Shown in pieces: positions 1 to 64,000 of a stretch of DNA of 64,000 nucleotides (its first letter is position 1; each line of letters opens with the position of its first letter). The notes beneath the pieces are model-generated. The model saw nothing but the letters and a program-made list of their open reading frames with translations, was not told the DNA's origin and did not search any database. The stretch spans positions 100,799 to 164,798 of the forward strand of contig PQAO01000027.1 of the NCBI GenBank assembly GCA_003104995.1, in the 5' to 3' direction. The position numbers were made by a program, and so were the translations under genes. The DNA comes from Dehalococcoidia bacterium. GTDB taxonomy: Bacteria > Chloroflexota > Dehalococcoidia > Tepidiformales > Tepidiformaceae.

Positions 1-123
1 CGGCAAGGCGTGTTCCTTCGATGGTGGCGGCCCGCCGCGCTTAGCACTCTTGACATGAGAGTGCCAAGCCAACCACCATGGAAACCATTCAGCCGAGTCG
101 CGGCGGCTGTTCGAGGTGACTCT

Positions 124-423
124 TTGCCCACGTATGAGTACCACTGCCCGAGCTGCAATGCCACCTATGACCTCCGCCAGGGTTTCGACGCGGAAACCAC
201 CCACCCGTGCGAGGAGTGCGGCAAAGGCCCGGCGAAGCGGGTGCTTCACGCTCCCCCGGTGGTCTTCAAAGGTAGCGGCTGGTATGTGACCGACAGCCGG
301 AACAAGACCACAGCCGTCAGCGACACGAGCACCGATTCTTCGGCGGCCGCCAGCCCCGCTGAATCAGCTCCCGCGCCAGCGCCCTCGCCGGCGCCGTCTT
401 CGGAGACGCCCGCAGCTTCGTGA
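124..423 (+). CDS. FmdB-family zinc-ribbon protein (CxxC...CxxC) with Ser/Ala/Pro-rich tail
   Basis: Translation from the TTG at 124 gives (M)PTYEYHCPSCNATYDLRQGFDAETTHPCEECG. This is the typical N-terminus and double CxxC spacing of the FmdB/CxxC_CxxC_SSSS family. The ATG at 10 in the ORF track only adds a non-conserved extension. Confidence 0.7.
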   Translation: MPTYEYHCPSCNATYDLRQGFDAETTHPCEECGKGPAKRVLHAPPVVFKGSGWYVTDSRNKTTAVSDTSTDSSAAASPAESAPAPAPSPAPSSETPAAS

Positions 424-491
424 CCTGCTTCACAATGCCGTCGTAATCTGAAGACTGTTCGGGAGCCTCTCGCGAGCCTATACTCCCGTCC

Positions 492-1106
492 ATGGTTCGC
501 CCCGCACAGCCTCGCCGGGCAGCCGGCCGAGCGGAGGTCTCGAACGGAACTCGGCAGCGTATTCTCCATGCCGCTCGCGAGCTCTTCGCCAGGCACGGCT
601 ACGCTGGCACCTCGGTCCGCATGATCGCCCGTCACTGTGGCATGTCCGATCCGGCAATCCACTATCATTTCCGGTCGAAGTCCGATATCTACGAGGCGCT
701 CCTGGTGGAACCGGAGTACGGCAGCCCCGTACCCCAGGGCGCGGCCGCCCGCCAGGGCATCGCCGAGTTTATGGAGCAGCGGTTCTGGTGGTGGGCAGGA
801 GACGCGGAGCTCATCCGCCTGCTCCTGAGGGAGCAACTACGCGGCAGGCCGGACAGCATCAACTACCTGTTGGGTGCTGAGCAGCGGTACCGCGCGGAAC
901 TTGCGCAGGTTGCGCAGGCCGTCTACGGCGAGGGAGCCGGAACAATCGCGGACCTGGCGTGGTATCTCCTCGCCGGCGCACTCTGGGATGTCGTCGTGGC
1001 TTATGGTTCTGGAGCTCAAGACATCATTGAACAGGACTATTTCCGGATGCGTGTCCGGCACCTCATCAACACGGCACTGGATGCCGTGGACCCGTTACAG
1101 CCGTGA
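492..1106 (+). CDS. TetR/AcrR family transcriptional regulator
   Basis: The N-terminal HTH RQRILHAARELFARHGYAGTSVRMIARHCGMSDPAIHYHFRSKSDIY is a textbook TetR DNA-binding domain. Confidence 0.85.
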   Translation: MVRPAQPRRAAGRAEVSNGTRQRILHAARELFARHGYAGTSVRMIARHCGMSDPAIHYHFRSKSDIYEALLVEPEYGSPVPQGAAARQGIAEFMEQRFWWWAGDAELIRLLLREQLRGRPDSINYLLGAEQRYRAELAQVAQAVYGEGAGTIADLAWYLLAGALWDVVVAYGSGAQDIIEQDYFRMRVRHLINTALDAVDPLQP

Positions 1107-1738
1107 AACACCAGCCCGCGCCCAGGGGTTCTTGCGCTGGGCCCACGAACCGGGGCCGCGACGAGACGCGTGCCCGCATCCTGCAGGCGGCCCTGGAACT
1201 CTTCGCCCGAGACGGTTTCGACGATACGACCGTGAGGGCGATCGCTGCCCGCGTTGGGCTCACTGACGCGGCGATCTTCTACTACTTCCCGAGCAAGCGG
1301 CATGTATTGGATGCGTTGTGGCGGATTCCTTCTGGCCGCAACATCCGGGCGCTGGTTCCCTCGGGGGTGATGACCGAAGAGCGCGTTCGGGAACTCACGG
1401 ACGAGACGTTGGACTTCATCGCAGACAACCACGAGGTGATGCGGCTGATGACCTCCGAGGCGCTGGCCGGCGATAGGACGGCCTCTGCGCTGCAACAGGA
1501 GTCGCGGGCGGTTTGGCGGCGGACGATCCACGCACACTTCACGGCCGCTTTCGGCGAGGACATCGCTGACAGCGCCACTGACGCACTTCACTCGCTCATG
1601 CATGGCTGTACCATGCTGGCCATGATGGAGCACGGCGAGCGAATGGGTGAGGTCTGTCGCGACCCGGCGTTCCGCGAGCAGATCTTCAAACGGGCCCGGC
1701 TCGTGGTTCCACTCAGCCCCCTCGATCCCGCCCCCTGA
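1103..1738 (+). CDS. TetR/AcrR family transcriptional regulator (second, tandem copy)
   Basis: Contains the HTH TRARILQAALELFARDGFDDTTVRAIAARVGLTDAAIFYYFPSKRHV. Its GTG start overlaps the upstream stop (GTGA at 1103-1106). Confidence 0.85.
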   Translation: MKHQPAPRGSCAGPTNRGRDETRARILQAALELFARDGFDDTTVRAIAARVGLTDAAIFYYFPSKRHVLDALWRIPSGRNIRALVPSGVMTEERVRELTDETLDFIADNHEVMRLMTSEALAGDRTASALQQESRAVWRRTIHAHFTAAFGEDIADSATDALHSLMHGCTMLAMMEHGERMGEVCRDPAFREQIFKRARLVVPLSPLDPAP

Positions 1739-2202
1739 TGCGTGTCGTGGTCCAGCGGGTCGTCTCCGCATCGGTCAGTGTCGCGGGTGAGGACGTAGCT
1801 GCGATTGGGGCCGGGCTCCTCGTGCTCGCAGGTGTGGGAATCGATGACACGGCCGCATCTGTAGACCGCATGGCCGAGAAGGTCGCCGGGTTACGAATCT
1901 TCGCCGACCAGGCCGGCCGGATGAACGTGGGGCCGCTGGATGCCGGGGCGGAGGTGCTGTGCATCAGCCAGTTCACGCTGTATGGGGATGTGCGCCGTGG
2001 AAAGCGCCCCTCGTTCGACCGGGCTGCGCCGGGCCCGGCCGCGCAGCCCCTGTATGAGCGGTTCTGCGAGACGGTCGAGCGTGCCGGTCTGCACTGCGCG
2101 CGCGGCGTCTTCGGCGCCGAAATGCTCGTGAGCCTGGTAAACGATGGCCCGGTGACGCTGGTCATCGACTCTGAGGATCTCGAGCAGCCGCGGCGGGCTT
2201 GA
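1738..2202 (+). CDS. dtd: D-aminoacyl-tRNA deacylase
   Basis: MRVVVQRVxxASVxV...ISQFTLYGD...RPSF is the conserved Dtd signature and the length is about 150 aa. The ATG overlaps the upstream stop (TGATG). Confidence 0.9.
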   Translation: MRVVVQRVVSASVSVAGEDVAAIGAGLLVLAGVGIDDTAASVDRMAEKVAGLRIFADQAGRMNVGPLDAGAEVLCISQFTLYGDVRRGKRPSFDRAAPGPAAQPLYERFCETVERAGLHCARGVFGAEMLVSLVNDGPVTLVIDSEDLEQPRRA

Positions 2203-2258
2203 CCGCAACCGTGGACGGGCCGCAACGTTCATCCACACCCCGCACCTGGAGCCCGCCC

Positions 2259-3959
2259 ATGCGCATGAGCAAGCTGATGCTGAAGACGCTCCGCGAACCC
2301 CCGTCGGAGGCGGAGCTCGCGAGCCACAAGCTTCTGCTCCGCGCCGGGCTCGTCACGCCGTTTGCCGCCGGACTGTACTCGTTCACGCCGGTCGGCTGGC
2401 GCGTTCTGCGCCGGATAGAGGCGATTATCCGCGAGGAGATGGACCTGAGCGGCGCGCAAGAAGTCCACCTCCCGGCCCTCAACCCGATCGAGATGTGGGA
2501 GCAGACGGGACGGGCCGAGGCAATGGGGCAGACGCTGTTCCGGCTCGCCGACCGCAAGGAACGCGGCTTCGTCCTTGGCCCCACGCACGAAGAGGGGATG
2601 AGTCTGCTCGCCTCGCGGCACATCCAGAGCTACCGGGATTTGCCAGCCACGCTCTACCAGATCCAGACCAAGTTCCGTGACGAGCCGCGGCCGCGGGGTG
2701 GCCTGGTCCGCCTCCGCGAGTTCACCATGAAGGACGCCTACAGCTTCGATACGGGCTGGGACACGCTCGATGCCAGCTACGATGCGGCCTTCGAGGCGTA
2801 CGTCCGCATCTTCCGGCGTGCCGGCGTCCCGGTGATTCCGGTTGCAGCAGATTCCGGAGCCATCGGCGGAAAGGACAGCCAGGAGTTCGTGTTCCTGACC
2901 GATGACGGTGAGGACGAAGTGCTGCTCTGTCCAGGCTGCGGATACGCGGCAAACGCCGAGAAGGCAGAGTTCACGCCGCCGCCGGCCATTGCCGGCGAGC
3001 TGTTGCCGGTGGAGCGTGTGCATACGCCCGGCCAGCGGACCATCGCGGATCTCGCCCGCTTCCTCGGCGTCGAGGAGCGCCAGACCGTCAAAGCGGTCTT
3101 CTACAAGGTCGATGGCAAGCCGGTCTTCGTTGCCATTCGGGGAGACCTCGATGTGAACGAAGTGAAACTGAAGAACGCGCTCAAGGCGAAGGACGCCGAA
3201 CCTATGGACGAGGCGATGGTCCGCGCCCTTGGGCTGGTCGCCGGGTCAGCGTCGGCGGTTGGGCTCAAAGGCATGCCGATCGTCGCCGACCCGAGCGCGG
3301 TCGAAGCGCCCAACCTGGTAGCCGGGGCGAATGAGGCGGACTACCACCTGGTGAACACGAACCACGGGCGCGACTGGACCGCTGACGTGGTCGCTGAAAT
3401 CGCCCTGGCCCGCCGCGGAGACGCCTGCGCCACGTGCGGGACGGCGCTTGATGTCCGCCGGGGGATGGAGATGGGCCACGTCTTCAAGCTGGGCACGATC
3501 TATTCCGAGGCGATCGGCGTGCACTACCTGGACGAGTCGGGAGAGCGGAAGCCGTGCGTGATGGGCTGCTACGGGATCGGTGTCGAACGAATGCTCGCGG
3601 CCGTCATCGAGGCGAACCATGACGACAACGGTATTACCTGGCCGCCCGAGGTCAGCCCATATGACGTGCACGTCGTGGCGCTCAACCTGGACCAGCCAGC
3701 CGTTATCGAGGCACTCGGGCAGCTGGAGCAGCGGCTCGGAGAGGAGAGGCTCTCGCTCCTCATCGACGACCGGGATGACTCGGCAGGGATCAAGTTCAAG
3801 GACGCCGATCTGCTGGGCATGCCGGTGCGAATCACGGTCAGCCCGCGCGCGCTGGAAAAGGGCGGCGTGGAGTTGCGTGACCGGCGCTCGGGCGAAACGC
3901 GTGTGGTAGCGCTGGATGCTGTTGCTGGCGAGGCGCGCACCATTCTCGCGCGGGCCTGA
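2259..3959 (+). CDS. proS: Proline--tRNA ligase (bacterial type with INS editing domain)
   Basis: The N-terminus [31 protein letters not shown] aligns with the canonical ProS start. Class II motifs are present ([21 protein letters not shown]). The start was moved from 2199 to the conserved Met at 2259. Confidence 0.93.
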
Positions 3960-4036
3960 GCCCGCACGACGCGGCCACGTATACTGGAATCACCTTCGCG
4001 CCCCACGGGCGCGCCATGCCCCTTCCGGAGGTTTCG

Positions 4037-5743
4037 ATGTCTGACCGGAATGCAACCCAGCCGAGCCTCTTCTCGCCCGAAGCCCTGGCGACGCTCTCCC
4101 GTGCCGTGCACGCCTGGGAGGAGGGCCCACTCGCGAAGGCGCTCCAGCGCCAGCCCGAGCGCGACGAGGCGTTCGCGACCAGTTCCCAGCCGGTGGAAAG
4201 GCTGTACACCCCGCTCGATATCGGCGGGTTTGACTACCTGCGCGACCTGGGCTTCCCGGGGGAGTACCCGTTTACACGCGGCGTCCAGCCCACGATGTAC
4301 CGCGGACGCCACTGGACCATGCGGCAGTACGCCGGCTTCGGCACGGCTGAGGAATCGAACCAGAAGTTCCGTTACCTGCTGAGCCAGGGCCAGACCGGGC
4401 TATCCGTCGCCTTCGACTTGCCCAGCCAGCTCGGCTACGACTCAGACGACCCGATGGCGATTGCCGAGGTTGGCCAGGTCGGCGTCGCGATCGACTCGCT
4501 CTACGACATGGAGACGCTCTTCGATGGCATCCCCATGGACAAGGTGTCGACGAGCATGACGATCAACGCCCCGGCGGCGGTGATGCTCGCGATGTACGTC
4601 GTGGCTGGCGAGAAGCAGGGAGTGAGCCCGGAAAAGCTTAACGGCACCGTCCAGAACGACGTGCTGAAGGAGTACGTCGCACGCGGCACGTACATCTTCC
4701 CGCCGTCGCCGAGCGTGCGGCTTGCGGCGGATATCATGGCGTACTGCGCCAGGAACGTGCCGCAGTGGAACACCATCAGCGTCAGCGGCTACCACATCCG
4801 TGATGCCGGGGCGACCGCCGCGCAGGAGATCGGGTTTTCGTTCGCCAATGCCCGCGCCTACATGGATGCGGCGCTCGAGCGGGGACTCGCGGTGGACGAG
4901 TTTGCCCCGCGCATCAGCTGGATCTTCAACACCCACAACAACTTCTTCGAGGAGATCGCGAAGTATCGGGCGTTGCGTCGGCTCTGGGCGCGCCTGCTGA
5001 AAGAGCAGTACGGGGCGCAGGACGCTCGATCCATGATGCTGCGGACTCACACCCAGACCGGCGGGAGCACGCTGGTGGCCCAGCAGCCCGAAAACAATAT
5101 CGTGCGGGCGAGCATTCAGTCGCTCGCGGCTGTCATCGGCGGCGTGCAGAGCATCGCCCTGAGCTGCTTCGACGAGGCCCTGGCGCTGCCGACCGATGAA
5201 GCGCAGCGAATCGCCCTCCGCACGCAGCAGATCATCGCCCACGAGACGGGCGTGGCCGATACGGTCGATCCGCTGGCCGGCAGCTACTTCGTCGAACACC
5301 TGACGAATGAACTGGAACACCAGGCCAAGGAATACATGGACGAGATTGCGAAGATGGGCGGCTCAGTGGCTGCCATCGAGTCGGGCTGGATGCAGAACCA
5401 GATCGCCGAAGCCAGCTGGCGGTTCCAGCGCGATGTGGATGAAAAGCGCGAGATCGTGGTCGGCGTCAACGAGTACCAGGACGGCGGCGAACAGCGGCCA
5501 TCGATCTTCTCGGTCGATAAGCGGCTGGTTGAGCACCAGCTGAAGCGCCTGGAGCATCATCGGCGGGAGCGCGATGCCGCGCGCGTGGAAGCTGCCCTGG
5601 CTGCGCTCAAGGCGGCCTGCCACGGCACTGCAAACCTCATGCCGCCGATCATCGAGTGCGTCCGCGCCTACGCTACGCTCGGCGAGATCTGCGGGGCGAT
5701 GCGCGAGGTGTTTGGCGAATACCGCGCGCCGACCGTCATCTAG
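4037..5743 (+). CDS. Methylmalonyl-CoA mutase family protein, catalytic (substrate-binding) TIM-barrel subunit only
   Basis: Contains [61 protein letters not shown], typical of acyl-CoA mutase large subunits. GGAGG lies 7 nt before the ATG at 4037. No B12-binding domain is present in this ORF. Confidence 0.9.
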
Positions 5744-5935
5744 CGGAAGCTCGCGCCAGCTGGCGCCAGCTCGTCCGCCATGGCCCCGGTCCTATTTCGG
5801 GAGGCAGCGTTGAACATTCGGCGACTTCGGCTTGTTCTCCGGCCCTGGCTCTTGCCCGCGAAACCCGCCGTGAACGCCGTGCGCCGGTGGCGGCGCAGGG
5901 TGGTCTACATCCGCGATGGCATCGAGGGGATAGCC

Positions 5936-6400
5936 ATGGAGCTCCGGCGGACCATCGATTGCGCCCCGCTGCTGCGAGAGTACGGCGCGATTGTCGGCGA
6001 ACGCGCGACCATTTACGGTCCCCTGCACGTCATGAATGCGGCCGGGGACTTCTCGAACCTGACCATCGGGCACGACGTTTACATCGGCACCGACGTGCTG
6101 ATCGACCTGGCGGACCGTGTCACTATCGGCGATTATGTCTCGCTAGGGATGCGCTCCAACTTGATCACCAGCTTCGATGTTGGTGCCGGCCCCCTGAAGG
6201 AGCGTCGCCCGCGGAAGCAGGGCCCCATCGTGATCGGCGCGGCGACATATGTTGGCACCAACGTCACGGTGCTCCACGGTGTCACGATCGGCGAGCAGGC
6301 GACCGTCGGCGCACATTGCCTCATCCGGAAGGATGTTGCGCCAGGCGCGACCATGGTCTCGGAACAGGCGCGGGAGTTCGAGGCGGGCGGCAAGGCCTAA
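5936..6400 (+). CDS. Hexapeptide-repeat (left-handed beta-helix) acyltransferase
   Basis: Shows the imperfect hexapeptide periodicity typical of LbH acetyltransferases (IGHDVYIGTDVLI, IGDYVSLGMRSNL, IGAATYVGTNVTVLHGVTIGEQATVGAHCLI). The ATG at 5936 is preceded by GAGGGGA. The upstream part of the track ORF is Arg-rich and probably not coding. Confidence 0.7.
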   Translation: MELRRTIDCAPLLREYGAIVGERATIYGPLHVMNAAGDFSNLTIGHDVYIGTDVLIDLADRVTIGDYVSLGMRSNLITSFDVGAGPLKERRPRKQGPIVIGAATYVGTNVTVLHGVTIGEQATVGAHCLIRKDVAPGATMVSEQAREFEAGGKA

Positions 6401-6852
6401 CGGCGGCCCCGTAACATGTCTTCGAATGCCGAAATGACGGCGCGGGCCGTTTCGCGCGTCTCGGCGCGGCCCAGGAGCAGCAGCGAGAGTGCTTCGACGG
6501 CGTCGGCAAGCTCCGGATCGGACGCCCGTAGTGCCTCGTGAGCTGCTTCCGGCGAGGGCGTGGCGCCCCAGTGGGGCCGCACCGCCTCGGTGACCAGCGC
6601 TCCACCAAGCACTTCCACGCGGCGGTCGGCGGGGATGCCGGCTGCATCGAGGATGCCACAGACCAGCGCGCTCAACTGATCGACGGATGCGTCCGGCGAG
6701 CCGGTGAGCATTTTGGCGAGCGCTCCCACGCGTGCCTGTCCATGGCGAGTCGATTGTTCCATGGCTGCCCCGAAAGTCGTTCCAGCGTTCATCCTATCAC
6801 CAACCGAGCAACGGATATAGTCCTTTAGCAATTGCCTGCCGAACTGGTTCAA
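6397..6852 (-). CDS. Hypothetical protein downstream of ligD
   Basis: An open frame directly 3' of ligD on the same strand, with no motif I recognise. The start is uncertain: in-frame Met codons lie at 6852, 6792 and 6762. Confidence 0.4.
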   Translation of the reverse strand: MNQFGRQLLKDYIRCSVGDRMNAGTTFGAAMEQSTRHGQARVGALAKMLTGSPDASVDQLSALVCGILDAAGIPADRRVEVLGGALVTEAVRPHWGATPSPEAAHEALRASDPELADAVEALSLLLLGRAETRETARAVISAFEDMLRGRR

Positions 6853-6894
6853 TAACGGGATGGTAACGCCCGATCGCGACAGATCGTGTCGCGA

Positions 6895-9588
6895 TCAGAG
6901 CCCCAGAAGCGCGTGCAGATCCTGCTTCGCGTCGAAAATCCCCTGCCAGGCGTCCCCCTGCTGGCGCAGCATCCCGGGGACGGTGTCCACCGTGAACTGC
7001 AGCGGGCTGCTTGCAGCCACCTCCGGCCAGGGCAGTGGCATCGAGACCGGAGCGCCCGGCTTGGCGCGCGGCGAGTAGGCAACGGCGAGATTCTTGTGGC
7101 GGGCGTTCTGGTTGGCATCCAGGAAGACCTTCCCCGTTCGCCGGCCGGTCGACCACTCCATGGTGACGTCCTTCGGGCGGCGGGAGAGCAATTCGAGGCA
7201 GATCGTGTTCGCCGCCGCACGGACGATGCTGAAATCGAACTGGCGCACGAGCGGCACGTAGATATGGAGGCCTGTCGCGCCCGAGGTCTTGATGAACGCG
7301 GTAAGTCCGAGCGAGTCCAGGATCTCCTTGAGATGGAGGGCAACATCGGCCGTTCGCGCGAAGGCTGGCTCATTCGGTTGGGGTTCGTCGCCTGGTCGTT
7401 CCGTTCCGGCGTAGATGTATGGGTCCAGGTCAAAGAGCATGAAATCGGGGTAATTGAGCACCGACTGTTCGAGCCGCTCCGTCGACCCGGCAAACGTCAC
7501 GGGCAGCCCGGCGCCATCAGGGCCGGCGACAACCCGCGCGAGCGTTGCATGCCACTCGATATCAGCAACCTGGCAGAGCCACAGCAGCGTCGGAAGGTTG
7601 TTGCAGAGGAGTGCCTGCTGGTCCTTTGCCTCTCCGTCCGAGAACATCTCCACGGTTTTCACGAACGGCGGGAGGTCGGACTCCCAGTGCTTCTGGTAGA
7701 ACTTCGGTCCCGCGATGCCGTCAGGGAAGCGGAGAAGTGTGAGCGGACGGTCGGCGATGTGTTGCCGGACAAATGGAAAAACCTCCGCGGCGTAGCGGAG
7801 GAGGTCGCGCTTGGTGTGGGCCGGCCCCGAATCCGATGCAGGCCAGAGGACCTTGTCCAGGTTAGTGACCGGGATGCTCCACCCTGGACCTTCGATGGCC
7901 CCCCGTTGCTTGAGTCGCTCGATCTGGGCGACCACGCCAGCTTCGTCCGGTGTGGATCTGCCGGATTCCGGGCGGATCAAGACAACGTTCCCGGCGTCGT
8001 CGACGAGTCCCTTGAACACCGGGGCGCGGAGCACTCCCGCGGATGTCCGGTTCGCGTACTCGACCATCACCCTCAGGCGCGCCTCAACCCAGCGGGCGGA
8101 GCGGTCGTCCGGTGTGGCTTCCGAGAACGGCGACTCCGTGCGTGCGATGCGATCAAGCCGGCCCCTGATGGCCGCGACATCGGCATCGGTGAAGCCTCCG
8201 CCCACTTTGCCCCGGTACTTGAGCGCACTGTCGGCCAGCTCGCCGATGACGAGGCCACCGAAGCTTTCCGCCCGGTGCCCCGTCCCTGCGGTCCAGCCTC
8301 CGACCACGAAGATGTCGCGGTCGAGCGCCTTGCGTTTCAACCAGGCGGTGCTGCGCTTGCCAGCCTCGTAGCGGCTGTCCTCGCGCTTGGCGATGATGCC
8401 CTCGAACCCCGCGGCGACGGCTGCTTCGAACGCATCATCCTCCGAGGCCGGTATCGTGGTTACCTGCGAAAGCCGGGCGGTGGGCAACACCAGGCGTGCC
8501 AGGACCTCCCGCCGGTCCGCGAGGGGCACCCGCTCCAGGTTGTAGCCGTCCAGGTGGACGACGTCGAAGACGAAAAATACCACCGGGATGTCTCGCTCCA
8601 CGGCCGCGATGGCCGCCGGGTCCTGGAGGTTCATCCGTTGCTGGAGCAGCTCAAACGACGGCCTCCCTTCCGGGTCGATGGCGACGATCTCCCCATCCAG
8701 GGCTGTTGCCGCTGCCGGTTGCTGGCGGAGGGCAGCAACGATGCCCGGATATGTTACGGTTATGTCGTGTCCACCGCGCGAACGAAGTTCCACACTCCCA
8801 CCGTCCAGGTAGGCGAGGGCGCGAATACCGTCGAGCTTCGGCTCGAACGAGTATCCGGAGTCCCCCGGGATCGGGGCTGCGGTTGCGAGCATAGGTTCGA
8901 TGCGAGCGAGTGGGGCGGGTTTCGCCCCTGGCAGATCCGCCGGGCTGAACGACCAATCTTTGCCCGCCGCGGAAGTCGCTGCTCCCGCGGCACGAAGGGC
9001 GTCAAGCGTGTTGCCCGACGCCACCGAATGCTCGTCGTCGAGCAGGCCATCCGTCTCCCGTGCCGCGGCGTCGCGATGCTTCAGCATCAGCCACTGGCTG
9101 CCGTCGTCCTTCGTGCGGACCAGCGCCCAGGAGCCTTTGAGCTTCTTCCCGCGGAACGTGATCGAGATCTTCCCGGCAGCGATCTCGCGCCGAAGCTGGG
9201 CCTCGGCTCCAGCGCGGTCATCCCAGTAGGCGCGGCCCTTATCGTCCGGCGAGAACGTGCCGGCGTCCCAGATGAGGCTCGGGCCCGCGCCATACTCGCC
9301 CTTTGGGACGACGCCTTCGAACCCGGTGTACGCAAGCGGATGGTCTTCGGTGCGGGCCGCGAAACGTCGCTCGGCGGGATCCGTAGACGGGCCCTTTGGC
9401 AAGGCCCAGCACTTCAAGACGCCGTCGAGCTCCAGGCGGATGTCGTAGTGGAGCCGGGAGGCAGCGTGCTTGTGCACGACAAAACGCAGCGGGCCCGTAG
9501 CGGCAGGAGGAGCCTGGTCGCCACCTGGTTCTGGAGTGCGGCGAAAGTCGCGCTTCCGGCGGTACTCGTCCAGCCCGTCCGCAGGCAT
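6895..9588 (-). CDS. ligD: Multidomain ATP-dependent DNA ligase D (phosphoesterase - ligase - polymerase/primase)
   Basis: The N-terminal 3'-phosphoesterase motif is RFVVHKHAASRLHYDIRLELDGVLKCWALPKGPS. The central adenylation motif is FEPKLDGIRAL. The C-terminal AEP primase-polymerase region contains PDFMLFDLDP. The gene lies 2 nt downstream of ku. Confidence 0.9.
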   Translation of the reverse strand: MPADGLDEYRRKRDFRRTPEPGGDQAPPAATGPLRFVVHKHAASRLHYDIRLELDGVLKCWALPKGPSTDPAERRFAARTEDHPLAYTGFEGVVPKGEYGAGPSLIWDAGTFSPDDKGRAYWDDRAGAEAQLRREIAAGKISITFRGKKLKGSWALVRTKDDGSQWLMLKHRDAAARETDGLLDDEHSVASGNTLDALRAAGAATSAAGKDWSFSPADLPGAKPAPLARIEPMLATAAPIPGDSGYSFEPKLDGIRALAYLDGGSVELRSRGGHDITVTYPGIVAALRQQPAAATALDGEIVAIDPEGRPSFELLQQRMNLQDPAAIAAVERDIPVVFFVFDVVHLDGYNLERVPLADRREVLARLVLPTARLSQVTTIPASEDDAFEAAVAAGFEGIIAKREDSRYEAGKRSTAWLKRKALDRDIFVVGGWTAGTGHRAESFGGLVIGELADSALKYRGKVGGGFTDADVAAIRGRLDRIARTESPFSEATPDDRSARWVEARLRVMVEYANRTSAGVLRAPVFKGLVDDAGNVVLIRPESGRSTPDEAGVVAQIERLKQRGAIEGPGWSIPVTNLDKVLWPASDSGPAHTKRDLLRYAAEVFPFVRQHIADRPLTLLRFPDGIAGPKFYQKHWESDLPPFVKTVEMFSDGEAKDQQALLCNNLPTLLWLCQVADIEWHATLARVVAGPDGAGLPVTFAGSTERLEQSVLNYPDFMLFDLDPYIYAGTERPGDEPQPNEPAFARTADVALHLKEILDSLGLTAFIKTSGATGLHIYVPLVRQFDFSIVRAAANTICLELLSRRPKDVTMEWSTGRRTGKVFLDANQNARHKNLAVAYSPRAKPGAPVSMPLPWPEVAASSPLQFTVDTVPGMLRQQGDAWQGIFDAKQDLHALLGL

Positions 9589-9590
9589 CG

Positions 9591-10436
9591 TCAGGATGCA
9601 ACGGGAGTCTTTTTCCGGCCGCGCGCGGGTGGCGCCGGTTCGGGCTCGGGTTCGGCCGCGGCGGCCTTCCGCTTCTTCGCAGCCTCAACACTGGCCTTGA
9701 GCGCCGCCATCAGGTCAACGGCAGGGCTCGGGGCGGCGGCCTCGGCGGGTGCTACATATTCGTGGCCCTCGAGCTTGGCCTCGATGATGGACATGAGCGC
9801 GTCGCGGTACTCGTCGCGGTAGGCAGCGGGGTCGAACGGTTCGTGCAGAAGGTCGATGAGCGCGTATGCGACCTTCATCTCGGCGCCGGAAACAGCGAGT
9901 TCCTGGGGCTCGGACTCTGGCTTGCGGATCTCGTCGGCAAAGTAGAGCGTCTCCAGGACGAGGCTGCCATCCTTGGGCCGGAGTGCGCAAAGGCGCTCCT
10001 TGGTGCGAATGGCGATCTTGGCCACCGCGCTGAGCTGCTTCTCCTCGAGAGCCTTCACGAGCAGGGCGAAGGGTTTTCGCCCCAGCTCTTCGGGTTCGAC
10101 GTAGTAGCTCTTCTCGTAGTAGATGGGGTCGATCTCGTGCGCATTGACGAACGCTGTGAGCGAAATGGTGTGCTTGCTGGGAATCGGCAGCTTTTCCAGG
10201 TCCGATTCGTCGATCAGGACGAAGCGATCTTTCCCGTACTCGTAGCCTCTCACGATCTCGTCGGGTTCGAGGTCCTTGCCGTCGGTGGAGCAGCGTTTGA
10301 CCAGCCGGATGGGGCTGTTGTCGGCGGCGTGCAATTGCCGGAACGTAATGTCCTGGCTCTCTGTGGCGGTGAAGAGGCGGACCGGGATGCTGACCATCCC
10401 AAAGCTGATGGTGCCTCGCCAGATAGCGCGTGCCAT
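9591..10436 (-). CDS. ku: Ku protein (non-homologous end joining)
   Basis: MARAIWRGTISFGMVSIPVRLFTATE is the canonical bacterial Ku N-terminus. The C-terminal tail is Lys/Ala-rich. The start was moved to the conserved Met at 10436. Confidence 0.9.
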   Translation of the reverse strand: MARAIWRGTISFGMVSIPVRLFTATESQDITFRQLHAADNSPIRLVKRCSTDGKDLEPDEIVRGYEYGKDRFVLIDESDLEKLPIPSKHTISLTAFVNAHEIDPIYYEKSYYVEPEELGRKPFALLVKALEEKQLSAVAKIAIRTKERLCALRPKDGSLVLETLYFADEIRKPESEPQELAVSGAEMKVAYALIDLLHEPFDPAAYRDEYRDALMSIIEAKLEGHEYVAPAEAAAPSPAVDLMAALKASVEAAKKRKAAAAEPEPEPAPPARGRKKTPVAS

Positions 10437-10596
10437 TGGGGCCTCCGTCGCGCGTGGGTGCGCGGCCCGGGGTGAGTCCGGGCTTGACAATATAGCAGAC
10501 TCAGCGTGAAGAGTATGGGCCACAGTGGCCCGGCATGCCCCAACACCGCCGGGGCCGCGGGTTGTGGTCTAATGCGGCCGAAAGGCAGGCCAGCCG

Positions 10597-11478
10597 ATGA
10601 GCGATCTGATTCATACCGACCATCGCATCTTCGTGAGCTACATCGACAAGTCGCGTCAGTACTACGCCGCCCAGGGGTACACGAACCCCTACCGCTGGGC
10701 ATACCACCAGGACGCGCCATTCGCGCCACTCCGTAAGCCGCTTGTCGAAGCGCGAATCGGGCTCGTCACGACCGCAAGCATCGTAGACGGCGAGGTGGAG
10801 CCAGCGCCGTTCTCGGTCCCGAAAGTGGTCTTTTCGGCGCCCACCGACCCCGCTCCCGAAGGCCTGTACACGATGCACCGGTCGTGGGACAAGGTCGCCA
10901 CGCACACGGACGACCTGGACTCGTACCTCCCGATTCACCGGCTGCAAGAGGCCGCCGCGGCCAGGAGGATTGGCTCGCTTTCGCCGCGGTACTACGGCGC
11001 GCCCACGGAGTACAGCCAGCGCAAGACTAACGAAATCGACGCGCCGGAGATCCGGCGCCTGTGCCGCGAGGATGGCGTCGATGCGGCCCTGCTGGTCGCC
11101 CTCTGACCGGTCTGCCACCAGACCGTGAGTCTGGTCGCCCGGCATCTCGAACAGGCCGGTATCCCCACGGTTGTTGTGGGTTCGGCGCGGGACATCGTCG
11201 AGCAATGCGGAGTCCCCCGGTTCCTTTTCACCGACTTCCCGCTCGGGAATCCCTGCGGCGCCCCCTACGACGTTGCGATGCAGTCGGCCATTGTAGAAAT
11301 GGCGCTGGAACTCGTCGAATCGGCGAAGGCCCCGCGCACCACCGTCCAAACGCCGTTCCGCTGGCGTAACGATGACTGGCGGCGGGATTTCATGCGCGTG
11401 GACGGGGAGGACATCGACGAACTGCGGCGGCTCGGGGACGAGCGCCGAGCGGAGCAGGCCGCCAGCCACCGCGGGTGA
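10597..11478 (+). CDS. GrdB/PrdB-family (glycine/betaine/sarcosine/D-proline reductase component B-like) protein with an in-frame TGA, probably selenocysteine
   Basis: Track ORFs 10597..11106 and 11125..11478 are in the same frame and are separated only by the TGA at 11104-11106. Read-through gives ...DGVDAALLVAL-U-PVCHQTVSLVARHLEQAGIPTVVVGS..., a UxxC motif followed by the conserved 'GIPTV' segment of this family. The second ORF has only an internal GTG as a start. Confidence 0.7.
11114..11138 (+). promoter_or_regulatory. SECIS-like stem-loop downstream of the in-frame UGA
   Basis: ACCAGAC (11117-11123) pairs perfectly with GTCTGGT (11129-11135) around the loop CGUGA. The stem starts 10 nt after the UGA and can be extended by G11114-C11138 and C11115-G11137 across a C/C mismatch. 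A competing hairpin is CGGTCTG/ccac/CAGACCG (11109-11126). Confidence 0.45.
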
Positions 11479-11484
11479 CTCCCA

Positions 11485-13920
11485 TCAGGCCTGGGTCTTA
11501 TCTTTCCCGACGGCGGTGCTCAGTTCCTCCAGCACCGCCGTTACCTTCGCGAAGAGCGTTCCGACCGGGTAGTTGCCGAGCGAGTCCCGGGCACCGGCGG
11601 AGACACCCGTGACAAGTTCGATCGCCTCCTCCGCCCGGTCGGCGGCCCAGATATGGAAACGCCCGTCGCGGACGGCGTCCACCACGTCGGGGCGCAGCGT
11701 GAGGTGGACGCTGTTGGGCGCGGGGATGATAACGCCCTGGGTGCCGGTCAGTCCTCGAGCGTTACACACGTCGAAGAAGCCCTCGACCTTCTCGGTCACC
11801 CCGCCAACCGCCTGGATGCGCCCGAACTGGTCGACGGAACCGGTGACGGCGATGTCCTGGCGGATGGGTACCCCGGCAAGCGCGCACAGGATGACGATAA
11901 GCTCGGCGCAGGACGCGCTATCGCCTTCTACCTCGTCGTAACTCTGTTCGAAGGTGATGCTGGCTGTGAATGCGAGCGGCTGGTCGTGGCCGAACGTGCC
12001 GGTCAGGTAACCATTCAAAACCAACACGCCCTTGCTGTGGATGGCGCCACTGCGTTCGACTTCGCGTTCGATGGCGACGACGCCCTGGCGGCCAACCCCG
12101 GTCCGGCAACTGATGCGCATCGGTGTGCCGAAGGCGTGCGTGCCGACCTGGTAGACGGCGAGGCCGTTGATTTGCCCGGCAACCAGGCCGTCGGTCTCCA
12201 CGCGGCGGGTGCCTTCGAGGATCATTTCGCGCAGCCGGTCGGGGATCATGCTCGCCCTACCCCTGCGGGTGTCGATGGCCTTCAGGACGTGAGCGAGTTC
12301 GATGGTGGCCGATCCGTTGCTCGAAGCGAGGTGGGCCGCTTCCTTGCAGAGGTCGCTGAGTTGCCCGAAGCGGGTGCTCAGGCGGTCCTGCCGTCCGGCG
12401 AGGCGGGTGCTGAAGTGGAGCAGTTCCTCAAGGGCGTCGCGCGTGAACGGGCTGATGCTGCATTCATCGGTTACACGGCGCACAAAGCGGACATGGGCAG
12501 CGATGGTTCTGGCATCCACCGGTGCGTCAGGTTCGAACTCGGCGCGCACCTTGAAGAGCCTGCGGAACTCAGGGTCAAGCATCTCGACCATGGCCATGGT
12601 CAGCGGCTCGCCGATGAGCACGACTTTGCCCGAAAAGGGGACCCCTTCTGGTGCAAGGTTGACCGCCGGCATGGGCGTCAGCAGATCGCCTACACCCTCG
12701 ACATGCAGTTCGCGGGTCTTCAGGGTTCGCTTCAACATCAACCACGCACGGGGATCGAACAGCACATCTTCGAGCTGCAGCACCAGGAAGCCGCCGTTGG
12801 CGCGGTGAAGAGCGCCGGGGCGAATGTGGGTGAAGTCGGTGGTGAAGGAACCGAAGTGGGCTTCATAGTCGATCCGGCCGAGGAGGTTGTGGTAGGTAGG
12901 GTTGCGCTCCTCGACCACCGGCGCGCCCTTGTCCGTGTCCGCCTGGGAAACCAGGAGGTTGGCACTGTAGCGCCGGAGCAATGCCTCCCGTTCGGCGGTG
13001 ACCTGGGCGACGAGCTGGGCGGGCAGCTGGCTGAGTGCTCCCTGGGAGATCGCCTTGAACTGGGCCAGGTTCGCCATGATGTCGTCCTGGATGGCCTTGA
13101 AGTGGGCGCTGAGGTCGAACGGGCCGTAGCGTTCGTTCAGTTCCTCGATGATGTGCGCGACCACAAACGCCGCCACGTCCTGGTCCAACCGGGTGATTGC
13201 GTCTCGTGCGGAGGCGTCGAGCTTCCGAAGGTCACGCAGCGCCTGGTCCACCAATCCCTCGACAAACTCGCTGCGCTTCTCGATCTGGCCGCGCATGTCG
13301 CTGGGGAGCCCGGCGAGCACTTCCGGAGCGAGCGGCCGGCCATCCTTCCCGAGGGGCACGATCGCGAAGCCCATTGCCGTCATGTTGACGGCGAATCCCT
13401 GGGATGATGCGGCCCGCTGCATCTCCTCGATGGTGTTCTCACGGACCTTGTTCAGCGGCTCCAGCACAGCCTTCACGCGCTCCTGGTACGAGTCGCTCTC
13501 GAACGCCTGGGGGATGTTGTTCCGGCAGGCATCGGCGAGCGCGGCGAGGTCGTGATGAAGACGCGCGCCGAACCCGTCCGGGAGCGCGGCCGCCCTGGGA
13601 TGCGACGGGTCCGAGAAGTTGTGGAGGTAGACCCAATCCTGGCCGTTCGCCGCAACCGCCGCGGCAGCGTGGACCAGCTGCCGCGCGGCCGTGGTCCGCC
13701 CCGACCCGGGAAGCCCGGAGATGGCGATGTTGTACCCTTCGGCATCGATCCCGAGGCCGAAGGCGATGGCCTCCTGGGCGCGGTCCTGGCCAGTCAGGCG
13801 GTCGAGCGGCGCCACCTGGGCGCTGGATTCCGGGATCAGCGAGAGGTCCAGCACGGCGCGGAGCTGTTCGTGCCCGAGTTCCGCAGGTAGGCCGCCCGGC
13901 CGGGCTTGGGGAGATGCCAC
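11485..13920 (-). CDS. Lon-like protease, LonC-type (degenerate AAA-like domain plus S16 Ser-Lys protease domain)
   Basis: The C-terminal Lon protease signature GDSASCAELIVILCALAGVPIRQDIAVTGSVDQFGRIQAVGGVTEKVEGF carries the catalytic Ser and Lys. The N-terminal P-loop-like GLPGSGRTT has Arg where the Walker A Lys is expected. Confidence 0.85.
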   Translation of the reverse strand: MASPQARPGGLPAELGHEQLRAVLDLSLIPESSAQVAPLDRLTGQDRAQEAIAFGLGIDAEGYNIAISGLPGSGRTTAARQLVHAAAAVAANGQDWVYLHNFSDPSHPRAAALPDGFGARLHHDLAALADACRNNIPQAFESDSYQERVKAVLEPLNKVRENTIEEMQRAASSQGFAVNMTAMGFAIVPLGKDGRPLAPEVLAGLPSDMRGQIEKRSEFVEGLVDQALRDLRKLDASARDAITRLDQDVAAFVVAHIIEELNERYGPFDLSAHFKAIQDDIMANLAQFKAISQGALSQLPAQLVAQVTAEREALLRRYSANLLVSQADTDKGAPVVEERNPTYHNLLGRIDYEAHFGSFTTDFTHIRPGALHRANGGFLVLQLEDVLFDPRAWLMLKRTLKTRELHVEGVGDLLTPMPAVNLAPEGVPFSGKVVLIGEPLTMAMVEMLDPEFRRLFKVRAEFEPDAPVDARTIAAHVRFVRRVTDECSISPFTRDALEELLHFSTRLAGRQDRLSTRFGQLSDLCKEAAHLASSNGSATIELAHVLKAIDTRRGRASMIPDRLREMILEGTRRVETDGLVAGQINGLAVYQVGTHAFGTPMRISCRTGVGRQGVVAIEREVERSGAIHSKGVLVLNGYLTGTFGHDQPLAFTASITFEQSYDEVEGDSASCAELIVILCALAGVPIRQDIAVTGSVDQFGRIQAVGGVTEKVEGFFDVCNARGLTGTQGVIIPAPNSVHLTLRPDVVDAVRDGRFHIWAADRAEEAIELVTGVSAGARDSLGNYPVGTLFAKVTAVLEELSTAVGKDKTQA

Positions 13921-13999
13921 AGGTTTCCCTCCTCGGGGGAAGCCCGGGGAACGGGCCCCGACAAGGATAGCGCGGCGCTGGCGAGCGGGCAGGAGCGTA

Positions 14000-14050
14000 T
14001 TGACAAGCCGCCGGCCCCGAAATTATTGTGAATAGCAACTCACTTATCAC
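14000..14050 (+). promoter_or_regulatory. Candidate sigma-70-type promoter and TetR operator
   Basis: TTGACA (14000-14005), an 18-nt spacer, then TATTGT (14024-14029). The imperfect inverted repeat GTGAATAG (14028-14035) / CTTATCAC (14043-14050) overlaps it. All of this lies just upstream of the ATG at 14061 and is unusually AT-rich for this sequence. Confidence 0.35.
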
Positions 14051-14060
14051 TGTGACACCG

Positions 14061-14834
14061 ATGCGACAACGAGCACCCAAACGGCCAGCCGCCGAACGCA
14101 AGCGCCTCATTCTCGAGAGCGCGGAGAGTGTGTTCGCGGAGTCAGGCTATTCGAACTCCGGCACCGAGCAGGTCGCCCGCGCGGCGGGTGTGTCGGCGGC
14201 GGCGCTGTACCGCTACTTCCCCAGCAAGCGTGACCTCTACCTGGCGACTCTGCGGAACGCGGGCCCCCGCTTGCAGGCGCTCTGGGCCGAACAGGCCCGG
14301 CAAGCGGCGGACCCGCTCGAGGCCGTCCGGCGACTGGGGCTGGAGTACTACGACCACCTCCAGGGCCGGTCATCCTATGCCCGCCTCTGGTTCCAGGCCC
14401 TTGGCGACGCCGACGACCCGGACGTGCGCGAAGCCATCGCGGCCAACTTCACGGGGATGGTCGACGTGATTGCCGGGCTGATCGCCACGGCACAGGCTCG
14501 CGGACTCGCCCGCAAGGACATCGATCCGCGGATCGCAGCCTGGCACTTCATGGCCATCGGTTTCACCTTCGACCTGGTTCATCACCTCGCGCTGGACGGT
14601 GAGCTGGACCGCGGGCGGGTCGAGGCCTGGGGCCACCTGTTTATCGACTCCCTTCGCGAGGCACCTCATGAACCCCCGAAGCGCACGAACACAAGAGCAC
14701 CGAGACGAGCGCTGCCTGTGCGGCAACCTGGTGGCGAGGATCTCGCCGGAAGGGGTGGAGATCCTCTGCCGCCGGTGCCGGAGAGTGCACACGATTCCCT
14801 GGGAACTGCATATGGGGGAGGCGCGGATGACTGA
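14061..14834 (+). CDS. TetR/AcrR family transcriptional regulator
   Basis: Contains the HTH RKRLILESAESVFAESGYSNSGTEQVARAAGVSAAALYRYFPSKRDLY. The last ~55 aa are low-complexity and overlap an alternative-frame zinc-ribbon ORF, so the true C-terminus is uncertain. Confidence 0.8.
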   Translation: MRQRAPKRPAAERKRLILESAESVFAESGYSNSGTEQVARAAGVSAAALYRYFPSKRDLYLATLRNAGPRLQALWAEQARQAADPLEAVRRLGLEYYDHLQGRSSYARLWFQALGDADDPDVREAIAANFTGMVDVIAGLIATAQARGLARKDIDPRIAAWHFMAIGFTFDLVHHLALDGELDRGRVEAWGHLFIDSLREAPHEPPKRTNTRAPRRALPVRQPGGEDLAGRGGDPLPPVPESAHDSLGTAYGGGADD

Positions 14835-14856
14835 CGCCGCAGTGGCAACCCGGTAG
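14668..14856 (+). CDS. Possible small Com-like zinc-ribbon protein (alternative frame, overlaps the TetR 3' end)
   Basis: RCLCGNLVARISPEGVEILCRRCRRVHTI follows the CxC-x(n)-EI-x-C-x-x-C pattern of Mu Com-type zinc ribbons. The call rests on this motif only. Confidence 0.35.
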   Translation: MNPRSARTQEHRDERCLCGNLVARISPEGVEILCRRCRRVHTIPWELHMGEARMTDAAVATR

Positions 14857-14965
14857 CACCGAAGCAGAGGCCAGAGGTCATGAACCCAGAGCCCGGACGA
14901 ACCGCATACATGCGCGGTTTGCCCGGGCTTTTCGCTTTTCAACAGCAGAGACACAGGAGGCACAC

Positions 14966-15472
14966 ATGGACAGCTCGCAACTCGACCCGAAAACCCGGGA
15001 GGACATGATCCGCCGGGCCTGGTATGCCCACGACGCCCGCTGGTTCGCGGCGGTGGCCGCTGAGTACGGGATGGAAGTGGCGAATCGCCTCAACCGGGCT
15101 GCGGTCCGAGCGGTGGGCCAGATAGAGGCGGGGCGCCTGGCGCGCGCTCTCGGCAAACAGCGAGCCGAAAACGTGGAGGAGTTCCTCGAATTCCTGCAGA
15201 GCGGGCTCGACCTGTACGTTGCGCCACCGTTGATGGAAATGGAGCTCCGCAAAAACGATGAGCGGAGCTACGAAGTCACCGTGAACGACTGTTTCGTCCA
15301 CACCAACATCGCAAAGGCAGGGATCACCGGCACCTATGAGTGCGCGGTCTGGGACCGTGTTCAGGGATATCACGAGGCGCTCGGGCAGTCGCTCCAAGAC
15401 GGTCAACTTGCGGGCGCCACCTGCGTCAGGGCGCGCGGCCAGGAATGCCGCCGCGTGCTCACCATCAAGTAA
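14966..15472 (+). CDS. Hypothetical protein (possibly ATC-hydrolase-like fold)
   Basis: A clean ORF with balanced composition, upstream of and on the same strand as the acyl-CoA dehydrogenase. The function is not recognised with any confidence. Confidence 0.5.
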   Translation: MDSSQLDPKTREDMIRRAWYAHDARWFAAVAAEYGMEVANRLNRAAVRAVGQIEAGRLARALGKQRAENVEEFLEFLQSGLDLYVAPPLMEMELRKNDERSYEVTVNDCFVHTNIAKAGITGTYECAVWDRVQGYHEALGQSLQDGQLAGATCVRARGQECRRVLTIK

Positions 15473-15486
15473 CCAGGAGGACTACG

Positions 15487-16650
15487 TTGAACCACGACTC
15501 GACCACCCAGTACGAGCCGCTTCGCCAGGCGGTCCGGCACTACGTTACCGAGGAGGTGATCCCGCTCGAGCGCGAGCACGGACTCACCTGGAACATCGCA
15601 CCGCCGAAGGACCTGCGCCGCAAGGTACGCCTCCGGGCGAAGGAACTGGGCCTCTACGCCCCGGAAATGCCTGAGGCGGTTGGGGGAGCGGGGCTGCCGT
15701 TCCTTGGGCGGTGCATCATGGAGATGGAGCTCCACTCCCACGACACCGTCTTCTTCGAGGATGTGCTCGGCGGCGGGGGTGGCCCGACACCCATCCTGCT
15801 CGCGGGCACCCGGGCCCAGCAGGACCGCTTCCTCGCCCCCTTGATGGCGGGCGAGACCACCACCTGCTTCGCGCTCTCGGAACCGGATGCAGGCTCGGAC
15901 GCGAGCAACCTCCGTACGCGAGCAGTCCCCGCGGAAGGTGGATTCGTCGTCGATGGCACCAAGAACATCGTGAGCAACGGTCCCCAGGCCGACTTCGGGA
16001 TTGTCTTCGCGATGGCGATGGGCGCGGACGGCCCGGCCGGCGTGACGGCCTTGCTCATCGACAGCACCGCCCCGGGTTATGACAACTCCCGTAGTCACAC
16101 CTGCATGGGCTTCACCGGGTTCCAGGGAGAGATTGCGTTGATCGATGTCCGGGTCGGTGCGGATGCCGTGCTCGGCGAGGTCGGCAGGGGTTTCGCCCTG
16201 GCCATGGACTGGATCAACGCCAACCGTATCCGGACGGCGGCGATGGCGACGGGCATCGCACGCCGGGCTTTGGCGCGGAGCTCGGCGTATGCCATGCAAC
16301 GCAGGCAGTTCGGCGCCCCCATCGCCAGCTTCCAGGCGATCCAGCTCAAGCTGGCCGAGATGGCTACTGAGCTCTACGCGGCCGAGTCGATCGTCACAAG
16401 GTCAGCATGGATGAAGGACGAGGGGCAGGATATCCGCCAGGTATCGGCGATGACGAAGCTGTACGCCTCGGAGATGGTGAATCGCCATGCGTACGAAGCA
16501 GTACAGATCCACGGGGGAATCGGGTGCCTCGAGGAAACCGGAATCGAGCGCATCTACCGTATGGTGCGCATTCTGACCATCCTCGAGGGGACGTCCGAGA
16601 TGATGAGGCTCACGGTCGCGGACCGGTTGCTGAAGGCGGCACCGCGATAG
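15487..16650 (+). CDS. Acyl-CoA dehydrogenase
   Basis: Shows ACAD motifs (CFALSEPDAGSDASNLRTRA, QIHGGIGCLEE, EGTSEMMRL). The TTG at 15487 lies 6 nt after AGGAGG (15475-15480). The upstream part of the track ORF overlaps the preceding gene. Confidence 0.9.
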   Translation: MNHDSTTQYEPLRQAVRHYVTEEVIPLEREHGLTWNIAPPKDLRRKVRLRAKELGLYAPEMPEAVGGAGLPFLGRCIMEMELHSHDTVFFEDVLGGGGGPTPILLAGTRAQQDRFLAPLMAGETTTCFALSEPDAGSDASNLRTRAVPAEGGFVVDGTKNIVSNGPQADFGIVFAMAMGADGPAGVTALLIDSTAPGYDNSRSHTCMGFTGFQGEIALIDVRVGADAVLGEVGRGFALAMDWINANRIRTAAMATGIARRALARSSAYAMQRRQFGAPIASFQAIQLKLAEMATELYAAESIVTRSAWMKDEGQDIRQVSAMTKLYASEMVNRHAYEAVQIHGGIGCLEETGIERIYRMVRILTILEGTSEMMRLTVADRLLKAAPR

Positions 16651-16678
16651 CCGAAGCCGCCGAGGGGGAGTGGTGGGC

Positions 16679-16728
16679 CCGCCGGGATTCGAACCCAGGA
16701 CCAATCGGTTATGAGCCGGTTGCCAGTG
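16679..16728. repeat. attL: 50-bp direct repeat, a partial copy of the 3' half of tRNA-Met
   Basis: AGTGGTGGGCCCGCCGGGATTCGAACCCAGGACCAATCGGTTATGAGCCG is identical to 24854-24903. The sequence diverges immediately on both sides, and no D-arm or 5' acceptor follows, so it is not a functional tRNA. Confidence 0.85.
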
Positions 16729-16822
16729 GGAATCCAGATTCGAATCCAGCCCCTCGCCACAGACACGCCACAATTTCAGGAACAGCAGTGGCCGCCTCGG
16801 AAGACTTTCGGAGGTGGTCACC

Positions 16823-17959
16823 ATGTCACGGCGAGGAAACAACGAAGGCACGATTCGGCAACGCGCGGACGGCAAATGGGAGGCGGCTGTACAGTTCAAT
16901 GGGCGCCGCCACTGGCTAAGGGCGGCCAGCCAGGCGGAGGCGCGGCGCGGGCTCGCGGAACTCCGCCGGAAGCATGCGACGGGGGAATTGGTCCCGCCAT
17001 CGCGCCTGACCGTCGCTGAACACCTTGGGACATGGTTGGAGGTCGCTGGCGCCGACCTTCGACCGCGAACGCGCGTGGACTACGAATGGGTGACGCGCAC
17101 GTTCCTGATCCCCGCATTCGGCCACGTCCGCCTGCAACGTCTCACGCCCGCGATGGTTGCCCTCGAATTCGCACGGTTGAACACGGCCGGGACCCACAGC
17201 CCGAAAACGAGGTTGAACGCGTTTCGGACGTTCCATCGTGCCCTGACGGTCGCCCGCTATTGGGGGCTGATTGGCACCAACCCGCTTGACGCGGTAGAGG
17301 CGCCGAAGGCTTCCCGGTCCGCGCCGTCCATCTGGTCACGCGACGAAGCCGAGACGTTCCTTGCTGCCCTACAGCCGGGCGCGTGGGATGCGACGCTGTT
17401 TCTCATCCTCGCCGGTACGGGCTGCCGCATCGGGGAAGCCCTGGCCGCCCGGTGGGACGACTTCGACCGCGACACCGGCGCCCTGACCATTCGGAGGAAC
17501 ATCGTCACGATCCACGGCGCCTACGTGGAAGGGGATCCGAAGACCCAGGCCGGGAAGCGAACCGTCGTTTTGCCGGGCTTCGCCATCGATGGCCTGAAAG
17601 CGTGGCGCCCGGCGCAACTGGCCCAACGCCTGGCCGCAGGCCCATCGTGGCGCGACAGCGGCCGGATCATCACGCTTTCAGACGGGGAAAGCCCGGCGCA
17701 CCACATCGCGTATTCTCGCTTCAAAGGCACCTGTGGCGCGGCTGGAGTCCCGAAGACGCGCATGCACGACCTGAGACACTTGCACGCCTCTTTCTTGCTG
17801 TCAGCGGGCCTGCCCTTGCCAGCGGTGTCCGCCCGGCTGGGCCACGCGAACCCGGCCATCACAGCCCGCTTCTATGCCCACGCGCTGGCTGGCGTAGACT
17901 CCGCCGCGGCCACGGCGATTGACGGACTCGCGACTAGGCCGGCGGCTGCGTCTGGCTGA
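16823..17959 (+). CDS. int: Tyrosine-type site-specific recombinase (phage integrase family)
   Basis: The catalytic residues are readable: TGCRIGEA (Arg), MHDLRHLHAS (HxxR) and LGHANPAITARFYAH (His...Tyr). The N-terminal GNNEGTIRQRADGKWEA is an AP2-like arm-binding motif. GGAGG lies 8 nt before the ATG at 16823. Confidence 0.9.
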   Translation: MSRRGNNEGTIRQRADGKWEAAVQFNGRRHWLRAASQAEARRGLAELRRKHATGELVPPSRLTVAEHLGTWLEVAGADLRPRTRVDYEWVTRTFLIPAFGHVRLQRLTPAMVALEFARLNTAGTHSPKTRLNAFRTFHRALTVARYWGLIGTNPLDAVEAPKASRSAPSIWSRDEAETFLAALQPGAWDATLFLILAGTGCRIGEALAARWDDFDRDTGALTIRRNIVTIHGAYVEGDPKTQAGKRTVVLPGFAIDGLKAWRPAQLAQRLAAGPSWRDSGRIITLSDGESPAHHIAYSRFKGTCGAAGVPKTRMHDLRHLHASFLLSAGLPLPAVSARLGHANPAITARFYAHALAGVDSAAATAIDGLATRPAAASG

Positions 17960-18639
17960 CGCTTGCCCGCCAACCCGGTCACGTCGGAATACCATCGTTG
18001 GTGGGCGCTTTCCAATCCCGCGGCAAGGAGTTCATCGGTGACATCGTCGGGGATTTCCTCCGGCGGTCGGCAGACGTATTCGCACTCGTCGCGGCCCCCG
18101 AAAGTCGCCACCACGTCGTCAGGACGGATCAGCCTGCGGTAAATCCTCCCTTCCGCACGACCCCGCATGTTCGTGAACGCGTACGCGACGGCCGGATCGA
18201 TGGTCCAACTGATTCCGTTCCACGCATTCGGGCGACACCCGCGATACACAACTGTTGGCGCATCCGGGCGAGGCAGGGCGGGATCGAAGACGGGGAATCG
18301 TTGGAACAGTTCCAACACGTCCTCATCATCGATGAAGATTCCCTGACTGTTGAGCCTAGGAACGCCCTCGCTACCCTCCCAACCCTCTTTGACCAGTGCG
18401 TGTAGGAAGGGGTCCGATGGATGGTTGACCCACTTCCGTCCCCACCTCACGCAGCACCCCGGAAACGCATACCAGTACACGAACGGGAAGCGCTGACCGG
18501 AAGACAGGTAGAAAAGTAGATCTCCGGCATCCCTGGCCGCCCACGCTTGGAGGGCCTGCTTGCGCAAGAGAGGATGGAACCATTGGGCAATCTGGTTGGG
18601 GTGCGGTTCGGTGAACCGTTCGCGGGCGCGAGAAGGCAT
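17872..18639 (-). CDS. Hypothetical island cargo protein with an R / S-x-T / E-x-E (ADP-ribosyltransferase-like) pattern
   Basis: The ATG at 18639 is preceded by GAAAGGA. The C-terminal half reads VVYRG-x10-SWTIDPAVAYAF-x29-FGGRDECEYV. The 3' end overlaps the convergent integrase by 88 nt. The functional assignment is speculative. Confidence 0.45.
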   Translation of the reverse strand: MPSRARERFTEPHPNQIAQWFHPLLRKQALQAWAARDAGDLLFYLSSGQRFPFVYWYAFPGCCVRWGRKWVNHPSDPFLHALVKEGWEGSEGVPRLNSQGIFIDDEDVLELFQRFPVFDPALPRPDAPTVVYRGCRPNAWNGISWTIDPAVAYAFTNMRGRAEGRIYRRLIRPDDVVATFGGRDECEYVCRPPEEIPDDVTDELLAAGLESAHQRWYSDVTGLAGKRQPDAAAGLVASPSIAVAAAESTPASAWA

Positions 18640-18710
18640 AACGTCCTTTCCCCGTTGCGGGGCTGGCGTGTACCTCCACGGGGAAGCTTGCGGCGGTCCT
18701 CTCTCGCCAG

Positions 18711-19418
18711 TCAAGCCCCTTCAAGAACTGGCAGTTCGATCCGGCAACCGGCCAGCCAATCGGCCATTAGAGTCCGGCAGTCCTGGCGGTAGTCGGCGTC
18801 AGTCGCCCAACCGTCGGCGAATTGGGTGCGGGGGTGGGCGCGCGCAGCATGAATCAGGTCAAGGACACCGTCGCCGTGCTGCACTCCCCACGCGAGCCCC
18901 GCCAACGCAATACCTGTCATCCCTTCCTGGGTAGATGGGGCTGCGATGTCGCGCCATGACATCCTCCTTTTGCCGAAGTACGGTTCCCACGTCTGAAGCG
19001 CGCAAGCTTCCCACGGAAACAGACCGGGGAACTTGGACATGTCCGACTGCATTCGACCCATTTCGCGAACGATGAACGAGTCCACAGCCGCCCGCGAGCG
19101 CTGGGCGCTGGGATCAGCGAAGTGGAATGCGATCGCGCGCCGTGCTGAGTCCGGCTGGAAAGCACCAATTCCCATGGAGATCTGAAACGAGAAGTGGGCC
19201 GCTGCCTGCAATGCGGCCCCTGGGATCTCCTGCTGTCCAAAGAGTCCGCGTTTCGTCGGCAGCCCAGCACTCTGAAACAACCCGAGGAACAGCCAGGTCC
19301 CCAGCCACCCGGCCCATCCCTCGTATCGTCGGTCGCCTGAAGCCACCCTCAAGCCCCCAGCCGCAACTTTGGGCGGAACGGTACTCCGCGCCCTGCCCAC
19401 CCCCCAAGACAAGATCAC
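18711..19418 (-). CDS. Hypothetical island cargo protein (upstream partner of 17872..18639)
   Basis: An open frame with coding-like composition and a hydrophobic segment WAGWLGTWLFLGLF near the N-terminus. No motif is recognised. The start is uncertain; an internal Met lies at 19175. Confidence 0.4.
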   Translation of the reverse strand: MILSWGVGRARSTVPPKVAAGGLRVASGDRRYEGWAGWLGTWLFLGLFQSAGLPTKRGLFGQQEIPGAALQAAAHFSFQISMGIGAFQPDSARRAIAFHFADPSAQRSRAAVDSFIVREMGRMQSDMSKFPGLFPWEACALQTWEPYFGKRRMSWRDIAAPSTQEGMTGIALAGLAWGVQHGDGVLDLIHAARAHPRTQFADGWATDADYRQDCRTLMADWLAGCRIELPVLEGA

Positions 19419-19500
19419 ATATGGGCTGCGACACTTTGGGACTGGCAGCGGAAGCCGCCGTTTCCAGACTCGAAATGCGACGACTTACGGTTGGGTGCGA

Positions 19501-19794
19501 ATGGTGCAATGGAGTCAGGCCACCCCCACGGGATGCGCCTCCAATCCATTGGCACGGAGAACCGCTATTTCTACCGACACCCTCTACACCAAGGCCGCGG
19601 CCAGGCGCGTTGGGATCACAACCGACTCGCTTCGCGACGCAGCCGACCGCGGACGCATTCCGCACCAGTGGGCCGACATGCCTGACGGCCAGCGTTGGCG
19701 CGCCTTCAAGGTCGCCGACCTCGACGCCTACCGGGCCAAGCGCACCGCCCATCTTGAAGGGCAACTGGCTGCAGTGAAGGGCGGCGCCGCCTAG
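19501..19794 (+). CDS. Excisionase/MerR-like helix-turn-helix DNA-binding protein
   Basis: LYTKAAARRVGITTDSLRDAADRGRIPHQW...WRAFKVADLDAY matches the excisionase-family HTH pattern. The gene is divergent from the cargo cassette. The start is uncertain (19369 or 19501). Confidence 0.55.
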   Translation: MVQWSQATPTGCASNPLARRTAISTDTLYTKAAARRVGITTDSLRDAADRGRIPHQWADMPDGQRWRAFKVADLDAYRAKRTAHLEGQLAAVKGGAA

Positions 19795-19803
19795 AAAGCG
19801 AAA

Positions 19804-19825
19804 GCCCCGGCGGAAAAGCCGGGGC
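19804..19825. terminator. GC-rich hairpin after the excisionase-like gene
   Basis: GCCCCGGC / ggaaaa / GCCGGGGC forms a perfect 8-bp stem 10 nt after the stop. The T-tract is weak on the + strand, while the A-rich left flank would give a U-tract on the - strand. Confidence 0.3.
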
Positions 19826-19972
19826 CTGATGGGCGCGAATCGCGCGGACTAGACGGTTGGAATTCAGGTGGATTGATGGATCGCATAGGCATCATACCAC
19901 CCCCGAAAACCCCCCTCCTGACCGAACGGCGAAACGTGGACATTCCGCCCCCTTCTTTCCCGGTGCTTCGCG

Positions 19973-20449
19973 ATGGCGCGAACACCCATGACCCTCAGGT
20001 GCATTTCTGACTACCTCAACAACCTTCCGACGTACGGGCCGATTGAAGCCGCCACCGGCCGGCTGGGCCGACCGCTTCGCTTCACCGATGCCGACATGAT
20101 GCGCGAACGCCGCGGCCGCCTCTTACTTCTCGAATGGAAAGCCCCCGGCCAAACGGTCAACGCAGGCCAGGGTATCCTTTTCGCCAACCTCGTTCGCACC
20201 GGCCTTCACACGGTCGTTGTCGTGTGGGGCCACGAAGGCATCCCCTCCTCGTATATCCTCTGGGGCCAAATGGAATCCCCGGCCGCGACGACGCTGGATG
20301 ACTTTGCCGCCTTGCTGGTCGCATGGGACACGTGGGCGACCGTCCAGCCGCTACCCGCGGCGGCACCTGCTGAATGGCAACCATTCGCCACGTGTAAGGC
20401 TTCGCCTCAGACTCGGGCAAAGCCTGACCCCACCGGGAAGACCGCGTAG
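19973..20449 (+). CDS. VRR-NUC-like (PD-(D/E)xK) nuclease domain protein
   Basis: FTDADMMRERRGRLLLLEWKAPGQTVNAGQGILFANLVRTGLHTVVVVW fits the VRR-NUC layout: D...hhhhExK-x-pG...Q...l...G..v.vv. Confidence 0.5.
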   Translation: MARTPMTLRCISDYLNNLPTYGPIEAATGRLGRPLRFTDADMMRERRGRLLLLEWKAPGQTVNAGQGILFANLVRTGLHTVVVVWGHEGIPSSYILWGQMESPAATTLDDFAALLVAWDTWATVQPLPAAAPAEWQPFATCKASPQTRAKPDPTGKTA

Positions 20450-20450
20450 C

Positions 20451-21557
20451 TTGACGAAACGGGCGGCCGGCGCCGAACCCGAGAAGATCCACTCAAGGAA
20501 CAGCCAGCGACTCCCGGCCGCCGTCGTCATTCAATCCGACCTGGCGCGGTACGTCCTCGCCAGTGGCCAGGCCAAGAATTACCGGCTGTACGTGACGGCG
20601 CGTGAACGTCTCTGCGCTGGCGCGTTTCTTGGCAAGCACGGCCGCAGCATCAGCCCCCGAAACGGCGTTATCGCTGTGGATGCGCTGGTGCGCGTTCTCG
20701 CCGGGCTGCCCGGCCAACCGCTGGGCGACCGCCGGAACGTTCGAGCCACGCTGCAAGCTGGCGAAGGTGTCTGGTGGGACACCAGCGGGGACCGACTCCG
20801 CTTCCCGAGTCCGGACCGGCTTGCGCAGCGTCTCGGCCTGCCGTGTGCCGGTCACCGCGTCACGGCCTATCCCCTGGCCAAGCTGGCGAAGGGCGCCGCC
20901 GCTTTCCGCGATCTGTTGCGGGATGCCCTCATGCCCGCGGCCCCGAAGCGGCTGGCGAGGGCGACGCAGGCCGCGCGGACCAGTACGTCACCCTCGACGC
21001 AGAGGCGCCGTGAACGAGCGGGGAGGGCCCTCTATCACGATGGCACGGGCAAGGCCCCGGTCTCTCAGTCGCGGACTGCCATCGACATGTCGCTGTTGGT
21101 CCCTCCGACCGTCAGCACCGGCTTTGTCGCGAGCGAGTATCGGCACGAGGGCCTTTTCGCCCATCGGAACGCCGACGGCGAGGCGAAGCTATTCCGCCAG
21201 GCGCCGAAGACATATCAGGCCGGCACTCCAAGCCGGCGCCGAAAGCCAAGAAACCGCTGTGGTGGCCATCGTCTTACAGGGCACCCGTCCATCACGCGGC
21301 TTCTTCGGTACGGCGCCGACTCGAAAGCACTGGTCTCGGTGGCGCCGATCTCGGGGAGGGGGCTGGTCGCGCAACCGCGTGATCCAGCCTTCTCTTTCGA
21401 GAATTACGTCAGGGCGCGGGCGTCTTCCAGCCCGGTACAAAGTGAGCGGGTAATACAGGGGGTATGGGGGACGGCCTTGCAGGCCAGGCGGGCCGGACAA
21501 CACACCCATGTGTGTTTCTTAGGCGGGCCTGTCCCTGGCGAAAGGCGGGCAGCGTGA
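20451..21557 (+). CDS. Hypothetical protein, possible replication/HTH protein of the element
   Basis: This is the only plausible frame across the interval, with a TTG at 20451 just after the preceding stop. KRLARATQAARTSTSPSTQRRRERA resembles a Rep/HTH segment. The C-terminal half is Arg/Ser/Pro/Gly-rich and may be decaying. Confidence 0.4.
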   Translation: MTKRAAGAEPEKIHSRNSQRLPAAVVIQSDLARYVLASGQAKNYRLYVTARERLCAGAFLGKHGRSISPRNGVIAVDALVRVLAGLPGQPLGDRRNVRATLQAGEGVWWDTSGDRLRFPSPDRLAQRLGLPCAGHRVTAYPLAKLAKGAAAFRDLLRDALMPAAPKRLARATQAARTSTSPSTQRRRERAGRALYHDGTGKAPVSQSRTAIDMSLLVPPTVSTGFVASEYRHEGLFAHRNADGEAKLFRQAPKTYQAGTPSRRRKPRNRCGGHRLTGHPSITRLLRYGADSKALVSVAPISGRGLVAQPRDPAFSFENYVRARASSSPVQSERVIQGVWGTALQARRAGQHTHVCFLGGPVPGERRAA

Positions 21558-21895
21558 CCATCCAAAACCTGTTTGACGCCCTGACGCCGCCCGGCTTCTG
21601 TAGCGGCTGTGGGGGAAAGCTTACCTGTCGGTGGCGCCACCAAGGCCCGTCGCGATCCCAGCTTCGGGGCGTCTGTCCTCGCTGCGAAGGCGCCGAAGTC
21701 TCGGACTGCACTCACCACTGGATGCTTGAAACCCCAAAGGGTCGGCTGGTTCCGGGCCAGTGTCGCCACTGCGGGCAAACGCGCAGCTTCCCGGCCGACT
21801 ACCGGCCGCGACCACTCACCCCTGAGGAACGCCGGGAACAGCGGGCCATCAGAACCACCGCGAAGGAATTTGAAGATGCCGCCACGACCGACTGA
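21554..21895 (+). CDS. Double zinc-ribbon protein (CxxC...CxxC plus a CxHHW...CxxCG module)
   Basis: The GTG at 21554 overlaps the upstream stop (GTGA). The protein contains FCSGCGG...VCPRCEG and then CTHHWMLETPKGRLVPGQCRHCGQTRSF. The second module is paralogous to the core gene at 52353..52574. Confidence 0.5.
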   Translation: MTIQNLFDALTPPGFCSGCGGKLTCRWRHQGPSRSQLRGVCPRCEGAEVSDCTHHWMLETPKGRLVPGQCRHCGQTRSFPADYRPRPLTPEERREQRAIRTTAKEFEDAATTD

Positions 21896-23315
21896 CCGCC
21901 GCCTTGCCGCCCTTGAACTCGCTGTAGACGAACTCGTTCTCGGGATGTTCCGTTCACCGGACGGGCCGGGAACCATTCGCGGGAAGGCGATACGCCCAAA
22001 GGCCATCTCCGCCAACCATATCGCTGTTTCTGACCTTGAATCGGTCAACGCCTCCACCGGAAACCTGTCGGTGACCGGCAACATCGCCATGACCGCCGCC
22101 GGTTCCTTCTCGGCGGGCCAGACCGACTTCGATACTGGCGTCGGCTGGTGGCTGGACATGGCGGGTGCCACTCCCCGCTTTTCTTTGGGGAACAGCGGCG
22201 GCAGTAAGCTGACGTGGAACGGCACTACCCTCGCCATCACGGGGACCATCACCGCGACGGATGGCGAGATTGGCGGCTTTACCATCGGGGCGCAAGACCT
22301 GACGGCGGGCAGCGGGGCCAGCCAGGTCGGCTTCTCCTCCTCCGGTTCCGTCCGGATCTGGTCAGGCTCGGCGACGCCCTCGGCGGCCCCGTTCCAGGTG
22401 TCCAGCGCGGGTGTTCTCACGGCCACCGGAGCCACCATCAAGTCCGGCGCCGGTAACGCCCGCGCGGAACTGACGGCGGTCAATGGCGTGTCGGTGTACG
22501 ACTCAGGCGGGACGGTGCGCGGGCGTCTCTCCACGGACGGGTCCGGCTTTCTCGGTAGTACCAACGGCCTCAGCACCGGCGCCGCGGTGCGCTGGACTAC
22601 AGGCGGAGTCGCGACCATCAACGCCGACGCCATCACCACGGGGACGATCAACGCCGGGACGATTACCGTGTCGAACCTCAACGCAACCAACCTGACGACC
22701 GGCACGCTCGGCAACGGTGGGTCGGGAATCGGCCTCGGCGGCACGAATGGGCTTTCCATCAGCGGCAACCTCACTCTGGCCTCGGGCGGGAAGATCATCG
22801 ATGCCGACGGTTCCTATTGGGACCAGAACGGGATCGTCCTCAAGTCCGGCGGGGTCTTCGGCGACTCCATCAAGTGGCAGGTGTCCGGGGTAGACAAGGG
22901 CTCCATCTACGCATCCGTCAACGATGTGGTGCTGAACTTTCCAAGCGGAGGAAGCGTCTACGCGGGGTCCTCTGATGCGGGCATCGTGTACGGCGGCGGC
23001 AGCCTTCGGGCGGGCACCGCCTATACCTGGGGCACCGCCAAACACTATCCGGGCTACGGGACCAACGGACAGCAATTCACGTACTACATCGAGGGTGGTG
23101 GGGCAGGCGCCATCATCACCAATGGCATCGGCATCGGCGGGATGCTCGGCATCAGCAGCGGCAACACCATCAACCTCATTGCGCCTGGCACGGGCGGTTC
23201 CGCAACCAACTGGTCGGGCTTCACGACGGCGAACGTTCCCGACAAGTCCGCCGGGTACTTCATCATCCAACTCGGAGGGACGAACTACCGCGTCCCGTTC
23301 TACGCCAATGCTTAG
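21876..23315 (+). CDS. Phage tail-fibre-like protein
   Basis: Gly/Thr/Ser-rich repeated beta-strand sequence with the typical fibre motif ITGTITATDGEIGGFTIGAQDL and many G-x-h-x-h-x repeats. The ATG is at 21876. Confidence 0.65.
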   Translation: MPPRPTDRRLAALELAVDELVLGMFRSPDGPGTIRGKAIRPKAISANHIAVSDLESVNASTGNLSVTGNIAMTAAGSFSAGQTDFDTGVGWWLDMAGATPRFSLGNSGGSKLTWNGTTLAITGTITATDGEIGGFTIGAQDLTAGSGASQVGFSSSGSVRIWSGSATPSAAPFQVSSAGVLTATGATIKSGAGNARAELTAVNGVSVYDSGGTVRGRLSTDGSGFLGSTNGLSTGAAVRWTTGGVATINADAITTGTINAGTITVSNLNATNLTTGTLGNGGSGIGLGGTNGLSISGNLTLASGGKIIDADGSYWDQNGIVLKSGGVFGDSIKWQVSGVDKGSIYASVNDVVLNFPSGGSVYAGSSDAGIVYGGGSLRAGTAYTWGTAKHYPGYGTNGQQFTYYIEGGGAGAIITNGIGIGGMLGISSGNTINLIAPGTGGSATNWSGFTTANVPDKSAGYFIIQLGGTNYRVPFYANA

Positions 23316-23324
23316 CGACCGTCT

Positions 23325-23726
23325 CTATCTCCGCCAGGTGTCACCGACCGACACGGTACTGTCCGGCGCCACGGTGACCACGTAGGACCCGCCGGTTCCT
23401 GTTCGGACAGTCACCTCGATTCGGTCGTTTAGCTTCAACTGGTCAGGGATGCCCGCGCAACCGTCCTGCTGATACCTGCGGATCGTCCCCGAAGAAGGCG
23501 GCCCCATGGCCTGTTTGTCAATGTCCCAACGTGGCGCCAGTTCGCAAAGCCTGCTGACTCCAACCACCACATCGGGCACTGGCGTTGCTGCCGGGACAGC
23601 TGTCGGGGCGGGTTCCTCGGGCACGTACCAGTGCAACGACTGGCGGTCCGCCACCGCGAACGACGCCACTCCTACCAGCACCAGCGCAGCGGAGAGAACC
23701 CAGACAGGCGGAAGGAATCGGCGCAT
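23325..23726 (-). CDS. Small membrane-anchored or secreted protein
   Basis: The N-terminus MRRFLPPVWVLSAALVLVGVASFAVA looks like a signal peptide or signal anchor. The gene is convergent with the tail-fibre-like gene. No motif is recognised. Confidence 0.5.
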   Translation of the reverse strand: MRRFLPPVWVLSAALVLVGVASFAVADRQSLHWYVPEEPAPTAVPAATPVPDVVVGVSRLCELAPRWDIDKQAMGPPSSGTIRRYQQDGCAGIPDQLKLNDRIEVTVRTGTGGSYVVTVAPDSTVSVGDTWRR

Positions 23727-24343
23727 CTGGATGCATCATACATCGCCTTTGGCGTCATCTGTTGACGACATGGGTCGCGCTGCGTGCGAGTCTCGGACGG
23801 CAGTCCGATACATGCGCAGCAGACTCGCCCGCGAGCGGGGACTATCTACGCCCACCCTGGCCTCCGTTCGCGGCGCGCGTTCCGGCGGGCTGATCCGGGC
23901 CGAACCACTGCTAGGCGGAGTAAACACTTCTGCGTAGGTGGCCCCTACCGGTGCGCCCCGGCCAGGGGTCGGACCTTGTCCGAGTCTCGGGCGGAGCCCG
24001 ATACCAGCCATCGCGGCCGAATCGCATTTCAAAATGGACGACGGTACCAAAGCGATCCCGCTGTGCTACACGCCGGACGGGAATCGTCCGAAGCGGGATC
24101 GAAGGCGCGACATAGTACTATGGTCACTTCGGACACCACCCCGAAGGAACCCCCTGGCACCCCCTCCCCCGGCTGGCAGTCGAGGCTTCCGAGTGCTGAC
24201 GCGCGGCGGTCGGTGGGGCGGGCTGGTGGCCGGGCCTGGCGATGTGGGGCGGCCGCCGCGGGCCGCCATGCAAGCCGGTGGACGACGCTTCTATATGCCT
24301 GACAGACACGGCTACTGTGCTTGAAAATCATGACGATAAGTGC

Positions 24344-24372
24344 TTGACTACATGCGGGAAGCGGCGTAGTGT
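24344..24372 (+). promoter_or_regulatory. Candidate sigma-70-type promoter for the small gene at 24426
   Basis: TTGACT (24344-24349), a 17-nt spacer, then TAGTGT (24367-24372). It sits in a locally AT-richer patch (TTGAAAATCATGACGATAAG). Confidence 0.3.
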
Positions 24373-24425
24373 CCCCATTGAAGGAACGGCAAGGACCGGG
24401 CCTATCACGACCTCGGAGATGCGAC

Positions 24426-24650
24426 ATGGTTAAGACTCTCGACACGAACGCCCTTGATGCCGCCCTGGCGGTCATGTGCCGCATGCACGGCGCGGAAGCT
24501 GTCATCCAGCAGGCAATCATCGGCCGCGCCGTTCTGGGCGCACTGAACGACGATGGCGCCGATCTCACCGTCTGGCGTGAAGGTGGCAAGATTGCGTTGC
24601 TCAACCAAGCTGGCGATGGCGAAGTGGTCACCGTCGAAATCAGCTTCTAG
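24426..24650 (+). CDS. Small hypothetical protein (74 aa) at the attR end of the element
   Basis: GGAG (24415-24418) lies 7 nt before the ATG at 24426. The composition is balanced (MVKTLDTNALDAALAVMCRMHGAEAVIQQ...). A hairpin with a T-tract follows the stop. Confidence 0.45.
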   Translation: MVKTLDTNALDAALAVMCRMHGAEAVIQQAIIGRAVLGALNDDGADLTVWREGGKIALLNQAGDGEVVTVEISF

Positions 24651-24682
24651 ACGGCCCCGGCCGCATGGAGGTACAGCGGGAT

Positions 24683-24709
24683 AGCCCGGTCGTGAGGCCG
24701 GGCTTTTCT
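24683..24709 (+). terminator. Rho-independent terminator candidate
   Basis: AGCCCGG (24683-24689) pairs with CCGGGCT (24698-24704) and is followed by TTTCT. It lies 33 nt after the stop of the 74-aa gene. Confidence 0.45.
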
Positions 24710-24853
24710 GCGCTGTCGCGCGGGGCTGAATGGGCGTAGAATTGATGGCAGAGGCAAGCGGACGGGGCGCCACTCGCGCCACTCCGCTACCACAGTTGTT
24801 CCCTGCTGGAGTGACACAGCAAACGGGCCGAACGGCCGCCCGCCGGAATCGAA

Positions 24854-24903
24854 AGTGGTGGGCCCGCCGGGATTCGAACCCAGGACCAATCGGTTATGAG
24901 CCG
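24854..24903. repeat. attR: 50-bp direct repeat inside the intact tRNA-Met
   Basis: Identical to 16679-16728. It covers the tRNA from the CCA end through the anticodon loop. Confidence 0.85.
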
Positions 24904-24931
24904 ACCGCTCTCACCGCTGAGCTACGGGCCC
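24856..24931 (-). tRNA. tRNA-Met (anticodon CAT), CCA encoded
   Basis: The reverse complement GGGCCCGTAGCTCAGCGGTGAGAGCGGTCGGCTCATAACCGATTGGTCCTGGGTTCGAATCCCGGCGGGCCCACCA folds into a cloverleaf: 7-bp acceptor, GCTC/GAGC D-stem, CTCATAA anticodon loop, TTCGAAT T-loop. It lacks the initiator features (the 1:72 pair is intact, and there is no GGG/CCC anticodon stem). I cannot exclude a lysidine-modified Ile2 identity. Confidence 0.9.
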
Positions 24932-24991
24932 CCGCGTAAATGATACGCGAGGGCCCGTGAAGTGTGTTCGCCTTGGTGGGACGAAAGACAG

Positions 24992-25576
<585 letters not shown>

Positions 25577-25725
25577 CGAGCGCCGGTGGAATTCGAATGA
25601 CCTCTCCGTGAGGCCGATGGAACGCGGTTACCGTGGTTAGCGTACCAGTACCGATACCGGCTGTCATCAAGAATGTGCTGATTTCGGTTCGACAGCGAGG
25701 GATTCCCCGCCCACGATTGGCGGTC

Positions 25726-27153
25726 ATGGAGCCGCTGCCGCCACCGCGTCTTGGCCGGTTCGCCCTGGTCGTGCTCTCTGCGACGATCCTCGTCTCAGTC
25801 ATGAGCGCATCGATGACTACCGTCGCGTTGCCGGACCTCCAGGAGCATTTCCGCGTCGGCGATGACACCCTGACGTGGGTGGTGACTGCCTACATCATCA
25901 CGTTCGCTACCGGGACGGTGGTCTACGGGCGCCTCGCCGACATCGTCGGCACCAAGCCGATGTACGTGTTCGGGTTGAGCCTGTTCACCGTCGCATCACT
26001 CGGCGTTGCACTGGCGCCGTCCTACTGGCTGCTGGTGGCAGCCCGGGCCGCCCAGGGGTTCGGCGGGACAGCGGTGCCCTCGCTTTCACTCGCAACAATC
26101 GTAAAGACTACCTCTGAGCGGGAACGGGGCCGGGCCATGGGCACGACGATCATGGCGGTAGGGGTGGGTTTCGGGCTCGGCCCGCTCATGGGTGGTGTGC
26201 TGACTGAGCTCGGAAGCTGGCGTGCACCATTTTTCGCCACGGCGATCTCGGCAGCGGCACTGCTCCCCCTCGCGCTCCGGGCAGTCCCGGGAGTCCGGGG
26301 AGATTCAAGCCAGCGTTTCGACGCCATCGGTGCGGGCCTGCTGGCGCTCACCGTGACCGGAGCGGTGTTGGCGCTCAACCGCCTCCCGCGCGACCTGGTC
26401 GACCCCGTCGGCCTCGCGGGCCTGGGATCCACGCTGGTAGCCGGAGCAGCGATGGTCGCGCGAATCGTGCGGTCCCCCGACCCTTTTCTCTCTCCGCGAG
26501 TGGTCCGCAATGTGCGATTCATGCGAATGGCCGGCGTCGGCTACGCCACACAGGGGTTGCATTTCGGTACGGTGGTGCTGATCCCCCTCCTGCTTTATCG
26601 CTATCACGAAACCAGCATCATTCAGGTGGGCCTGCACCTCCTGCCGGGCGCGTTGGCCATCGCCGTCTTTGGTATGGCGGGCGGCGTGCTCTCACACACG
26701 GTCGGGAACCGGCCGCTGATCATCGCCGGGACGGTAACCATGGTGGTCGGTGTCGGCTACTTCCACCTCGCGGGCTTCGATGGTCCCGCGTGGGGCGTGA
26801 GCCTCATCTACCTGGTGATTGCGTCCGGCTATGGCATGGTGAACGCGTCCGTGATCAACGCAGCCACCGGCGAACTCGACTTCGACCTTGCCGGGCTCGG
26901 GGTCGGCGTGTTCAACCTCGTGTTCTTCCTTGGCGGGGCGACAACTGTCGCGCTCTCCGGGTCCATCCTCAGGTCGCGGGAGGGTGCGAGTTCGGCGATC
27001 AATCCCCTGGTTGGCGGCGGCGCGACCGAGTTCAGCGATGCACTCATCCCGGTGCTGGTGGTGGCCTGCCTGGGCCTTCTCCTTGGGTTGGGCACACCCC
27101 GCAGCAAAGACGCCGAACCAAATAAGGAACCCGTTATCGCCCCCCCGGTGTAA
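25726..27153 (+). CDS. MFS transporter (drug:H+ antiporter DHA2-like, ~14 TMS)
   Basis: Many hydrophobic segments, plus MFS motif A-like [11 protein letters not shown] and a DHA-type layout. The start was moved to the ATG at 25726. Confidence 0.85.
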
Positions 27154-27415
27154 GTCTGCGCTATACTCGGCACAACCGTCCCGCACGCAGCCAGGTCCGG
27201 GCCCAACGGTCCCTCACGGGGAAGTCGCGGAACCTGGCGAGACGGCAGCCCGGGTTTTCACCCGGAAAGGGCCCAAGTACCCCCACGCACGTGGAAGGAG
27301 GCTTGGGACATGGGAATCAGCCCGCCCTCACACACCAAACCCTTGTAGCCCGGCAACCGGCGACATCCCCATTGCGCCGGGACCCCCCGGCAGCGTTCAG
27401 CACAAGGAGCCAACG

Positions 27416-30106
27416 GTGCACCCAGACAGTTTCGCCAGCCGCACTACGCTATCTTCCGTCGGCGGCACCTACACCTACTTCTCGCTCGAAGCGCTCCGCG
27501 CGAAGGGCGTTGGCCATCTCGACCGGCTGCCATTCTCGCTGAAGATCTTGCTCGAGAACCTCCTCCGGCTGGAGGACGGCCGGGCCGTCACGCGTGAAGA
27601 CATCGAGGCGCTCGCATCCTGGCAGCCCAACAGCGGGACCGATCGCGAGATCGCGTTCACCCCGGCACGGGTGTTGCTCCAGGACTTTACGGGCGTGCCC
27701 GTTGTGGTGGACCTCGCCTCGATGCGCGAGGCAATCAAGGCGCTCGGCGGCGACCCGGGCCGGATTAACCCACTGCAGCGTGTTGACCTCGTCATCGACC
27801 ACTCGGTGCAGGTCGATAACTTCGGCACCGCCGGCGCATTCGCGCAAAACGTGGAGATCGAATTCGAACGGAACCGCGAGCGCTACCAGTTCCTGCGCTG
27901 GGGCCAGCAGGCCTTCGACAACTTCCGGGTGGTCCCCCCCGGGACTGGCATCGTCCACCAGGTGAACCTCGAGTACCTGGCCTCCGTCGTCTTCGAAAAA
28001 GAGGAAGGCGGCCAGACGCTCGCCTACCCCGACACGCTGGTCGGCACCGACTCGCACACGACGATGATCAACGGCCTCGGAGTGCTCGGCTGGGGAGTCG
28101 GCGGCATCGAGGCGGAGGCCGCGATGCTCGGTCAGCCGGTCGCGATGCTGATCCCCGAGGTCGTCGGCTTCAAGCTGACCGGCAGGCTGCCCGAAGGCGC
28201 GACCGGCACCGACCTCGTCCTGCGCGTGACGCAGATGCTGCGCGAGCGGGGCGTGGTCGGAAAATTTGTGGAGTTCTACGGTACGGGCCTCACCACACTG
28301 CCCCTCGCTGTCCGCGCAACCATCGCCAATATGGCGCCCGAATACGGTGCGACCATGGGGTTCTTCCCGGTCGACGCCGAGACGCTCAACTATTTGCGGT
28401 TCACCGGGCGGGAGGACTCGCTGGTAGCCCTGGTGGAGAGCTATTGCAAGGCCCAGGGACTGTTCCGAACCGATGCCACGCCGGACCCCGTGTTCTCGGA
28501 CACGCTCTCCCTGGACCTTGGCGATGTGGTCCCGGCCATTGCGGGGCCCAAGCGGCCACAGGACCGGATCTCGCTGACCGACGCGAAGGCTGACTGGGAA
28601 AAGAACCTTGCTGCCACGGTCGACCCGGCGAAGGCAGGCGCCTCGGCTCATATCCAGAACGGCGTGACCTTCGACCTGAAACACGGATCGGTGGTAATTG
28701 CCGCTATCACGAGCTGCACCAACACCTCCAACCCGGAAGTCATGCTCGGGGCGGGTTTGCTGGCGCGGAAAGCGGTGGAAAAGGGCCTGAAGACCCCCCC
28801 GTGGGTGAAGACCAGCCTCGCCCCGGGTTCGCAGGTAGTCACCGAGTACCTCGACGCAGCGGGCGTGACGCCAGCCCTTAACGCGCTCGGCTTCAACCTC
28901 GTCGGCTACGGCTGTACAACCTGCATCGGCAACTCCGGCCCGCTGGACCCCCGGATCAGCGACGCCATCAAGGAGAACGACCTGGTCGCGGCAGCGGTCC
29001 TCTCCGGCAACCGGAACTTCGAGGGCCGGGTGAACCCGGACACCCGGGCGAACTACCTGGCTTCACCACCCCTGGTCGTGGCCTACGCGCTCGCCGGCCG
29101 GATGGACGTCGACCTCTACAACGAACCCATCGGGAACGGCAAGGACGGGCAGCCCGTGTTCCTGCGGGACATCTGGCCATCGCAGGCCGAGGTCGAAGAA
29201 GCCATCCGCACATCGGTGCGCTCGGACATGTTCCGCAAGCGCTACGCGGAGGTGTTCAAGGGTGACGACCGCTGGCGCAACCTCGATACGCCCGAAGGCG
29301 GGCTGTTCAAGTGGGAAGCCTGGTCCACGTACATCAAGAACCCGCCCTACTTCGACAACCTGACCATGACGCCCGCCCCGGTGACTGACATCGCCGGAGC
29401 GCGCGTGCTGGTAATGGTCGGCGACTCGGTCACGACCGACCACATTTCGCCGGCCGGGAACATCAGCGCCAACAGCCCGGCAGGCATCTACCTCCGCGAG
29501 ATGGGTGTCGACCGCAACGACTTCAACTCGTACGGTTCGCGCCGCGGCAACGACGACGTGATGGTCCGCGGTACGTTCGCGAACATCCGCCTGCGCAACG
29601 AGCTCGCGCCGGGAACAGAAGGCGGCGTGACCCAACACCTGCCCGGCGGGGAGGAGATGACCATCTACGACGCCTCGGCCCACTACAAAGCTGAAGGTGT
29701 GCCGCTGCTCGTGCTCGCGGGCAAGGAGTATGGCACGGGCTCATCGCGCGACTGGGCTGCAAAGGGTGTGAACCTGCTCGGCGTGAAGGCAGCCATCGCC
29801 GAGTCCTACGAGCGAATCCACCGGAGCAACCTGGTCGGCATGGGCGTCTTGCCGCTGCAGTACTTGCCCGGCGAGAACCGGGAGTCACTTGGGCTGACCG
29901 GCCGCGAGGCCTACTCCATCGCCGGCATCGCCGACGGGCTGAAGCCAGGCAAGCGCCTGACCGTTACGGCCCGTGCCGACGACGGCAAGACGACGTCGTT
30001 CGAGGCGATCTGCCGGATCGACACACCGGTTGAGCTGGATTACTACCGCCACGGCGGGATCCTGCAATACGTCCTGCGCCAGCTTGCCAGCCAGCCCCAG
30101 GGCTGA
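27416..30106 (+). CDS. acnA: Aconitate hydratase A
   Basis: Carries [54 protein letters not shown] and [10 protein letters not shown], including the Fe-S cluster Cys ligands. The GTG at 27416 lies 7 nt after AAGGAG. The track ORF start at 26888 overlaps the MFS gene. Confidence 0.95.
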
Positions 30107-30139
30107 GCCACCACCCCCACCCAGAGGAGCACCCGTCAC

Positions 30140-31360
30140 ATGGCGAAGATTACAGTCACGAACCCGGTCGTCGAACTCGATGGCGATGAAATGACCCGCA
30201 TCATCTGGCAGTTCATCAAGGACAAGCTCATCTTGCCCTACCTCGATGTGCAGCTGGACTACTACGACCTCAGCATGGAGCATCGCGACGCGACCAACGA
30301 CCAGGTCACCATCGATGCGGCGAACGCCATCAAGAAGCACGGCGTGGGCGTGAAGTGCGCCACCATCACTCCGGATGAGGCACGGGTCGAGGAATTCAAG
30401 CTCAAGCAGATGTGGAAGTCGCCCAACGGCACCATCCGCAACATCCTCGGCGGCGTCGTCTTCCGCGAGCCAATTATCTGCAAGAACATCCCGCGCCTGG
30501 TGCCGGGCTGGACCAAGCCCATCGTCATCGGCCGCCATGCCCACGCGGACCAGTACAAGGCTGCCGACTTCCGCGTCCCCGGGCCGGGAACGGTCACAAT
30601 CAGCTGGGCGCCGGATGGCGGTGGCGACCCGATCACCATGGAAGTGGCGAAGTTCACCGGCTCCGGCATCGCGATGGGCATGTACAACTTCGACGACTCA
30701 ATCCGGGACTTCGCCCGGGCATCACTGCGGTACGGACTGGACCGGAACTACCCCGTTTACCTGTCGACCAAAAACACCATCCTCAAGGCTTACGACGGCC
30801 GCTTCAAGGACCTCTTCCAGGAGGTCTTCGACGCCGAGTTCGCGGCCGACTTCAAGGCCGCCGGGCTCACGTACGAGCACCGGCTGATCGACGACATGGT
30901 CGCGGCCTGCATGAAGTGGGAGGGCGGCTATGTCTGGGCGTGCAAGAACTACGACGGCGACGTCCAGTCGGACACAGTCGCACAGGGCTTCGGTTCACTC
31001 GGGCTGATGTCCTCGGTCTTGTTGACACCAGACGGCAAGACCTGCGAAGCCGAGGCGGCTCATGGGACAGTCACGCGGCACTACCGGGCCCACCAGCGCG
31101 GCGAGAAGACCTCGACAAACCCCATCGCGTCGATCTTCGCGTGGACGCGGGGCCTCGCCTTCCGGGCGAAGCTCGACAACACGCCCGACGTCGCCCGGTT
31201 TGCAGAGACCCTGGAACAGGTCTGCGTCGAGACCGTGGAGGGCGGCGAGATGACGAAGGACCTGGCCATCCTGATCTCGCCGGACAGCCCGTGGTTGACG
31301 ACCGAGGGCTTCCTGGACGCGCTCGACCGAAACCTCCAGAAGAAGATGGCGGCCTGGTAG
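30140..31360 (+). CDS. icd: NADP-dependent isocitrate dehydrogenase (homodimeric, eukaryote-like subfamily II)
   Basis: [37 protein letters not shown]...[14 protein letters not shown] is the type-II IDH signature. The length is ~406 aa. Confidence 0.95.
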
Positions 31361-31375
31361 GGAGTTCGACACTGC

Positions 31376-31404
31376 GTGCGGGGCGACGAACCGTCGCCCC
31401 GCAC
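31376..31404. terminator. Strong hairpin between the convergent icd and GNAT genes
   Basis: GTGCGGGGCGAC / gaacc / GTCGCCCCGCAC forms a perfect 12-bp stem 16 nt after the icd stop, followed by GTTACATTT. Confidence 0.5.
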
Positions 31405-31555
31405 GTTACATTTGCAGTTCAGGCCACAGGCGTATGGGACAGGAGGCGGCGGACCTCTGCGCCGTCGTCCAGATCGTCCCGGTGAATGGCGAAACCGCGG
31501 GGCTCCAGCCGCCGCGGCTCGGTCACTTCGACAGCGACAGCGGACACTTCGGCGG

Positions 31556-31927
31556 TCACCGCAGGATCCGTTCGAACCAGATGCCGCCCTCTGGCCCATC
31601 GCCGTGGCGCGGGCTGAAGCCCATGCGAATCCAGAAGTAAACCGAAAGTCCCAGTGACGGGTGTGCCCACGCCCGCAGGCGCTTGTACCCGGCCCTTTCT
31701 GCCGCACGGACGAGCAGCCATGCGGCCTCCGAACCCGCACCGTAGCTCCGGTGCGCCTCATCGATGCACAGCCGGTGGATCGTGAGCCCCGGAGCGTCAT
31801 CCGCCTCCACCTCGGCTGTGCCCACGTCCTTGCCATCGGCAAGGCGGCGGACGGCCAGGCTCGCGGGCCCGTCGGGCACCAGCTCGAAGCGCTCGCCGTG
31901 AGCGACCAGCTGTTGGGCGACGGTCAC
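31556..31927 (-). CDS. GNAT-family N-acetyltransferase (small)
   Basis: LTIHRLCIDEAHRSYGAGSEAAWLLVRAAERAGYKRLRAW fits GNAT motif A. The GTG start overlaps the dinG stop (GTGA). Confidence 0.6.
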   Translation of the reverse strand: MTVAQQLVAHGERFELVPDGPASLAVRRLADGKDVGTAEVEADDAPGLTIHRLCIDEAHRSYGAGSEAAWLLVRAAERAGYKRLRAWAHPSLGLSVYFWIRMGFSPRHGDGPEGGIWFERILR

Positions 31928-34662
31928 CGCGACAACCAGTCGCGGGCAGCCTCCGCCACCTCTAGCGTGGGCGCCTTCAGCCGGGTGCAGTCGGGGAGCG
32001 AGTTGAGGAAGGCCTTGCCGTACTGCTTCTCCCAGAGCCGCCGGTCGAGGACGGCGACCACCCCGTGGTCGGTCTTGTCGCGGATGAGACGGCCAAAGCC
32101 CTGGCGGAAGCGGAGGATGGCCGACGGGAGGGCGTAGTCGTTGAACGGGCTCGGGTACTGCTCCGAGCGGGCCTTGAACACCGGGTCCGAGGGGACGCCG
32201 AACGGCAGCCTGGCGATGAGGAGCATGGAGAGCGCGTCTCCCCGGATGTCGATGCCTTCCCAGAAGCTGGCCGTGCCGAGCACCAGTGTGCGCGGGTTCG
32301 AGCGCAGCTGTTCGGTCAGCTGGCGGGGTGACCCGTCGACCCCCTGTGCCAGCGCCAGGATGCCGCGCGTGTCGAGTTCGCTCCGGACCAGGTCGGCCAC
32401 CCGGCGGAGGGCGGCGTTCGACGTGAACAGCGCGAGCGCGCGGCCGCCGGAGGCGTCGGTCAACTCGATCACCGCCCTGGCCACAGCGTCCAGGTATTCC
32501 CGGGCGGAGGGGTCAGGCACGTCCTCGACGGCTGCGAGCAGGGTTGCCTCGCGGTAGTTGAACGGCGATCCGAGCTGGAGCATCTCGGGGTCCTGCAGCC
32601 CGAGGCGGCGGGCGGCGAAGCCCATGTCACGGTTAGCGCTCAGGGTGGCACTGGTCGCGATCACCGTCTCGGTTTTCGAGAATAGCTCCTCCCAGAGCCT
32701 TGGCCCGACTTCCAGGGGCGCCGAGTTCAGGTTGCCGTTGCCGTCGCGGTCGCGGCCGGTCCAGGCGATGGTGTCGTCTCCGGGCGAGCCCATCAGCTGT
32801 TCCGCCAGCAGGTGCAGCTCCTGGACCTTGCGGAGGGCCGCCTCGAACTCGCCCGCGAGGACATCGGCCGATTCGACAGCGGCCTCGGAAACGGCTTTCG
32901 CGGCTGTGGCGCCACGCGCCTCCAGGTCCCGCAGGGCCCGCAGGAAGCCATCCCACGCATCCTCGACGGCCTCCCAGCGGTCGCCATGCCGGATGGCGGG
33001 GGTGAGCAGCTGCCGGTCGTCCTCGCCCGCCGGAGTGAGCTTTCCGAGCGCTCCGAAAAACGGGGCCGCGTGTTCGAAGCAGCGCGCGACCGAGTCTTCC
33101 AGGGACTTCGCGAGCAACCCGAACGCCTCCTGCGGCAGGGCACGCAAAAGAGTCACTACACCGCCCTCACGCTGCTCACGCCCGCCGCGCCGGTGGATGC
33201 CGTCGAGCGCGTCGACAGTGCGGCGAAGGCTCAGACTCGCGCCGAACTGGTTGGTCGCGACATCTTCGACGTTGTGCGCCTCATCGATCACGAGGTGGTC
33301 GAACTCAGGAATGGCACTGCCGCCTGCCGCGAGGTCGGCCAACAACAACGCATGGTTGACCACCAGGATGTGGGCTGACTCGGCCGACTTACGGGCGCGC
33401 AGCAAGAAGCAGTGGCCCTCGCGGACAAACCGGTTCTGTTTCGAGAGGCAGTCGGCATCCTGGGCACTGAAGCGCTGCCACGAGACCCACTCGTCCGGAG
33501 CCAGGTTCAGCTCCGAGCGGTCGCCGGTTTCCGTTTCGGGCAGCCAGAGCAGCATGGCGGCGCCCAGTCGGGCAAAGTCGGGGTCGCCCAGCCCGGATGC
33601 GTAGTTGGCAATCCAGCGCTGGATGCAGAGGTAGTTGGCGCGCCCCTTGAGCAGGCTGGCGCGCAGATCCTCCTCGCTGCCAATGAGCCCCGCCTCGGTC
33701 ATGATCCGCCGGAGGGCCGGGATGTCCTTGGCCAGCAGCTGTTCCTGGAGCGCGATGGTGTTGGTCGAAACCACCACCCTTCGGCCGTTCCGAACCGCGT
33801 CGATGGCGGCCGGGAGCAAGTAGGCCAGCGATTTGCCGACGCCTGTGCCAGCTTCGATGAGGTAGTGACCGCCCCGGACGAAAGCCTCCCTGACGGCTTC
33901 GGCCATCTCACGCTGCTCAGGGCGTTCCTCGAAGCGCTCCATGACGGTGGCAGCGGCCCGGAAGCCCGCGTCGAGGTCGGCCGCGGTGACGGGTAGAGGC
34001 GGGTCCCGGGGTTCGAGGGCCGGGTAGCCGGGAGCCGGGCTCAGGGCGGGAATGTGCCGCGCCGAGGCGTCCTCCGGCTGTGCCTCACCGGCAATCACGC
34101 CGGCAAGGATGGGCTGATGAATCGCAACGAAGCGGGCGAGCTGGCTGCGCTGGGCAGGCTCGAGGGCGGCGGCGCGAGCCAGCAGGCGGGCGAACACGGC
34201 TGCGGCCGTGCGCGCATCGTTGAGGGCCCGGTGGTGGTCGACCGCTTCCACCTCGAGTTCGCGGGCGACCTCGGCGAGGCCGTGCGACCGCAGCCGCGGC
34301 ACCAGGTACCGCGCCAGCTCAGCCGTATCGAGGGCCTCAACTCGAAGGCGGACGCCTTCGCGGGCAAGGTAATTGAGGTCGAAGCCGATGTTATGTCCGA
34401 CGACCTGGCTGCCGCCAATAAACGCCTCCAGGTCGGGAGCGGCCACCGCGACACCAGGCGCATTGGCGACCATCCCGTTGGTCACGCCGGTAAAGCGCTC
34501 GATGAACGGTGGGATTTCGCGGCCGGGATTGATGAGCTGTTGGTAGGCCTCGAGCTCCCGGCCGGACGCGTCGAACCGGACGGCGCCGATCTCGATGATG
34601 CGGTCCTGCTCCGGGTCGAGGCCGGTTGTCTCGAGGTCGAGGGCGACGTAGGTGCGGGTCAT
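31924..34662 (-). CDS. dinG: DinG-family ATP-dependent helicase with an N-terminal DnaQ-like 3'-5' exonuclease domain
   Basis: The N-terminus YVALDLETTGLDPEQDRIIEIGAV ... GHNIGFDLNYL ... HRALNDA shows the Exo I-III motifs. The helicase part has EAGTGVGKSLAYLLPA (Walker A), VIDEAHN (DEAH), and C-terminal FWEGIDIRG and RLIR motifs. Confidence 0.9.
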   Translation of the reverse strand: MTRTYVALDLETTGLDPEQDRIIEIGAVRFDASGRELEAYQQLINPGREIPPFIERFTGVTNGMVANAPGVAVAAPDLEAFIGGSQVVGHNIGFDLNYLAREGVRLRVEALDTAELARYLVPRLRSHGLAEVARELEVEAVDHHRALNDARTAAAVFARLLARAAALEPAQRSQLARFVAIHQPILAGVIAGEAQPEDASARHIPALSPAPGYPALEPRDPPLPVTAADLDAGFRAAATVMERFEERPEQREMAEAVREAFVRGGHYLIEAGTGVGKSLAYLLPAAIDAVRNGRRVVVSTNTIALQEQLLAKDIPALRRIMTEAGLIGSEEDLRASLLKGRANYLCIQRWIANYASGLGDPDFARLGAAMLLWLPETETGDRSELNLAPDEWVSWQRFSAQDADCLSKQNRFVREGHCFLLRARKSAESAHILVVNHALLLADLAAGGSAIPEFDHLVIDEAHNVEDVATNQFGASLSLRRTVDALDGIHRRGGREQREGGVVTLLRALPQEAFGLLAKSLEDSVARCFEHAAPFFGALGKLTPAGEDDRQLLTPAIRHGDRWEAVEDAWDGFLRALRDLEARGATAAKAVSEAAVESADVLAGEFEAALRKVQELHLLAEQLMGSPGDDTIAWTGRDRDGNGNLNSAPLEVGPRLWEELFSKTETVIATSATLSANRDMGFAARRLGLQDPEMLQLGSPFNYREATLLAAVEDVPDPSAREYLDAVARAVIELTDASGGRALALFTSNAALRRVADLVRSELDTRGILALAQGVDGSPRQLTEQLRSNPRTLVLGTASFWEGIDIRGDALSMLLIARLPFGVPSDPVFKARSEQYPSPFNDYALPSAILRFRQGFGRLIRDKTDHGVVAVLDRRLWEKQYGKAFLNSLPDCTRLKAPTLEVAEAARDWLSR

Positions 34663-34867
34663 CGTGCGAACATCCGTGCGAACGAGCAGTCTACGGCCCG
34701 GATGCGCGCTGGGCCAATTGACTCGGACTATGCTCGTTTTCGGGCGCGACACCCATTGACGCGCCCGCCGGGCATCAACCGCGCAACAGGTGGGCATTGA
34801 GGGGCCTTCTCCCGCATGCGTAGAATCGGGAACCACGGGTCACCCCAGTGAATGGAGGTTTGCGTCT

Positions 34868-36925
34868 ATGAAGGTCTATCCGACCGAAGACATCCGTAAT
34901 GTGGTCCTGGTTGGCCACGGCAGCGTTGGGAAGACGATGCTTACCGAGGCGGCCCTGTACGAGAGCGGTGGAAGCACGCGCTTCGGCACCATCCAGGACC
35001 AGAACACCGTCAGCGACTATGACGACGACGAGCACAAGCGGAAGTTCAGCCTGAACCTGGCCATCGTTCCGGTGGAGTGGGAAGGCCGGAAGATCAATAT
35101 GATCGACACCCCGGGCTACGCGGACTTCGTGTCGGAAGTCCTGTGCGGCGCCCACGCGGCCGACATGGCGGTGGTCGTGGTCGATGCCGTCTCGGGGCCA
35201 GAGGTTGGCACCGACCGCGCATGGGGCATCCTCGACAGACTCAACCTCCCGCGGATGATCGTTGTCAACCGGATGGACCGTGAGAATGCGGACTTCGATT
35301 CCGTCCTGCGCAGGCTCCAGGAGCGCTGGGGCCACCGGGTCATGCCTCTCCAGGTCCCCATCGGCGCACATGAGTCATTCGAAGGCGTCGTCGACCTCCT
35401 GCACATGCGCGCCTACATTGGCGAAACGGCGGAAGAGGTCCCGATCCCGGAGCACCTGGTGAGCCACGCGGACGAGCTCCGGGCGCAGCTGATCGAGGGC
35501 ATTGTCGAGACCGACGAAGACCTGATGGCAAAGTACTTTGCCGATGAGGAACTGACCGAAGACGAGCTGCGGAAGGTGCTGCACGGCGGGCTCGACCGCA
35601 ACCTGATCATCCCGGTGCTGTGCTCATCTGCGACGAAGCTCATCGGTGTTCGCCAGCTGCTGCATAACATCGCCTTCAGCGGTCCATCGCCGCTCGACCG
35701 CGACCCCATCGAGGTGGATGGGGTCGCGATCAAGCCTGAGCCGAATGCCCCGGTGCGCGCGCTGGTGTTTAAGACCGCCGCCGACCCATTCGTTGGGCGG
35801 CTCACGTACCTCCGCGTCATCAGCGGGAAGGTGACCGCCGACAGCCATCTCTGGAACGCGAACAAGGAAGCCGATGAGCGCCTCGGTTCGCTCTACCTCC
35901 AGCGCGGCAAGGAGCAGATCCAGGTGCCCGAGCTGGACGCGGGCGACATCGGCGTCGTGGCGAAGCTCGCACACACCGCCACCGGCGATACCCTCGGGCC
36001 GAAGGAGCAGCCGCTGAAGCTGCCACCGATCGCCTTCCCCTCGCCGGTGTTCAGCATGGCAGTTCACCCGGTGGGCAAGGCGGCGGTCGACAAGCTGGGC
36101 CCGAGCCTCCAGCGGATGGTGGAGGAGGATCCGGGGCTGCTTCTGAGCCGCGACATGGGGACAGGCGAGGTTGTCCTGGCGGGCCTCGGCGATGCACACC
36201 TGGACGTCACCATCGATCGGCTCAAGCGGAAGTTCAACGTCGACGTTGAACTCAGCCTCCCGCGTGTTCCCTATCGGGAAACCGTCGCCCAGAAGAACCA
36301 GGCGGAGTTCACGCATAAAAAGCAGACCGGTGGGCACGGTCAGTACGCGAAGGTGGTCCTCGAAGTCGAACCGCTCGAACGGGGCGCGGGCGTGCAGTTC
36401 AACACGCGGGTGGTCGGCGGTTCGGTGCCGAAGGAGTTCATCCCGGCGGTTGAAAAAGGCGTGATGGAAACGGCCCACGGCGGCGTGTTCGCCGGATACG
36501 AGTTGACGGACTGCCAGATCACGCTCCTCGATGGCAAGCACCACCCCGTCGACTCAAGCGAAATGGCCTTCAAGGTCGCGGCATCGCAGGCGCTCAAGGA
36601 GGCCATTAACGGAGTCGGGGGAACACTCCTCGAACCCGTGATGGTCATCACGGTCTGGGCGCCGGAAGAGCACGCGGGTGATGTGGTCAGCGACCTGAAC
36701 ACCAGGCGCGCGAAGATCCACGGCATCAATCCCGACGGCGGGTCGAGTGTTATCGAAGCCGAGGTCCCGCTCGCCGAAGTGCAGCGATACGCCTCTGACC
36801 TTCGGTCGATCACCCAGGGGCGAGGGACCTTCTCGCTCGCTTTCGATCACTACGGCGATGTGCCATCGCACATCGCCCAGAAGGTCGTCGCTGAGCACAA
36901 GAAGGAGCTCGAAGAGGCGCATTAG
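34868..36925 (+). CDS. Elongation factor G paralogue (EF-G2-like translational GTPase)
   Basis: The G domain has VLVGHGSVGKTML (G1), DTPGYADF (G3) and NRMD (G4), followed by EF-G domains II-V. The G1 motif differs from the housekeeping AHIDAGKTT form. Confidence 0.88.
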   Translation: MKVYPTEDIRNVVLVGHGSVGKTMLTEAALYESGGSTRFGTIQDQNTVSDYDDDEHKRKFSLNLAIVPVEWEGRKINMIDTPGYADFVSEVLCGAHAADMAVVVVDAVSGPEVGTDRAWGILDRLNLPRMIVVNRMDRENADFDSVLRRLQERWGHRVMPLQVPIGAHESFEGVVDLLHMRAYIGETAEEVPIPEHLVSHADELRAQLIEGIVETDEDLMAKYFADEELTEDELRKVLHGGLDRNLIIPVLCSSATKLIGVRQLLHNIAFSGPSPLDRDPIEVDGVAIKPEPNAPVRALVFKTAADPFVGRLTYLRVISGKVTADSHLWNANKEADERLGSLYLQRGKEQIQVPELDAGDIGVVAKLAHTATGDTLGPKEQPLKLPPIAFPSPVFSMAVHPVGKAAVDKLGPSLQRMVEEDPGLLLSRDMGTGEVVLAGLGDAHLDVTIDRLKRKFNVDVELSLPRVPYRETVAQKNQAEFTHKKQTGGHGQYAKVVLEVEPLERGAGVQFNTRVVGGSVPKEFIPAVEKGVMETAHGGVFAGYELTDCQITLLDGKHHPVDSSEMAFKVAASQALKEAINGVGGTLLEPVMVITVWAPEEHAGDVVSDLNTRRAKIHGINPDGGSSVIEAEVPLAEVQRYASDLRSITQGRGTFSLAFDHYGDVPSHIAQKVVAEHKKELEEAH

Positions 36926-36934
36926 CTGCCAGGG

Positions 36935-38764
36935 CTACGGCGAGCCCTCGTAGGTTATCCCGGGCAGCACCGACTTGAAGCCCGGGCCCGGGGCGCCACC
37001 CCCGGTGCTGTCGCGGGTGACCTGCACGGTGATGGTGGTGATTCCGCCGCCGCCGAGCAGCGGCTCGATGATGACCGTGCCGCTGAGCTGACCTTCAGGT
37101 AGGTTGGCCGCATCGACGGTGATTTGCAGCTCCGAGTCCCGGCCACGGGTGGCGATCCGGGGCGTCTTCTGCACAACCACGTCCGTCTCGCTGCCGATGG
37201 CGACACCGCCGTCGACGACCCGCCCGGGCGGGTCGTACGGGTGCCGGACGATCAGCCAGGAGGCGGAGGTCCGCACCCGGAATGGGGCGATCCAGGTCCC
37301 CGTGTTACGCACGGTAATCGCAGATGATGTGGCGCTCGTCGTGCTCGCCGTGATGGAGACCGCGCGATCGCCGACGACCTGGAGTTGCGGGTTCCCGAGG
37401 AAGGCTGAGGCGAGACCAGGATCGATCGGCGGCGTCGTGTCGAAGTGGGGCACGATTTCGAGTTCGGGGATCGTGGTGGGGAAGTCCATCGAGGCGCAGC
37501 CTCCGGCGAAGCCCCCGTCAGAGCACTTGTCGTAGTTCTCGGCCGTCAGCGCCGACGCCACCTGGGGCACGGTGAGGCTGGGCATCGTGAACACCTGGGG
37601 CGGCCAGAGGCGGCCCTCCGGGTTTACGGGGGCTTCGGGGTCGGGTTTGGTGACTTTCGCGAGGAACTCGTCGGCCGACCACCCTGTGAAATTTCCCGCC
37701 TGGATGTTCCACCAGGTCAGCCCGTTGGCCGAGGCAGGGCCACCCAGGACTGTGACCACCGTCCCGTCGGAGAGACAAGTGACGATTGTGGGACTTGCCG
37801 GTTCCGAGCGCAGGTTCAGGCAGTTGCCCGTGCCGATGACGACGCCGGTATCCCCGGGCTCGAACCTGGCGCCGCTGGAGGAGGGCGGCGGCGCGCCGGG
37901 CTGGCTCAACGGTGGGGGGTACGTGGCGCCTTTCGCCACGGGCGGGTAACGGACGCAGCCGTAAACCACCTCGTTGTAGGTGTAATCGCTTCGGTTGAAC
38001 ACGCCGTAGCCCGGCGCGTTGGGGTCTCCGCAGTTCCAGACTGTCCCGCGGAGCGGGTTCTTTGCGGGGTTCAGAGGGTGGTTGCTGAAGGCGAACCCGT
38101 TGTAGCTCCAGACGGCGTAGTACCAGTCCTCCAGCGCCAGCGGGTCGCCGTTTCCCGCGACAGGGCGGAGACCGGGGGCGCTGTTCCACTTGTCGGCCAG
38201 GATGCGGACACCTTCGGCGACGTTGAACATTGGATGCGTGCCGATGATTGCCTGGCGCGCGGAAGGGACGCGCACGTCGAGCGCCGGCGGCGCCGACAAG
38301 TGGCCCATGCCACTCGTGATCTGGCCGATGCCATAGCCGCAGTCCATCGATAGGAGGATCGAACCGACGCCGCCATAGGGGGTGCTGTGCGAAGCGTTGC
38401 CATAGTCAGATTCGATCCAGGCGATGGCCTTGTACAGCGATGGTGGGATGCTATTGGCCGTGCTCGCCGGGAGGCGTGCCGAACGCGGGCCGCTCTCCAC
38501 GCCCTGGTAGGTTAGGTCGATGACTTCGCCGTTGCTCAGCGTGTACGCCGGCGGCACGGCAAGCCCGCGCGCGGCAAGCTCGATCGCGCGGCCGTACTGC
38601 TGGCCATAGTTCTCGAACTCGTATGTGTCGAAACCCCAGCCACGGTTCGGCAGGTGGCACGGGTAGTGGTCGGCCTTCCCGGGTTCGGGGCTGCCGACGG
38701 CGACCGCGCACGCGAGCGCGAAGAGCGCCGCCAATGCGGCGAGCCGTTCTAGCGTCGCGCCCAT
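36935..38764 (-). CDS. Secreted protein with a lytic-transglycosylase-like N-domain and an SH3b-like domain
   Basis: The signal peptide is MGATLERLAALAALFALACAVAVG. AWIESDYGN...CGYGIGQITSGM resembles the SLT catalytic Glu and GLMQ-type motifs. CLNLRSEPASPTIVTCLSDGTVVTVL...GWSADEFL is SH3b-like. Confidence 0.55.
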   Translation of the reverse strand: MGATLERLAALAALFALACAVAVGSPEPGKADHYPCHLPNRGWGFDTYEFENYGQQYGRAIELAARGLAVPPAYTLSNGEVIDLTYQGVESGPRSARLPASTANSIPPSLYKAIAWIESDYGNASHSTPYGGVGSILLSMDCGYGIGQITSGMGHLSAPPALDVRVPSARQAIIGTHPMFNVAEGVRILADKWNSAPGLRPVAGNGDPLALEDWYYAVWSYNGFAFSNHPLNPAKNPLRGTVWNCGDPNAPGYGVFNRSDYTYNEVVYGCVRYPPVAKGATYPPPLSQPGAPPPSSSGARFEPGDTGVVIGTGNCLNLRSEPASPTIVTCLSDGTVVTVLGGPASANGLTWWNIQAGNFTGWSADEFLAKVTKPDPEAPVNPEGRLWPPQVFTMPSLTVPQVASALTAENYDKCSDGGFAGGCASMDFPTTIPELEIVPHFDTTPPIDPGLASAFLGNPQLQVVGDRAVSITASTTSATSSAITVRNTGTWIAPFRVRTSASWLIVRHPYDPPGRVVDGGVAIGSETDVVVQKTPRIATRGRDSELQITVDAANLPEGQLSGTVIIEPLLGGGGITTITVQVTRDSTGGGAPGPGFKSVLPGITYEGSP

Positions 38765-39849
38765 CCGAGGAACCTTGTGTAGTCATCTATGGCGGCGCGG
38801 CCGGAAGCATCCACCAGTTCCAACTGCGCGGAACCCGCATCGAGGAAGCTCTCCCCCGACCAGCGCATCACTGCCAGGGTCGAGCCATCGGGCGCGTACG
38901 CCAGGGGAACGTCGAATCCGCCGGCATCGGCCTTGAGAGCCTGGGTTGTGACGCCGCCGGATTCCTGGCCCGGTTCGACGCCGAAGGTGGGCCGGCCGCT
39001 CTTTGGCTCCCAGGCCACGCCCAGCGCCGTGACTTCGGCAGAGAGCGCCTGTGCCTGGACGGATGTGGCGCCGCTCAGCGAAACGGTCCGCGCAAGGTAG
39101 CGCAGGCCGGCTTCGGTGTTCGCTTCAACGTAGGCAAGCCGGGCGCCATCGGGGCTTAGCTGCCAGTCGCGAGTGATGGCTGTCCCCAGCGAGAGCGTGT
39201 CTTTGCCATCGCGCGCGACGGTCGAGCCGCGGCCATCGATGACCACGGCGATCAGCGAGCCACTGGGCTCGTATCCAACCGGGAACACCGCCAGCACCGC
39301 GTCGCGCGTCCAGAGCACGTCCTCGGTGCCGCCGAGGGCCACGCGCAGGACCTGTATCGCGCCGAACGAGGTGCCGGAAGCTACACCTCGCGTGACCACA
39401 ACCGACTGGCTATCTGGAGCCCAGACGGGCACCTGGTTTGGCTCGATGTTCAGTGCTGCGCGGAAGAGCTCGCCAGTGACCAGGTCGACAGTGATCAACG
39501 ATGCCACCGGCCGTGTGGCGGTCCCGGCGTCGACCGCGACCACCGCCACCTTCGTGCCGTCCGGAGAGACCGAGCCGGTGGCGCTCATGCCATCGATGTG
39601 CGGGACCCGGGCAACCTCGGTAATCGCCCCGGGATTCTCGGCCCAGGCGACGGCAACGATGTCGTACTGGCCCTCGGTCCGCGAGACCACGGCGTAGTTG
39701 CCGGAAGGCGCGCTCGCAAAGGCAGTGCGGGTGGCCACCCGCTGCCCGGAGATGCCGAAGGCAGTGGCAACGATTGGCGCGATGGCGATGATGGCGGCCA
39801 ACACCGTCACTCCGATGATGAGGCGGGAAACACTGGTGTGTGCGGCCAT
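38749..39849 (-). CDS. Membrane-anchored PD40/TolB-like beta-propeller protein
   Basis: The N-terminal anchor is LIIGVTVLAAIIAIAPIVATAF. Repeated SPDG blades are visible (VSPDGTKVAVV, WAPDSQSVVV, LSPDGARLAYV, YAPDGSTLAVM). The start was moved to the ATG at 39849. Confidence 0.6.
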   Translation of the reverse strand: MAAHTSVSRLIIGVTVLAAIIAIAPIVATAFGISGQRVATRTAFASAPSGNYAVVSRTEGQYDIVAVAWAENPGAITEVARVPHIDGMSATGSVSPDGTKVAVVAVDAGTATRPVASLITVDLVTGELFRAALNIEPNQVPVWAPDSQSVVVTRGVASGTSFGAIQVLRVALGGTEDVLWTRDAVLAVFPVGYEPSGSLIAVVIDGRGSTVARDGKDTLSLGTAITRDWQLSPDGARLAYVEANTEAGLRYLARTVSLSGATSVQAQALSAEVTALGVAWEPKSGRPTFGVEPGQESGGVTTQALKADAGGFDVPLAYAPDGSTLAVMRWSGESFLDAGSAQLELVDASGRAAIDDYTRFLGWARR

Positions 39850-39892
39850 GGTCCGTCGTGAAACAGCCAAAGAGCGGGCTCCGTACGTTTGA

Positions 39893-40975
39893 TTAGTCGA
39901 GGCTTCGGACCCAGCCGAAGAAAGATGATCCTGGTTCGGCCGCGATCCGCTCGCGGGATGACCGGGTTTGTAGCTCAATGAACTCCTCGGCACGGAGTGT
40001 GCGATCCGCGCCGGGGACGATGACGGTCGCGACCCAGGTGTCGCCGGCCGGGGCCCAGTCGAGCGGGACCACGTAGCCACCCTCAGAGCCGGGCTCTTCG
40101 AGTGCCAGGGCGCCTCCGGGACCGCCAAACACCGGGACTGGCGATCCCGGTTCCCAGGCGGCGCCGAGCTGGTCCTTTTCCGCTGGCTGGGTGGAGATGG
40201 CGCCGGTCGCGATGGTCAGGACACGGCCGACGTAGGTGCGCGAGCCTCCCCCAAGGACGTCGATGAAAGCGAGCCGCGAGCCGCCCGGGCTCAGTGCCCA
40301 GTCTCGCGTCCGTCCGGGGCTGAGTTCGGCCAGGCGCCGGACTTCGCCGTCGCGCCGTTCCCAGAGGTGAGACCCGGTTTCGTCGACGACTACTACAAAC
40401 AGCCGTTCGCCATCGATGCTGTACCCGACGGGCGCCACCGCGAATGGATTCCGGAACTCGGCCACCATCCGGGCCGCACCGGCCGCGACATCGACTTCGA
40501 GCACGCGGGCCACCCGGTTGCCGTCCTCCGCGGAAGATTGGACTGCCGCCAGGCGCTGGCCATCGGGAGACCACGCCAACGCGCTGAGATAGTCGAGGCT
40601 GCCGGGCACGGCGGTGGTCTCGCGAGCCGCGACATCGACCACGTAGAGCGACGCGAACACCCCGGAGGTGACGGACAGGACGGCTACGCGGTCGCCGAGA
40701 GGGGACGCCGAACCCCTGGCATGGAAGCCGGGAAAGTGCGGGATCACCGCGACCAGTTCGGGTTCGGAACCCGGCGCGGCATCGCGGACAAAGAGGTGGT
40801 CGACGCCACCCTCGGCCGGGACGGAATACGCGATAGAGCGCACGTCGCCAAGAGGTGCGGCAACCATCGGCGCCACGTCCGTCCCGGTCTGGCGTGGGCC
40901 GAAGACAGCCCATGCCACAACCGCTGCGACAACAGCGAACGTCCCGAGGGAAAGTGGAATGAGACTGCGTGGCAC
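39893..40975 (-). CDS. Membrane-anchored PD40/TolB-like beta-propeller protein (paralogue of 38749..39849)
   Basis: It has the same architecture: anchor LSLGTFAVVAAVVAWAVF and blades WSPDGQRLAAV, LSPGGSRLAFI and WAPAGDTWVA. A GTG at 40975 gives a size similar to the paralogue, but the start is uncertain. Confidence 0.55.
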   Translation of the reverse strand: MPRSLIPLSLGTFAVVAAVVAWAVFGPRQTGTDVAPMVAAPLGDVRSIAYSVPAEGGVDHLFVRDAAPGSEPELVAVIPHFPGFHARGSASPLGDRVAVLSVTSGVFASLYVVDVAARETTAVPGSLDYLSALAWSPDGQRLAAVQSSAEDGNRVARVLEVDVAAGAARMVAEFRNPFAVAPVGYSIDGERLFVVVVDETGSHLWERRDGEVRRLAELSPGRTRDWALSPGGSRLAFIDVLGGGSRTYVGRVLTIATGAISTQPAEKDQLGAAWEPGSPVPVFGGPGGALALEEPGSEGGYVVPLDWAPAGDTWVATVIVPGADRTLRAEEFIELQTRSSRERIAAEPGSSFFGWVRSLD

Positions 40976-41265
40976 GTGAATACCGTGGCGAACCCCGGGA
41001 ACGAGCACGCGGCTACCTCGCGCTTGAGGGTGGCCAACCACCCAGGTCTGACGCCGGCTCGACTCCAGCGCTTCGGCCCCGCATCGATGAAGCCCGGTAC
41101 CCCCGCGGTACCGCGTTAGCCGCCAACCGGCGGCGGGTGGGCGCCTTCCTGACGCCAACCCATGGCCGAACGTAACAACCGGGATCTATCCCGTCAATCG
41201 CCATTAACCGGTGGGCGGACCGGTCCCCCCGGCCCAATCGAGCACCTGTGCTAACATTTCTGCGC

Positions 41266-41958
41266 ATGATCTGGTATTTCCAAGACCTCGCGGAGAACCC
41301 CGAGGTCCTTCTTATTTATCTGGCTGCCACGGCAGTGGCGATCTTCACCGGCCTTGCCTTTCACGAGTTCAGTCACGCCTGGGCAGCCCACGAACTCGGA
41401 GATGACACGGCCGCCCGGGCGGGCCGGCTCACGCTCAACCCCATGGCCCACCTGGACCCCATCGGGTCCGTCCTGGTGCTGCTGTTCGGTTTCGGCTGGG
41501 CAAAACCCACCCCCGTGAACCCATGGCGGCTGCGCGGCGGGCCAAGGCGCGGCAGTGCCATCGTGGCGTTCGCCGGGCCGGCTTCCAACTTCTTCTTTGC
41601 CGCCCTGGCGGCGCTGCCCTTGAAGATGGGACTCGTCGAAACCAGGTTCGGCAGCATCGAGAGCATTATCCAGCTCGGATCGGGCGAGGACTTCCTCTGG
41701 CTGTTCCTTTTCTTCATCATCAGCATCAATATTCTGCTGGGCATCTTCAACCTGATACCCATCGCCCCGCTTGATGGTTTCAAGGTCGCTGTCGGGATAC
41801 TTCCCCGTGAAGCCGCACGCGGGCTCGAACGCATCGAACCGTATGGTCCGGGCATCCTGATGGCCCTCATCGCCATCGGGTTCATCGCGCCCCAACTGAG
41901 TCCGTTGAGGTGGCTCATCGGCCTTGTCTACGACGACATCTTCAACCTGATCCTCTAG
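41266..41958 (+). CDS. Site-2 protease family (M50) membrane metalloprotease
   Basis: Contains the HExxH motif in LAFHEFSHAWAAH, a downstream NLIPIAPLDGFKV motif and multiple TM segments. Confidence 0.8.
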   Translation: MIWYFQDLAENPEVLLIYLAATAVAIFTGLAFHEFSHAWAAHELGDDTAARAGRLTLNPMAHLDPIGSVLVLLFGFGWAKPTPVNPWRLRGGPRRGSAIVAFAGPASNFFFAALAALPLKMGLVETRFGSIESIIQLGSGEDFLWLFLFFIISINILLGIFNLIPIAPLDGFKVAVGILPREAARGLERIEPYGPGILMALIAIGFIAPQLSPLRWLIGLVYDDIFNLIL

Positions 41959-42070
41959 CCAGCAGGTCGCCGGAACACCTGACGGCGCACGGTTCACGAG
42001 AGCCATACCGAACCTGTGCTAGCCTTAGGCGTACAATTCTGGCCATCCACCAGAACTCCCAGGGGTCGAC

Positions 42071-43105
42071 ATGCCACAGTCGCGCGTCAGCATTATCGGT
42101 ACCGGCCTGATCGGCACCTCGATCGGCCTTGCACTCGCCTCACGTCCGGACCGCCAGTACGAAATCGTCGGAGCGGACCGCGACCGGACCGCGGCCCGGA
42201 CAGCCAAGAAGATGGGCGCCCTCGACCGGGAGGTCGGGTCGCTCGAAGAGGCGGTCCAGGGGGCCGGCCTCGTCATCCTCGCGGTCCCGGTGGTCGCCGC
42301 CCGCCAGATACTGCAGGACATCGGCCGCTACCTCGAACCCGGTGTTGTCATCACCGACGCTTGCAGCACAAAGTCCGACATCATGCGCTGGGCGCAGGAG
42401 TACCTCCCCGAATCGGCCAACTTTGTTGGCGGCCACCCCATGGCTGGTAAGGAGAAAAGCGGCCCTTCCGCCGCTTCGGCCGACCTCTTCAAGGATGCGA
42501 CGTGGGCCATCACGCCTTCCCCGCGCGCGGATGAGAAGGCCGTCGGCGTGGTGCTGGGGCTTGTCGAGACGCTCGGGGCCATCCCGCTCTATATCGACTC
42601 GGCGGAGCATGACCAGTACGCGGCGGCGGTCAGCCACGTCCCTCTCCTGCTCTCGGTGGCGCTGTTCCGCATGGTGCGCGACAGCCAGGGTTGGGAAGAC
42701 GCCTCGCTGCTTGCCGGGCCAGGCTTCCGCGACCTGACCCGCCTCGCGAGCGGCGACCCGGTGATGTCGCGCGACATTATGTTCACGAACCGCGAGGCCA
42801 TCCTCCATTGGATCGGCCGAATCCAGGACGAGCTGTCGACGGTGAAGAAGGCCCTCGAGATCGGTGGGGAGCCGGTGCTCGACCTCTTCCGCAGCACCCA
42901 GCTCGACCGCGATACGTTCATCGAGAACCCGCCGGTGCGCAGGCGGCCGGAGGGCGTCGGGGCGCCTTCGGCGCAGGACGCGATGGCGCGGATGTTCGTG
43001 GGAGGTCTCTACGACCGCCTCAAGGAAGTCTCGAGCCGAGGGCCTGGCGCCCCCAAAGATGACGCCGAATTGCGCCGCAAACTCGGCGTCCGCGACAACC
43101 CGTGA
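42071..43105 (+). CDS. tyrA: Prephenate dehydrogenase
   Basis: Has the Rossmann motif VSIIGTGLIGTSIGLAL, followed by GGHPMAGKE and the PDH C-terminal domain. Confidence 0.88.
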   Translation: MPQSRVSIIGTGLIGTSIGLALASRPDRQYEIVGADRDRTAARTAKKMGALDREVGSLEEAVQGAGLVILAVPVVAARQILQDIGRYLEPGVVITDACSTKSDIMRWAQEYLPESANFVGGHPMAGKEKSGPSAASADLFKDATWAITPSPRADEKAVGVVLGLVETLGAIPLYIDSAEHDQYAAAVSHVPLLLSVALFRMVRDSQGWEDASLLAGPGFRDLTRLASGDPVMSRDIMFTNREAILHWIGRIQDELSTVKKALEIGGEPVLDLFRSTQLDRDTFIENPPVRRRPEGVGAPSAQDAMARMFVGGLYDRLKEVSSRGPGAPKDDAELRRKLGVRDNP

Positions 43106-44403
43106 GGGTCATCCGCGCCGACCGGATCCGCGCCACTGTCGAAGTCCCTTCGGATAAGTCCATTTCCCACCGCGCGTTGATCTTCAACGCTATCGCCGAC
43201 GGGCCGGCCACCATCGAGCGCATCCTGGACTCGGAGGACGTACGGGCGACCGCGCGATGCCTTGAGGCGCTGGGGGTGCCGATCGACTGGCCGCAGGACT
43301 CGCCCGTGGCGCGGGTGACCGGGCAGGGCCTCCACGGGCTGTTTGAAAGCGACGAGATCCTGGATTGCGCCAACAGCGGAACCACCATGCGCCTCCTGAT
43401 GGGCCTCCTCGCCGGCCACCCTCTCCTGAGCGTCCTGACGGGCGACGAATCGCTGCGCCAGCGGCCGATGGCCCGGGTCATCGGGCCACTGCGCCAGATG
43501 GGCGCACACATCCACGCCAGGACCGGTGACACGCTCGCACCAGTGGTCATCAAGGGCGGCGGACTGACTGGCACCGAGTACCAAAGCCCGGTGGCGAGCG
43601 CCCAGGTCAAGTCGGCACTCCTGCTGGCGGGCCTCTACGCCGACGGGAAGACCGCCGTGACCGAGCCTGCCACCAGCCGGGACCACACTGAACGCATGTT
43701 GAGCGCGATGGGAGCACCACTCACAGCCGGCGGCACCACCGTGACCGTCGAACCCGCAACCAGCCCGCTGCACGCGCTCAGCCTGCGCGTGCCTGGCGAT
43801 ATTTCGAGTGCCGCGCCGTGGCTCGTCCTCGCCGCGTGCCACCCTGACGCTGAGCTTGTCCTCGAAGGCGTCAACGTGAACGAGACGAGGACGGGGCTGC
43901 TCGACATCCTGACGGCCATGGGGGCGTCGATCGAACTGATGGAAGAACGGATGAGCGGCGGCGAACCCGTGGCCGATATCCTGGTCCGCTCCTCGGAGCT
44001 GCGCTCGACTTCGGTCTCCGGCGGAGTGGTGCCGCGGGCCATCGACGAACTCCCGCTGGTCGCCCTGCTGGGGTGCTTTGCGGAAGGCGAGACCGTTGTT
44101 CGCGATGCCGCCGAGCTGCGGGTGAAAGAGTCCGACCGCGTCGAGGCGGTGGTGGAGGTCCTGGGCCGGATGGGTGCAAGGATCACTGCCCACCCGGACG
44201 GCTTCACGGTCCACGGACCGGCAAAGCTCCATGGGGCGCGCATCGATGGCCGGGGAGACCACCGGATCGGGATGCTGGGCGCAATCGCGGGCAGCCTTGC
44301 CAGCGGAGAAACTCGAGTGGAGAACGATGCGGTTGGCGTTTCGTATCCGGACTTCTGGCATGACCTTGCACAGGCGGCTGAGGGCGGGATGATCAGCGCG
44401 TGA
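43102..44403 (+). CDS. aroA: 3-phosphoshikimate 1-carboxyvinyltransferase (EPSP synthase)
   Basis: Shows VPSDKSISHRALIF, NSGTTMRLL, LRQRPMARV and ELRVKESDR. The GTG start overlaps the tyrA stop (GTGA). Confidence 0.93.
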   Translation: MRVIRADRIRATVEVPSDKSISHRALIFNAIADGPATIERILDSEDVRATARCLEALGVPIDWPQDSPVARVTGQGLHGLFESDEILDCANSGTTMRLLMGLLAGHPLLSVLTGDESLRQRPMARVIGPLRQMGAHIHARTGDTLAPVVIKGGGLTGTEYQSPVASAQVKSALLLAGLYADGKTAVTEPATSRDHTERMLSAMGAPLTAGGTTVTVEPATSPLHALSLRVPGDISSAAPWLVLAACHPDAELVLEGVNVNETRTGLLDILTAMGASIELMEERMSGGEPVADILVRSSELRSTSVSGGVVPRAIDELPLVALLGCFAEGETVVRDAAELRVKESDRVEAVVEVLGRMGARITAHPDGFTVHGPAKLHGARIDGRGDHRIGMLGAIAGSLASGETRVENDAVGVSYPDFWHDLAQAAEGGMISA

Positions 44404-44999
44404 ACGCGCGCCCGCTGGTCATCGTCCTTCACGGCCCGTCCGGCGTCGGGAAAGATGCTGTCATCGACCGGCTCCGCGAGCGCACCGGTATTCACCGCGC
44501 CACCAGCACCACCAGCCGGCTCCCCCGGCCCAACGAAGAAGACGGCAATCACTATCATTTCGTTTCGGAAACCGAGTTTGAAGACAAGATCCGTGCCGGG
44601 GAGTTCGCTGAGTGGGCGCGTGTGTACGACGACTACAAGGGGCTGGAACGCCGCGAGGTTGAGCAACCGCTCCGCGATGGCCGCGACGTCATCATCCGGA
44701 CCGATGTCCAGGGGGCCCGCACCTGGCGAGAGCGCCTCCACGGCGCCATCTTCATCTTCCTGATGGCGGAAGACCGCGAAGTCCTCCGTACCCGCCTTTC
44801 ATCCCGCGGCAGTGAAGATGCGGCCGCGTTGGCTCGCCGCATCGGGGAGCTCGAAAAAGAGCTGGCGGATATCGAAAACAACGATTATGTCGTCTATAAC
44901 CGCCACGGCCATCTCGAAGAGACGGTCGATGAGATCGAGCGGATCATCCACGCCGAAAAGCGGAAGCGGCGGCGGACGGCGGCCCGCCTCCTTTCCTGA
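44400..44999 (+). CDS. gmk: Guanylate kinase
   Basis: Has LHGPSGVGKDAV (P-loop) and TTSRLPRPNEEDGNHYHFVSETEFEDKIRAGEFAEWARVY. The GTG start overlaps the aroA stop (GTGA). Confidence 0.85.
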   Translation: MNARPLVIVLHGPSGVGKDAVIDRLRERTGIHRATSTTSRLPRPNEEDGNHYHFVSETEFEDKIRAGEFAEWARVYDDYKGLERREVEQPLRDGRDVIIRTDVQGARTWRERLHGAIFIFLMAEDREVLRTRLSSRGSEDAAALARRIGELEKELADIENNDYVVYNRHGHLEETVDEIERIIHAEKRKRRRTAARLLS

Positions 45000-45057
45000 C
45001 TGGCGCGCGCATGCACCCCGCCCGTAGCATTCCGGCCAGACCCGACGGGAGGTCCGT

Positions 45058-45909
45058 GTGGACCCGGAGTTCATCAAGCTATTCAACCTTGAGGGCAAGG
45101 TCGCCCTCGTCACCGGGGCATCGAGCGGGCTCGGCGTTGCGTTTGCCAGGGGGCTCGCCCGGGCCGGCGCGAACGTCGTTGTCACCGCACGGCGACAGGA
45201 ACTGATCGACCAGACTGCCGCGATGGCGCGCGGATTCGGCGGCAGGTCGACGGCCATCGCGGCCGACATCACCAACGAAGCGCAGTTCGAAGGGCTCTTC
45301 GAGCAAGTCGTCGCGGAATACGGGCGGCTCGACATCCTGGTGAACAACGCCGGGTATACGGACCGCTCGGGCCTCCGGCACGACATGGGCAGCTTCAAGC
45401 GGATGCGTTCGATTGTCGAGCTCGACCTGCTGGCGACCATCAATGGGTGCCGCCTGGCGGGCCGGCAGATGATCGAGCAGAAGACCGGCGGCAGCATCAT
45501 CAACGTCAGCTCCATCCTCGGCCGGGTGGGGAGCGAGTTCCGGGCTGCTTCGTACCACGCGGCGAAGGGCGGCGTCGACGCGCTCACGCGGGTCCTGGCA
45601 TTGGAATACGCACGGGAACGCATCCGCGTGAACGCCATCGCTCCGTCGTACTTCGACGGCACGGAGCTGATGGACCAGGTGTTCGAGGCGACGCCCGCCA
45701 CGCGCGACCATGCCATCTCGCGGACACCAATGGGCCGGCTGGGGCAGCCGGAGGACCTTGAAGGGGCGGTCGTCTATCTGGCCTCGGACGCAGCCCGGTT
45801 CGTCACGGGCCACATCCTCTACGTCGATGGTGGCTGGACGGCAGGCGGCGGGTACCACCAGCTACCGCCGATGTGGGAATCGAGCCCGGGGCACCAGAAG
45901 CCCGGTTAG
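45058..45909 (+). CDS. SDR-family oxidoreductase
   Basis: Has TGASSGLG (TGxxxGxG), NNAG and the catalytic YHAAK (YxxxK). GGGAGG lies upstream of the GTG at 45058. Confidence 0.85.
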   Translation: MDPEFIKLFNLEGKVALVTGASSGLGVAFARGLARAGANVVVTARRQELIDQTAAMARGFGGRSTAIAADITNEAQFEGLFEQVVAEYGRLDILVNNAGYTDRSGLRHDMGSFKRMRSIVELDLLATINGCRLAGRQMIEQKTGGSIINVSSILGRVGSEFRAASYHAAKGGVDALTRVLALEYARERIRVNAIAPSYFDGTELMDQVFEATPATRDHAISRTPMGRLGQPEDLEGAVVYLASDAARFVTGHILYVDGGWTAGGGYHQLPPMWESSPGHQKPG

Positions 45910-45912
45910 GAC

Positions 45913-46953
45913 CTACGACGAAGAACGCGAGCCGGTGATGTCGGCCATCAGTTCGAGCGCCTCTTCCTGGCGCGCCTGGACGAGCATGGTGGTCACGCCA
46001 GCGTCTTCCCACGCCCGGTAGCGCTCCTTGATGCGCTCCACGGGCCCCACCAGGGACATTTCGTCACAGAGCTCGTCGGGGACGGCGTCAGCGGCTTCCT
46101 GTTTCCGGCCGGCCAGGTAGAGCTCCTGGATGCGCGCGGCGGCCTCGCCGTAACCGTACTTGATGGCCATCTCGTTGTGGAAGTTCTTCTCTTTCGCGCC
46201 CATGCCGCCCATGTAGAGGGCGAGGTGCGGCTTCTGCATCGCAAGGAGGGACTTCACGTCGTCGCCGATCGTGACGGTGCAACCCGCGGCGATGTCGAAG
46301 TCCTTCCAGGATTTCCCGCCCCCGGCCCGCGCGAAGCCCTCTTCGAGGTGAGCCCGGAAGAGGTTCATGCGCTGTGGGGAGAACCAGATGGGAAGCCAGC
46401 CATCGGCGAGTTCAGCGGTCGTCCGGATGTTCACCGGCCCCATCGTGGCCAGGTACACGGGCAACTGGCGGCCATGGAGGATGCTCTTCAGCGGCTTTCC
46501 GAGCCCGGTGGCGCCGGGGCCGGTGTAGGGCAGCTGGTACTCCTGGCCCTGGTAGCTCACGGGCTCGTCGCGGGCCCAGATCTTCCGCAGGATTTCGACG
46601 TATTCGCGCGTCCGGGCCGCCGGTTTGCCATAGGGAACGCCATGCCAACCTTCCACCACCTGGGGACCGCTTAGCCCGAGGCCCACGAGCGCCCGGCCAC
46701 CCGAGAGGGCGTCCAGCGTCGACATGGTCATCGCGCACATGGCCGGAGTCCTGGCAGGGATTTGCAGGATCGCGGTGCCGAGCTTGATGCGTGTGGTCTT
46801 CGCTGCGATATAGGCGAGTGGCGTCACAGCATCAGAGCCATACGCTTCAGCCGCCCAGACGGAGTCATAGCCCATGGCCTCTACCTGGAGTACCAGGTCC
46901 ATTGGGATGTGGAGGCTCGCTCCGGAATAGCCGATGTTGATGCCAAGTTTCAT
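45913..46953 (-). CDS. LLM-class (luciferase-like) F420-dependent oxidoreductase
   Basis: MKLGINIGYSG...GYDSVWAAEAYGSDAVTPLAYIAAKTTRIKLGTAILQIPARTPA...GRALVGLGLSGPQVVEGWHG is typical of the F420-dependent LLM family. Confidence 0.85.
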   Translation of the reverse strand: MKLGINIGYSGASLHIPMDLVLQVEAMGYDSVWAAEAYGSDAVTPLAYIAAKTTRIKLGTAILQIPARTPAMCAMTMSTLDALSGGRALVGLGLSGPQVVEGWHGVPYGKPAARTREYVEILRKIWARDEPVSYQGQEYQLPYTGPGATGLGKPLKSILHGRQLPVYLATMGPVNIRTTAELADGWLPIWFSPQRMNLFRAHLEEGFARAGGGKSWKDFDIAAGCTVTIGDDVKSLLAMQKPHLALYMGGMGAKEKNFHNEMAIKYGYGEAAARIQELYLAGRKQEAADAVPDELCDEMSLVGPVERIKERYRAWEDAGVTTMLVQARQEEALELMADITGSRSSS

Positions 46954-46986
46954 GTCGTCTCTCCGCGCTGAGGTTAGGGTGCGAGG

Positions 46987-47661
46987 TCAGGCAGTGAAAC
47001 GGTAGCCCTTGCCGCGAATCGTTTGGATGTACTCGGCCGAGCCAAGCACATCGCGGAGTTTGCGGCGGAGGTTACTCACATGAGCTCGGACCAGCGTGCT
47101 TGCACCTGCCGCATCGTGGTACTGCCAGACATCCACCAGCAGTTCGCGCGGGTGGAGGATCTCTCCCTCGTGTTCCATCAGGTACGCCAGCAGGGTGGCC
47201 TCGATGTGGGTGAGGTGCGCCTGGCGGTCACCGCTGCGCAGGGTGTTCGAGGCGAGGTCAAGGTCGATACCCGGGTCGTGACCGTCGCGCCGGGGGTGGC
47301 CGATGCGTTCGCGGAGTGCCTGGCCGAGTGCCTCAATGGGGAAGGGCTTCTTGATGACCGCGCCCTCGATGCGGAAGTGCGGGCGGCGCGCGCCCTTATG
47401 AAGGAGATAGACCATCGTCGGCGGAGTGGTGCGATATGTGCTCGCGAGCCACTGGTTGAACTGAACGAAGTTGGCCCCGGCTTCATCCCGTGGGAGGCCC
47501 TGGACATCGGTAACGATCGCATCGTGGCGATGGTCGGCGAGGTGGAGCATCGCGTTGTCGTAATTTGAAGCTGTCGCAGTGTCATACCCCCGCTCGCGGA
47601 GGTACTCGGTGACCGCTGTTCGCATGCGGGGCTCACGACTAATAACGAAAACGGATGTCAT
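46987..47661 (-). CDS. OmpR-family winged-helix regulator with an atypical receiver domain
   Basis: The C-terminus LVRAHVSNLRRKL...IQTIRGKGYRFTA is the OmpR/PhoB wHTH. The receiver reads VFVISREP where the DD acidic pair is expected, while the D in IVTDVQGLP and the K in IKKPF are retained. Confidence 0.8.
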   Translation of the reverse strand: MTSVFVISREPRMRTAVTEYLRERGYDTATASNYDNAMLHLADHRHDAIVTDVQGLPRDEAGANFVQFNQWLASTYRTTPPTMVYLLHKGARRPHFRIEGAVIKKPFPIEALGQALRERIGHPRRDGHDPGIDLDLASNTLRSGDRQAHLTHIEATLLAYLMEHEGEILHPRELLVDVWQYHDAAGASTLVRAHVSNLRRKLRDVLGSAEYIQTIRGKGYRFTA

Positions 47662-47878
47662 GCTACGTCCGTGAGATGTGGTTCGAAGCGACGTTGGAGC
47701 ATCTTCGTGACGCTGGAAGGTGGTGTCAAGCAATTTCGAGCCCCCCTGGAACATAAGGTCGAGAACTTGGGTGCGGTCGCGGCAAGAGCCCGCAGTATCT
47801 CTCCGGAGGCGGGAGAGGCCTGATCCCGGCCAGCATACGCCTTCGCTCCGCCCGCGTTTTGTCGGCGATGTAGTTAGG

Positions 47879-48643
47879 TCAGTTCGAAGCGGTCAGCTCA
47901 TAGATGACATCTTCGATCCCTTCGATTCTGGCTTTAACCAGGCGACGGGATCCTTCGGCCTCAACCCAGACGAACTGGGTGACCGAGGCAGTCCGCACGC
48001 GGATCTTCCACGCCGTGAACTCCCCCGCGGGAACCTGGATGGTTTCCCGGCCCTCGACCTTCAGGTCGACGGGGAAGGTTTGGCCGGTGCCCGCGTTCAC
48101 GTTCTGGAAGGACGCTTCATAGCCCTCGCGGAGGTCCATGCCGCGGACGAGCCACAGCAGGGACTCGTCATCGTAGTAGCCGGGGTCGGGGCTGGTCTCC
48201 GTCGGTTCAGGGAGTTTGCGCTCGGTTTCGCGCACCTTTCCTTTGTCATCGAAGATGAACTTCACGATCGGTGGTTCGTAGACACTGAGGGCTGCGACTC
48301 GCTCGTTCTTCTCCGCGTCCGTCCGGACGCGGGCCGCTTCCAGGGGAACGAGCGTGAGGGAGTCGACAAGTACTGTCCCGTCATCGCGGTAACGCGGTTC
48401 GTTGGCGCACAGCCGGCTCAATCGGGTCTTCCCGGGCTCGGTCTCGACATCCGTTTCGAGTACGCATGTGCCGTAGAGGTCGCCGCCCTCATCGATCAGG
48501 TTGTACTCGTTGTGTTCGTCGCCGGTCCAGGGTGGTGCGACGAACACTTTGCTGAGTGTGCGATCGTTACTCCCCGCACACGAGGAGAGGGCAACTGCCA
48601 GCGATCCCGCCAGCATGAGAGAGGCGATGCGAGCTGATATCAA
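47879..48643 (-). CDS. Lipoprotein of unknown function
   Basis: The TTG at 48643 overlaps the ltaE stop (TTGA) and gives (M)ISARIASLMLAGSLAVALSSC, with an L-S-S-C lipobox. The longer track ORF would overlap ltaE. Confidence 0.6.
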   Translation of the reverse strand: MISARIASLMLAGSLAVALSSCAGSNDRTLSKVFVAPPWTGDEHNEYNLIDEGGDLYGTCVLETDVETEPGKTRLSRLCANEPRYRDDGTVLVDSLTLVPLEAARVRTDAEKNERVAALSVYEPPIVKFIFDDKGKVRETERKLPEPTETSPDPGYYDDESLLWLVRGMDLREGYEASFQNVNAGTGQTFPVDLKVEGRETIQVPAGEFTAWKIRVRTASVTQFVWVEAEGSRRLVKARIEGIEDVIYELTASN

Positions 48644-49677
48644 ACGGGGACTGCTCCAGCAATCGACGCGATCCGGGCGAGCGCCTGGTCGACATCGTTG
48701 CGCGTGATGTTGATGTGTGTGACAAGGCGCATCCGCTGCGGGCCGAAGGCGACCGCAAGCACGCCCTGCTGTTCGAATGCGGCCAGCCAATCCGGGAGAC
48801 GGCCCTCGGTAATGTCGGCGACGACAATGTTCGTGGCCGGATCGTTCGTCCGGAAGGGAGCCAGCTTACGCAGGCCGTCGGCCAGCACCCGCGCATTGGC
48901 ATGGTCCTCAGAGAGGCGTGTGATGTTGTGGTCGAGCGCGTACAGCCCGGCAGCCGCGAGGATGCCCACCTGGCGCATCCCGCCACCCAGGAGCTTCCGG
49001 TTGCGCCTTGCCCGCTCGATGAACTGGCCGGGTCCACACAGGAGCGAGCCGACCGGACACCCGAGGCCCTTGGAGAGGCAGAACGAGACCGAATCGCAAT
49101 CGCGCGCAATGCGGGCGGCCGGCACGCCGAGCGCGGCGGCGGCGTTGAACACGCGTGCGCCGTCCAGGTGGACCGCTACCTTGCGTTCCCGGGCCACCGC
49201 GGCCAGCTCGTCGATGACGGTGACTGGCAGTGCAGCACCACCGCAGCGATTGTGCGTGTTTTCGAGGCACAGGAGGGTCGTACCTGGCGAATGGAGGTTC
49301 TCCTGCCGGATGGCGGCCGCGACCGCGTCCGGGGCAATCGCGCCGTCGTCGTGGTTCGCTAACGGCCGTGTCAGGACGTTCGCAATCCGCGCCGCGCCGC
49401 CGAGTTCGTACTGGAAAATGTGGCACTGGTCGCCGAGGAGGATTTCGTCGCCGGGGCGCGTGTGGGTCATCACCGCGAGCAGGTTGGCCATGGTGCCACT
49501 GGGGACGAAGAGGGCGGCTTCCTTGCCCAGGAGCCCGGCCGCGCGTTCCTCGAGCGCGCGGACCGTCGGATCGTCGCCGAAAACGTCGTCACCCACCTCG
49601 GCGCTGGCCATGGCGTGCCGCATCGCATCCGAGGGTTTCGAGACGGTGTCGCTGCGGAGATCGATGACGGCGTTCAT
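48640..49677 (-). CDS. ltaE: Low-specificity L-threonine aldolase
   Basis: IDLRSDTVSKPSDAMRHAMASAEVGDDVFGDDPTVRALEERAAGLLGKEAALFVPSGTMANL and FCLSKGLG (PLP Lys) are readable. Confidence 0.9.
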   Translation of the reverse strand: MNAVIDLRSDTVSKPSDAMRHAMASAEVGDDVFGDDPTVRALEERAAGLLGKEAALFVPSGTMANLLAVMTHTRPGDEILLGDQCHIFQYELGGAARIANVLTRPLANHDDGAIAPDAVAAAIRQENLHSPGTTLLCLENTHNRCGGAALPVTVIDELAAVARERKVAVHLDGARVFNAAAALGVPAARIARDCDSVSFCLSKGLGCPVGSLLCGPGQFIERARRNRKLLGGGMRQVGILAAAGLYALDHNITRLSEDHANARVLADGLRKLAPFRTNDPATNIVVADITEGRLPDWLAAFEQQGVLAVAFGPQRMRLVTHINITRNDVDQALARIASIAGAVPV

Positions 49678-50156
49678 GCCTGCTGGCGCTCCCAGATGGT
49701 CTGGTAGTGGTCGGCCCCGCGAATCGCTCCGAAAACTTCGCGCCTCTCCATCGCAAGCAGTTCCTCCATCGTGCGGCCACAGGTCTCGGTCGTGTCGTCG
49801 TCGCCGAGCGACGAGACGCGGTCAACCAGGTGCTGCCAGACACCGCTCGTGAGGAGCACCGGCATAGACCGTGGCCAGTGAAACGACATGACCTTTTCCG
49901 GCAAGGCGAATTCGGGCCGCAGGCGCTTGATGGAACGGAAGCGGTCTTCAACCGACTCGGCGCGGGGCACGATCTTGATGAGGGGCAGGACGCCCGCCTT
50001 CGTTCGGAAGTCGATCAGCAAACGCTTGTCGATCAGATGGAAGCGGACGACGAGAACATCCGCGGTATCGATGACTTTGAACACCTCGTCGAGGTCGACA
50101 CCGAAATCATCACTCATGTGGGGCTGCCCGGTAGAGACGTGGAGGGATACCGCCAT
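49674..50156 (-). CDS. Hypothetical protein, first gene of the ltaE operon
   Basis: Its stop overlaps the ltaE ATG (ATGA at 49674-49677). Candidate starts are at 50156 or 50117. The longer track ORF is impossible because it runs through tRNA-Pro. Confidence 0.5.
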   Translation of the reverse strand: MAVSLHVSTGQPHMSDDFGVDLDEVFKVIDTADVLVVRFHLIDKRLLIDFRTKAGVLPLIKIVPRAESVEDRFRSIKRLRPEFALPEKVMSFHWPRSMPVLLTSGVWQHLVDRVSSLGDDDTTETCGRTMEELLAMERREVFGAIRGADHYQTIWERQQA

Positions 50157-50190
50157 GGTATGGCAGGGTGCACCCCGGGGCAAAGAGAGT

Positions 50191-50267
50191 TGGTCGGGGT
50201 GGCGCGATTTGAACGCGCGACCTCTTGGTCCCAAACCAAGCACTCTGCCAGGCTGAGCTACACCCCG
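50191..50267 (-). tRNA. tRNA-Pro (anticodon TGG), CCA encoded
   Basis: The reverse complement CGGGGTGTAGCTCAGCCTGGCAGAGTGCTTGGTTTGGGACCAAGAGGTCGCGCGTTCAAATCGCGCCACCCCGACCA folds as a cloverleaf, with anticodon stem CTTGG/CCAAG and loop TTTGGGA. Confidence 0.9.
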
Positions 50268-50313
50268 AGGTGCTTCAAGCGTACAGGCATTCACGAGGAG
50301 GGGCGATTGGGGC

Positions 50314-51312
50314 TTAGCCGCAGCGAAGCACCGCCGCGCCCGAAATCTGTCCGTTCGCCAGCCGCTCGAGCGCGAGATTGGCCTCGTCCAGTCCGAACGG
50401 CTCGACAGATGTGCGGATGGGGATGCTGGCGGCGAGTCCCAGGAACTCGCGGGCGTCCGTACGCGTGAAGTTCGCCACGCTGCGGATGGAGCGTTCCAGC
50501 CAGAGCCGGTCGTAGGAGAACTCGGGGACGCGGTCGAGGTGGATGGCGTTGATTGCGACTGTGCCACCGCGGTCGACGGCTTCGAGGGCGCGGATCACCA
50601 CCTCCCCGGCAGGAGCGAAGGTGATCGCCGCATCGAGTGGCACTGGTGGGGAGTCGTCGTACCCGCCAGCCCAGGCAGCGCCGAGCTTGAGCGCGCGCTC
50701 CTGCTCGCGGACCGCCCGGGTAGCGACGAACACCTCGCAACCCCAGTGGCGTGCGACCTGGAGCACAAGCGACGCGGAAGCGCCGAAGCCGTAGAGCCCC
50801 AGGCGGCCCCCGGGCGGGATGCCGCTGATTTTGAGGGAGCGGTAGCCGATGACTCCGCCGCAGAGCAGTGGCGCGGCGGCCATGTCATCGAAGTCATCGG
50901 GGAGTGGGAAGGCGAAGTCCGCTCGGGCGACCATCTGCTCCGCGTAGCCACCGTCCTGGTCCCAACCGGTGAAGCGGGCGGTCTGGCAGAGGTTCTCGCG
51001 ACCCCCGAGGCAATGGCGGCACAGGCCGCAGGTCGATGCCAGCCAGGCCACGCCGGCCCGGTCTCCGGCATTCCAGCCTTCGACCCCAGCGCCCAACGCC
51101 GCGACGATGCCGACGGCCTGGTGGCCGGGGATAACGGGCAACCGGCGGGCCGCAATGTCTCCCTCGGCAAGCTGGAGATCGGTGCGGCAGACACCGCACG
51201 CGGAGACCCGGAGCAGGATCTCGCCAGGGCCGGGCGCCAAATCGGGGAGATCGACCAGTTCGAGCGGGCTTCCCGTGACAGGTGCTTGCCGCAGGAGTAG
51301 TGCCGCGCGCAT
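50314..51312 (-). CDS. Zinc-dependent alcohol dehydrogenase (MDR family)
   Basis: Has CGVCRTDLQLAEG and GHQAVG (catalytic Zn), CRHCLGGRENLC (structural Zn) and GFGASA (Rossmann). Confidence 0.9.
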   Translation of the reverse strand: MRAALLLRQAPVTGSPLELVDLPDLAPGPGEILLRVSACGVCRTDLQLAEGDIAARRLPVIPGHQAVGIVAALGAGVEGWNAGDRAGVAWLASTCGLCRHCLGGRENLCQTARFTGWDQDGGYAEQMVARADFAFPLPDDFDDMAAAPLLCGGVIGYRSLKISGIPPGGRLGLYGFGASASLVLQVARHWGCEVFVATRAVREQERALKLGAAWAGGYDDSPPVPLDAAITFAPAGEVVIRALEAVDRGGTVAINAIHLDRVPEFSYDRLWLERSIRSVANFTRTDAREFLGLAASIPIRTSVEPFGLDEANLALERLANGQISGAAVLRCG

Positions 51313-51315
51313 GGC

Positions 51316-52263
51316 TCAGCCTGCCCGCGTCCCTTCGGGGAGGGCGCAACCGATGACCTGGCTCACATCGTCATATCCCTCACGGGTCAGCCACGCCTCC
51401 ATGCCTTCGAGGACGTCGAGCAGCGCTCGCGGGTTGGCGAAGGTGGCCGTCCCGACCTGGACTGCGGTCGCGCCGGCCATCAGGAACTCGATGGCGTCCT
51501 CGCCGGTGGATATACCCCCACAGCCGATGACGGGAATGCGGACTGCCTTCGCGACGTCGTACACGATGCGCAGGGCGATCGGCTTGATGGCGGGCCCGCT
51601 GAGCCCTCCTCGGGCCCGAGGGAGCACTGCCCGGCGGCGCTTCGTGTCGATAGCCAGGCCGAGGACCGTATTGATCGCACAGATGGCTGCGGCGCCTTCC
51701 GCCTCGCAAGCCAGTGCAAGTGCCACCGGGTCGGTGACATTGGGAGTCAGCTTCACGATGACCGGGAGGTCAGTGTTACGCACCGCGGCGCGGGTTGCGC
51801 GGGCGGAGGCCTCAACGTTCTGACCGATTTCGATGCCGCCGATGTCCACGTTCGGGCAACTGATGTTCAGCTCGATGCCGGAGATGCCGGGGATGCCGTC
51901 GAGCATGCGCGCCATTTCGCCGAACTCCTCGATGGAATCACCGGCAATGTTCACGATGACAGGCACATCCCAGCGCGCCCAGAGCGGCGCCATCCTGGTG
52001 AGGCAGTCGTGGATACCGATGTTCTGGAGGCCGATGCTGTTGAGCATGCCCGCCGGGGTCTCTGCGACGCGGGGTTGCTGGTTACCGGCACGGGGGACCA
52101 TGGTCACGCCCTTCGAGACGACGGCGCCCAGGCGGCTGATATCGAAGTGCTTGGCGAATTCAAGGCCCCAGCTGAAGGTGCCACTGGCCGGCATCACCGG
52201 GTTACGCAGAAGCAGGCCGGTCTTCTGTCCGGGAGCGATTTCGACCGAGAGATTTGGGGCCAT
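51316..52263 (-). CDS. pyrD: Dihydroorotate dehydrogenase, class 1 catalytic subunit
   Basis: Shows NPVMPASGTF, ELNISCPNV, VKLTPNVTD and IGCGGISTGEDAIEFLMAGATAVQVGTA. Confidence 0.9.
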   Translation of the reverse strand: MAPNLSVEIAPGQKTGLLLRNPVMPASGTFSWGLEFAKHFDISRLGAVVSKGVTMVPRAGNQQPRVAETPAGMLNSIGLQNIGIHDCLTRMAPLWARWDVPVIVNIAGDSIEEFGEMARMLDGIPGISGIELNISCPNVDIGGIEIGQNVEASARATRAAVRNTDLPVIVKLTPNVTDPVALALACEAEGAAAICAINTVLGLAIDTKRRRAVLPRARGGLSGPAIKPIALRIVYDVAKAVRIPVIGCGGISTGEDAIEFLMAGATAVQVGTATFANPRALLDVLEGMEAWLTREGYDDVSQVIGCALPEGTRAG

Positions 52264-52352
52264 TGGAGAGAGTGTAACGGTTCGCCGCCGGGCGTTGAAA
52301 AGGAACCGGCCGGAGGTACCGGCCGGCTCAAGGATGTGCGAGGAGGAACTGT

Positions 52353-52574
52353 TCAGGAGTTTGATGGAGCCCGGCGGCTGCGGTAGCGGGAGCCATTGAG
52401 GCTAAAGCTGTCGTTGTCCCAGAGGGCCTCTTCCGATGAATTGCGGAATTCGCGGGCGACGCCGCAGCGTTTGCACCGGCCACTGCTGAGTGCGCCATTC
52501 GGGGTTTCGATGACCCAGTGATGGCGGCAGAGAGCGGACGTTGCTGCGGCCTCGCGAGTAACCATGTCTGTCAT
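52353..52574 (-). CDS. Small CxHHW...CxxCG zinc-ribbon protein
   Basis: LCRHHWVIETPNGALSSGRCKRCGVAREF is readable. GGGAGA precedes the ATG. It is the first gene upstream of pyrD on the same strand and is paralogous to the C-terminal module of island ORF 21554..21895. Confidence 0.55.
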   Translation of the reverse strand: MTDMVTREAAATSALCRHHWVIETPNGALSSGRCKRCGVAREFRNSSEEALWDNDSFSLNGSRYRSRRAPSNS

Positions 52575-52846
52575 GAAATCTCCCTGTTCATGCTTACCGG
52601 ACGGTAAGATAAGTGTAGCACCGATCCGGCGGGGGCCATGTCCAACCTAACCCGGAGGGGCGAAATGGCGGGTAAACCGTTTGCTCCGGTGGCCCCGATA
52701 CCGGTACGATCACCTTACCGGCTGGTACAGGTTGCACGAGCAGCCACCGTTCGCGAATTCCCCCGTGGCGCCACCGGCACGCGGGGAGACCGCCGCAACG
52801 AACCCGAGATTGACGCGCCAGGCCGGCAGGAAGGCCTCCGCATTCC

Positions 52847-53914
52847 ATGACCTCTGCTCCTCCCGCAGTACGCGATGACGTCCTTGCAGCCCTCGACCGC
52901 GTCCAGGATCCCGAGTTGCACGCCAGCATCGTCCGCCTCGGCATGGTCAAAGACCTTGTTGTCGAAGGGGACGATGTCCGGCTCACCATCGAACTGACCA
53001 CCCCGGCCTGTCCGCTCAAGGAGACCATCGAGAGCGATATCCGGGCCGCGCTGGCCGAGGTGCCGGGCGTGGCCAATGTCACGCTCGAATGGGGTGCGAA
53101 CGTGCGGGCGACCAACCCGCGCGAGGGCAAGCAGCCGATCGAGGGCGTCCGCAACATCATCGCCATCGCGAGCAACAAGGGCGGCGTTGGCAAGTCGACC
53201 CTGGCATCGAACATCGCGGTCGCCCTGGCGAAGACGGGTGCGAGCGTCGGCCTGATTGACGCCGACATCACCGGTCCGAACCTGCCGACGATGTTCGGGC
53301 TCCCGTCCGGCCTCCAGGCAGGCGCCAGCGATGGGCTACGGCCGGTCGAACGATTCGGGGTGAAGGTGGTGTCGCTCGGGTTCCTCCTTCCCAAGGGCAC
53401 GCCGGTGGTTTGGCGTGGCCCGATGATTGGCAGCGCGGTGCGCCAGCTGCTCCACGACGTACCGTGGGGCGAACTGGACTATCTCCTGATCGACCTTCCG
53501 CCTGGTACCAGCGACGCATCGATGAGCATGGCCCAGGATGCCCCGATCACCGGCGTCGTCATCATCTCGAGCCCGCAGGATGTCTCGGTCGAAGACGCGA
53601 TGAAGGCGGTCGCGATGTTCGAGAAGCTGGACGTGCCGGTCTTCGGGATGGTGGAGAACTTCAGCTACTTCGTGGCGCCTGATACGGGCACGCGCTACGA
53701 CATCTTTGGCCACGGTGGCGCCGAGAAGGCCGCCGAAGAACTCGGGATCGATTTCCTGGGCGCGATCCCCATTGAACCCGCGGTTCGCGAGGGTGCCGAT
53801 AGGGGCGTTCCGGTGGTGTACGGTGCACCGGAGTCCGAATCGGCGAAAGCGATTGAGCGCATCGCCAAGAACGTTGCTGCTCGCATCAGTGTTTTGCAAA
53901 GGATGGGTGGGTAA
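52847..53914 (+). CDS. mrp: Mrp/NBP35-family Fe-S cluster carrier ATPase with an N-terminal DUF59/MIP18 domain
   Basis: The N-terminus DVLAALDRVQDPELHASIVRLGMV is DUF59. The deviant Walker A is IAIASNKGGVGKST. The Cys motif region is NFSYFVAPDTG. Confidence 0.9.
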   Translation: MTSAPPAVRDDVLAALDRVQDPELHASIVRLGMVKDLVVEGDDVRLTIELTTPACPLKETIESDIRAALAEVPGVANVTLEWGANVRATNPREGKQPIEGVRNIIAIASNKGGVGKSTLASNIAVALAKTGASVGLIDADITGPNLPTMFGLPSGLQAGASDGLRPVERFGVKVVSLGFLLPKGTPVVWRGPMIGSAVRQLLHDVPWGELDYLLIDLPPGTSDASMSMAQDAPITGVVIISSPQDVSVEDAMKAVAMFEKLDVPVFGMVENFSYFVAPDTGTRYDIFGHGGAEKAAEELGIDFLGAIPIEPAVREGADRGVPVVYGAPESESAKAIERIAKNVAARISVLQRMGG

Positions 53915-53926
53915 CCCCAACTACGA

Positions 53927-54979
53927 ATGGTCTTAAACATTTTCCCACGGCATGAGAAGGCAGCTGCCACTCCCGCCATCGAACGAGAACCAGTCCTCCC
54001 TGAACCGTCGCCTGAGGCACTCGAGGACACCAAGAAGCGCACGCGTCGCGGCACCCGCGGCGGACGTGGGCGGCACAAGCCGGTCGAGGGCGAAACGGCG
54101 GAAGCCGAAGCGGAGGCTGGAACCGAAACCGCAACCGAAACCATAACCGGGCCCGAGGCTATCGCAACCGTTCTCGAAAAGCCGGTGGCGCGCCGAGCGC
54201 CTCGCCGGACCGCGACAGCCGCCGCGGAAGCAGCGGCAGAAGCACCACCGAAGGAGCCGGTTGCGGAAGAGCCTCCCGCGCGGCCATCGCGCGCCCGGAA
54301 GCCGCGAACTGAGGCAGAGGCCGCGGCGCCAGCCCCGGCCGCGAAGGCGGCCCCAGCTGCCACCATCGACCTGAAGGCGCTCACCCGGGCAATCGAGGCG
54401 CAGGGCAAGCAGATCGAACAACTCATCCACCTGCAGGAAGACCTCGCCAGGCGCGTGCCGGCCGGTGGTAGTGGTGTTGCTGGTGCGATTCCAGCCCGTG
54501 TCGGCGTCTTTGTCGATTCCGCCAATATCGAGCTTGCCTGCGACCGGCTTCGGTCACGGATCGACTGGAAGAAGCTGCTGGACTTTCTCACCGAGGGACG
54601 GCAGCTGGTCCGGGCCATTGCCTACTCGCCAGTCCACGACGACCCGGGTGTCAGCCTGGAAACGCAGCGCTTCGCCGAACCGTTCATCGGCAAGGGCTTC
54701 CGCGTCGTCACGAAACCGCTCAAGCGGTTTGCCGATGGCAGCATCAAGGCGAACGTCGACATCGAAATGGCGCTCGACATCATGGAGATGCTGGACCGCC
54801 TCGATGTGGTCTGCCTCGTTTCGGGCGACGGCGACTTCCAACGACTGGTCGAAGTGGTCCAGATGAAGGGTGTCCGCGTCGAAGTGGTCGGTGTGGGCAC
54901 GAGCACGGCGACGCAGCTCCGCAACGCCGGCGACCGCTACGTGGATCTCCAGAACATCCTGGCAAAGGTCAAAGCCTGA
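53927..54979 (+). CDS. NYN/LabA-like domain protein with a long low-complexity N-terminal region
   Basis: The C-terminal half VGVFVDSANIE...ANVDIEMALDIMEM...VCLVSGDGDFQRLVEVVQMKGVRVEVVG is the NYN (LabA/DUF88) signature. The N-terminal ~170 aa are Ala/Glu/Pro/Arg-rich. Confidence 0.8.
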   Translation: MVLNIFPRHEKAAATPAIEREPVLPEPSPEALEDTKKRTRRGTRGGRGRHKPVEGETAEAEAEAGTETATETITGPEAIATVLEKPVARRAPRRTATAAAEAAAEAPPKEPVAEEPPARPSRARKPRTEAEAAAPAPAAKAAPAATIDLKALTRAIEAQGKQIEQLIHLQEDLARRVPAGGSGVAGAIPARVGVFVDSANIELACDRLRSRIDWKKLLDFLTEGRQLVRAIAYSPVHDDPGVSLETQRFAEPFIGKGFRVVTKPLKRFADGSIKANVDIEMALDIMEMLDRLDVVCLVSGDGDFQRLVEVVQMKGVRVEVVGVGTSTATQLRNAGDRYVDLQNILAKVKA

Positions 54980-55058
54980 TCGGCGGCAGGGTCATTCAAT
55001 AGCCAGGGGGCCGGTCATTGCGACCGGCCCCCTTTTCGTCCCCCGGACGGGACGTTGT

Positions 55059-55466
55059 TCAGGCGGGAGTGAACATCGGCAAGGAGATGCCGGTGGTCTG
55101 GTCCTCCCACTGGACCTTTACACGCTGGCCTATTGTTATGTCGCTGGTGGGGTCTGCCACGCCAACGATGTTGGTGAGGATGCGGAAACCCTCGTCAAGG
55201 TCGACGTAGGCGACCGCGTACGGCCCGAGCGGGGCGAACGCCGGATGGCGGTTCAGGCGGACGACGCTGTAGCTGTAGATGGTCCCTTGGCCTTTCGATT
55301 CGCGCCATTCGAGGTTGCGGGAGCCGTTCTTCGGGTTGTGCGCCCGCGGGAAGAAGACCACGTCGCCGGTGTCGCGATCAACCTGGTAGGTGAGCTTGTG
55401 TTCCTTCGTCGCGTCCCAGAAGGGCTGCGTGTCGGGTTCGGGGAAGCGTGGCTGTGGCCGGTCCAT
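55059..55466 (-). CDS. DUF35 OB-fold protein (thiolase partner)
   Basis: PFWDATKEHKLTYQ...GTIYSYSVV...YAVAYVDLDEGFRILTNIVG is the typical DUF35 OB-fold pattern. The ATG at 55466 lies just after the thiolase stop. The usual N-terminal CxxC ribbon is not evident. Confidence 0.8.
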   Translation of the reverse strand: MDRPQPRFPEPDTQPFWDATKEHKLTYQVDRDTGDVVFFPRAHNPKNGSRNLEWRESKGQGTIYSYSVVRLNRHPAFAPLGPYAVAYVDLDEGFRILTNIVGVADPTSDITIGQRVKVQWEDQTTGISLPMFTPA

Positions 55467-55468
55467 GG

Positions 55469-56671
55469 TCAATCCCTCGCCAGGATGATGGTGCCACCGG
55501 TGTGGCTGGTCGCGAGCATCCCGCCGTTTCCGTGGGCGACGGCCAGGCGCGCATCGGCGCGCTGGGAAGTCGATTCGCCCCGCAGCTGGCGGGTGGCCTC
55601 CAACAGGAGGAACAGGCCGCGCATGCCCGGGTGGTTCGAACTCAGCCCGCCCCCGTCGGTGTTGAGCGCCGGCTTCAGGGGGCTGTCCCAGCGCAGGCGC
55701 TGCTCCGAGACGAACGCCCCACCCTCGCCCTTCTTACAGAACCCGAGGTCTTCGAGCATGATCATGACGGTGATGGTGAACGAGTCGTAGATCATCGCGA
55801 TGTCGATTTCGTCGGCGCTCACATCAGCTTCGGCCCACGCCCGCGGCCCCGACTGGGCCGCGGCGCTCACCGTGAGATCGCCACCGTTTTCGGAGTACTT
55901 CGTGGCTTCGCCGGAGCCGATGATCCAGACCGGCTTCTTCTTGCAGTCTCGCGCGACCTCAGGGGAGGCAATGACCACCGCCCCACCCCCGTCGGAGACC
56001 ATGCAGCATTCAAGCAAATGCAGCGGGTCGGCGATCATCCGGGAATTGAGCACGTCTTCGACCGTGATCTCGTTAATGCCGACGAATTCGAGGTCGGTCA
56101 TCGCCTGCACAGCTTCCGGGTTGCGCATGGCGTGTGCTCGGGTCGCGACCGAGATCCGCGCCAGCTGCTCGCTGGTTGTGCCGTACTGGTACATATGGCG
56201 CTGAGCGACCATCGCGTAGTTCGCGATGAGGGTCATACCCCATGAGTCGGTCATGTTGCTGAGGGGGCTGGCCGGGCCCGCGCCCATTCCGCCGCCCATC
56301 GAACCGATCCGCCGTGAATCGCTGTGCGCGGTGGAGCCATAGGTCAGGAGGGCGACCTTGCACTTGCCGGCCGCAATGTCGCGCTTCGCGTGGGAAGCGT
56401 GGAACTCATAGGAGCTCCCGCCGACCGCGGTGGTGTCGATGACGTTGGGCTTGAAGCCGAAGTACTCGGCGAGTCCGAGGCCGGCCATGCCCGCGCCATC
56501 CTGCGCGTCGTAGAGGCCGTCGACATCGCTCCACTTGAGCCCGGCGTCGTCGAGCGCCCTGGCGGCGCATTCCGCCTTGATCTGGAGTGGGGTGACTCCG
56601 GGAGCCTTGCGTTTCGGATATTCGTGGATGCCGACGATCGCGGCATCACGCCGTTGGGAGACCATGAACAC
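55469..56671 (-). CDS. Thiolase-like protein (SCP-x / nonspecific lipid-transfer type)
   Basis: The thiolase-fold length and pattern are present, with GGSSYEF where the active-site Cys region is expected, plus C-terminal NTDGGGLS and HGNGG. It is paired with a DUF35 gene, as is typical for this subfamily. Confidence 0.85.
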   Translation of the reverse strand: MFMVSQRRDAAIVGIHEYPKRKAPGVTPLQIKAECAARALDDAGLKWSDVDGLYDAQDGAGMAGLGLAEYFGFKPNVIDTTAVGGSSYEFHASHAKRDIAAGKCKVALLTYGSTAHSDSRRIGSMGGGMGAGPASPLSNMTDSWGMTLIANYAMVAQRHMYQYGTTSEQLARISVATRAHAMRNPEAVQAMTDLEFVGINEITVEDVLNSRMIADPLHLLECCMVSDGGGAVVIASPEVARDCKKKPVWIIGSGEATKYSENGGDLTVSAAAQSGPRAWAEADVSADEIDIAMIYDSFTITVMIMLEDLGFCKKGEGGAFVSEQRLRWDSPLKPALNTDGGGLSSNHPGMRGLFLLLEATRQLRGESTSQRADARLAVAHGNGGMLATSHTGGTIILARD

Positions 56672-56795
56672 GAACTCCTTGCCAGGTGCGGCCGATGGGG
56701 TGCCGCCCTCGTGTCGGGACTCTACGGACGGCCCTCAAGGCCGTCAAACGGACCGGTAGCGGTCCAGCCGCTCGCTCTGCTACCGTCCGCGCGCT

Positions 56796-59126
56796 GTGGT
56801 CCTGATAGCTCTTGCGCTGGGGTGGTTCGCCGGGCTGGTCCCCGTCGCCGCATGGTCGGCACCATGGTGGGTTGGGGCGGCGTGGGTTGTGGCAGCGCTG
56901 CCAGCGGTGGTGGTTTCCGGCGCGCGAACGCGCTGGAGGCTGGCCGCCGCCGTCATCGTAATGGCGCTCCTCGGCGGTTGGCGGCTCGACCATGCTCTCG
57001 ATGCCGGGCCGCCGGCCGTGGCAGCGTTCACCGGGGAGGATGCGACAGTGACCGGGACCGTGGTCTCCGAGCCAGACCCGGGCGCCATCAGCACCTCGTA
57101 CGAACTGCGCCTTGACGAGCTCGCGGTCAATGGGACGGTTGTCCGCGATGCCGGGGTCGTCCGGGTCACCCTGCACCAGTACGCTGCGTTCCTCCCGGGC
57201 GACCGGTTGCGCCTCACCGGGGAGATCGACACCCCGCCGGTGTTCGATGGATTCGATTACCGGTCCTACCTGCGGCAACGGGGCATCTGGGCCACCATGC
57301 TCTTCCCGCGGTTCGAGCTGTTGGGCGCCGGAGACCGCGGCTTCGCACGGGACATTGTGCGAGCGCGACTTGCGCTAGACCGGTCGCTCCAGAGGTCGCT
57401 CCCGGAGCCGGAAGCGTCACTCGCTGCCGGCATCGCCTTTGGCCGCGACGGGAACCTCTCGCAGGAGAGCAAGGAAGCCTTCAACCGCTCTGGCCTGCGA
57501 CACCTGGTTGCCGTCTCGGGGTCGAACGTCAGCCTGGTAGCGGCCATCACGCTCGCACTTGCCATACCCCTCATCGGACGCCGCCGCGCATGGATACCTG
57601 CCGCGCTCACCATCGGCGTCTACCTGCTGGCGGCAGGATTCTCGCCAAGCGTGGTAAGGGCCGGGGTGATGGCCGGGATCTACCTGGTGGGCGGCGTCGC
57701 CGGGCGTCCCCAGAGTGGTCTTCCAGCTCTTGGCGCGGCCCTCATCCTGATGACCTTCGTTCAGCCGGCCAACACACTGGACGTTGGGTTCCAGTTGAGC
57801 ATGGCGGCAACAGCGGGGCTGCTGACGTTCGCGCCCTGGCTGAGCTACGTCTTCGAACGGTGGACGTTGAAGTCCCGCGTACCCGTCCCGCGCTGGGTGA
57901 CCCAGGTGTCGGCCCTCTCGGTCGCTGCCAGCCTCTCGACCGCACCGATCATGTGGGCGAGCTTCGGGGAGCTCTCGCTCGTGAGCCCCGCCGCCAACCT
58001 GGTCGTCGAGCCAGTCTTCGTAGTGGCGTTCTGGACGAGCCTGATCGCGGCCGTGCTTGGAGCCTGGTCTGATCACCTGGGGTGGATGGCGGGAATCGCC
58101 GCCTACTATCCTCTCGCGTTCATCGGCGGTGTGGCGTCGAATGCGGCTTCGCTCCCGTTTGCGTCGGTGTCTCCCGGACGCGGTTCCGCTGGAGCAGCGC
58201 TTGCCGTTTCGGTACCCCTGTTGCTGGCGGGCGCCGTGGCCTACCGGTACGTCCCTCCGGTCACTCAGGCCCCTCCGTTCACGGAACGCCGGCGGCAGCT
58301 GGCGAACCGCCTCCTGCTCGCGGGCGCCGGCGGCTGCATCGGGATCGTTGCGATCCCGCTCACCATCCTGCCGGCCCGGGGGCCGGGTCAACTGCGGGTC
58401 GACTTCCTCGATGTCGGACAGGGCGACGCGATTCTCGTGACCACGCCGCACGGCCGGCAGGTGCTGGTTGATGGCGGGCCCAGCGGCATCCGGCTGGCGC
58501 GTGAGCTGGGCGAAGTGTTGCCGCACTGGGACCGGTCACTCGACGTGGTGGTACTTACGCACCCGCAGGAAGACCACATGGGCGGCCTACCGGGGATCGC
58601 CGGGAGGATGACCATTGGGACCACGTACACGTCCGGGCGCACAAACGGGACGCTCACCTTTGCCGCTTTTGAAGACCGATTCGCCAGGCGGGAGGTGCTG
58701 GCAGCAGGAGGCCGGTTCACGATCGACGAGGTCGTGTTCGAGGCCCTCTGGCCCCCTCCGGAATTTGAGCCGCGGCAGCTCAACGACGCCTCGGTCGTGC
58801 TCAGGGTTTCCTATGGAGCCGTGGCATTCCTCCTGGCGGGAGACATCGAAGCGGCCGCGCAGCTCGAAATGATGTCGACTGCCGATGTGAGCGGAGCCAT
58901 CCTGAAGGTCCCGCACCATGGGTCGAAAACGAGCGCGCCCGAGTTCCTTTCGGCCGTCCGTCCGCCCGTCGCGGTCGTCCAGGTTGGCGCGGATAACCGC
59001 TTCGGCCATCCGCACGCTGAAACCCTGGAAGCCCTGGCGAGCAGCAGGGTGTACCGCACCGATCAGCGGGGCCGGGTCACAGTCTCCACGGACGGCCGTT
59101 CCATTACCGTTGCGACAGAACGGTAG
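56796..59126 (+). CDS. comEC: ComEC/Rec2 DNA-internalisation protein with a C-terminal metallo-beta-lactamase domain
   Basis: It has an N-terminal OB/DUF4131 region and a polytopic competence domain ([17 protein letters not shown]). The MBL domain reads [13 protein letters not shown]...[12 protein letters not shown]...[10 protein letters not shown]. The start is a GTG. Confidence 0.85.
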
Positions 59127-59208
59127 CGCTGCTTTTGCGTGGCAGGCGTCGCCGAATTACGGTAGCCGAAGGGGCAAACCGCCCCACGCACTCCCTGGAG
59201 CTCCAACT

Positions 59209-59934
59209 GTGACTACCCGCATCGATGGGCGCCGCCCCGACGCGCTTCGCCCCGTCCACCTCGCCACCAACGTCCTCGACTTCGCCGAAGGGAGCTGCCT
59301 GGTCGAGTTCGGGCGGACGCGCGTCCTTTGCGCGGCGAGCGTCGAAGACCGGCAACCACCCTTCCTGCGGAACACCCAGAGCGGCTGGGTCACCGGCGAG
59401 TACTCGATGCTCCCCCGGGCAACGCACACGCGTAGCCAGCGTGAAGTCGAGCGCGGACGGCCGGGTGGCCGAACTCAGGAGATTCAGCGGCTGATCGGCC
59501 GGGCGCTGCGTGGTGTGGTCGACCTCGAGATGCTGGGGCCCCGGACCATCACCCTCGACTGCGATGTACTGCAGGCCGATGGTGGGACGCGGACGGCGTC
59601 GATCACGGGAGCCTATGTCGCGCTCCAGCTGGCCGTCCGGAAGCTCGCCGCAGCCGGCGTGCCCGAGGCGGCGATCCAGTCACCGGTTGCGGCCGTTTCC
59701 GTCGGCGTGATCAAGGGCGTCCCAATGCTGGACCTCTGCTACGAGGAGGACTCGACCGCCGAAGTCGATTTCAATGTCGTGATGACCGGCGGCGACGACT
59801 TCGTCGAAGTCCAGGGGACGGCGGAGGGCAAGCCCTTCTCCCGTTCTGCGATGGACGCGCTGCTCGACCTGGCTCGCGACGGCATCCTGGACCTGTTCGA
59901 GAAACAGCGAGTCGCGATAGCTTCAGCCGGCTAA
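59209..59934 (+). CDS. rph: Ribonuclease PH
   Basis: [13 protein letters not shown]...[19 protein letters not shown]...[17 protein letters not shown]...[15 protein letters not shown] is readable. The GTG at 59209 lies 8 nt after GGAG. The upstream part of the track ORF overlaps comEC. Confidence 0.9.
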
Positions 59935-60260
59935 CCGACGTAGTGGCCCAGGAACATTCCACCAAGGATGTGCAGGTGGCCGTGCTCCTGGCTTTGCATG
60001 GCGTCGTAGCCGAAGTTGCTGACCACGCGAAATCCGCCCGGGCAAAGCTGCCTGCCGATCTCGGCGGCGATTTTGCCAACCTTGCCGATGTGGTGCTCCC
60101 ACAGCTCGGCCTGGGTGGTGTGCTCTTTCGTCATCGCCAACAGCATGACGGGAACCCAGCGCAGGATGTTCTGGATGACGATGACTTCCTCGTCTTCGTA
60201 GACGACGTTCGCAGGCTCTTGCCCGGCTACAATGTTGCAGAAGACGCAGTAAGAACGCAT
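59931..60260 (-). CDS. HIT-family (histidine triad) hydrolase
   Basis: Has the N-terminal CVFCNIVAG and the HGHLHILGG histidine triad. Confidence 0.85.
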
Positions 60261-60327
60261 GGGGCCAGACGATCATAGGTTCGGCCCGTTCCTCGGACAA
60301 ACCGTATCCACCATCGAGGGAGTTCAA

Positions 60328-61617
60328 ATGCCCCAGTTCACGCCTTTTCAGGGGCTCCGCTACGCCGCCGCGGCCGGCCCGCTGAGCGAGTTGCTCGCTC
60401 CCCCATACGACGTCATCACCCCCGCCCAACAGCGCATGCTGGCGGCCCGGAACCCCCACAACGCCGTCCGCCTGGAACTCGCTGAAGGTGGGGAAGAGCG
60501 GTACGCCCAGGTGGCCGGCCTGGTCGCGGACTGGACCCGCTCCGGGATGGTTCGGCGCGACGACACACCGATGCTGTATGTCTATGAGCAGGAGTTCGTC
60601 GAGGAGGGCCGCGTATTCCACCGGCGGGCACTCATCGCGGCGGTCGAAGCCCAGCCGTGGGACGAAGGAGCGGTGAAGCCGCACGAGTTCACGATGTCGG
60701 GGCCGAAGGAAGACCGCCTGAAGCTGCTCCAGGCGACGGGCATCCAGTTCAGCCCGGTGTTCATGATCGCCCGTGACCGGGCAGGACAGCTGGCCCAGTT
60801 CCTCGAAACCACCATCGTGAGCCGCCCGCCCGACGCCACGGCGACGACCTTCGACGGGGACCACCACCGGTTCTGGGCCATCGAAGCCAGCACATACGAG
60901 ATGCGGCAGGTCGCTCCGCTCCTTGGTGAGTCGTTCTACATTGCCGACGGCCACCACCGCTACGAAACGGCGGTCAACTACCGCAACTGGCGGGCCGGGC
61001 AGGAGCAACTTCCGCGGGACCACCCGGCTCGCTTCGCCATGACGGCCATCGTTAGCGCATCCGATCCCGGCCTCCTCATTCGCCCGATCCACCGGATGGT
61101 GCCCCACACCGCCCCGGCCGACTGGCGGGAGCGCCTTGCCGGGGCCTTCGAAATCACGCATGTGAAGCTGATCGGCGGCGCCGGCGAGAGAGCCGCTGAA
61201 CTCGCAGCGCTCCTAATGGCAGACCCCGGGAATATCGTCGCCATCGGATTGGAGCCGGGACAGGTCCACCTGTTGCGGCGGCAGCAGGGCGTGCCACTGG
61301 CCGGAGAGGTCCCCCGGGACCGCAGCGAGGCCTGGGCCGCCATCGCGCCCAATGTGCTGCGGTACGGGGTCCTCGAACCGCTCTGGGCGATCTCCGACGA
61401 AGACTTGCGGGCTGGCGTGGTCGAGTATTCGCACGACACGAACGAGGTCCTTGGGTTCCTGGACGCGCACCCCGGATCGGCGGCGTTCCTTCTGAATCCG
61501 GTGACGATAGGTTCAGTGATGGGCCTCGCGGACCAGGGCGAGCGGATGCCCCAGAAGTCGACCTTCTTCCACCCAAAGCTGGGCACCGGGCTCGTTTTCC
61601 ACCCGCTCAACCCATAG
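60328..61617 (+). CDS. DUF1015 domain protein
   Basis: MPQFTPFQGLRYAA...LLAPPYDVI...YIADGHHRYETA is the DUF1015 signature. GAGGGAG lies upstream of the ATG at 60328. Confidence 0.85.
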   Translation: MPQFTPFQGLRYAAAAGPLSELLAPPYDVITPAQQRMLAARNPHNAVRLELAEGGEERYAQVAGLVADWTRSGMVRRDDTPMLYVYEQEFVEEGRVFHRRALIAAVEAQPWDEGAVKPHEFTMSGPKEDRLKLLQATGIQFSPVFMIARDRAGQLAQFLETTIVSRPPDATATTFDGDHHRFWAIEASTYEMRQVAPLLGESFYIADGHHRYETAVNYRNWRAGQEQLPRDHPARFAMTAIVSASDPGLLIRPIHRMVPHTAPADWRERLAGAFEITHVKLIGGAGERAAELAALLMADPGNIVAIGLEPGQVHLLRRQQGVPLAGEVPRDRSEAWAAIAPNVLRYGVLEPLWAISDEDLRAGVVEYSHDTNEVLGFLDAHPGSAAFLLNPVTIGSVMGLADQGERMPQKSTFFHPKLGTGLVFHPLNP

Positions 61618-61621
61618 AGAC

Positions 61622-62329
61622 TCAGGCGTCGGCAACATCGGCTGGCTCGGCTTCGAACATGTAGCCGATGCCCTGGAGCGTCCTGATGACCTGTGGAGTG
61701 GACGGGGTCTCTTCGAGCTTCGCCCGCAGGCGCGACACCCAGACGCGGAGATACTGGAGGTCATCCCGGTACTCCGGCCCCCACACCTTCGTGAGGAGCT
61801 CGGTGTTGAGCATCACTTTGCCGGCATTGGCGGCCAGGTGCTGGAGCAACAGCCACTCGGTCCGCGTGAGGGCCACCGGCTCGCCTCCCCTCTTCACCAG
61901 CCGTCGCGTGAGGTCAATTTCGACATCCCCCGCCTTCACGACCCGCTCCACATCCTGCGCGAGCACCCGCCGCAATACGGCTCTGACCCGAGCGCCGAGT
62001 TCGTCGGGGTTGAACGGCTTCACGATGTAGTCGTCAGCGCCGAGTTCGAGCCCGCGGACTTTGTCCGTATCCTTGTCTTTGGCGGTAACCAGGAGGACCG
62101 GGACGTTCGAGCGTTCGCGGAGGCGGCGCATGACCTCCAGGCCCGAAATCCCCGGCATCATCACGTCGAGCAGGATGGCATCGGGCCGGTGCTCTTCGGC
62201 CATGGTGATGGCCAAATCGCCGTCGCTGGCGGTGATGACCCGAAATCCCTGGGCAGAGAGCTCGAGCTTCATAAGCCGCAAGATGCCCGCCTCGTCGTCG
62301 ACGACCAGCAGGAGGGGATCGATGGTCAT
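61622..62329 (-). CDS. kdpE: OmpR-family response regulator (KdpE-like)
   Basis: The canonical receiver has LLVVDDE, ILLDVMMPG, LLVTAKD and KPF, followed by the wHTH IRTLQGIGYMF. The ATG overlaps the kinase stop (ATGA). The symbol is inferred only from pairing with the KdpD-like kinase. Confidence 0.8.
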   Translation of the reverse strand: MTIDPLLLVVDDEAGILRLMKLELSAQGFRVITASDGDLAITMAEEHRPDAILLDVMMPGISGLEVMRRLRERSNVPVLLVTAKDKDTDKVRGLELGADDYIVKPFNPDELGARVRAVLRRVLAQDVERVVKAGDVEIDLTRRLVKRGGEPVALTRTEWLLLQHLAANAGKVMLNTELLTKVWGPEYRDDLQYLRVWVSRLRAKLEETPSTPQVIRTLQGIGYMFEAEPADVADA

Positions 62330-64000
62330 ACTTCGACTCCTTCTTCGCGATAGGCCGGGAGGCTGAAGCCGACTTCGAGCCCGCCACCTTCTCGGGGCCG
62401 GGCCCACACTTCTCCCGACATCGCCTCCACGAGGCGTTTGCAGACAGCCAGGCCAAGGCCGGCCCCACTCGCCAGCCTGGAGGTGCGGTCCGAACGGTAA
62501 AAGCGCTCGAAGATGTGCTCCGCTTCCTCGGGGGGAACCCCAAAGCCACGGTCGAGCACCGCTATTTCGGCCCCCTCCGGGCGAGCGCGAAGGACAACCT
62601 CGATGGGGACGTCAGGCGGGCTGTACTTTACGGCGTTGCCGACCAGGTTGCGCAGGATCTGCTCGATGTAGCCGGGTTCGGCGGCGACCGCATCGGGTTC
62701 ACCCTCGGAAGTGTACGAGAACTCCCGCCCGTGTCCCGGCGCGAGGCCCGGAAGCAGCCCGGGGAGCAGCCGTTGGAGCAAGACAGGCTCCACGCTGACC
62801 TCATGGTCGAGTTCCACCCGGGAGAGCGCCAGGAGGTTCTCGAGCATCCGCGAAAGCCGCTCAGACTCTCGTTCGATATCGCGCAGGAGCCCGTCGGCCG
62901 TCTCCCGGTCGATCGTTTCGCCGCGCGACCGGAGCACACGGGCCCCGCCGTGGATCACCGTGATGGGAGTTCGGAGCTCGTGCGACATCAGTCCGAGGAA
63001 CTCGTCTTTGGCATCGTTCGCCCGGCGCGCCTCGGCGTAAAGGCGCGCATTGTCGGCCGAGATGGCGGTGCGGCGGCCAAGCTGTTGGGCCAACTCATAG
63101 TCGTCGTCGTCGAACGGCGCCGAGGCCCCGGCTCGCAAGAACGACATCACCCCGAGAATCTGCTCGCGCGCCGCCATTGGGACCATGAGCAGCGAGCGCG
63201 GTGCAATGTTCTCGATCGCGGCAATCGGTGTGTCACTGAGCCCAAGCCGCCGGTAGACCGCCTCGTTGAGGTCGGCGATGTGGACGCCCCCACGGCCCAA
63301 AAGGGCACTCCAGGCAGCGCGCCGAAGTTCCGGCTGTTCCGCCGAGATGGTGGCGAACAGTTCGAGAGCGGTGCCAATGTCGTCCCGTGCATAGGCCGTG
63401 GCGACGCGCCGCAGCTCCGTCCCTTCGACCAGGTCGATGGTACAGGCATCGGCAAAGCGCGGGACGACGAGACTGGCCACCGACCGCAGGGTCGTGTCGA
63501 GATCGAGCGAAGCATTGAGTTCCATGCCCGCGTCGGCGAGAGTCCGGAGCGCCTCATTCGCGCGCCGGGCTTCGGCTTCGCGTGCCTGTGCGGCGCCTTC
63601 GCTCACGACGAGACGGGTGACCGCCGCGCGCAAACGGCCTCCGAGCACAGCGATGGCCGTCCCTTCGAGTAGAAAGGCGATCCCTACCACCGCGTCGCCG
63701 CCGCCGATCCTCAGGTCCAGCGCGGGCGGCACAAAAAGCCACTCGCCGATCACGAGACAGGCCACGGTCGTCATGAGTGCTGGCCCGGTCCCGGCGAAGA
63801 GCGCGACAACGATGACCGCCGAGAGGAACACGATGAAGGTCGGCGCCAGGTCTTCCAGGATCACCTGGAGGACGATCCTGATGGTCACCACGACTACGAC
63901 TGCCGCGACGGCAATCAGGTATCCGCGCCTGTGGTCGCGCGCCTCCGGGGCCGAGACCCAGCGGATGAGGCCCTGGACTCGCTCTACGGCTGGCTGTGGG
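62326..64000 (-). CDS. kdpD: Sensor histidine kinase, KdpD-like C-terminal part (DUF4118 membrane domain - GAF - HisKA - HATPase); 5' end lies beyond the window
   Basis: Shows the H-box LGLMSHELRTPIT, the N-box NLVGNAVKYSP and the G-box GAGLGLAV. The frame stays open with no stop from 63891 to the window edge (...RGYLIAVAAVVVVVTIRIV...), so the GTG at 63891 in the track is not the real start. Confidence 0.8.
   Translation of the reverse strand, partial: PQPAVERVQGLIRWVSAPEARDHRRGYLIAVAAVVVVVTIRIVLQVILEDLAPTFIVFLSAVIVVALFAGTGPALMTTVACLVIGEWLFVPPALDLRIGGGDAVVGIAFLLEGTAIAVLGGRLRAAVTRLVVSEGAAQAREAEARRANEALRTLADAGMELNASLDLDTTLRSVASLVVPRFADACTIDLVEGTELRRVATAYARDDIGTALELFATISAEQPELRRAAWSALLGRGGVHIADLNEAVYRRLGLSDTPIAAIENIAPRSLLMVPMAAREQILGVMSFLRAGASAPFDDDDYELAQQLGRRTAISADNARLYAEARRANDAKDEFLGLMSHELRTPITVIHGGARVLRSRGETIDRETADGLLRDIERESERLSRMLENLLALSRVELDHEVSVEPVLLQRLLPGLLPGLAPGHGREFSYTSEGEPDAVAAEPGYIEQILRNLVGNAVKYSPPDVPIEVVLRARPEGAEIAVLDRGFGVPPEEAEHIFERFYRSDRTSRLASGAGLGLAVCKRLVEAMSGEVWARPREGGGLEVGFSLPAYREEGVEV

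Follow-up and report, generated by a model that had tools for sequence, protein, structure and literature searches.

The window, i.e. the whole stretch of 64,000 nucleotides that was analyzed, contains two ORFs, 10597..11106 (ATG start) and 11125..11478 (GTG start), flanked by the genes for Ku (9591-10568, minus strand) and for a LonC-like protease (11485-14022, minus strand). As claimed in the first-pass annotation, and as is directly apparent from the sequence, both ORFs are in one frame, with no intervening stop other than the TGA at 11104-11106. Read-through of this codon yields a 293-codon protein (...EDGVDAALLVAL-U-PVCHQTVSLVARHLE...) in which the UGA, surrounded by the residues ...LLVAL-U-PVCHQTVSLVARHLE..., opens the UxxC motif that had been claimed (U-P-V-C, codons 170-173); the UGA-spanning peptide expected from read-through is LLVAL-U-PVCHQTVSLVAR. 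The start at ATG 10597 agrees with the database products P0012 and P0013 and with 16 public contigs bearing exactly the same 169-aa N-terminal product, and the Cys homologues (~291 aa) are full-length and colinear with both halves of 10597..11478. Coordinates are collected in Table 1.

Table 1. Features of the probable selenoprotein gene (positions in the window)
Feature	Position	Strand	Remarks
Probable selenoprotein CDS, PrdB/GrdB-like	10597..11478	+	293 codons, Sec = codon 170; terminal TGA 11476-11478
Likely ribosome-binding site, purine-rich GAAAGGCAGG	10580..10589	+	7-17 nt 5' of ATG 10597; read from the sequence
In-frame UGA, codon 170, very probably read as Sec	11104..11106	+	First residue of U-P-V-C; column nearly invariant Cys in homologues
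Cys173 codon TGC, probable resolving cysteine of the UxxC centre	11113..11115	+	Invariant C in alignments A1, A3 and A4
Cys220 codon, F-T-D-F-P-L-G-N-P-C-G block	11254..11256	+	Conservation in A3 and A4: 90% or more of the sequences
SECIS-like hairpin	11114..11138	+	GC / C-C mismatch / 7-bp stem / loop CGUGA; folding, third-position entropy, covariation
Alternative hairpin CGGUCUG/CCAC/CAGACCG	11108..11125	+	Overlaps the SECIS 5' arm; judged a coding-sequence by-product

Two other pairs of same-frame ORFs in the window are joined by a TGA, and both were rejected as selenoprotein genes: 26855-30106 and 30107-31360 (TGA 30104-30106) are merely the neighbouring genes for aconitase and isocitrate dehydrogenase (IDH), and 52401-51316 and 51315-50314 (TGA 51316-51318, minus strand) those for dihydroorotate dehydrogenase (DHODH) and alcohol dehydrogenase (ADH). 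Since these pairs are ordinary gene neighbours, the TGA at 11104-11106 is the sole recoding candidate in the window.

The nature of the residue at the UGA column was judged on 120 listed homologues, from a search of 5.8 billion proteins that returned more than 6000 matches. This alignment, which the first-pass annotation had put forward as a check, favours selenocysteine: the column is nearly invariant and holds Cys, in a C-P-V-C-H-Q-T motif, in 112 of the 120 listed homologues. Six others (P0012, P0013, P0014, P0023, P0025 and P0039; 83-99% identical) stop exactly at ...LLVAL, and P0016 carries a 'W' for which the underlying DNA (L059) reads TGA. At the DNA level, 50 related loci were retrieved from genome and metagenome collections with peptide patterns that excluded the UGA motif. 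The codon is TGA in all 50, with protein identities of 47-98% and a distribution over at least five bacterial lineages (MAGs labelled Chloroflexota, Dehalococcoidia, Anaerolineaceae, Syntrophaceae, Blastocatellia, Gammaproteobacteria and Deltaproteobacteria). Moreover, when the gene was compared with eight relatives, dN/dS amounted to 0.06-0.22 over the 100 codons 3' of the UGA, and the 60 codons 5' of it fell in the same range.

The mRNA directly 3' of the UGA contains a hairpin, which had been described in the first-pass annotation and is indeed present: a 7-bp stem, ACCAGAC (11117-11123) / GUCUGGU (11129-11135), begins 10 nt after the UGA, is closed on the loop CGUGA (11124-11128), and is extended by two pairs, G11114-C11138 and C11115-G11137, across a C11116/C11136 mismatch. 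The 25-nt element 11114-11138 adopts the fold ((.(((((((.....))))))).)) at -11.8 kcal/mol (z = -3.5), none of 200 shuffles being as stable; z was only -1.6 for a longer, 57-nt fold. Its conservation is visible at silent positions. Across the 37 unique sequences of Sec type, the third codon position has an entropy of 0 bits at codons +6 to +9 (ACC GUG AGU CUG) and 0.2-0.4 bits at codons +4 and +5, compared to mostly ~1.0-1.8 bits, with a few lower values, at codons further out on either side. In particular, the Ser codon of the Sec forms is always AGU, which is otherwise rare in this GC-rich setting, whereas Cys forms mostly have AGC or UCG.

Four published Sargasso sequences were included in the alignment on which pairing was counted: 95.8% of the hairpin cells are paired, versus 20-36% when the partners are slid by 1-3 columns. 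Pair 18-28 is never broken (GC 26, AU 2, GU 1), pair 15-31 occurs as CG (24), UG (2), UA (1) or other combinations (2), and the covariation score of the hairpin exceeds that of 500 out of 500 shuffles. The compensatory changes in the stem, C:G to U:A and G:C to A:U, affect both sides of two pairs; such events are few. The second loop position is always G (CGUGA, CGGGA or UGUAG), and in the Sargasso sequence AACY01093821, where Ser is replaced by Gly (AGU>GGU), the stem is intact. Rfam recognized no SECIS family, either in a gathering scan of the whole window or in a permissive scan of 11060-11200; the only match, to a togavirus frameshift element (E = 3.5), was attributed to chance.

Seven unique Cys-type genes (TGC/TGT) served for comparison. 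They encode the same PVCHQ(T/S)xSL peptide, but with ACG, AGC, UCG and CUC codons, and four of them lack a comparable hairpin. The other three (L056, L060 and L063) fold some hairpin at the site, with a different loop, because the His-Gln codons CAC-CAG are the reverse complement of the Leu-Val codons CUG-GUG. Pairing is thus partly inherent in the coding sequence, and the Sec forms are set apart by their invariant 7-bp stem, closed on a loop of 5 nt. The SECIS appears to have been built on codons already prone to pair (His-Gln / Leu-Val). L056 belongs to a Cys subclade nested among Sec forms and retains AGU and a 5-bp remnant stem; this remnant looks like a decaying SECIS.

A second hairpin, mutually exclusive with the first according to the first-pass annotation, does exist, but the position claimed for it (11109-11126) is about one base off, the arms actually being 11108-11114 and 11119-11125. 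Its cells are paired at 94-96%, with 7-12 unpaired cells and weaker covariation. It is also the structure chosen by RNAfold in the Cys-type genes L056, L057, L058 and L060, and in AACY01491494 it is broken (C×A) while the SECIS stem is kept (A:U). Furthermore, its 5' arm begins 1 nt after the UGA, and an arm at this distance should be enclosed in the ribosome while the UGA occupies the A site. We rejected it as the SECIS on these three grounds, namely its occurrence in Cys forms, its uncompensated disruption in several Sec forms and the proximity of its 5' arm to the UGA, and judged it to be a by-product of the P-V-C-H-Q-T coding sequence rather than a Sec-specific element.

Several other explanations of the in-frame TGA were weighed. 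Sec machinery was not found in the window and the related loci: ARAGORN, run on the window and 34 loci, and Rfam, run on the window, detected no tRNA-Sec, and tblastn with E. coli queries gave no match for SelA, SelB or SelD in the window and related loci (615 kb, a small part of any genome). This would fit a UGA recoded without selenium, through a reassigned code or near-cognate Trp or Cys, to give a full-length non-selenoprotein, as would the fact that one gene caller rendered the homologous TGA of P0016/L059 as W. However, TGA ends 14 of the 26 Pfam-verified genes in the window and is thus a normal stop here, without reassignment; the homologue column is Cys and never TGG-encoded Trp; simple read-through leaves a conserved, covarying hairpin at SECIS spacing unexplained; and the family is catalogued as selenoprotein in Sec-using organisms. 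We consider recoding of this kind very unlikely. The lack of Sec genes in these sequences would equally suit a real stop, with a pseudogene or truncated gene producing only the 169-residue N-terminal fragment, and public gene calls do give a 169-aa and a 117-aa gene. Against it, the TGA is kept across phyla, the downstream codons show the low dN/dS reported above, and invariant active-site-like motifs (PVCHQT and FTDFPLGNPCG) are located past the TGA. A pseudogene would not retain both a stop and an open downstream frame across such divergence, and a real stop is in our opinion slightly less likely again.

Prediction of both ORFs by gene callers also raises the question of two separate proteins, one of 169 residues and one of 117 residues started at GTG 11125. 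As the first-pass annotation had claimed, this internal GTG has no Shine-Dalgarno of its own: no purine-rich, Shine-Dalgarno-like stretch lies upstream, and the GTG itself is inside the hairpin loop. In addition, every Cys homologue is a single polypeptide, and the peptide encoded by the six codons from the TGA to the GTG (P-V-C-H-Q-T) does not vary in any of the homologues, so these codons are translated; two proteins are therefore less probable still. The least probable explanation, to the point of being negligible, is a sequencing or assembly error for TGC or TGT: the TGA is just one base away from a Cys codon, and nothing more speaks in favour of an error, whereas an identical TGA and hairpin recur in four independent assemblies of different samples (one NCBI MAG, three SRA runs), which show 0-4 mismatches across 882 nt, and the 50 diverged loci have the TGA as well. 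By contrast, the conserved TGA, the Cys column, the Sec-form hairpin and the purifying selection together make it very probable that 10597-11478 is one genuine selenoprotein gene in which UGA170 is decoded as Sec, as the first-pass annotation had thought probable.

The family of the protein was examined by HMM searches on a sequence with Cys substituted at the stop. In keeping with the GrdB/PrdB-family membership initially claimed, the protein matches NCBIfam TIGR04483 (PrdB) with E = 2.3e-31, residues 41-258 matching model positions 19-236 of 238; the score, 109 bits, is below the equivalog cut-off of 300. GrdH, TIGR01918, GrdB and GrdF gave E-values of 4e-10 to 2.5e-7, with homology in the C-terminal half (TIGR01918: 35.6 bits, below its cut-off of 65.45), and Pfam GRDB (PF07355) gave E = 6e-4 and 19.6 bits, below its cut-off of 22. 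Significant E-values combined with sub-threshold scores indicate a true selenoprotein B / PrdB relative outside every curated boundary: judged on these scores, the protein is homologous to PrdB but is no TIGR04483 equivalog. BLASTP against the Sargasso sequence AACY01093821 gave 59% identity over 175 aa (E = 1e-78); in the published supplement the latter reads ...DAALLVPLuPVCHQTVGLVARHLESNGIPTVIAGSARDIIEQCGVPRFLFTDFPLGNP....

In a neighbour-joining tree, which is rough, the Sec forms make up one large clade with Cys subclades nested within it, and the Bradyrhizobium-type Cys proteins fall outside. Given that the hairpin barely differs between any of the Sec forms, the most parsimonious history suggested by this rough tree would be a single origin of Sec and SECIS followed by several Sec-to-Cys reversions.

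An AlphaFold2 model was built on the Cys homologue P0001, which is 75% identical to the window protein (pLDDT 90, pTM 0.89). Strand 170-174 precedes the Sec-equivalent residue, Cys177 in P0001 numbering, and the N-terminus of helix 178-193 follows it. The model would thus place Sec170 and Cys173 at a strand-helix junction, typical of redox-active CxxC/UxxC dyads. The PDB contained no match below E = 0.08 by sequence and, by fold (Foldseek with the P0001 model), nothing below E = 0.04, the best TM being 0.29. Many polar residues are invariant, and a third Cys, in F-T-D-F-P-L-G-N-P-C-G, is nearly so, which speaks for a defined substrate pocket and against a generic thiol oxidoreductase role; this Cys220 is a possible third redox or active-site residue.

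The gene had been described as a stand-alone gene of about 293 codons between ku and a LonC-like protease gene, and the gene content of the region bears this out: both neighbours were confirmed, and no grd or prd genes are found within the 64-kb window. Likewise, there is no PrdA, PrdC, GrdA or GrdE near the gene in any lineage examined, including the called genes of L012 and L056-L063. Clustering of the neighbours revealed none that is conserved across lineages; the two largest clusters were discarded as ORF-calling artefacts, consisting of C-terminal halves of the target gene and antisense shadow ORFs. LigD-Ku upstream together with the LonC-like gene downstream is found only in the Chloroflexota group. 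In other lineages the neighbours are ordinary metabolic genes, for an NfnAB/SudAB-like pair, an SDR, an enoyl-CoA hydratase or a CoA-transferase.

We propose the following scheme. As the ribosome arrives at UGA170, the mRNA immediately ahead of it would fold into the hairpin 11114-11138, which, by analogy with the established bacterial mechanism, would recruit SelB·GTP·Sec-tRNA(Sec), so that Sec is inserted and termination avoided. The hairpin exists, is conserved and covaries; its binding by SelB is inferred. The product is a stand-alone member of the GrdB/PrdB superfamily, belonging to the environmental UxxC family and distinct from the clostridial PrdB partnered with PrdA. In the most likely chemistry, the selenolate of Sec170 would carry out a nucleophilic attack on the substrate and Cys173 would resolve the intermediate into a selenenylsulfide, which a cellular thiol system would re-reduce; the chemistry would be the same in Cys-type relatives, with a thiol instead of the selenolate. 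Whether the stand-alone PrdB-like family constitutes an autonomous Sec/Cys-dependent reductase with its own substrate and no pyruvoyl partner, i.e. is not a proline or glycine reductase subunit, is a question on which we put the chances at about even.

These observations bear on annotation. Public calls split the gene into 169-aa and 117-aa 'hypothetical protein' entries, and as no curated HMM cut-off is reached either, the selenoprotein is routinely missed, although its family was published in 2005. They also bear on SECIS evolution, in that one family-specific hairpin is almost unchanged across phyla in Sec forms and appears to decay after Sec-to-Cys replacement. The stand-alone PrdB-like family occurs widely in bacteria from soil, sediments and the sea, and its fold is without a solved representative; if the family is indeed an autonomous reductase, 'proline reductase PrdB' is a misnomer for most of its members.

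How does the gene compare with known systems? The bacterial SECIS has reportedly been defined on E. coli fdhF, with Liu et al. in 1998 and bSECISearch, by Zhang and Gladyshev in 2005, named as examples. In fdhF the stem starts about 11 nt after the UGA. As in SECIS elements of this type, the hairpin described here is located within the coding sequence directly 3' of the UGA, with a stem that starts at 10 nt and is upheld by covariation, and with an apical loop 17 nt after the UGA that has G-U at loop positions 2-3. Unlike them, it has no bulged U in the upper stem, it has a 5-nt loop and it is unmatched by Rfam models; SelB binding is putative. With GrdB, GrdF and GrdH the protein shares a Sec followed by a Cys three residues on, and GOS reads labelled GrdB also have U-P-V/M-C-H. 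It differs from GrdB in its length (~290 aa versus ~430 aa), in having UxxC in place of UxxCxxC (PMC13188914) and in lacking grdA and grdE nearby.

Clostridial PrdB (Clostridium sticklandii / C. difficile) shows homology to the protein over nearly the whole model and likewise has Sec in a UxxC motif (PMC13188914, PMC9312934). By comparison, the protein described here is some 50 residues longer at its ends, and prdA (encoding the pyruvoyl proprotein), prdC and the other prd genes are absent nearby. Bradyrhizobium is a named source of Cys-form relatives, and ocean metagenome reads contain members in abundance. Neither of these sources is a setting for Stickland fermentation.

The closest system is the environmental 'Proline reductase PrdB' family. 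In work by Zhang, Gladyshev et al., the Sargasso Sea selenoproteome of 2005 comprises 42 UXXC-motif genes named 'Proline reductase PrdB' (PMC1088965), and the GOS study of 2008 counted 235 Sec and 110 Cys forms (pfam07355, UxxC), which places the family among the most abundant marine selenoprotein families (PMC2398784). Anaeromyxobacter and Geobacter uraniumreducens are further listed as having 'Proline reductase' selenoproteins, Chloroflexi have been reported to contain selenoproteins (PMC1794560), and recent reviews still place the family under D-proline reductase, TIGR04483, UxxC (PMC13188914, PMC9312934). The gene shares with this family the Sec column, the uPVCHQTV(S/G)LVARHLE motif, the FTDFPLGNP block and the post-UGA hairpin ACCAGAC-loop-GUCUGGU, whose stem is present in the 50 loci as well, and Sec and Cys forms both occur. 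It differs in its origin, a Chloroflexota/Dehalococcoidia-like genome (closest MAGs 84-89%) instead of marine reads. Moreover, the missing PrdA partners are undiscussed in the Sargasso and GOS papers (PMC1088965, PMC2398784), whereas here more than 50 loci document the stand-alone context. The family has thus been on record since 2005/2008, along with its Sec and its SECIS, and the gene is a further orthologue, this time of a Chloroflexota-like genome; the main addition of the window is this orthologue together with the record of the family standing alone.

Among the Cys-type homologues, which carry TGC or TGT instead of TGA at the motif codon, the gene at locus L056 belongs to a subclade that is nested among the Sec forms in the tree. 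Within 10508-10542, this gene has retained the rare Ser codon AGU together with a 5-bp hairpin (CAGAC/GUCUG, closed by the loop CACGA), apparently the remnant of a SECIS that outlasted a Sec-to-Cys replacement. A second Cys-type homologue, protein P0003, lies in a tandem duplication at locus L057: its two 291-aa copies are identical, and each is followed by a 57-aa fragment of an acetolactate-synthase small subunit.

At locus L059, a low-GC contig flagged 'translates to query: no', the homologous TGA (829-831) was rendered as Trp in a public gene call. The selenoprotein of this contig, P0016, therefore owes its full-length database entry to chance alone, with W standing where Sec belongs.

The gene neighbourhood of the selenoprotein is lineage-dependent. 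In the window, the gene and the Ku-LigD (NHEJ) pair are divergently transcribed (9591-10596), with start codons less than 80 nt apart; this arrangement is common to the Chloroflexota relatives (L001, L002, L008, L012 and L066-L069) and is not retained in other lineages. In the Syntrophaceae-like lineage, the opposite strand carries an NfnAB/SudAB-like oxidoreductase pair some 2.5 kb downstream of the selenoprotein gene. One member of the pair contains Fer4_20 and Pyr_redox_2 domains, the other DHODB_Fe-S_bind and NAD_binding_1 domains. No such pair was found near the gene in other lineages. The pair could be an electron donor, or its adjacency could be coincidental.

Elsewhere in the window, two long ORFs of high GC3 (region 36935-40215) gave no Pfam match at E <= 1e-5. 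An imperfect, short-period GC-rich repeat, comprising 7 overlapping copies of CCGCCGCCACCG-like units, separates the tRNA-Met gene from an MFS transporter gene and is probably a low-complexity Gly/Pro-rich coding stretch on one strand.

Finally, a perfect 50-nt direct repeat flanks an 8.2-kb segment that starts with a tyrosine integrase gene and contains a 576-aa ORF for which a Pfam search returned no match; the second repeat copy is the 3' half of the tRNA-Met gene. The segment has the look of a mobile element that integrated here, tRNA-Met being the site of attL/attR. In the relative L012, the ACAD, tRNA-Met and MFS genes are present without it.

Coordinates of the features at the window and at related loci
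Feature	Locus	Coordinates	Strand
Tandem duplication	L057	1081-3380	
291-aa copies	L057	1081-1956; 2309-3184	
NfnAB/SudAB-like pair (also at ~9 related loci)	L037	9969-11378	-
NfnAB/SudAB-like pair	L051	13374-14324	-
8.2-kb segment	window	16669-24903	
50-nt repeat copies	window	16669-16718; 24854-24903	
Tyrosine integrase	window	16715-17959	
576-aa ORF	window	21585-23315	
tRNA-Met(CAT)	window	24856-24931	-
GC-rich repeat	window	25028-25197	
615-aa ORF	window	36938-38782	-
488-aa ORF	window	38752-40215	-
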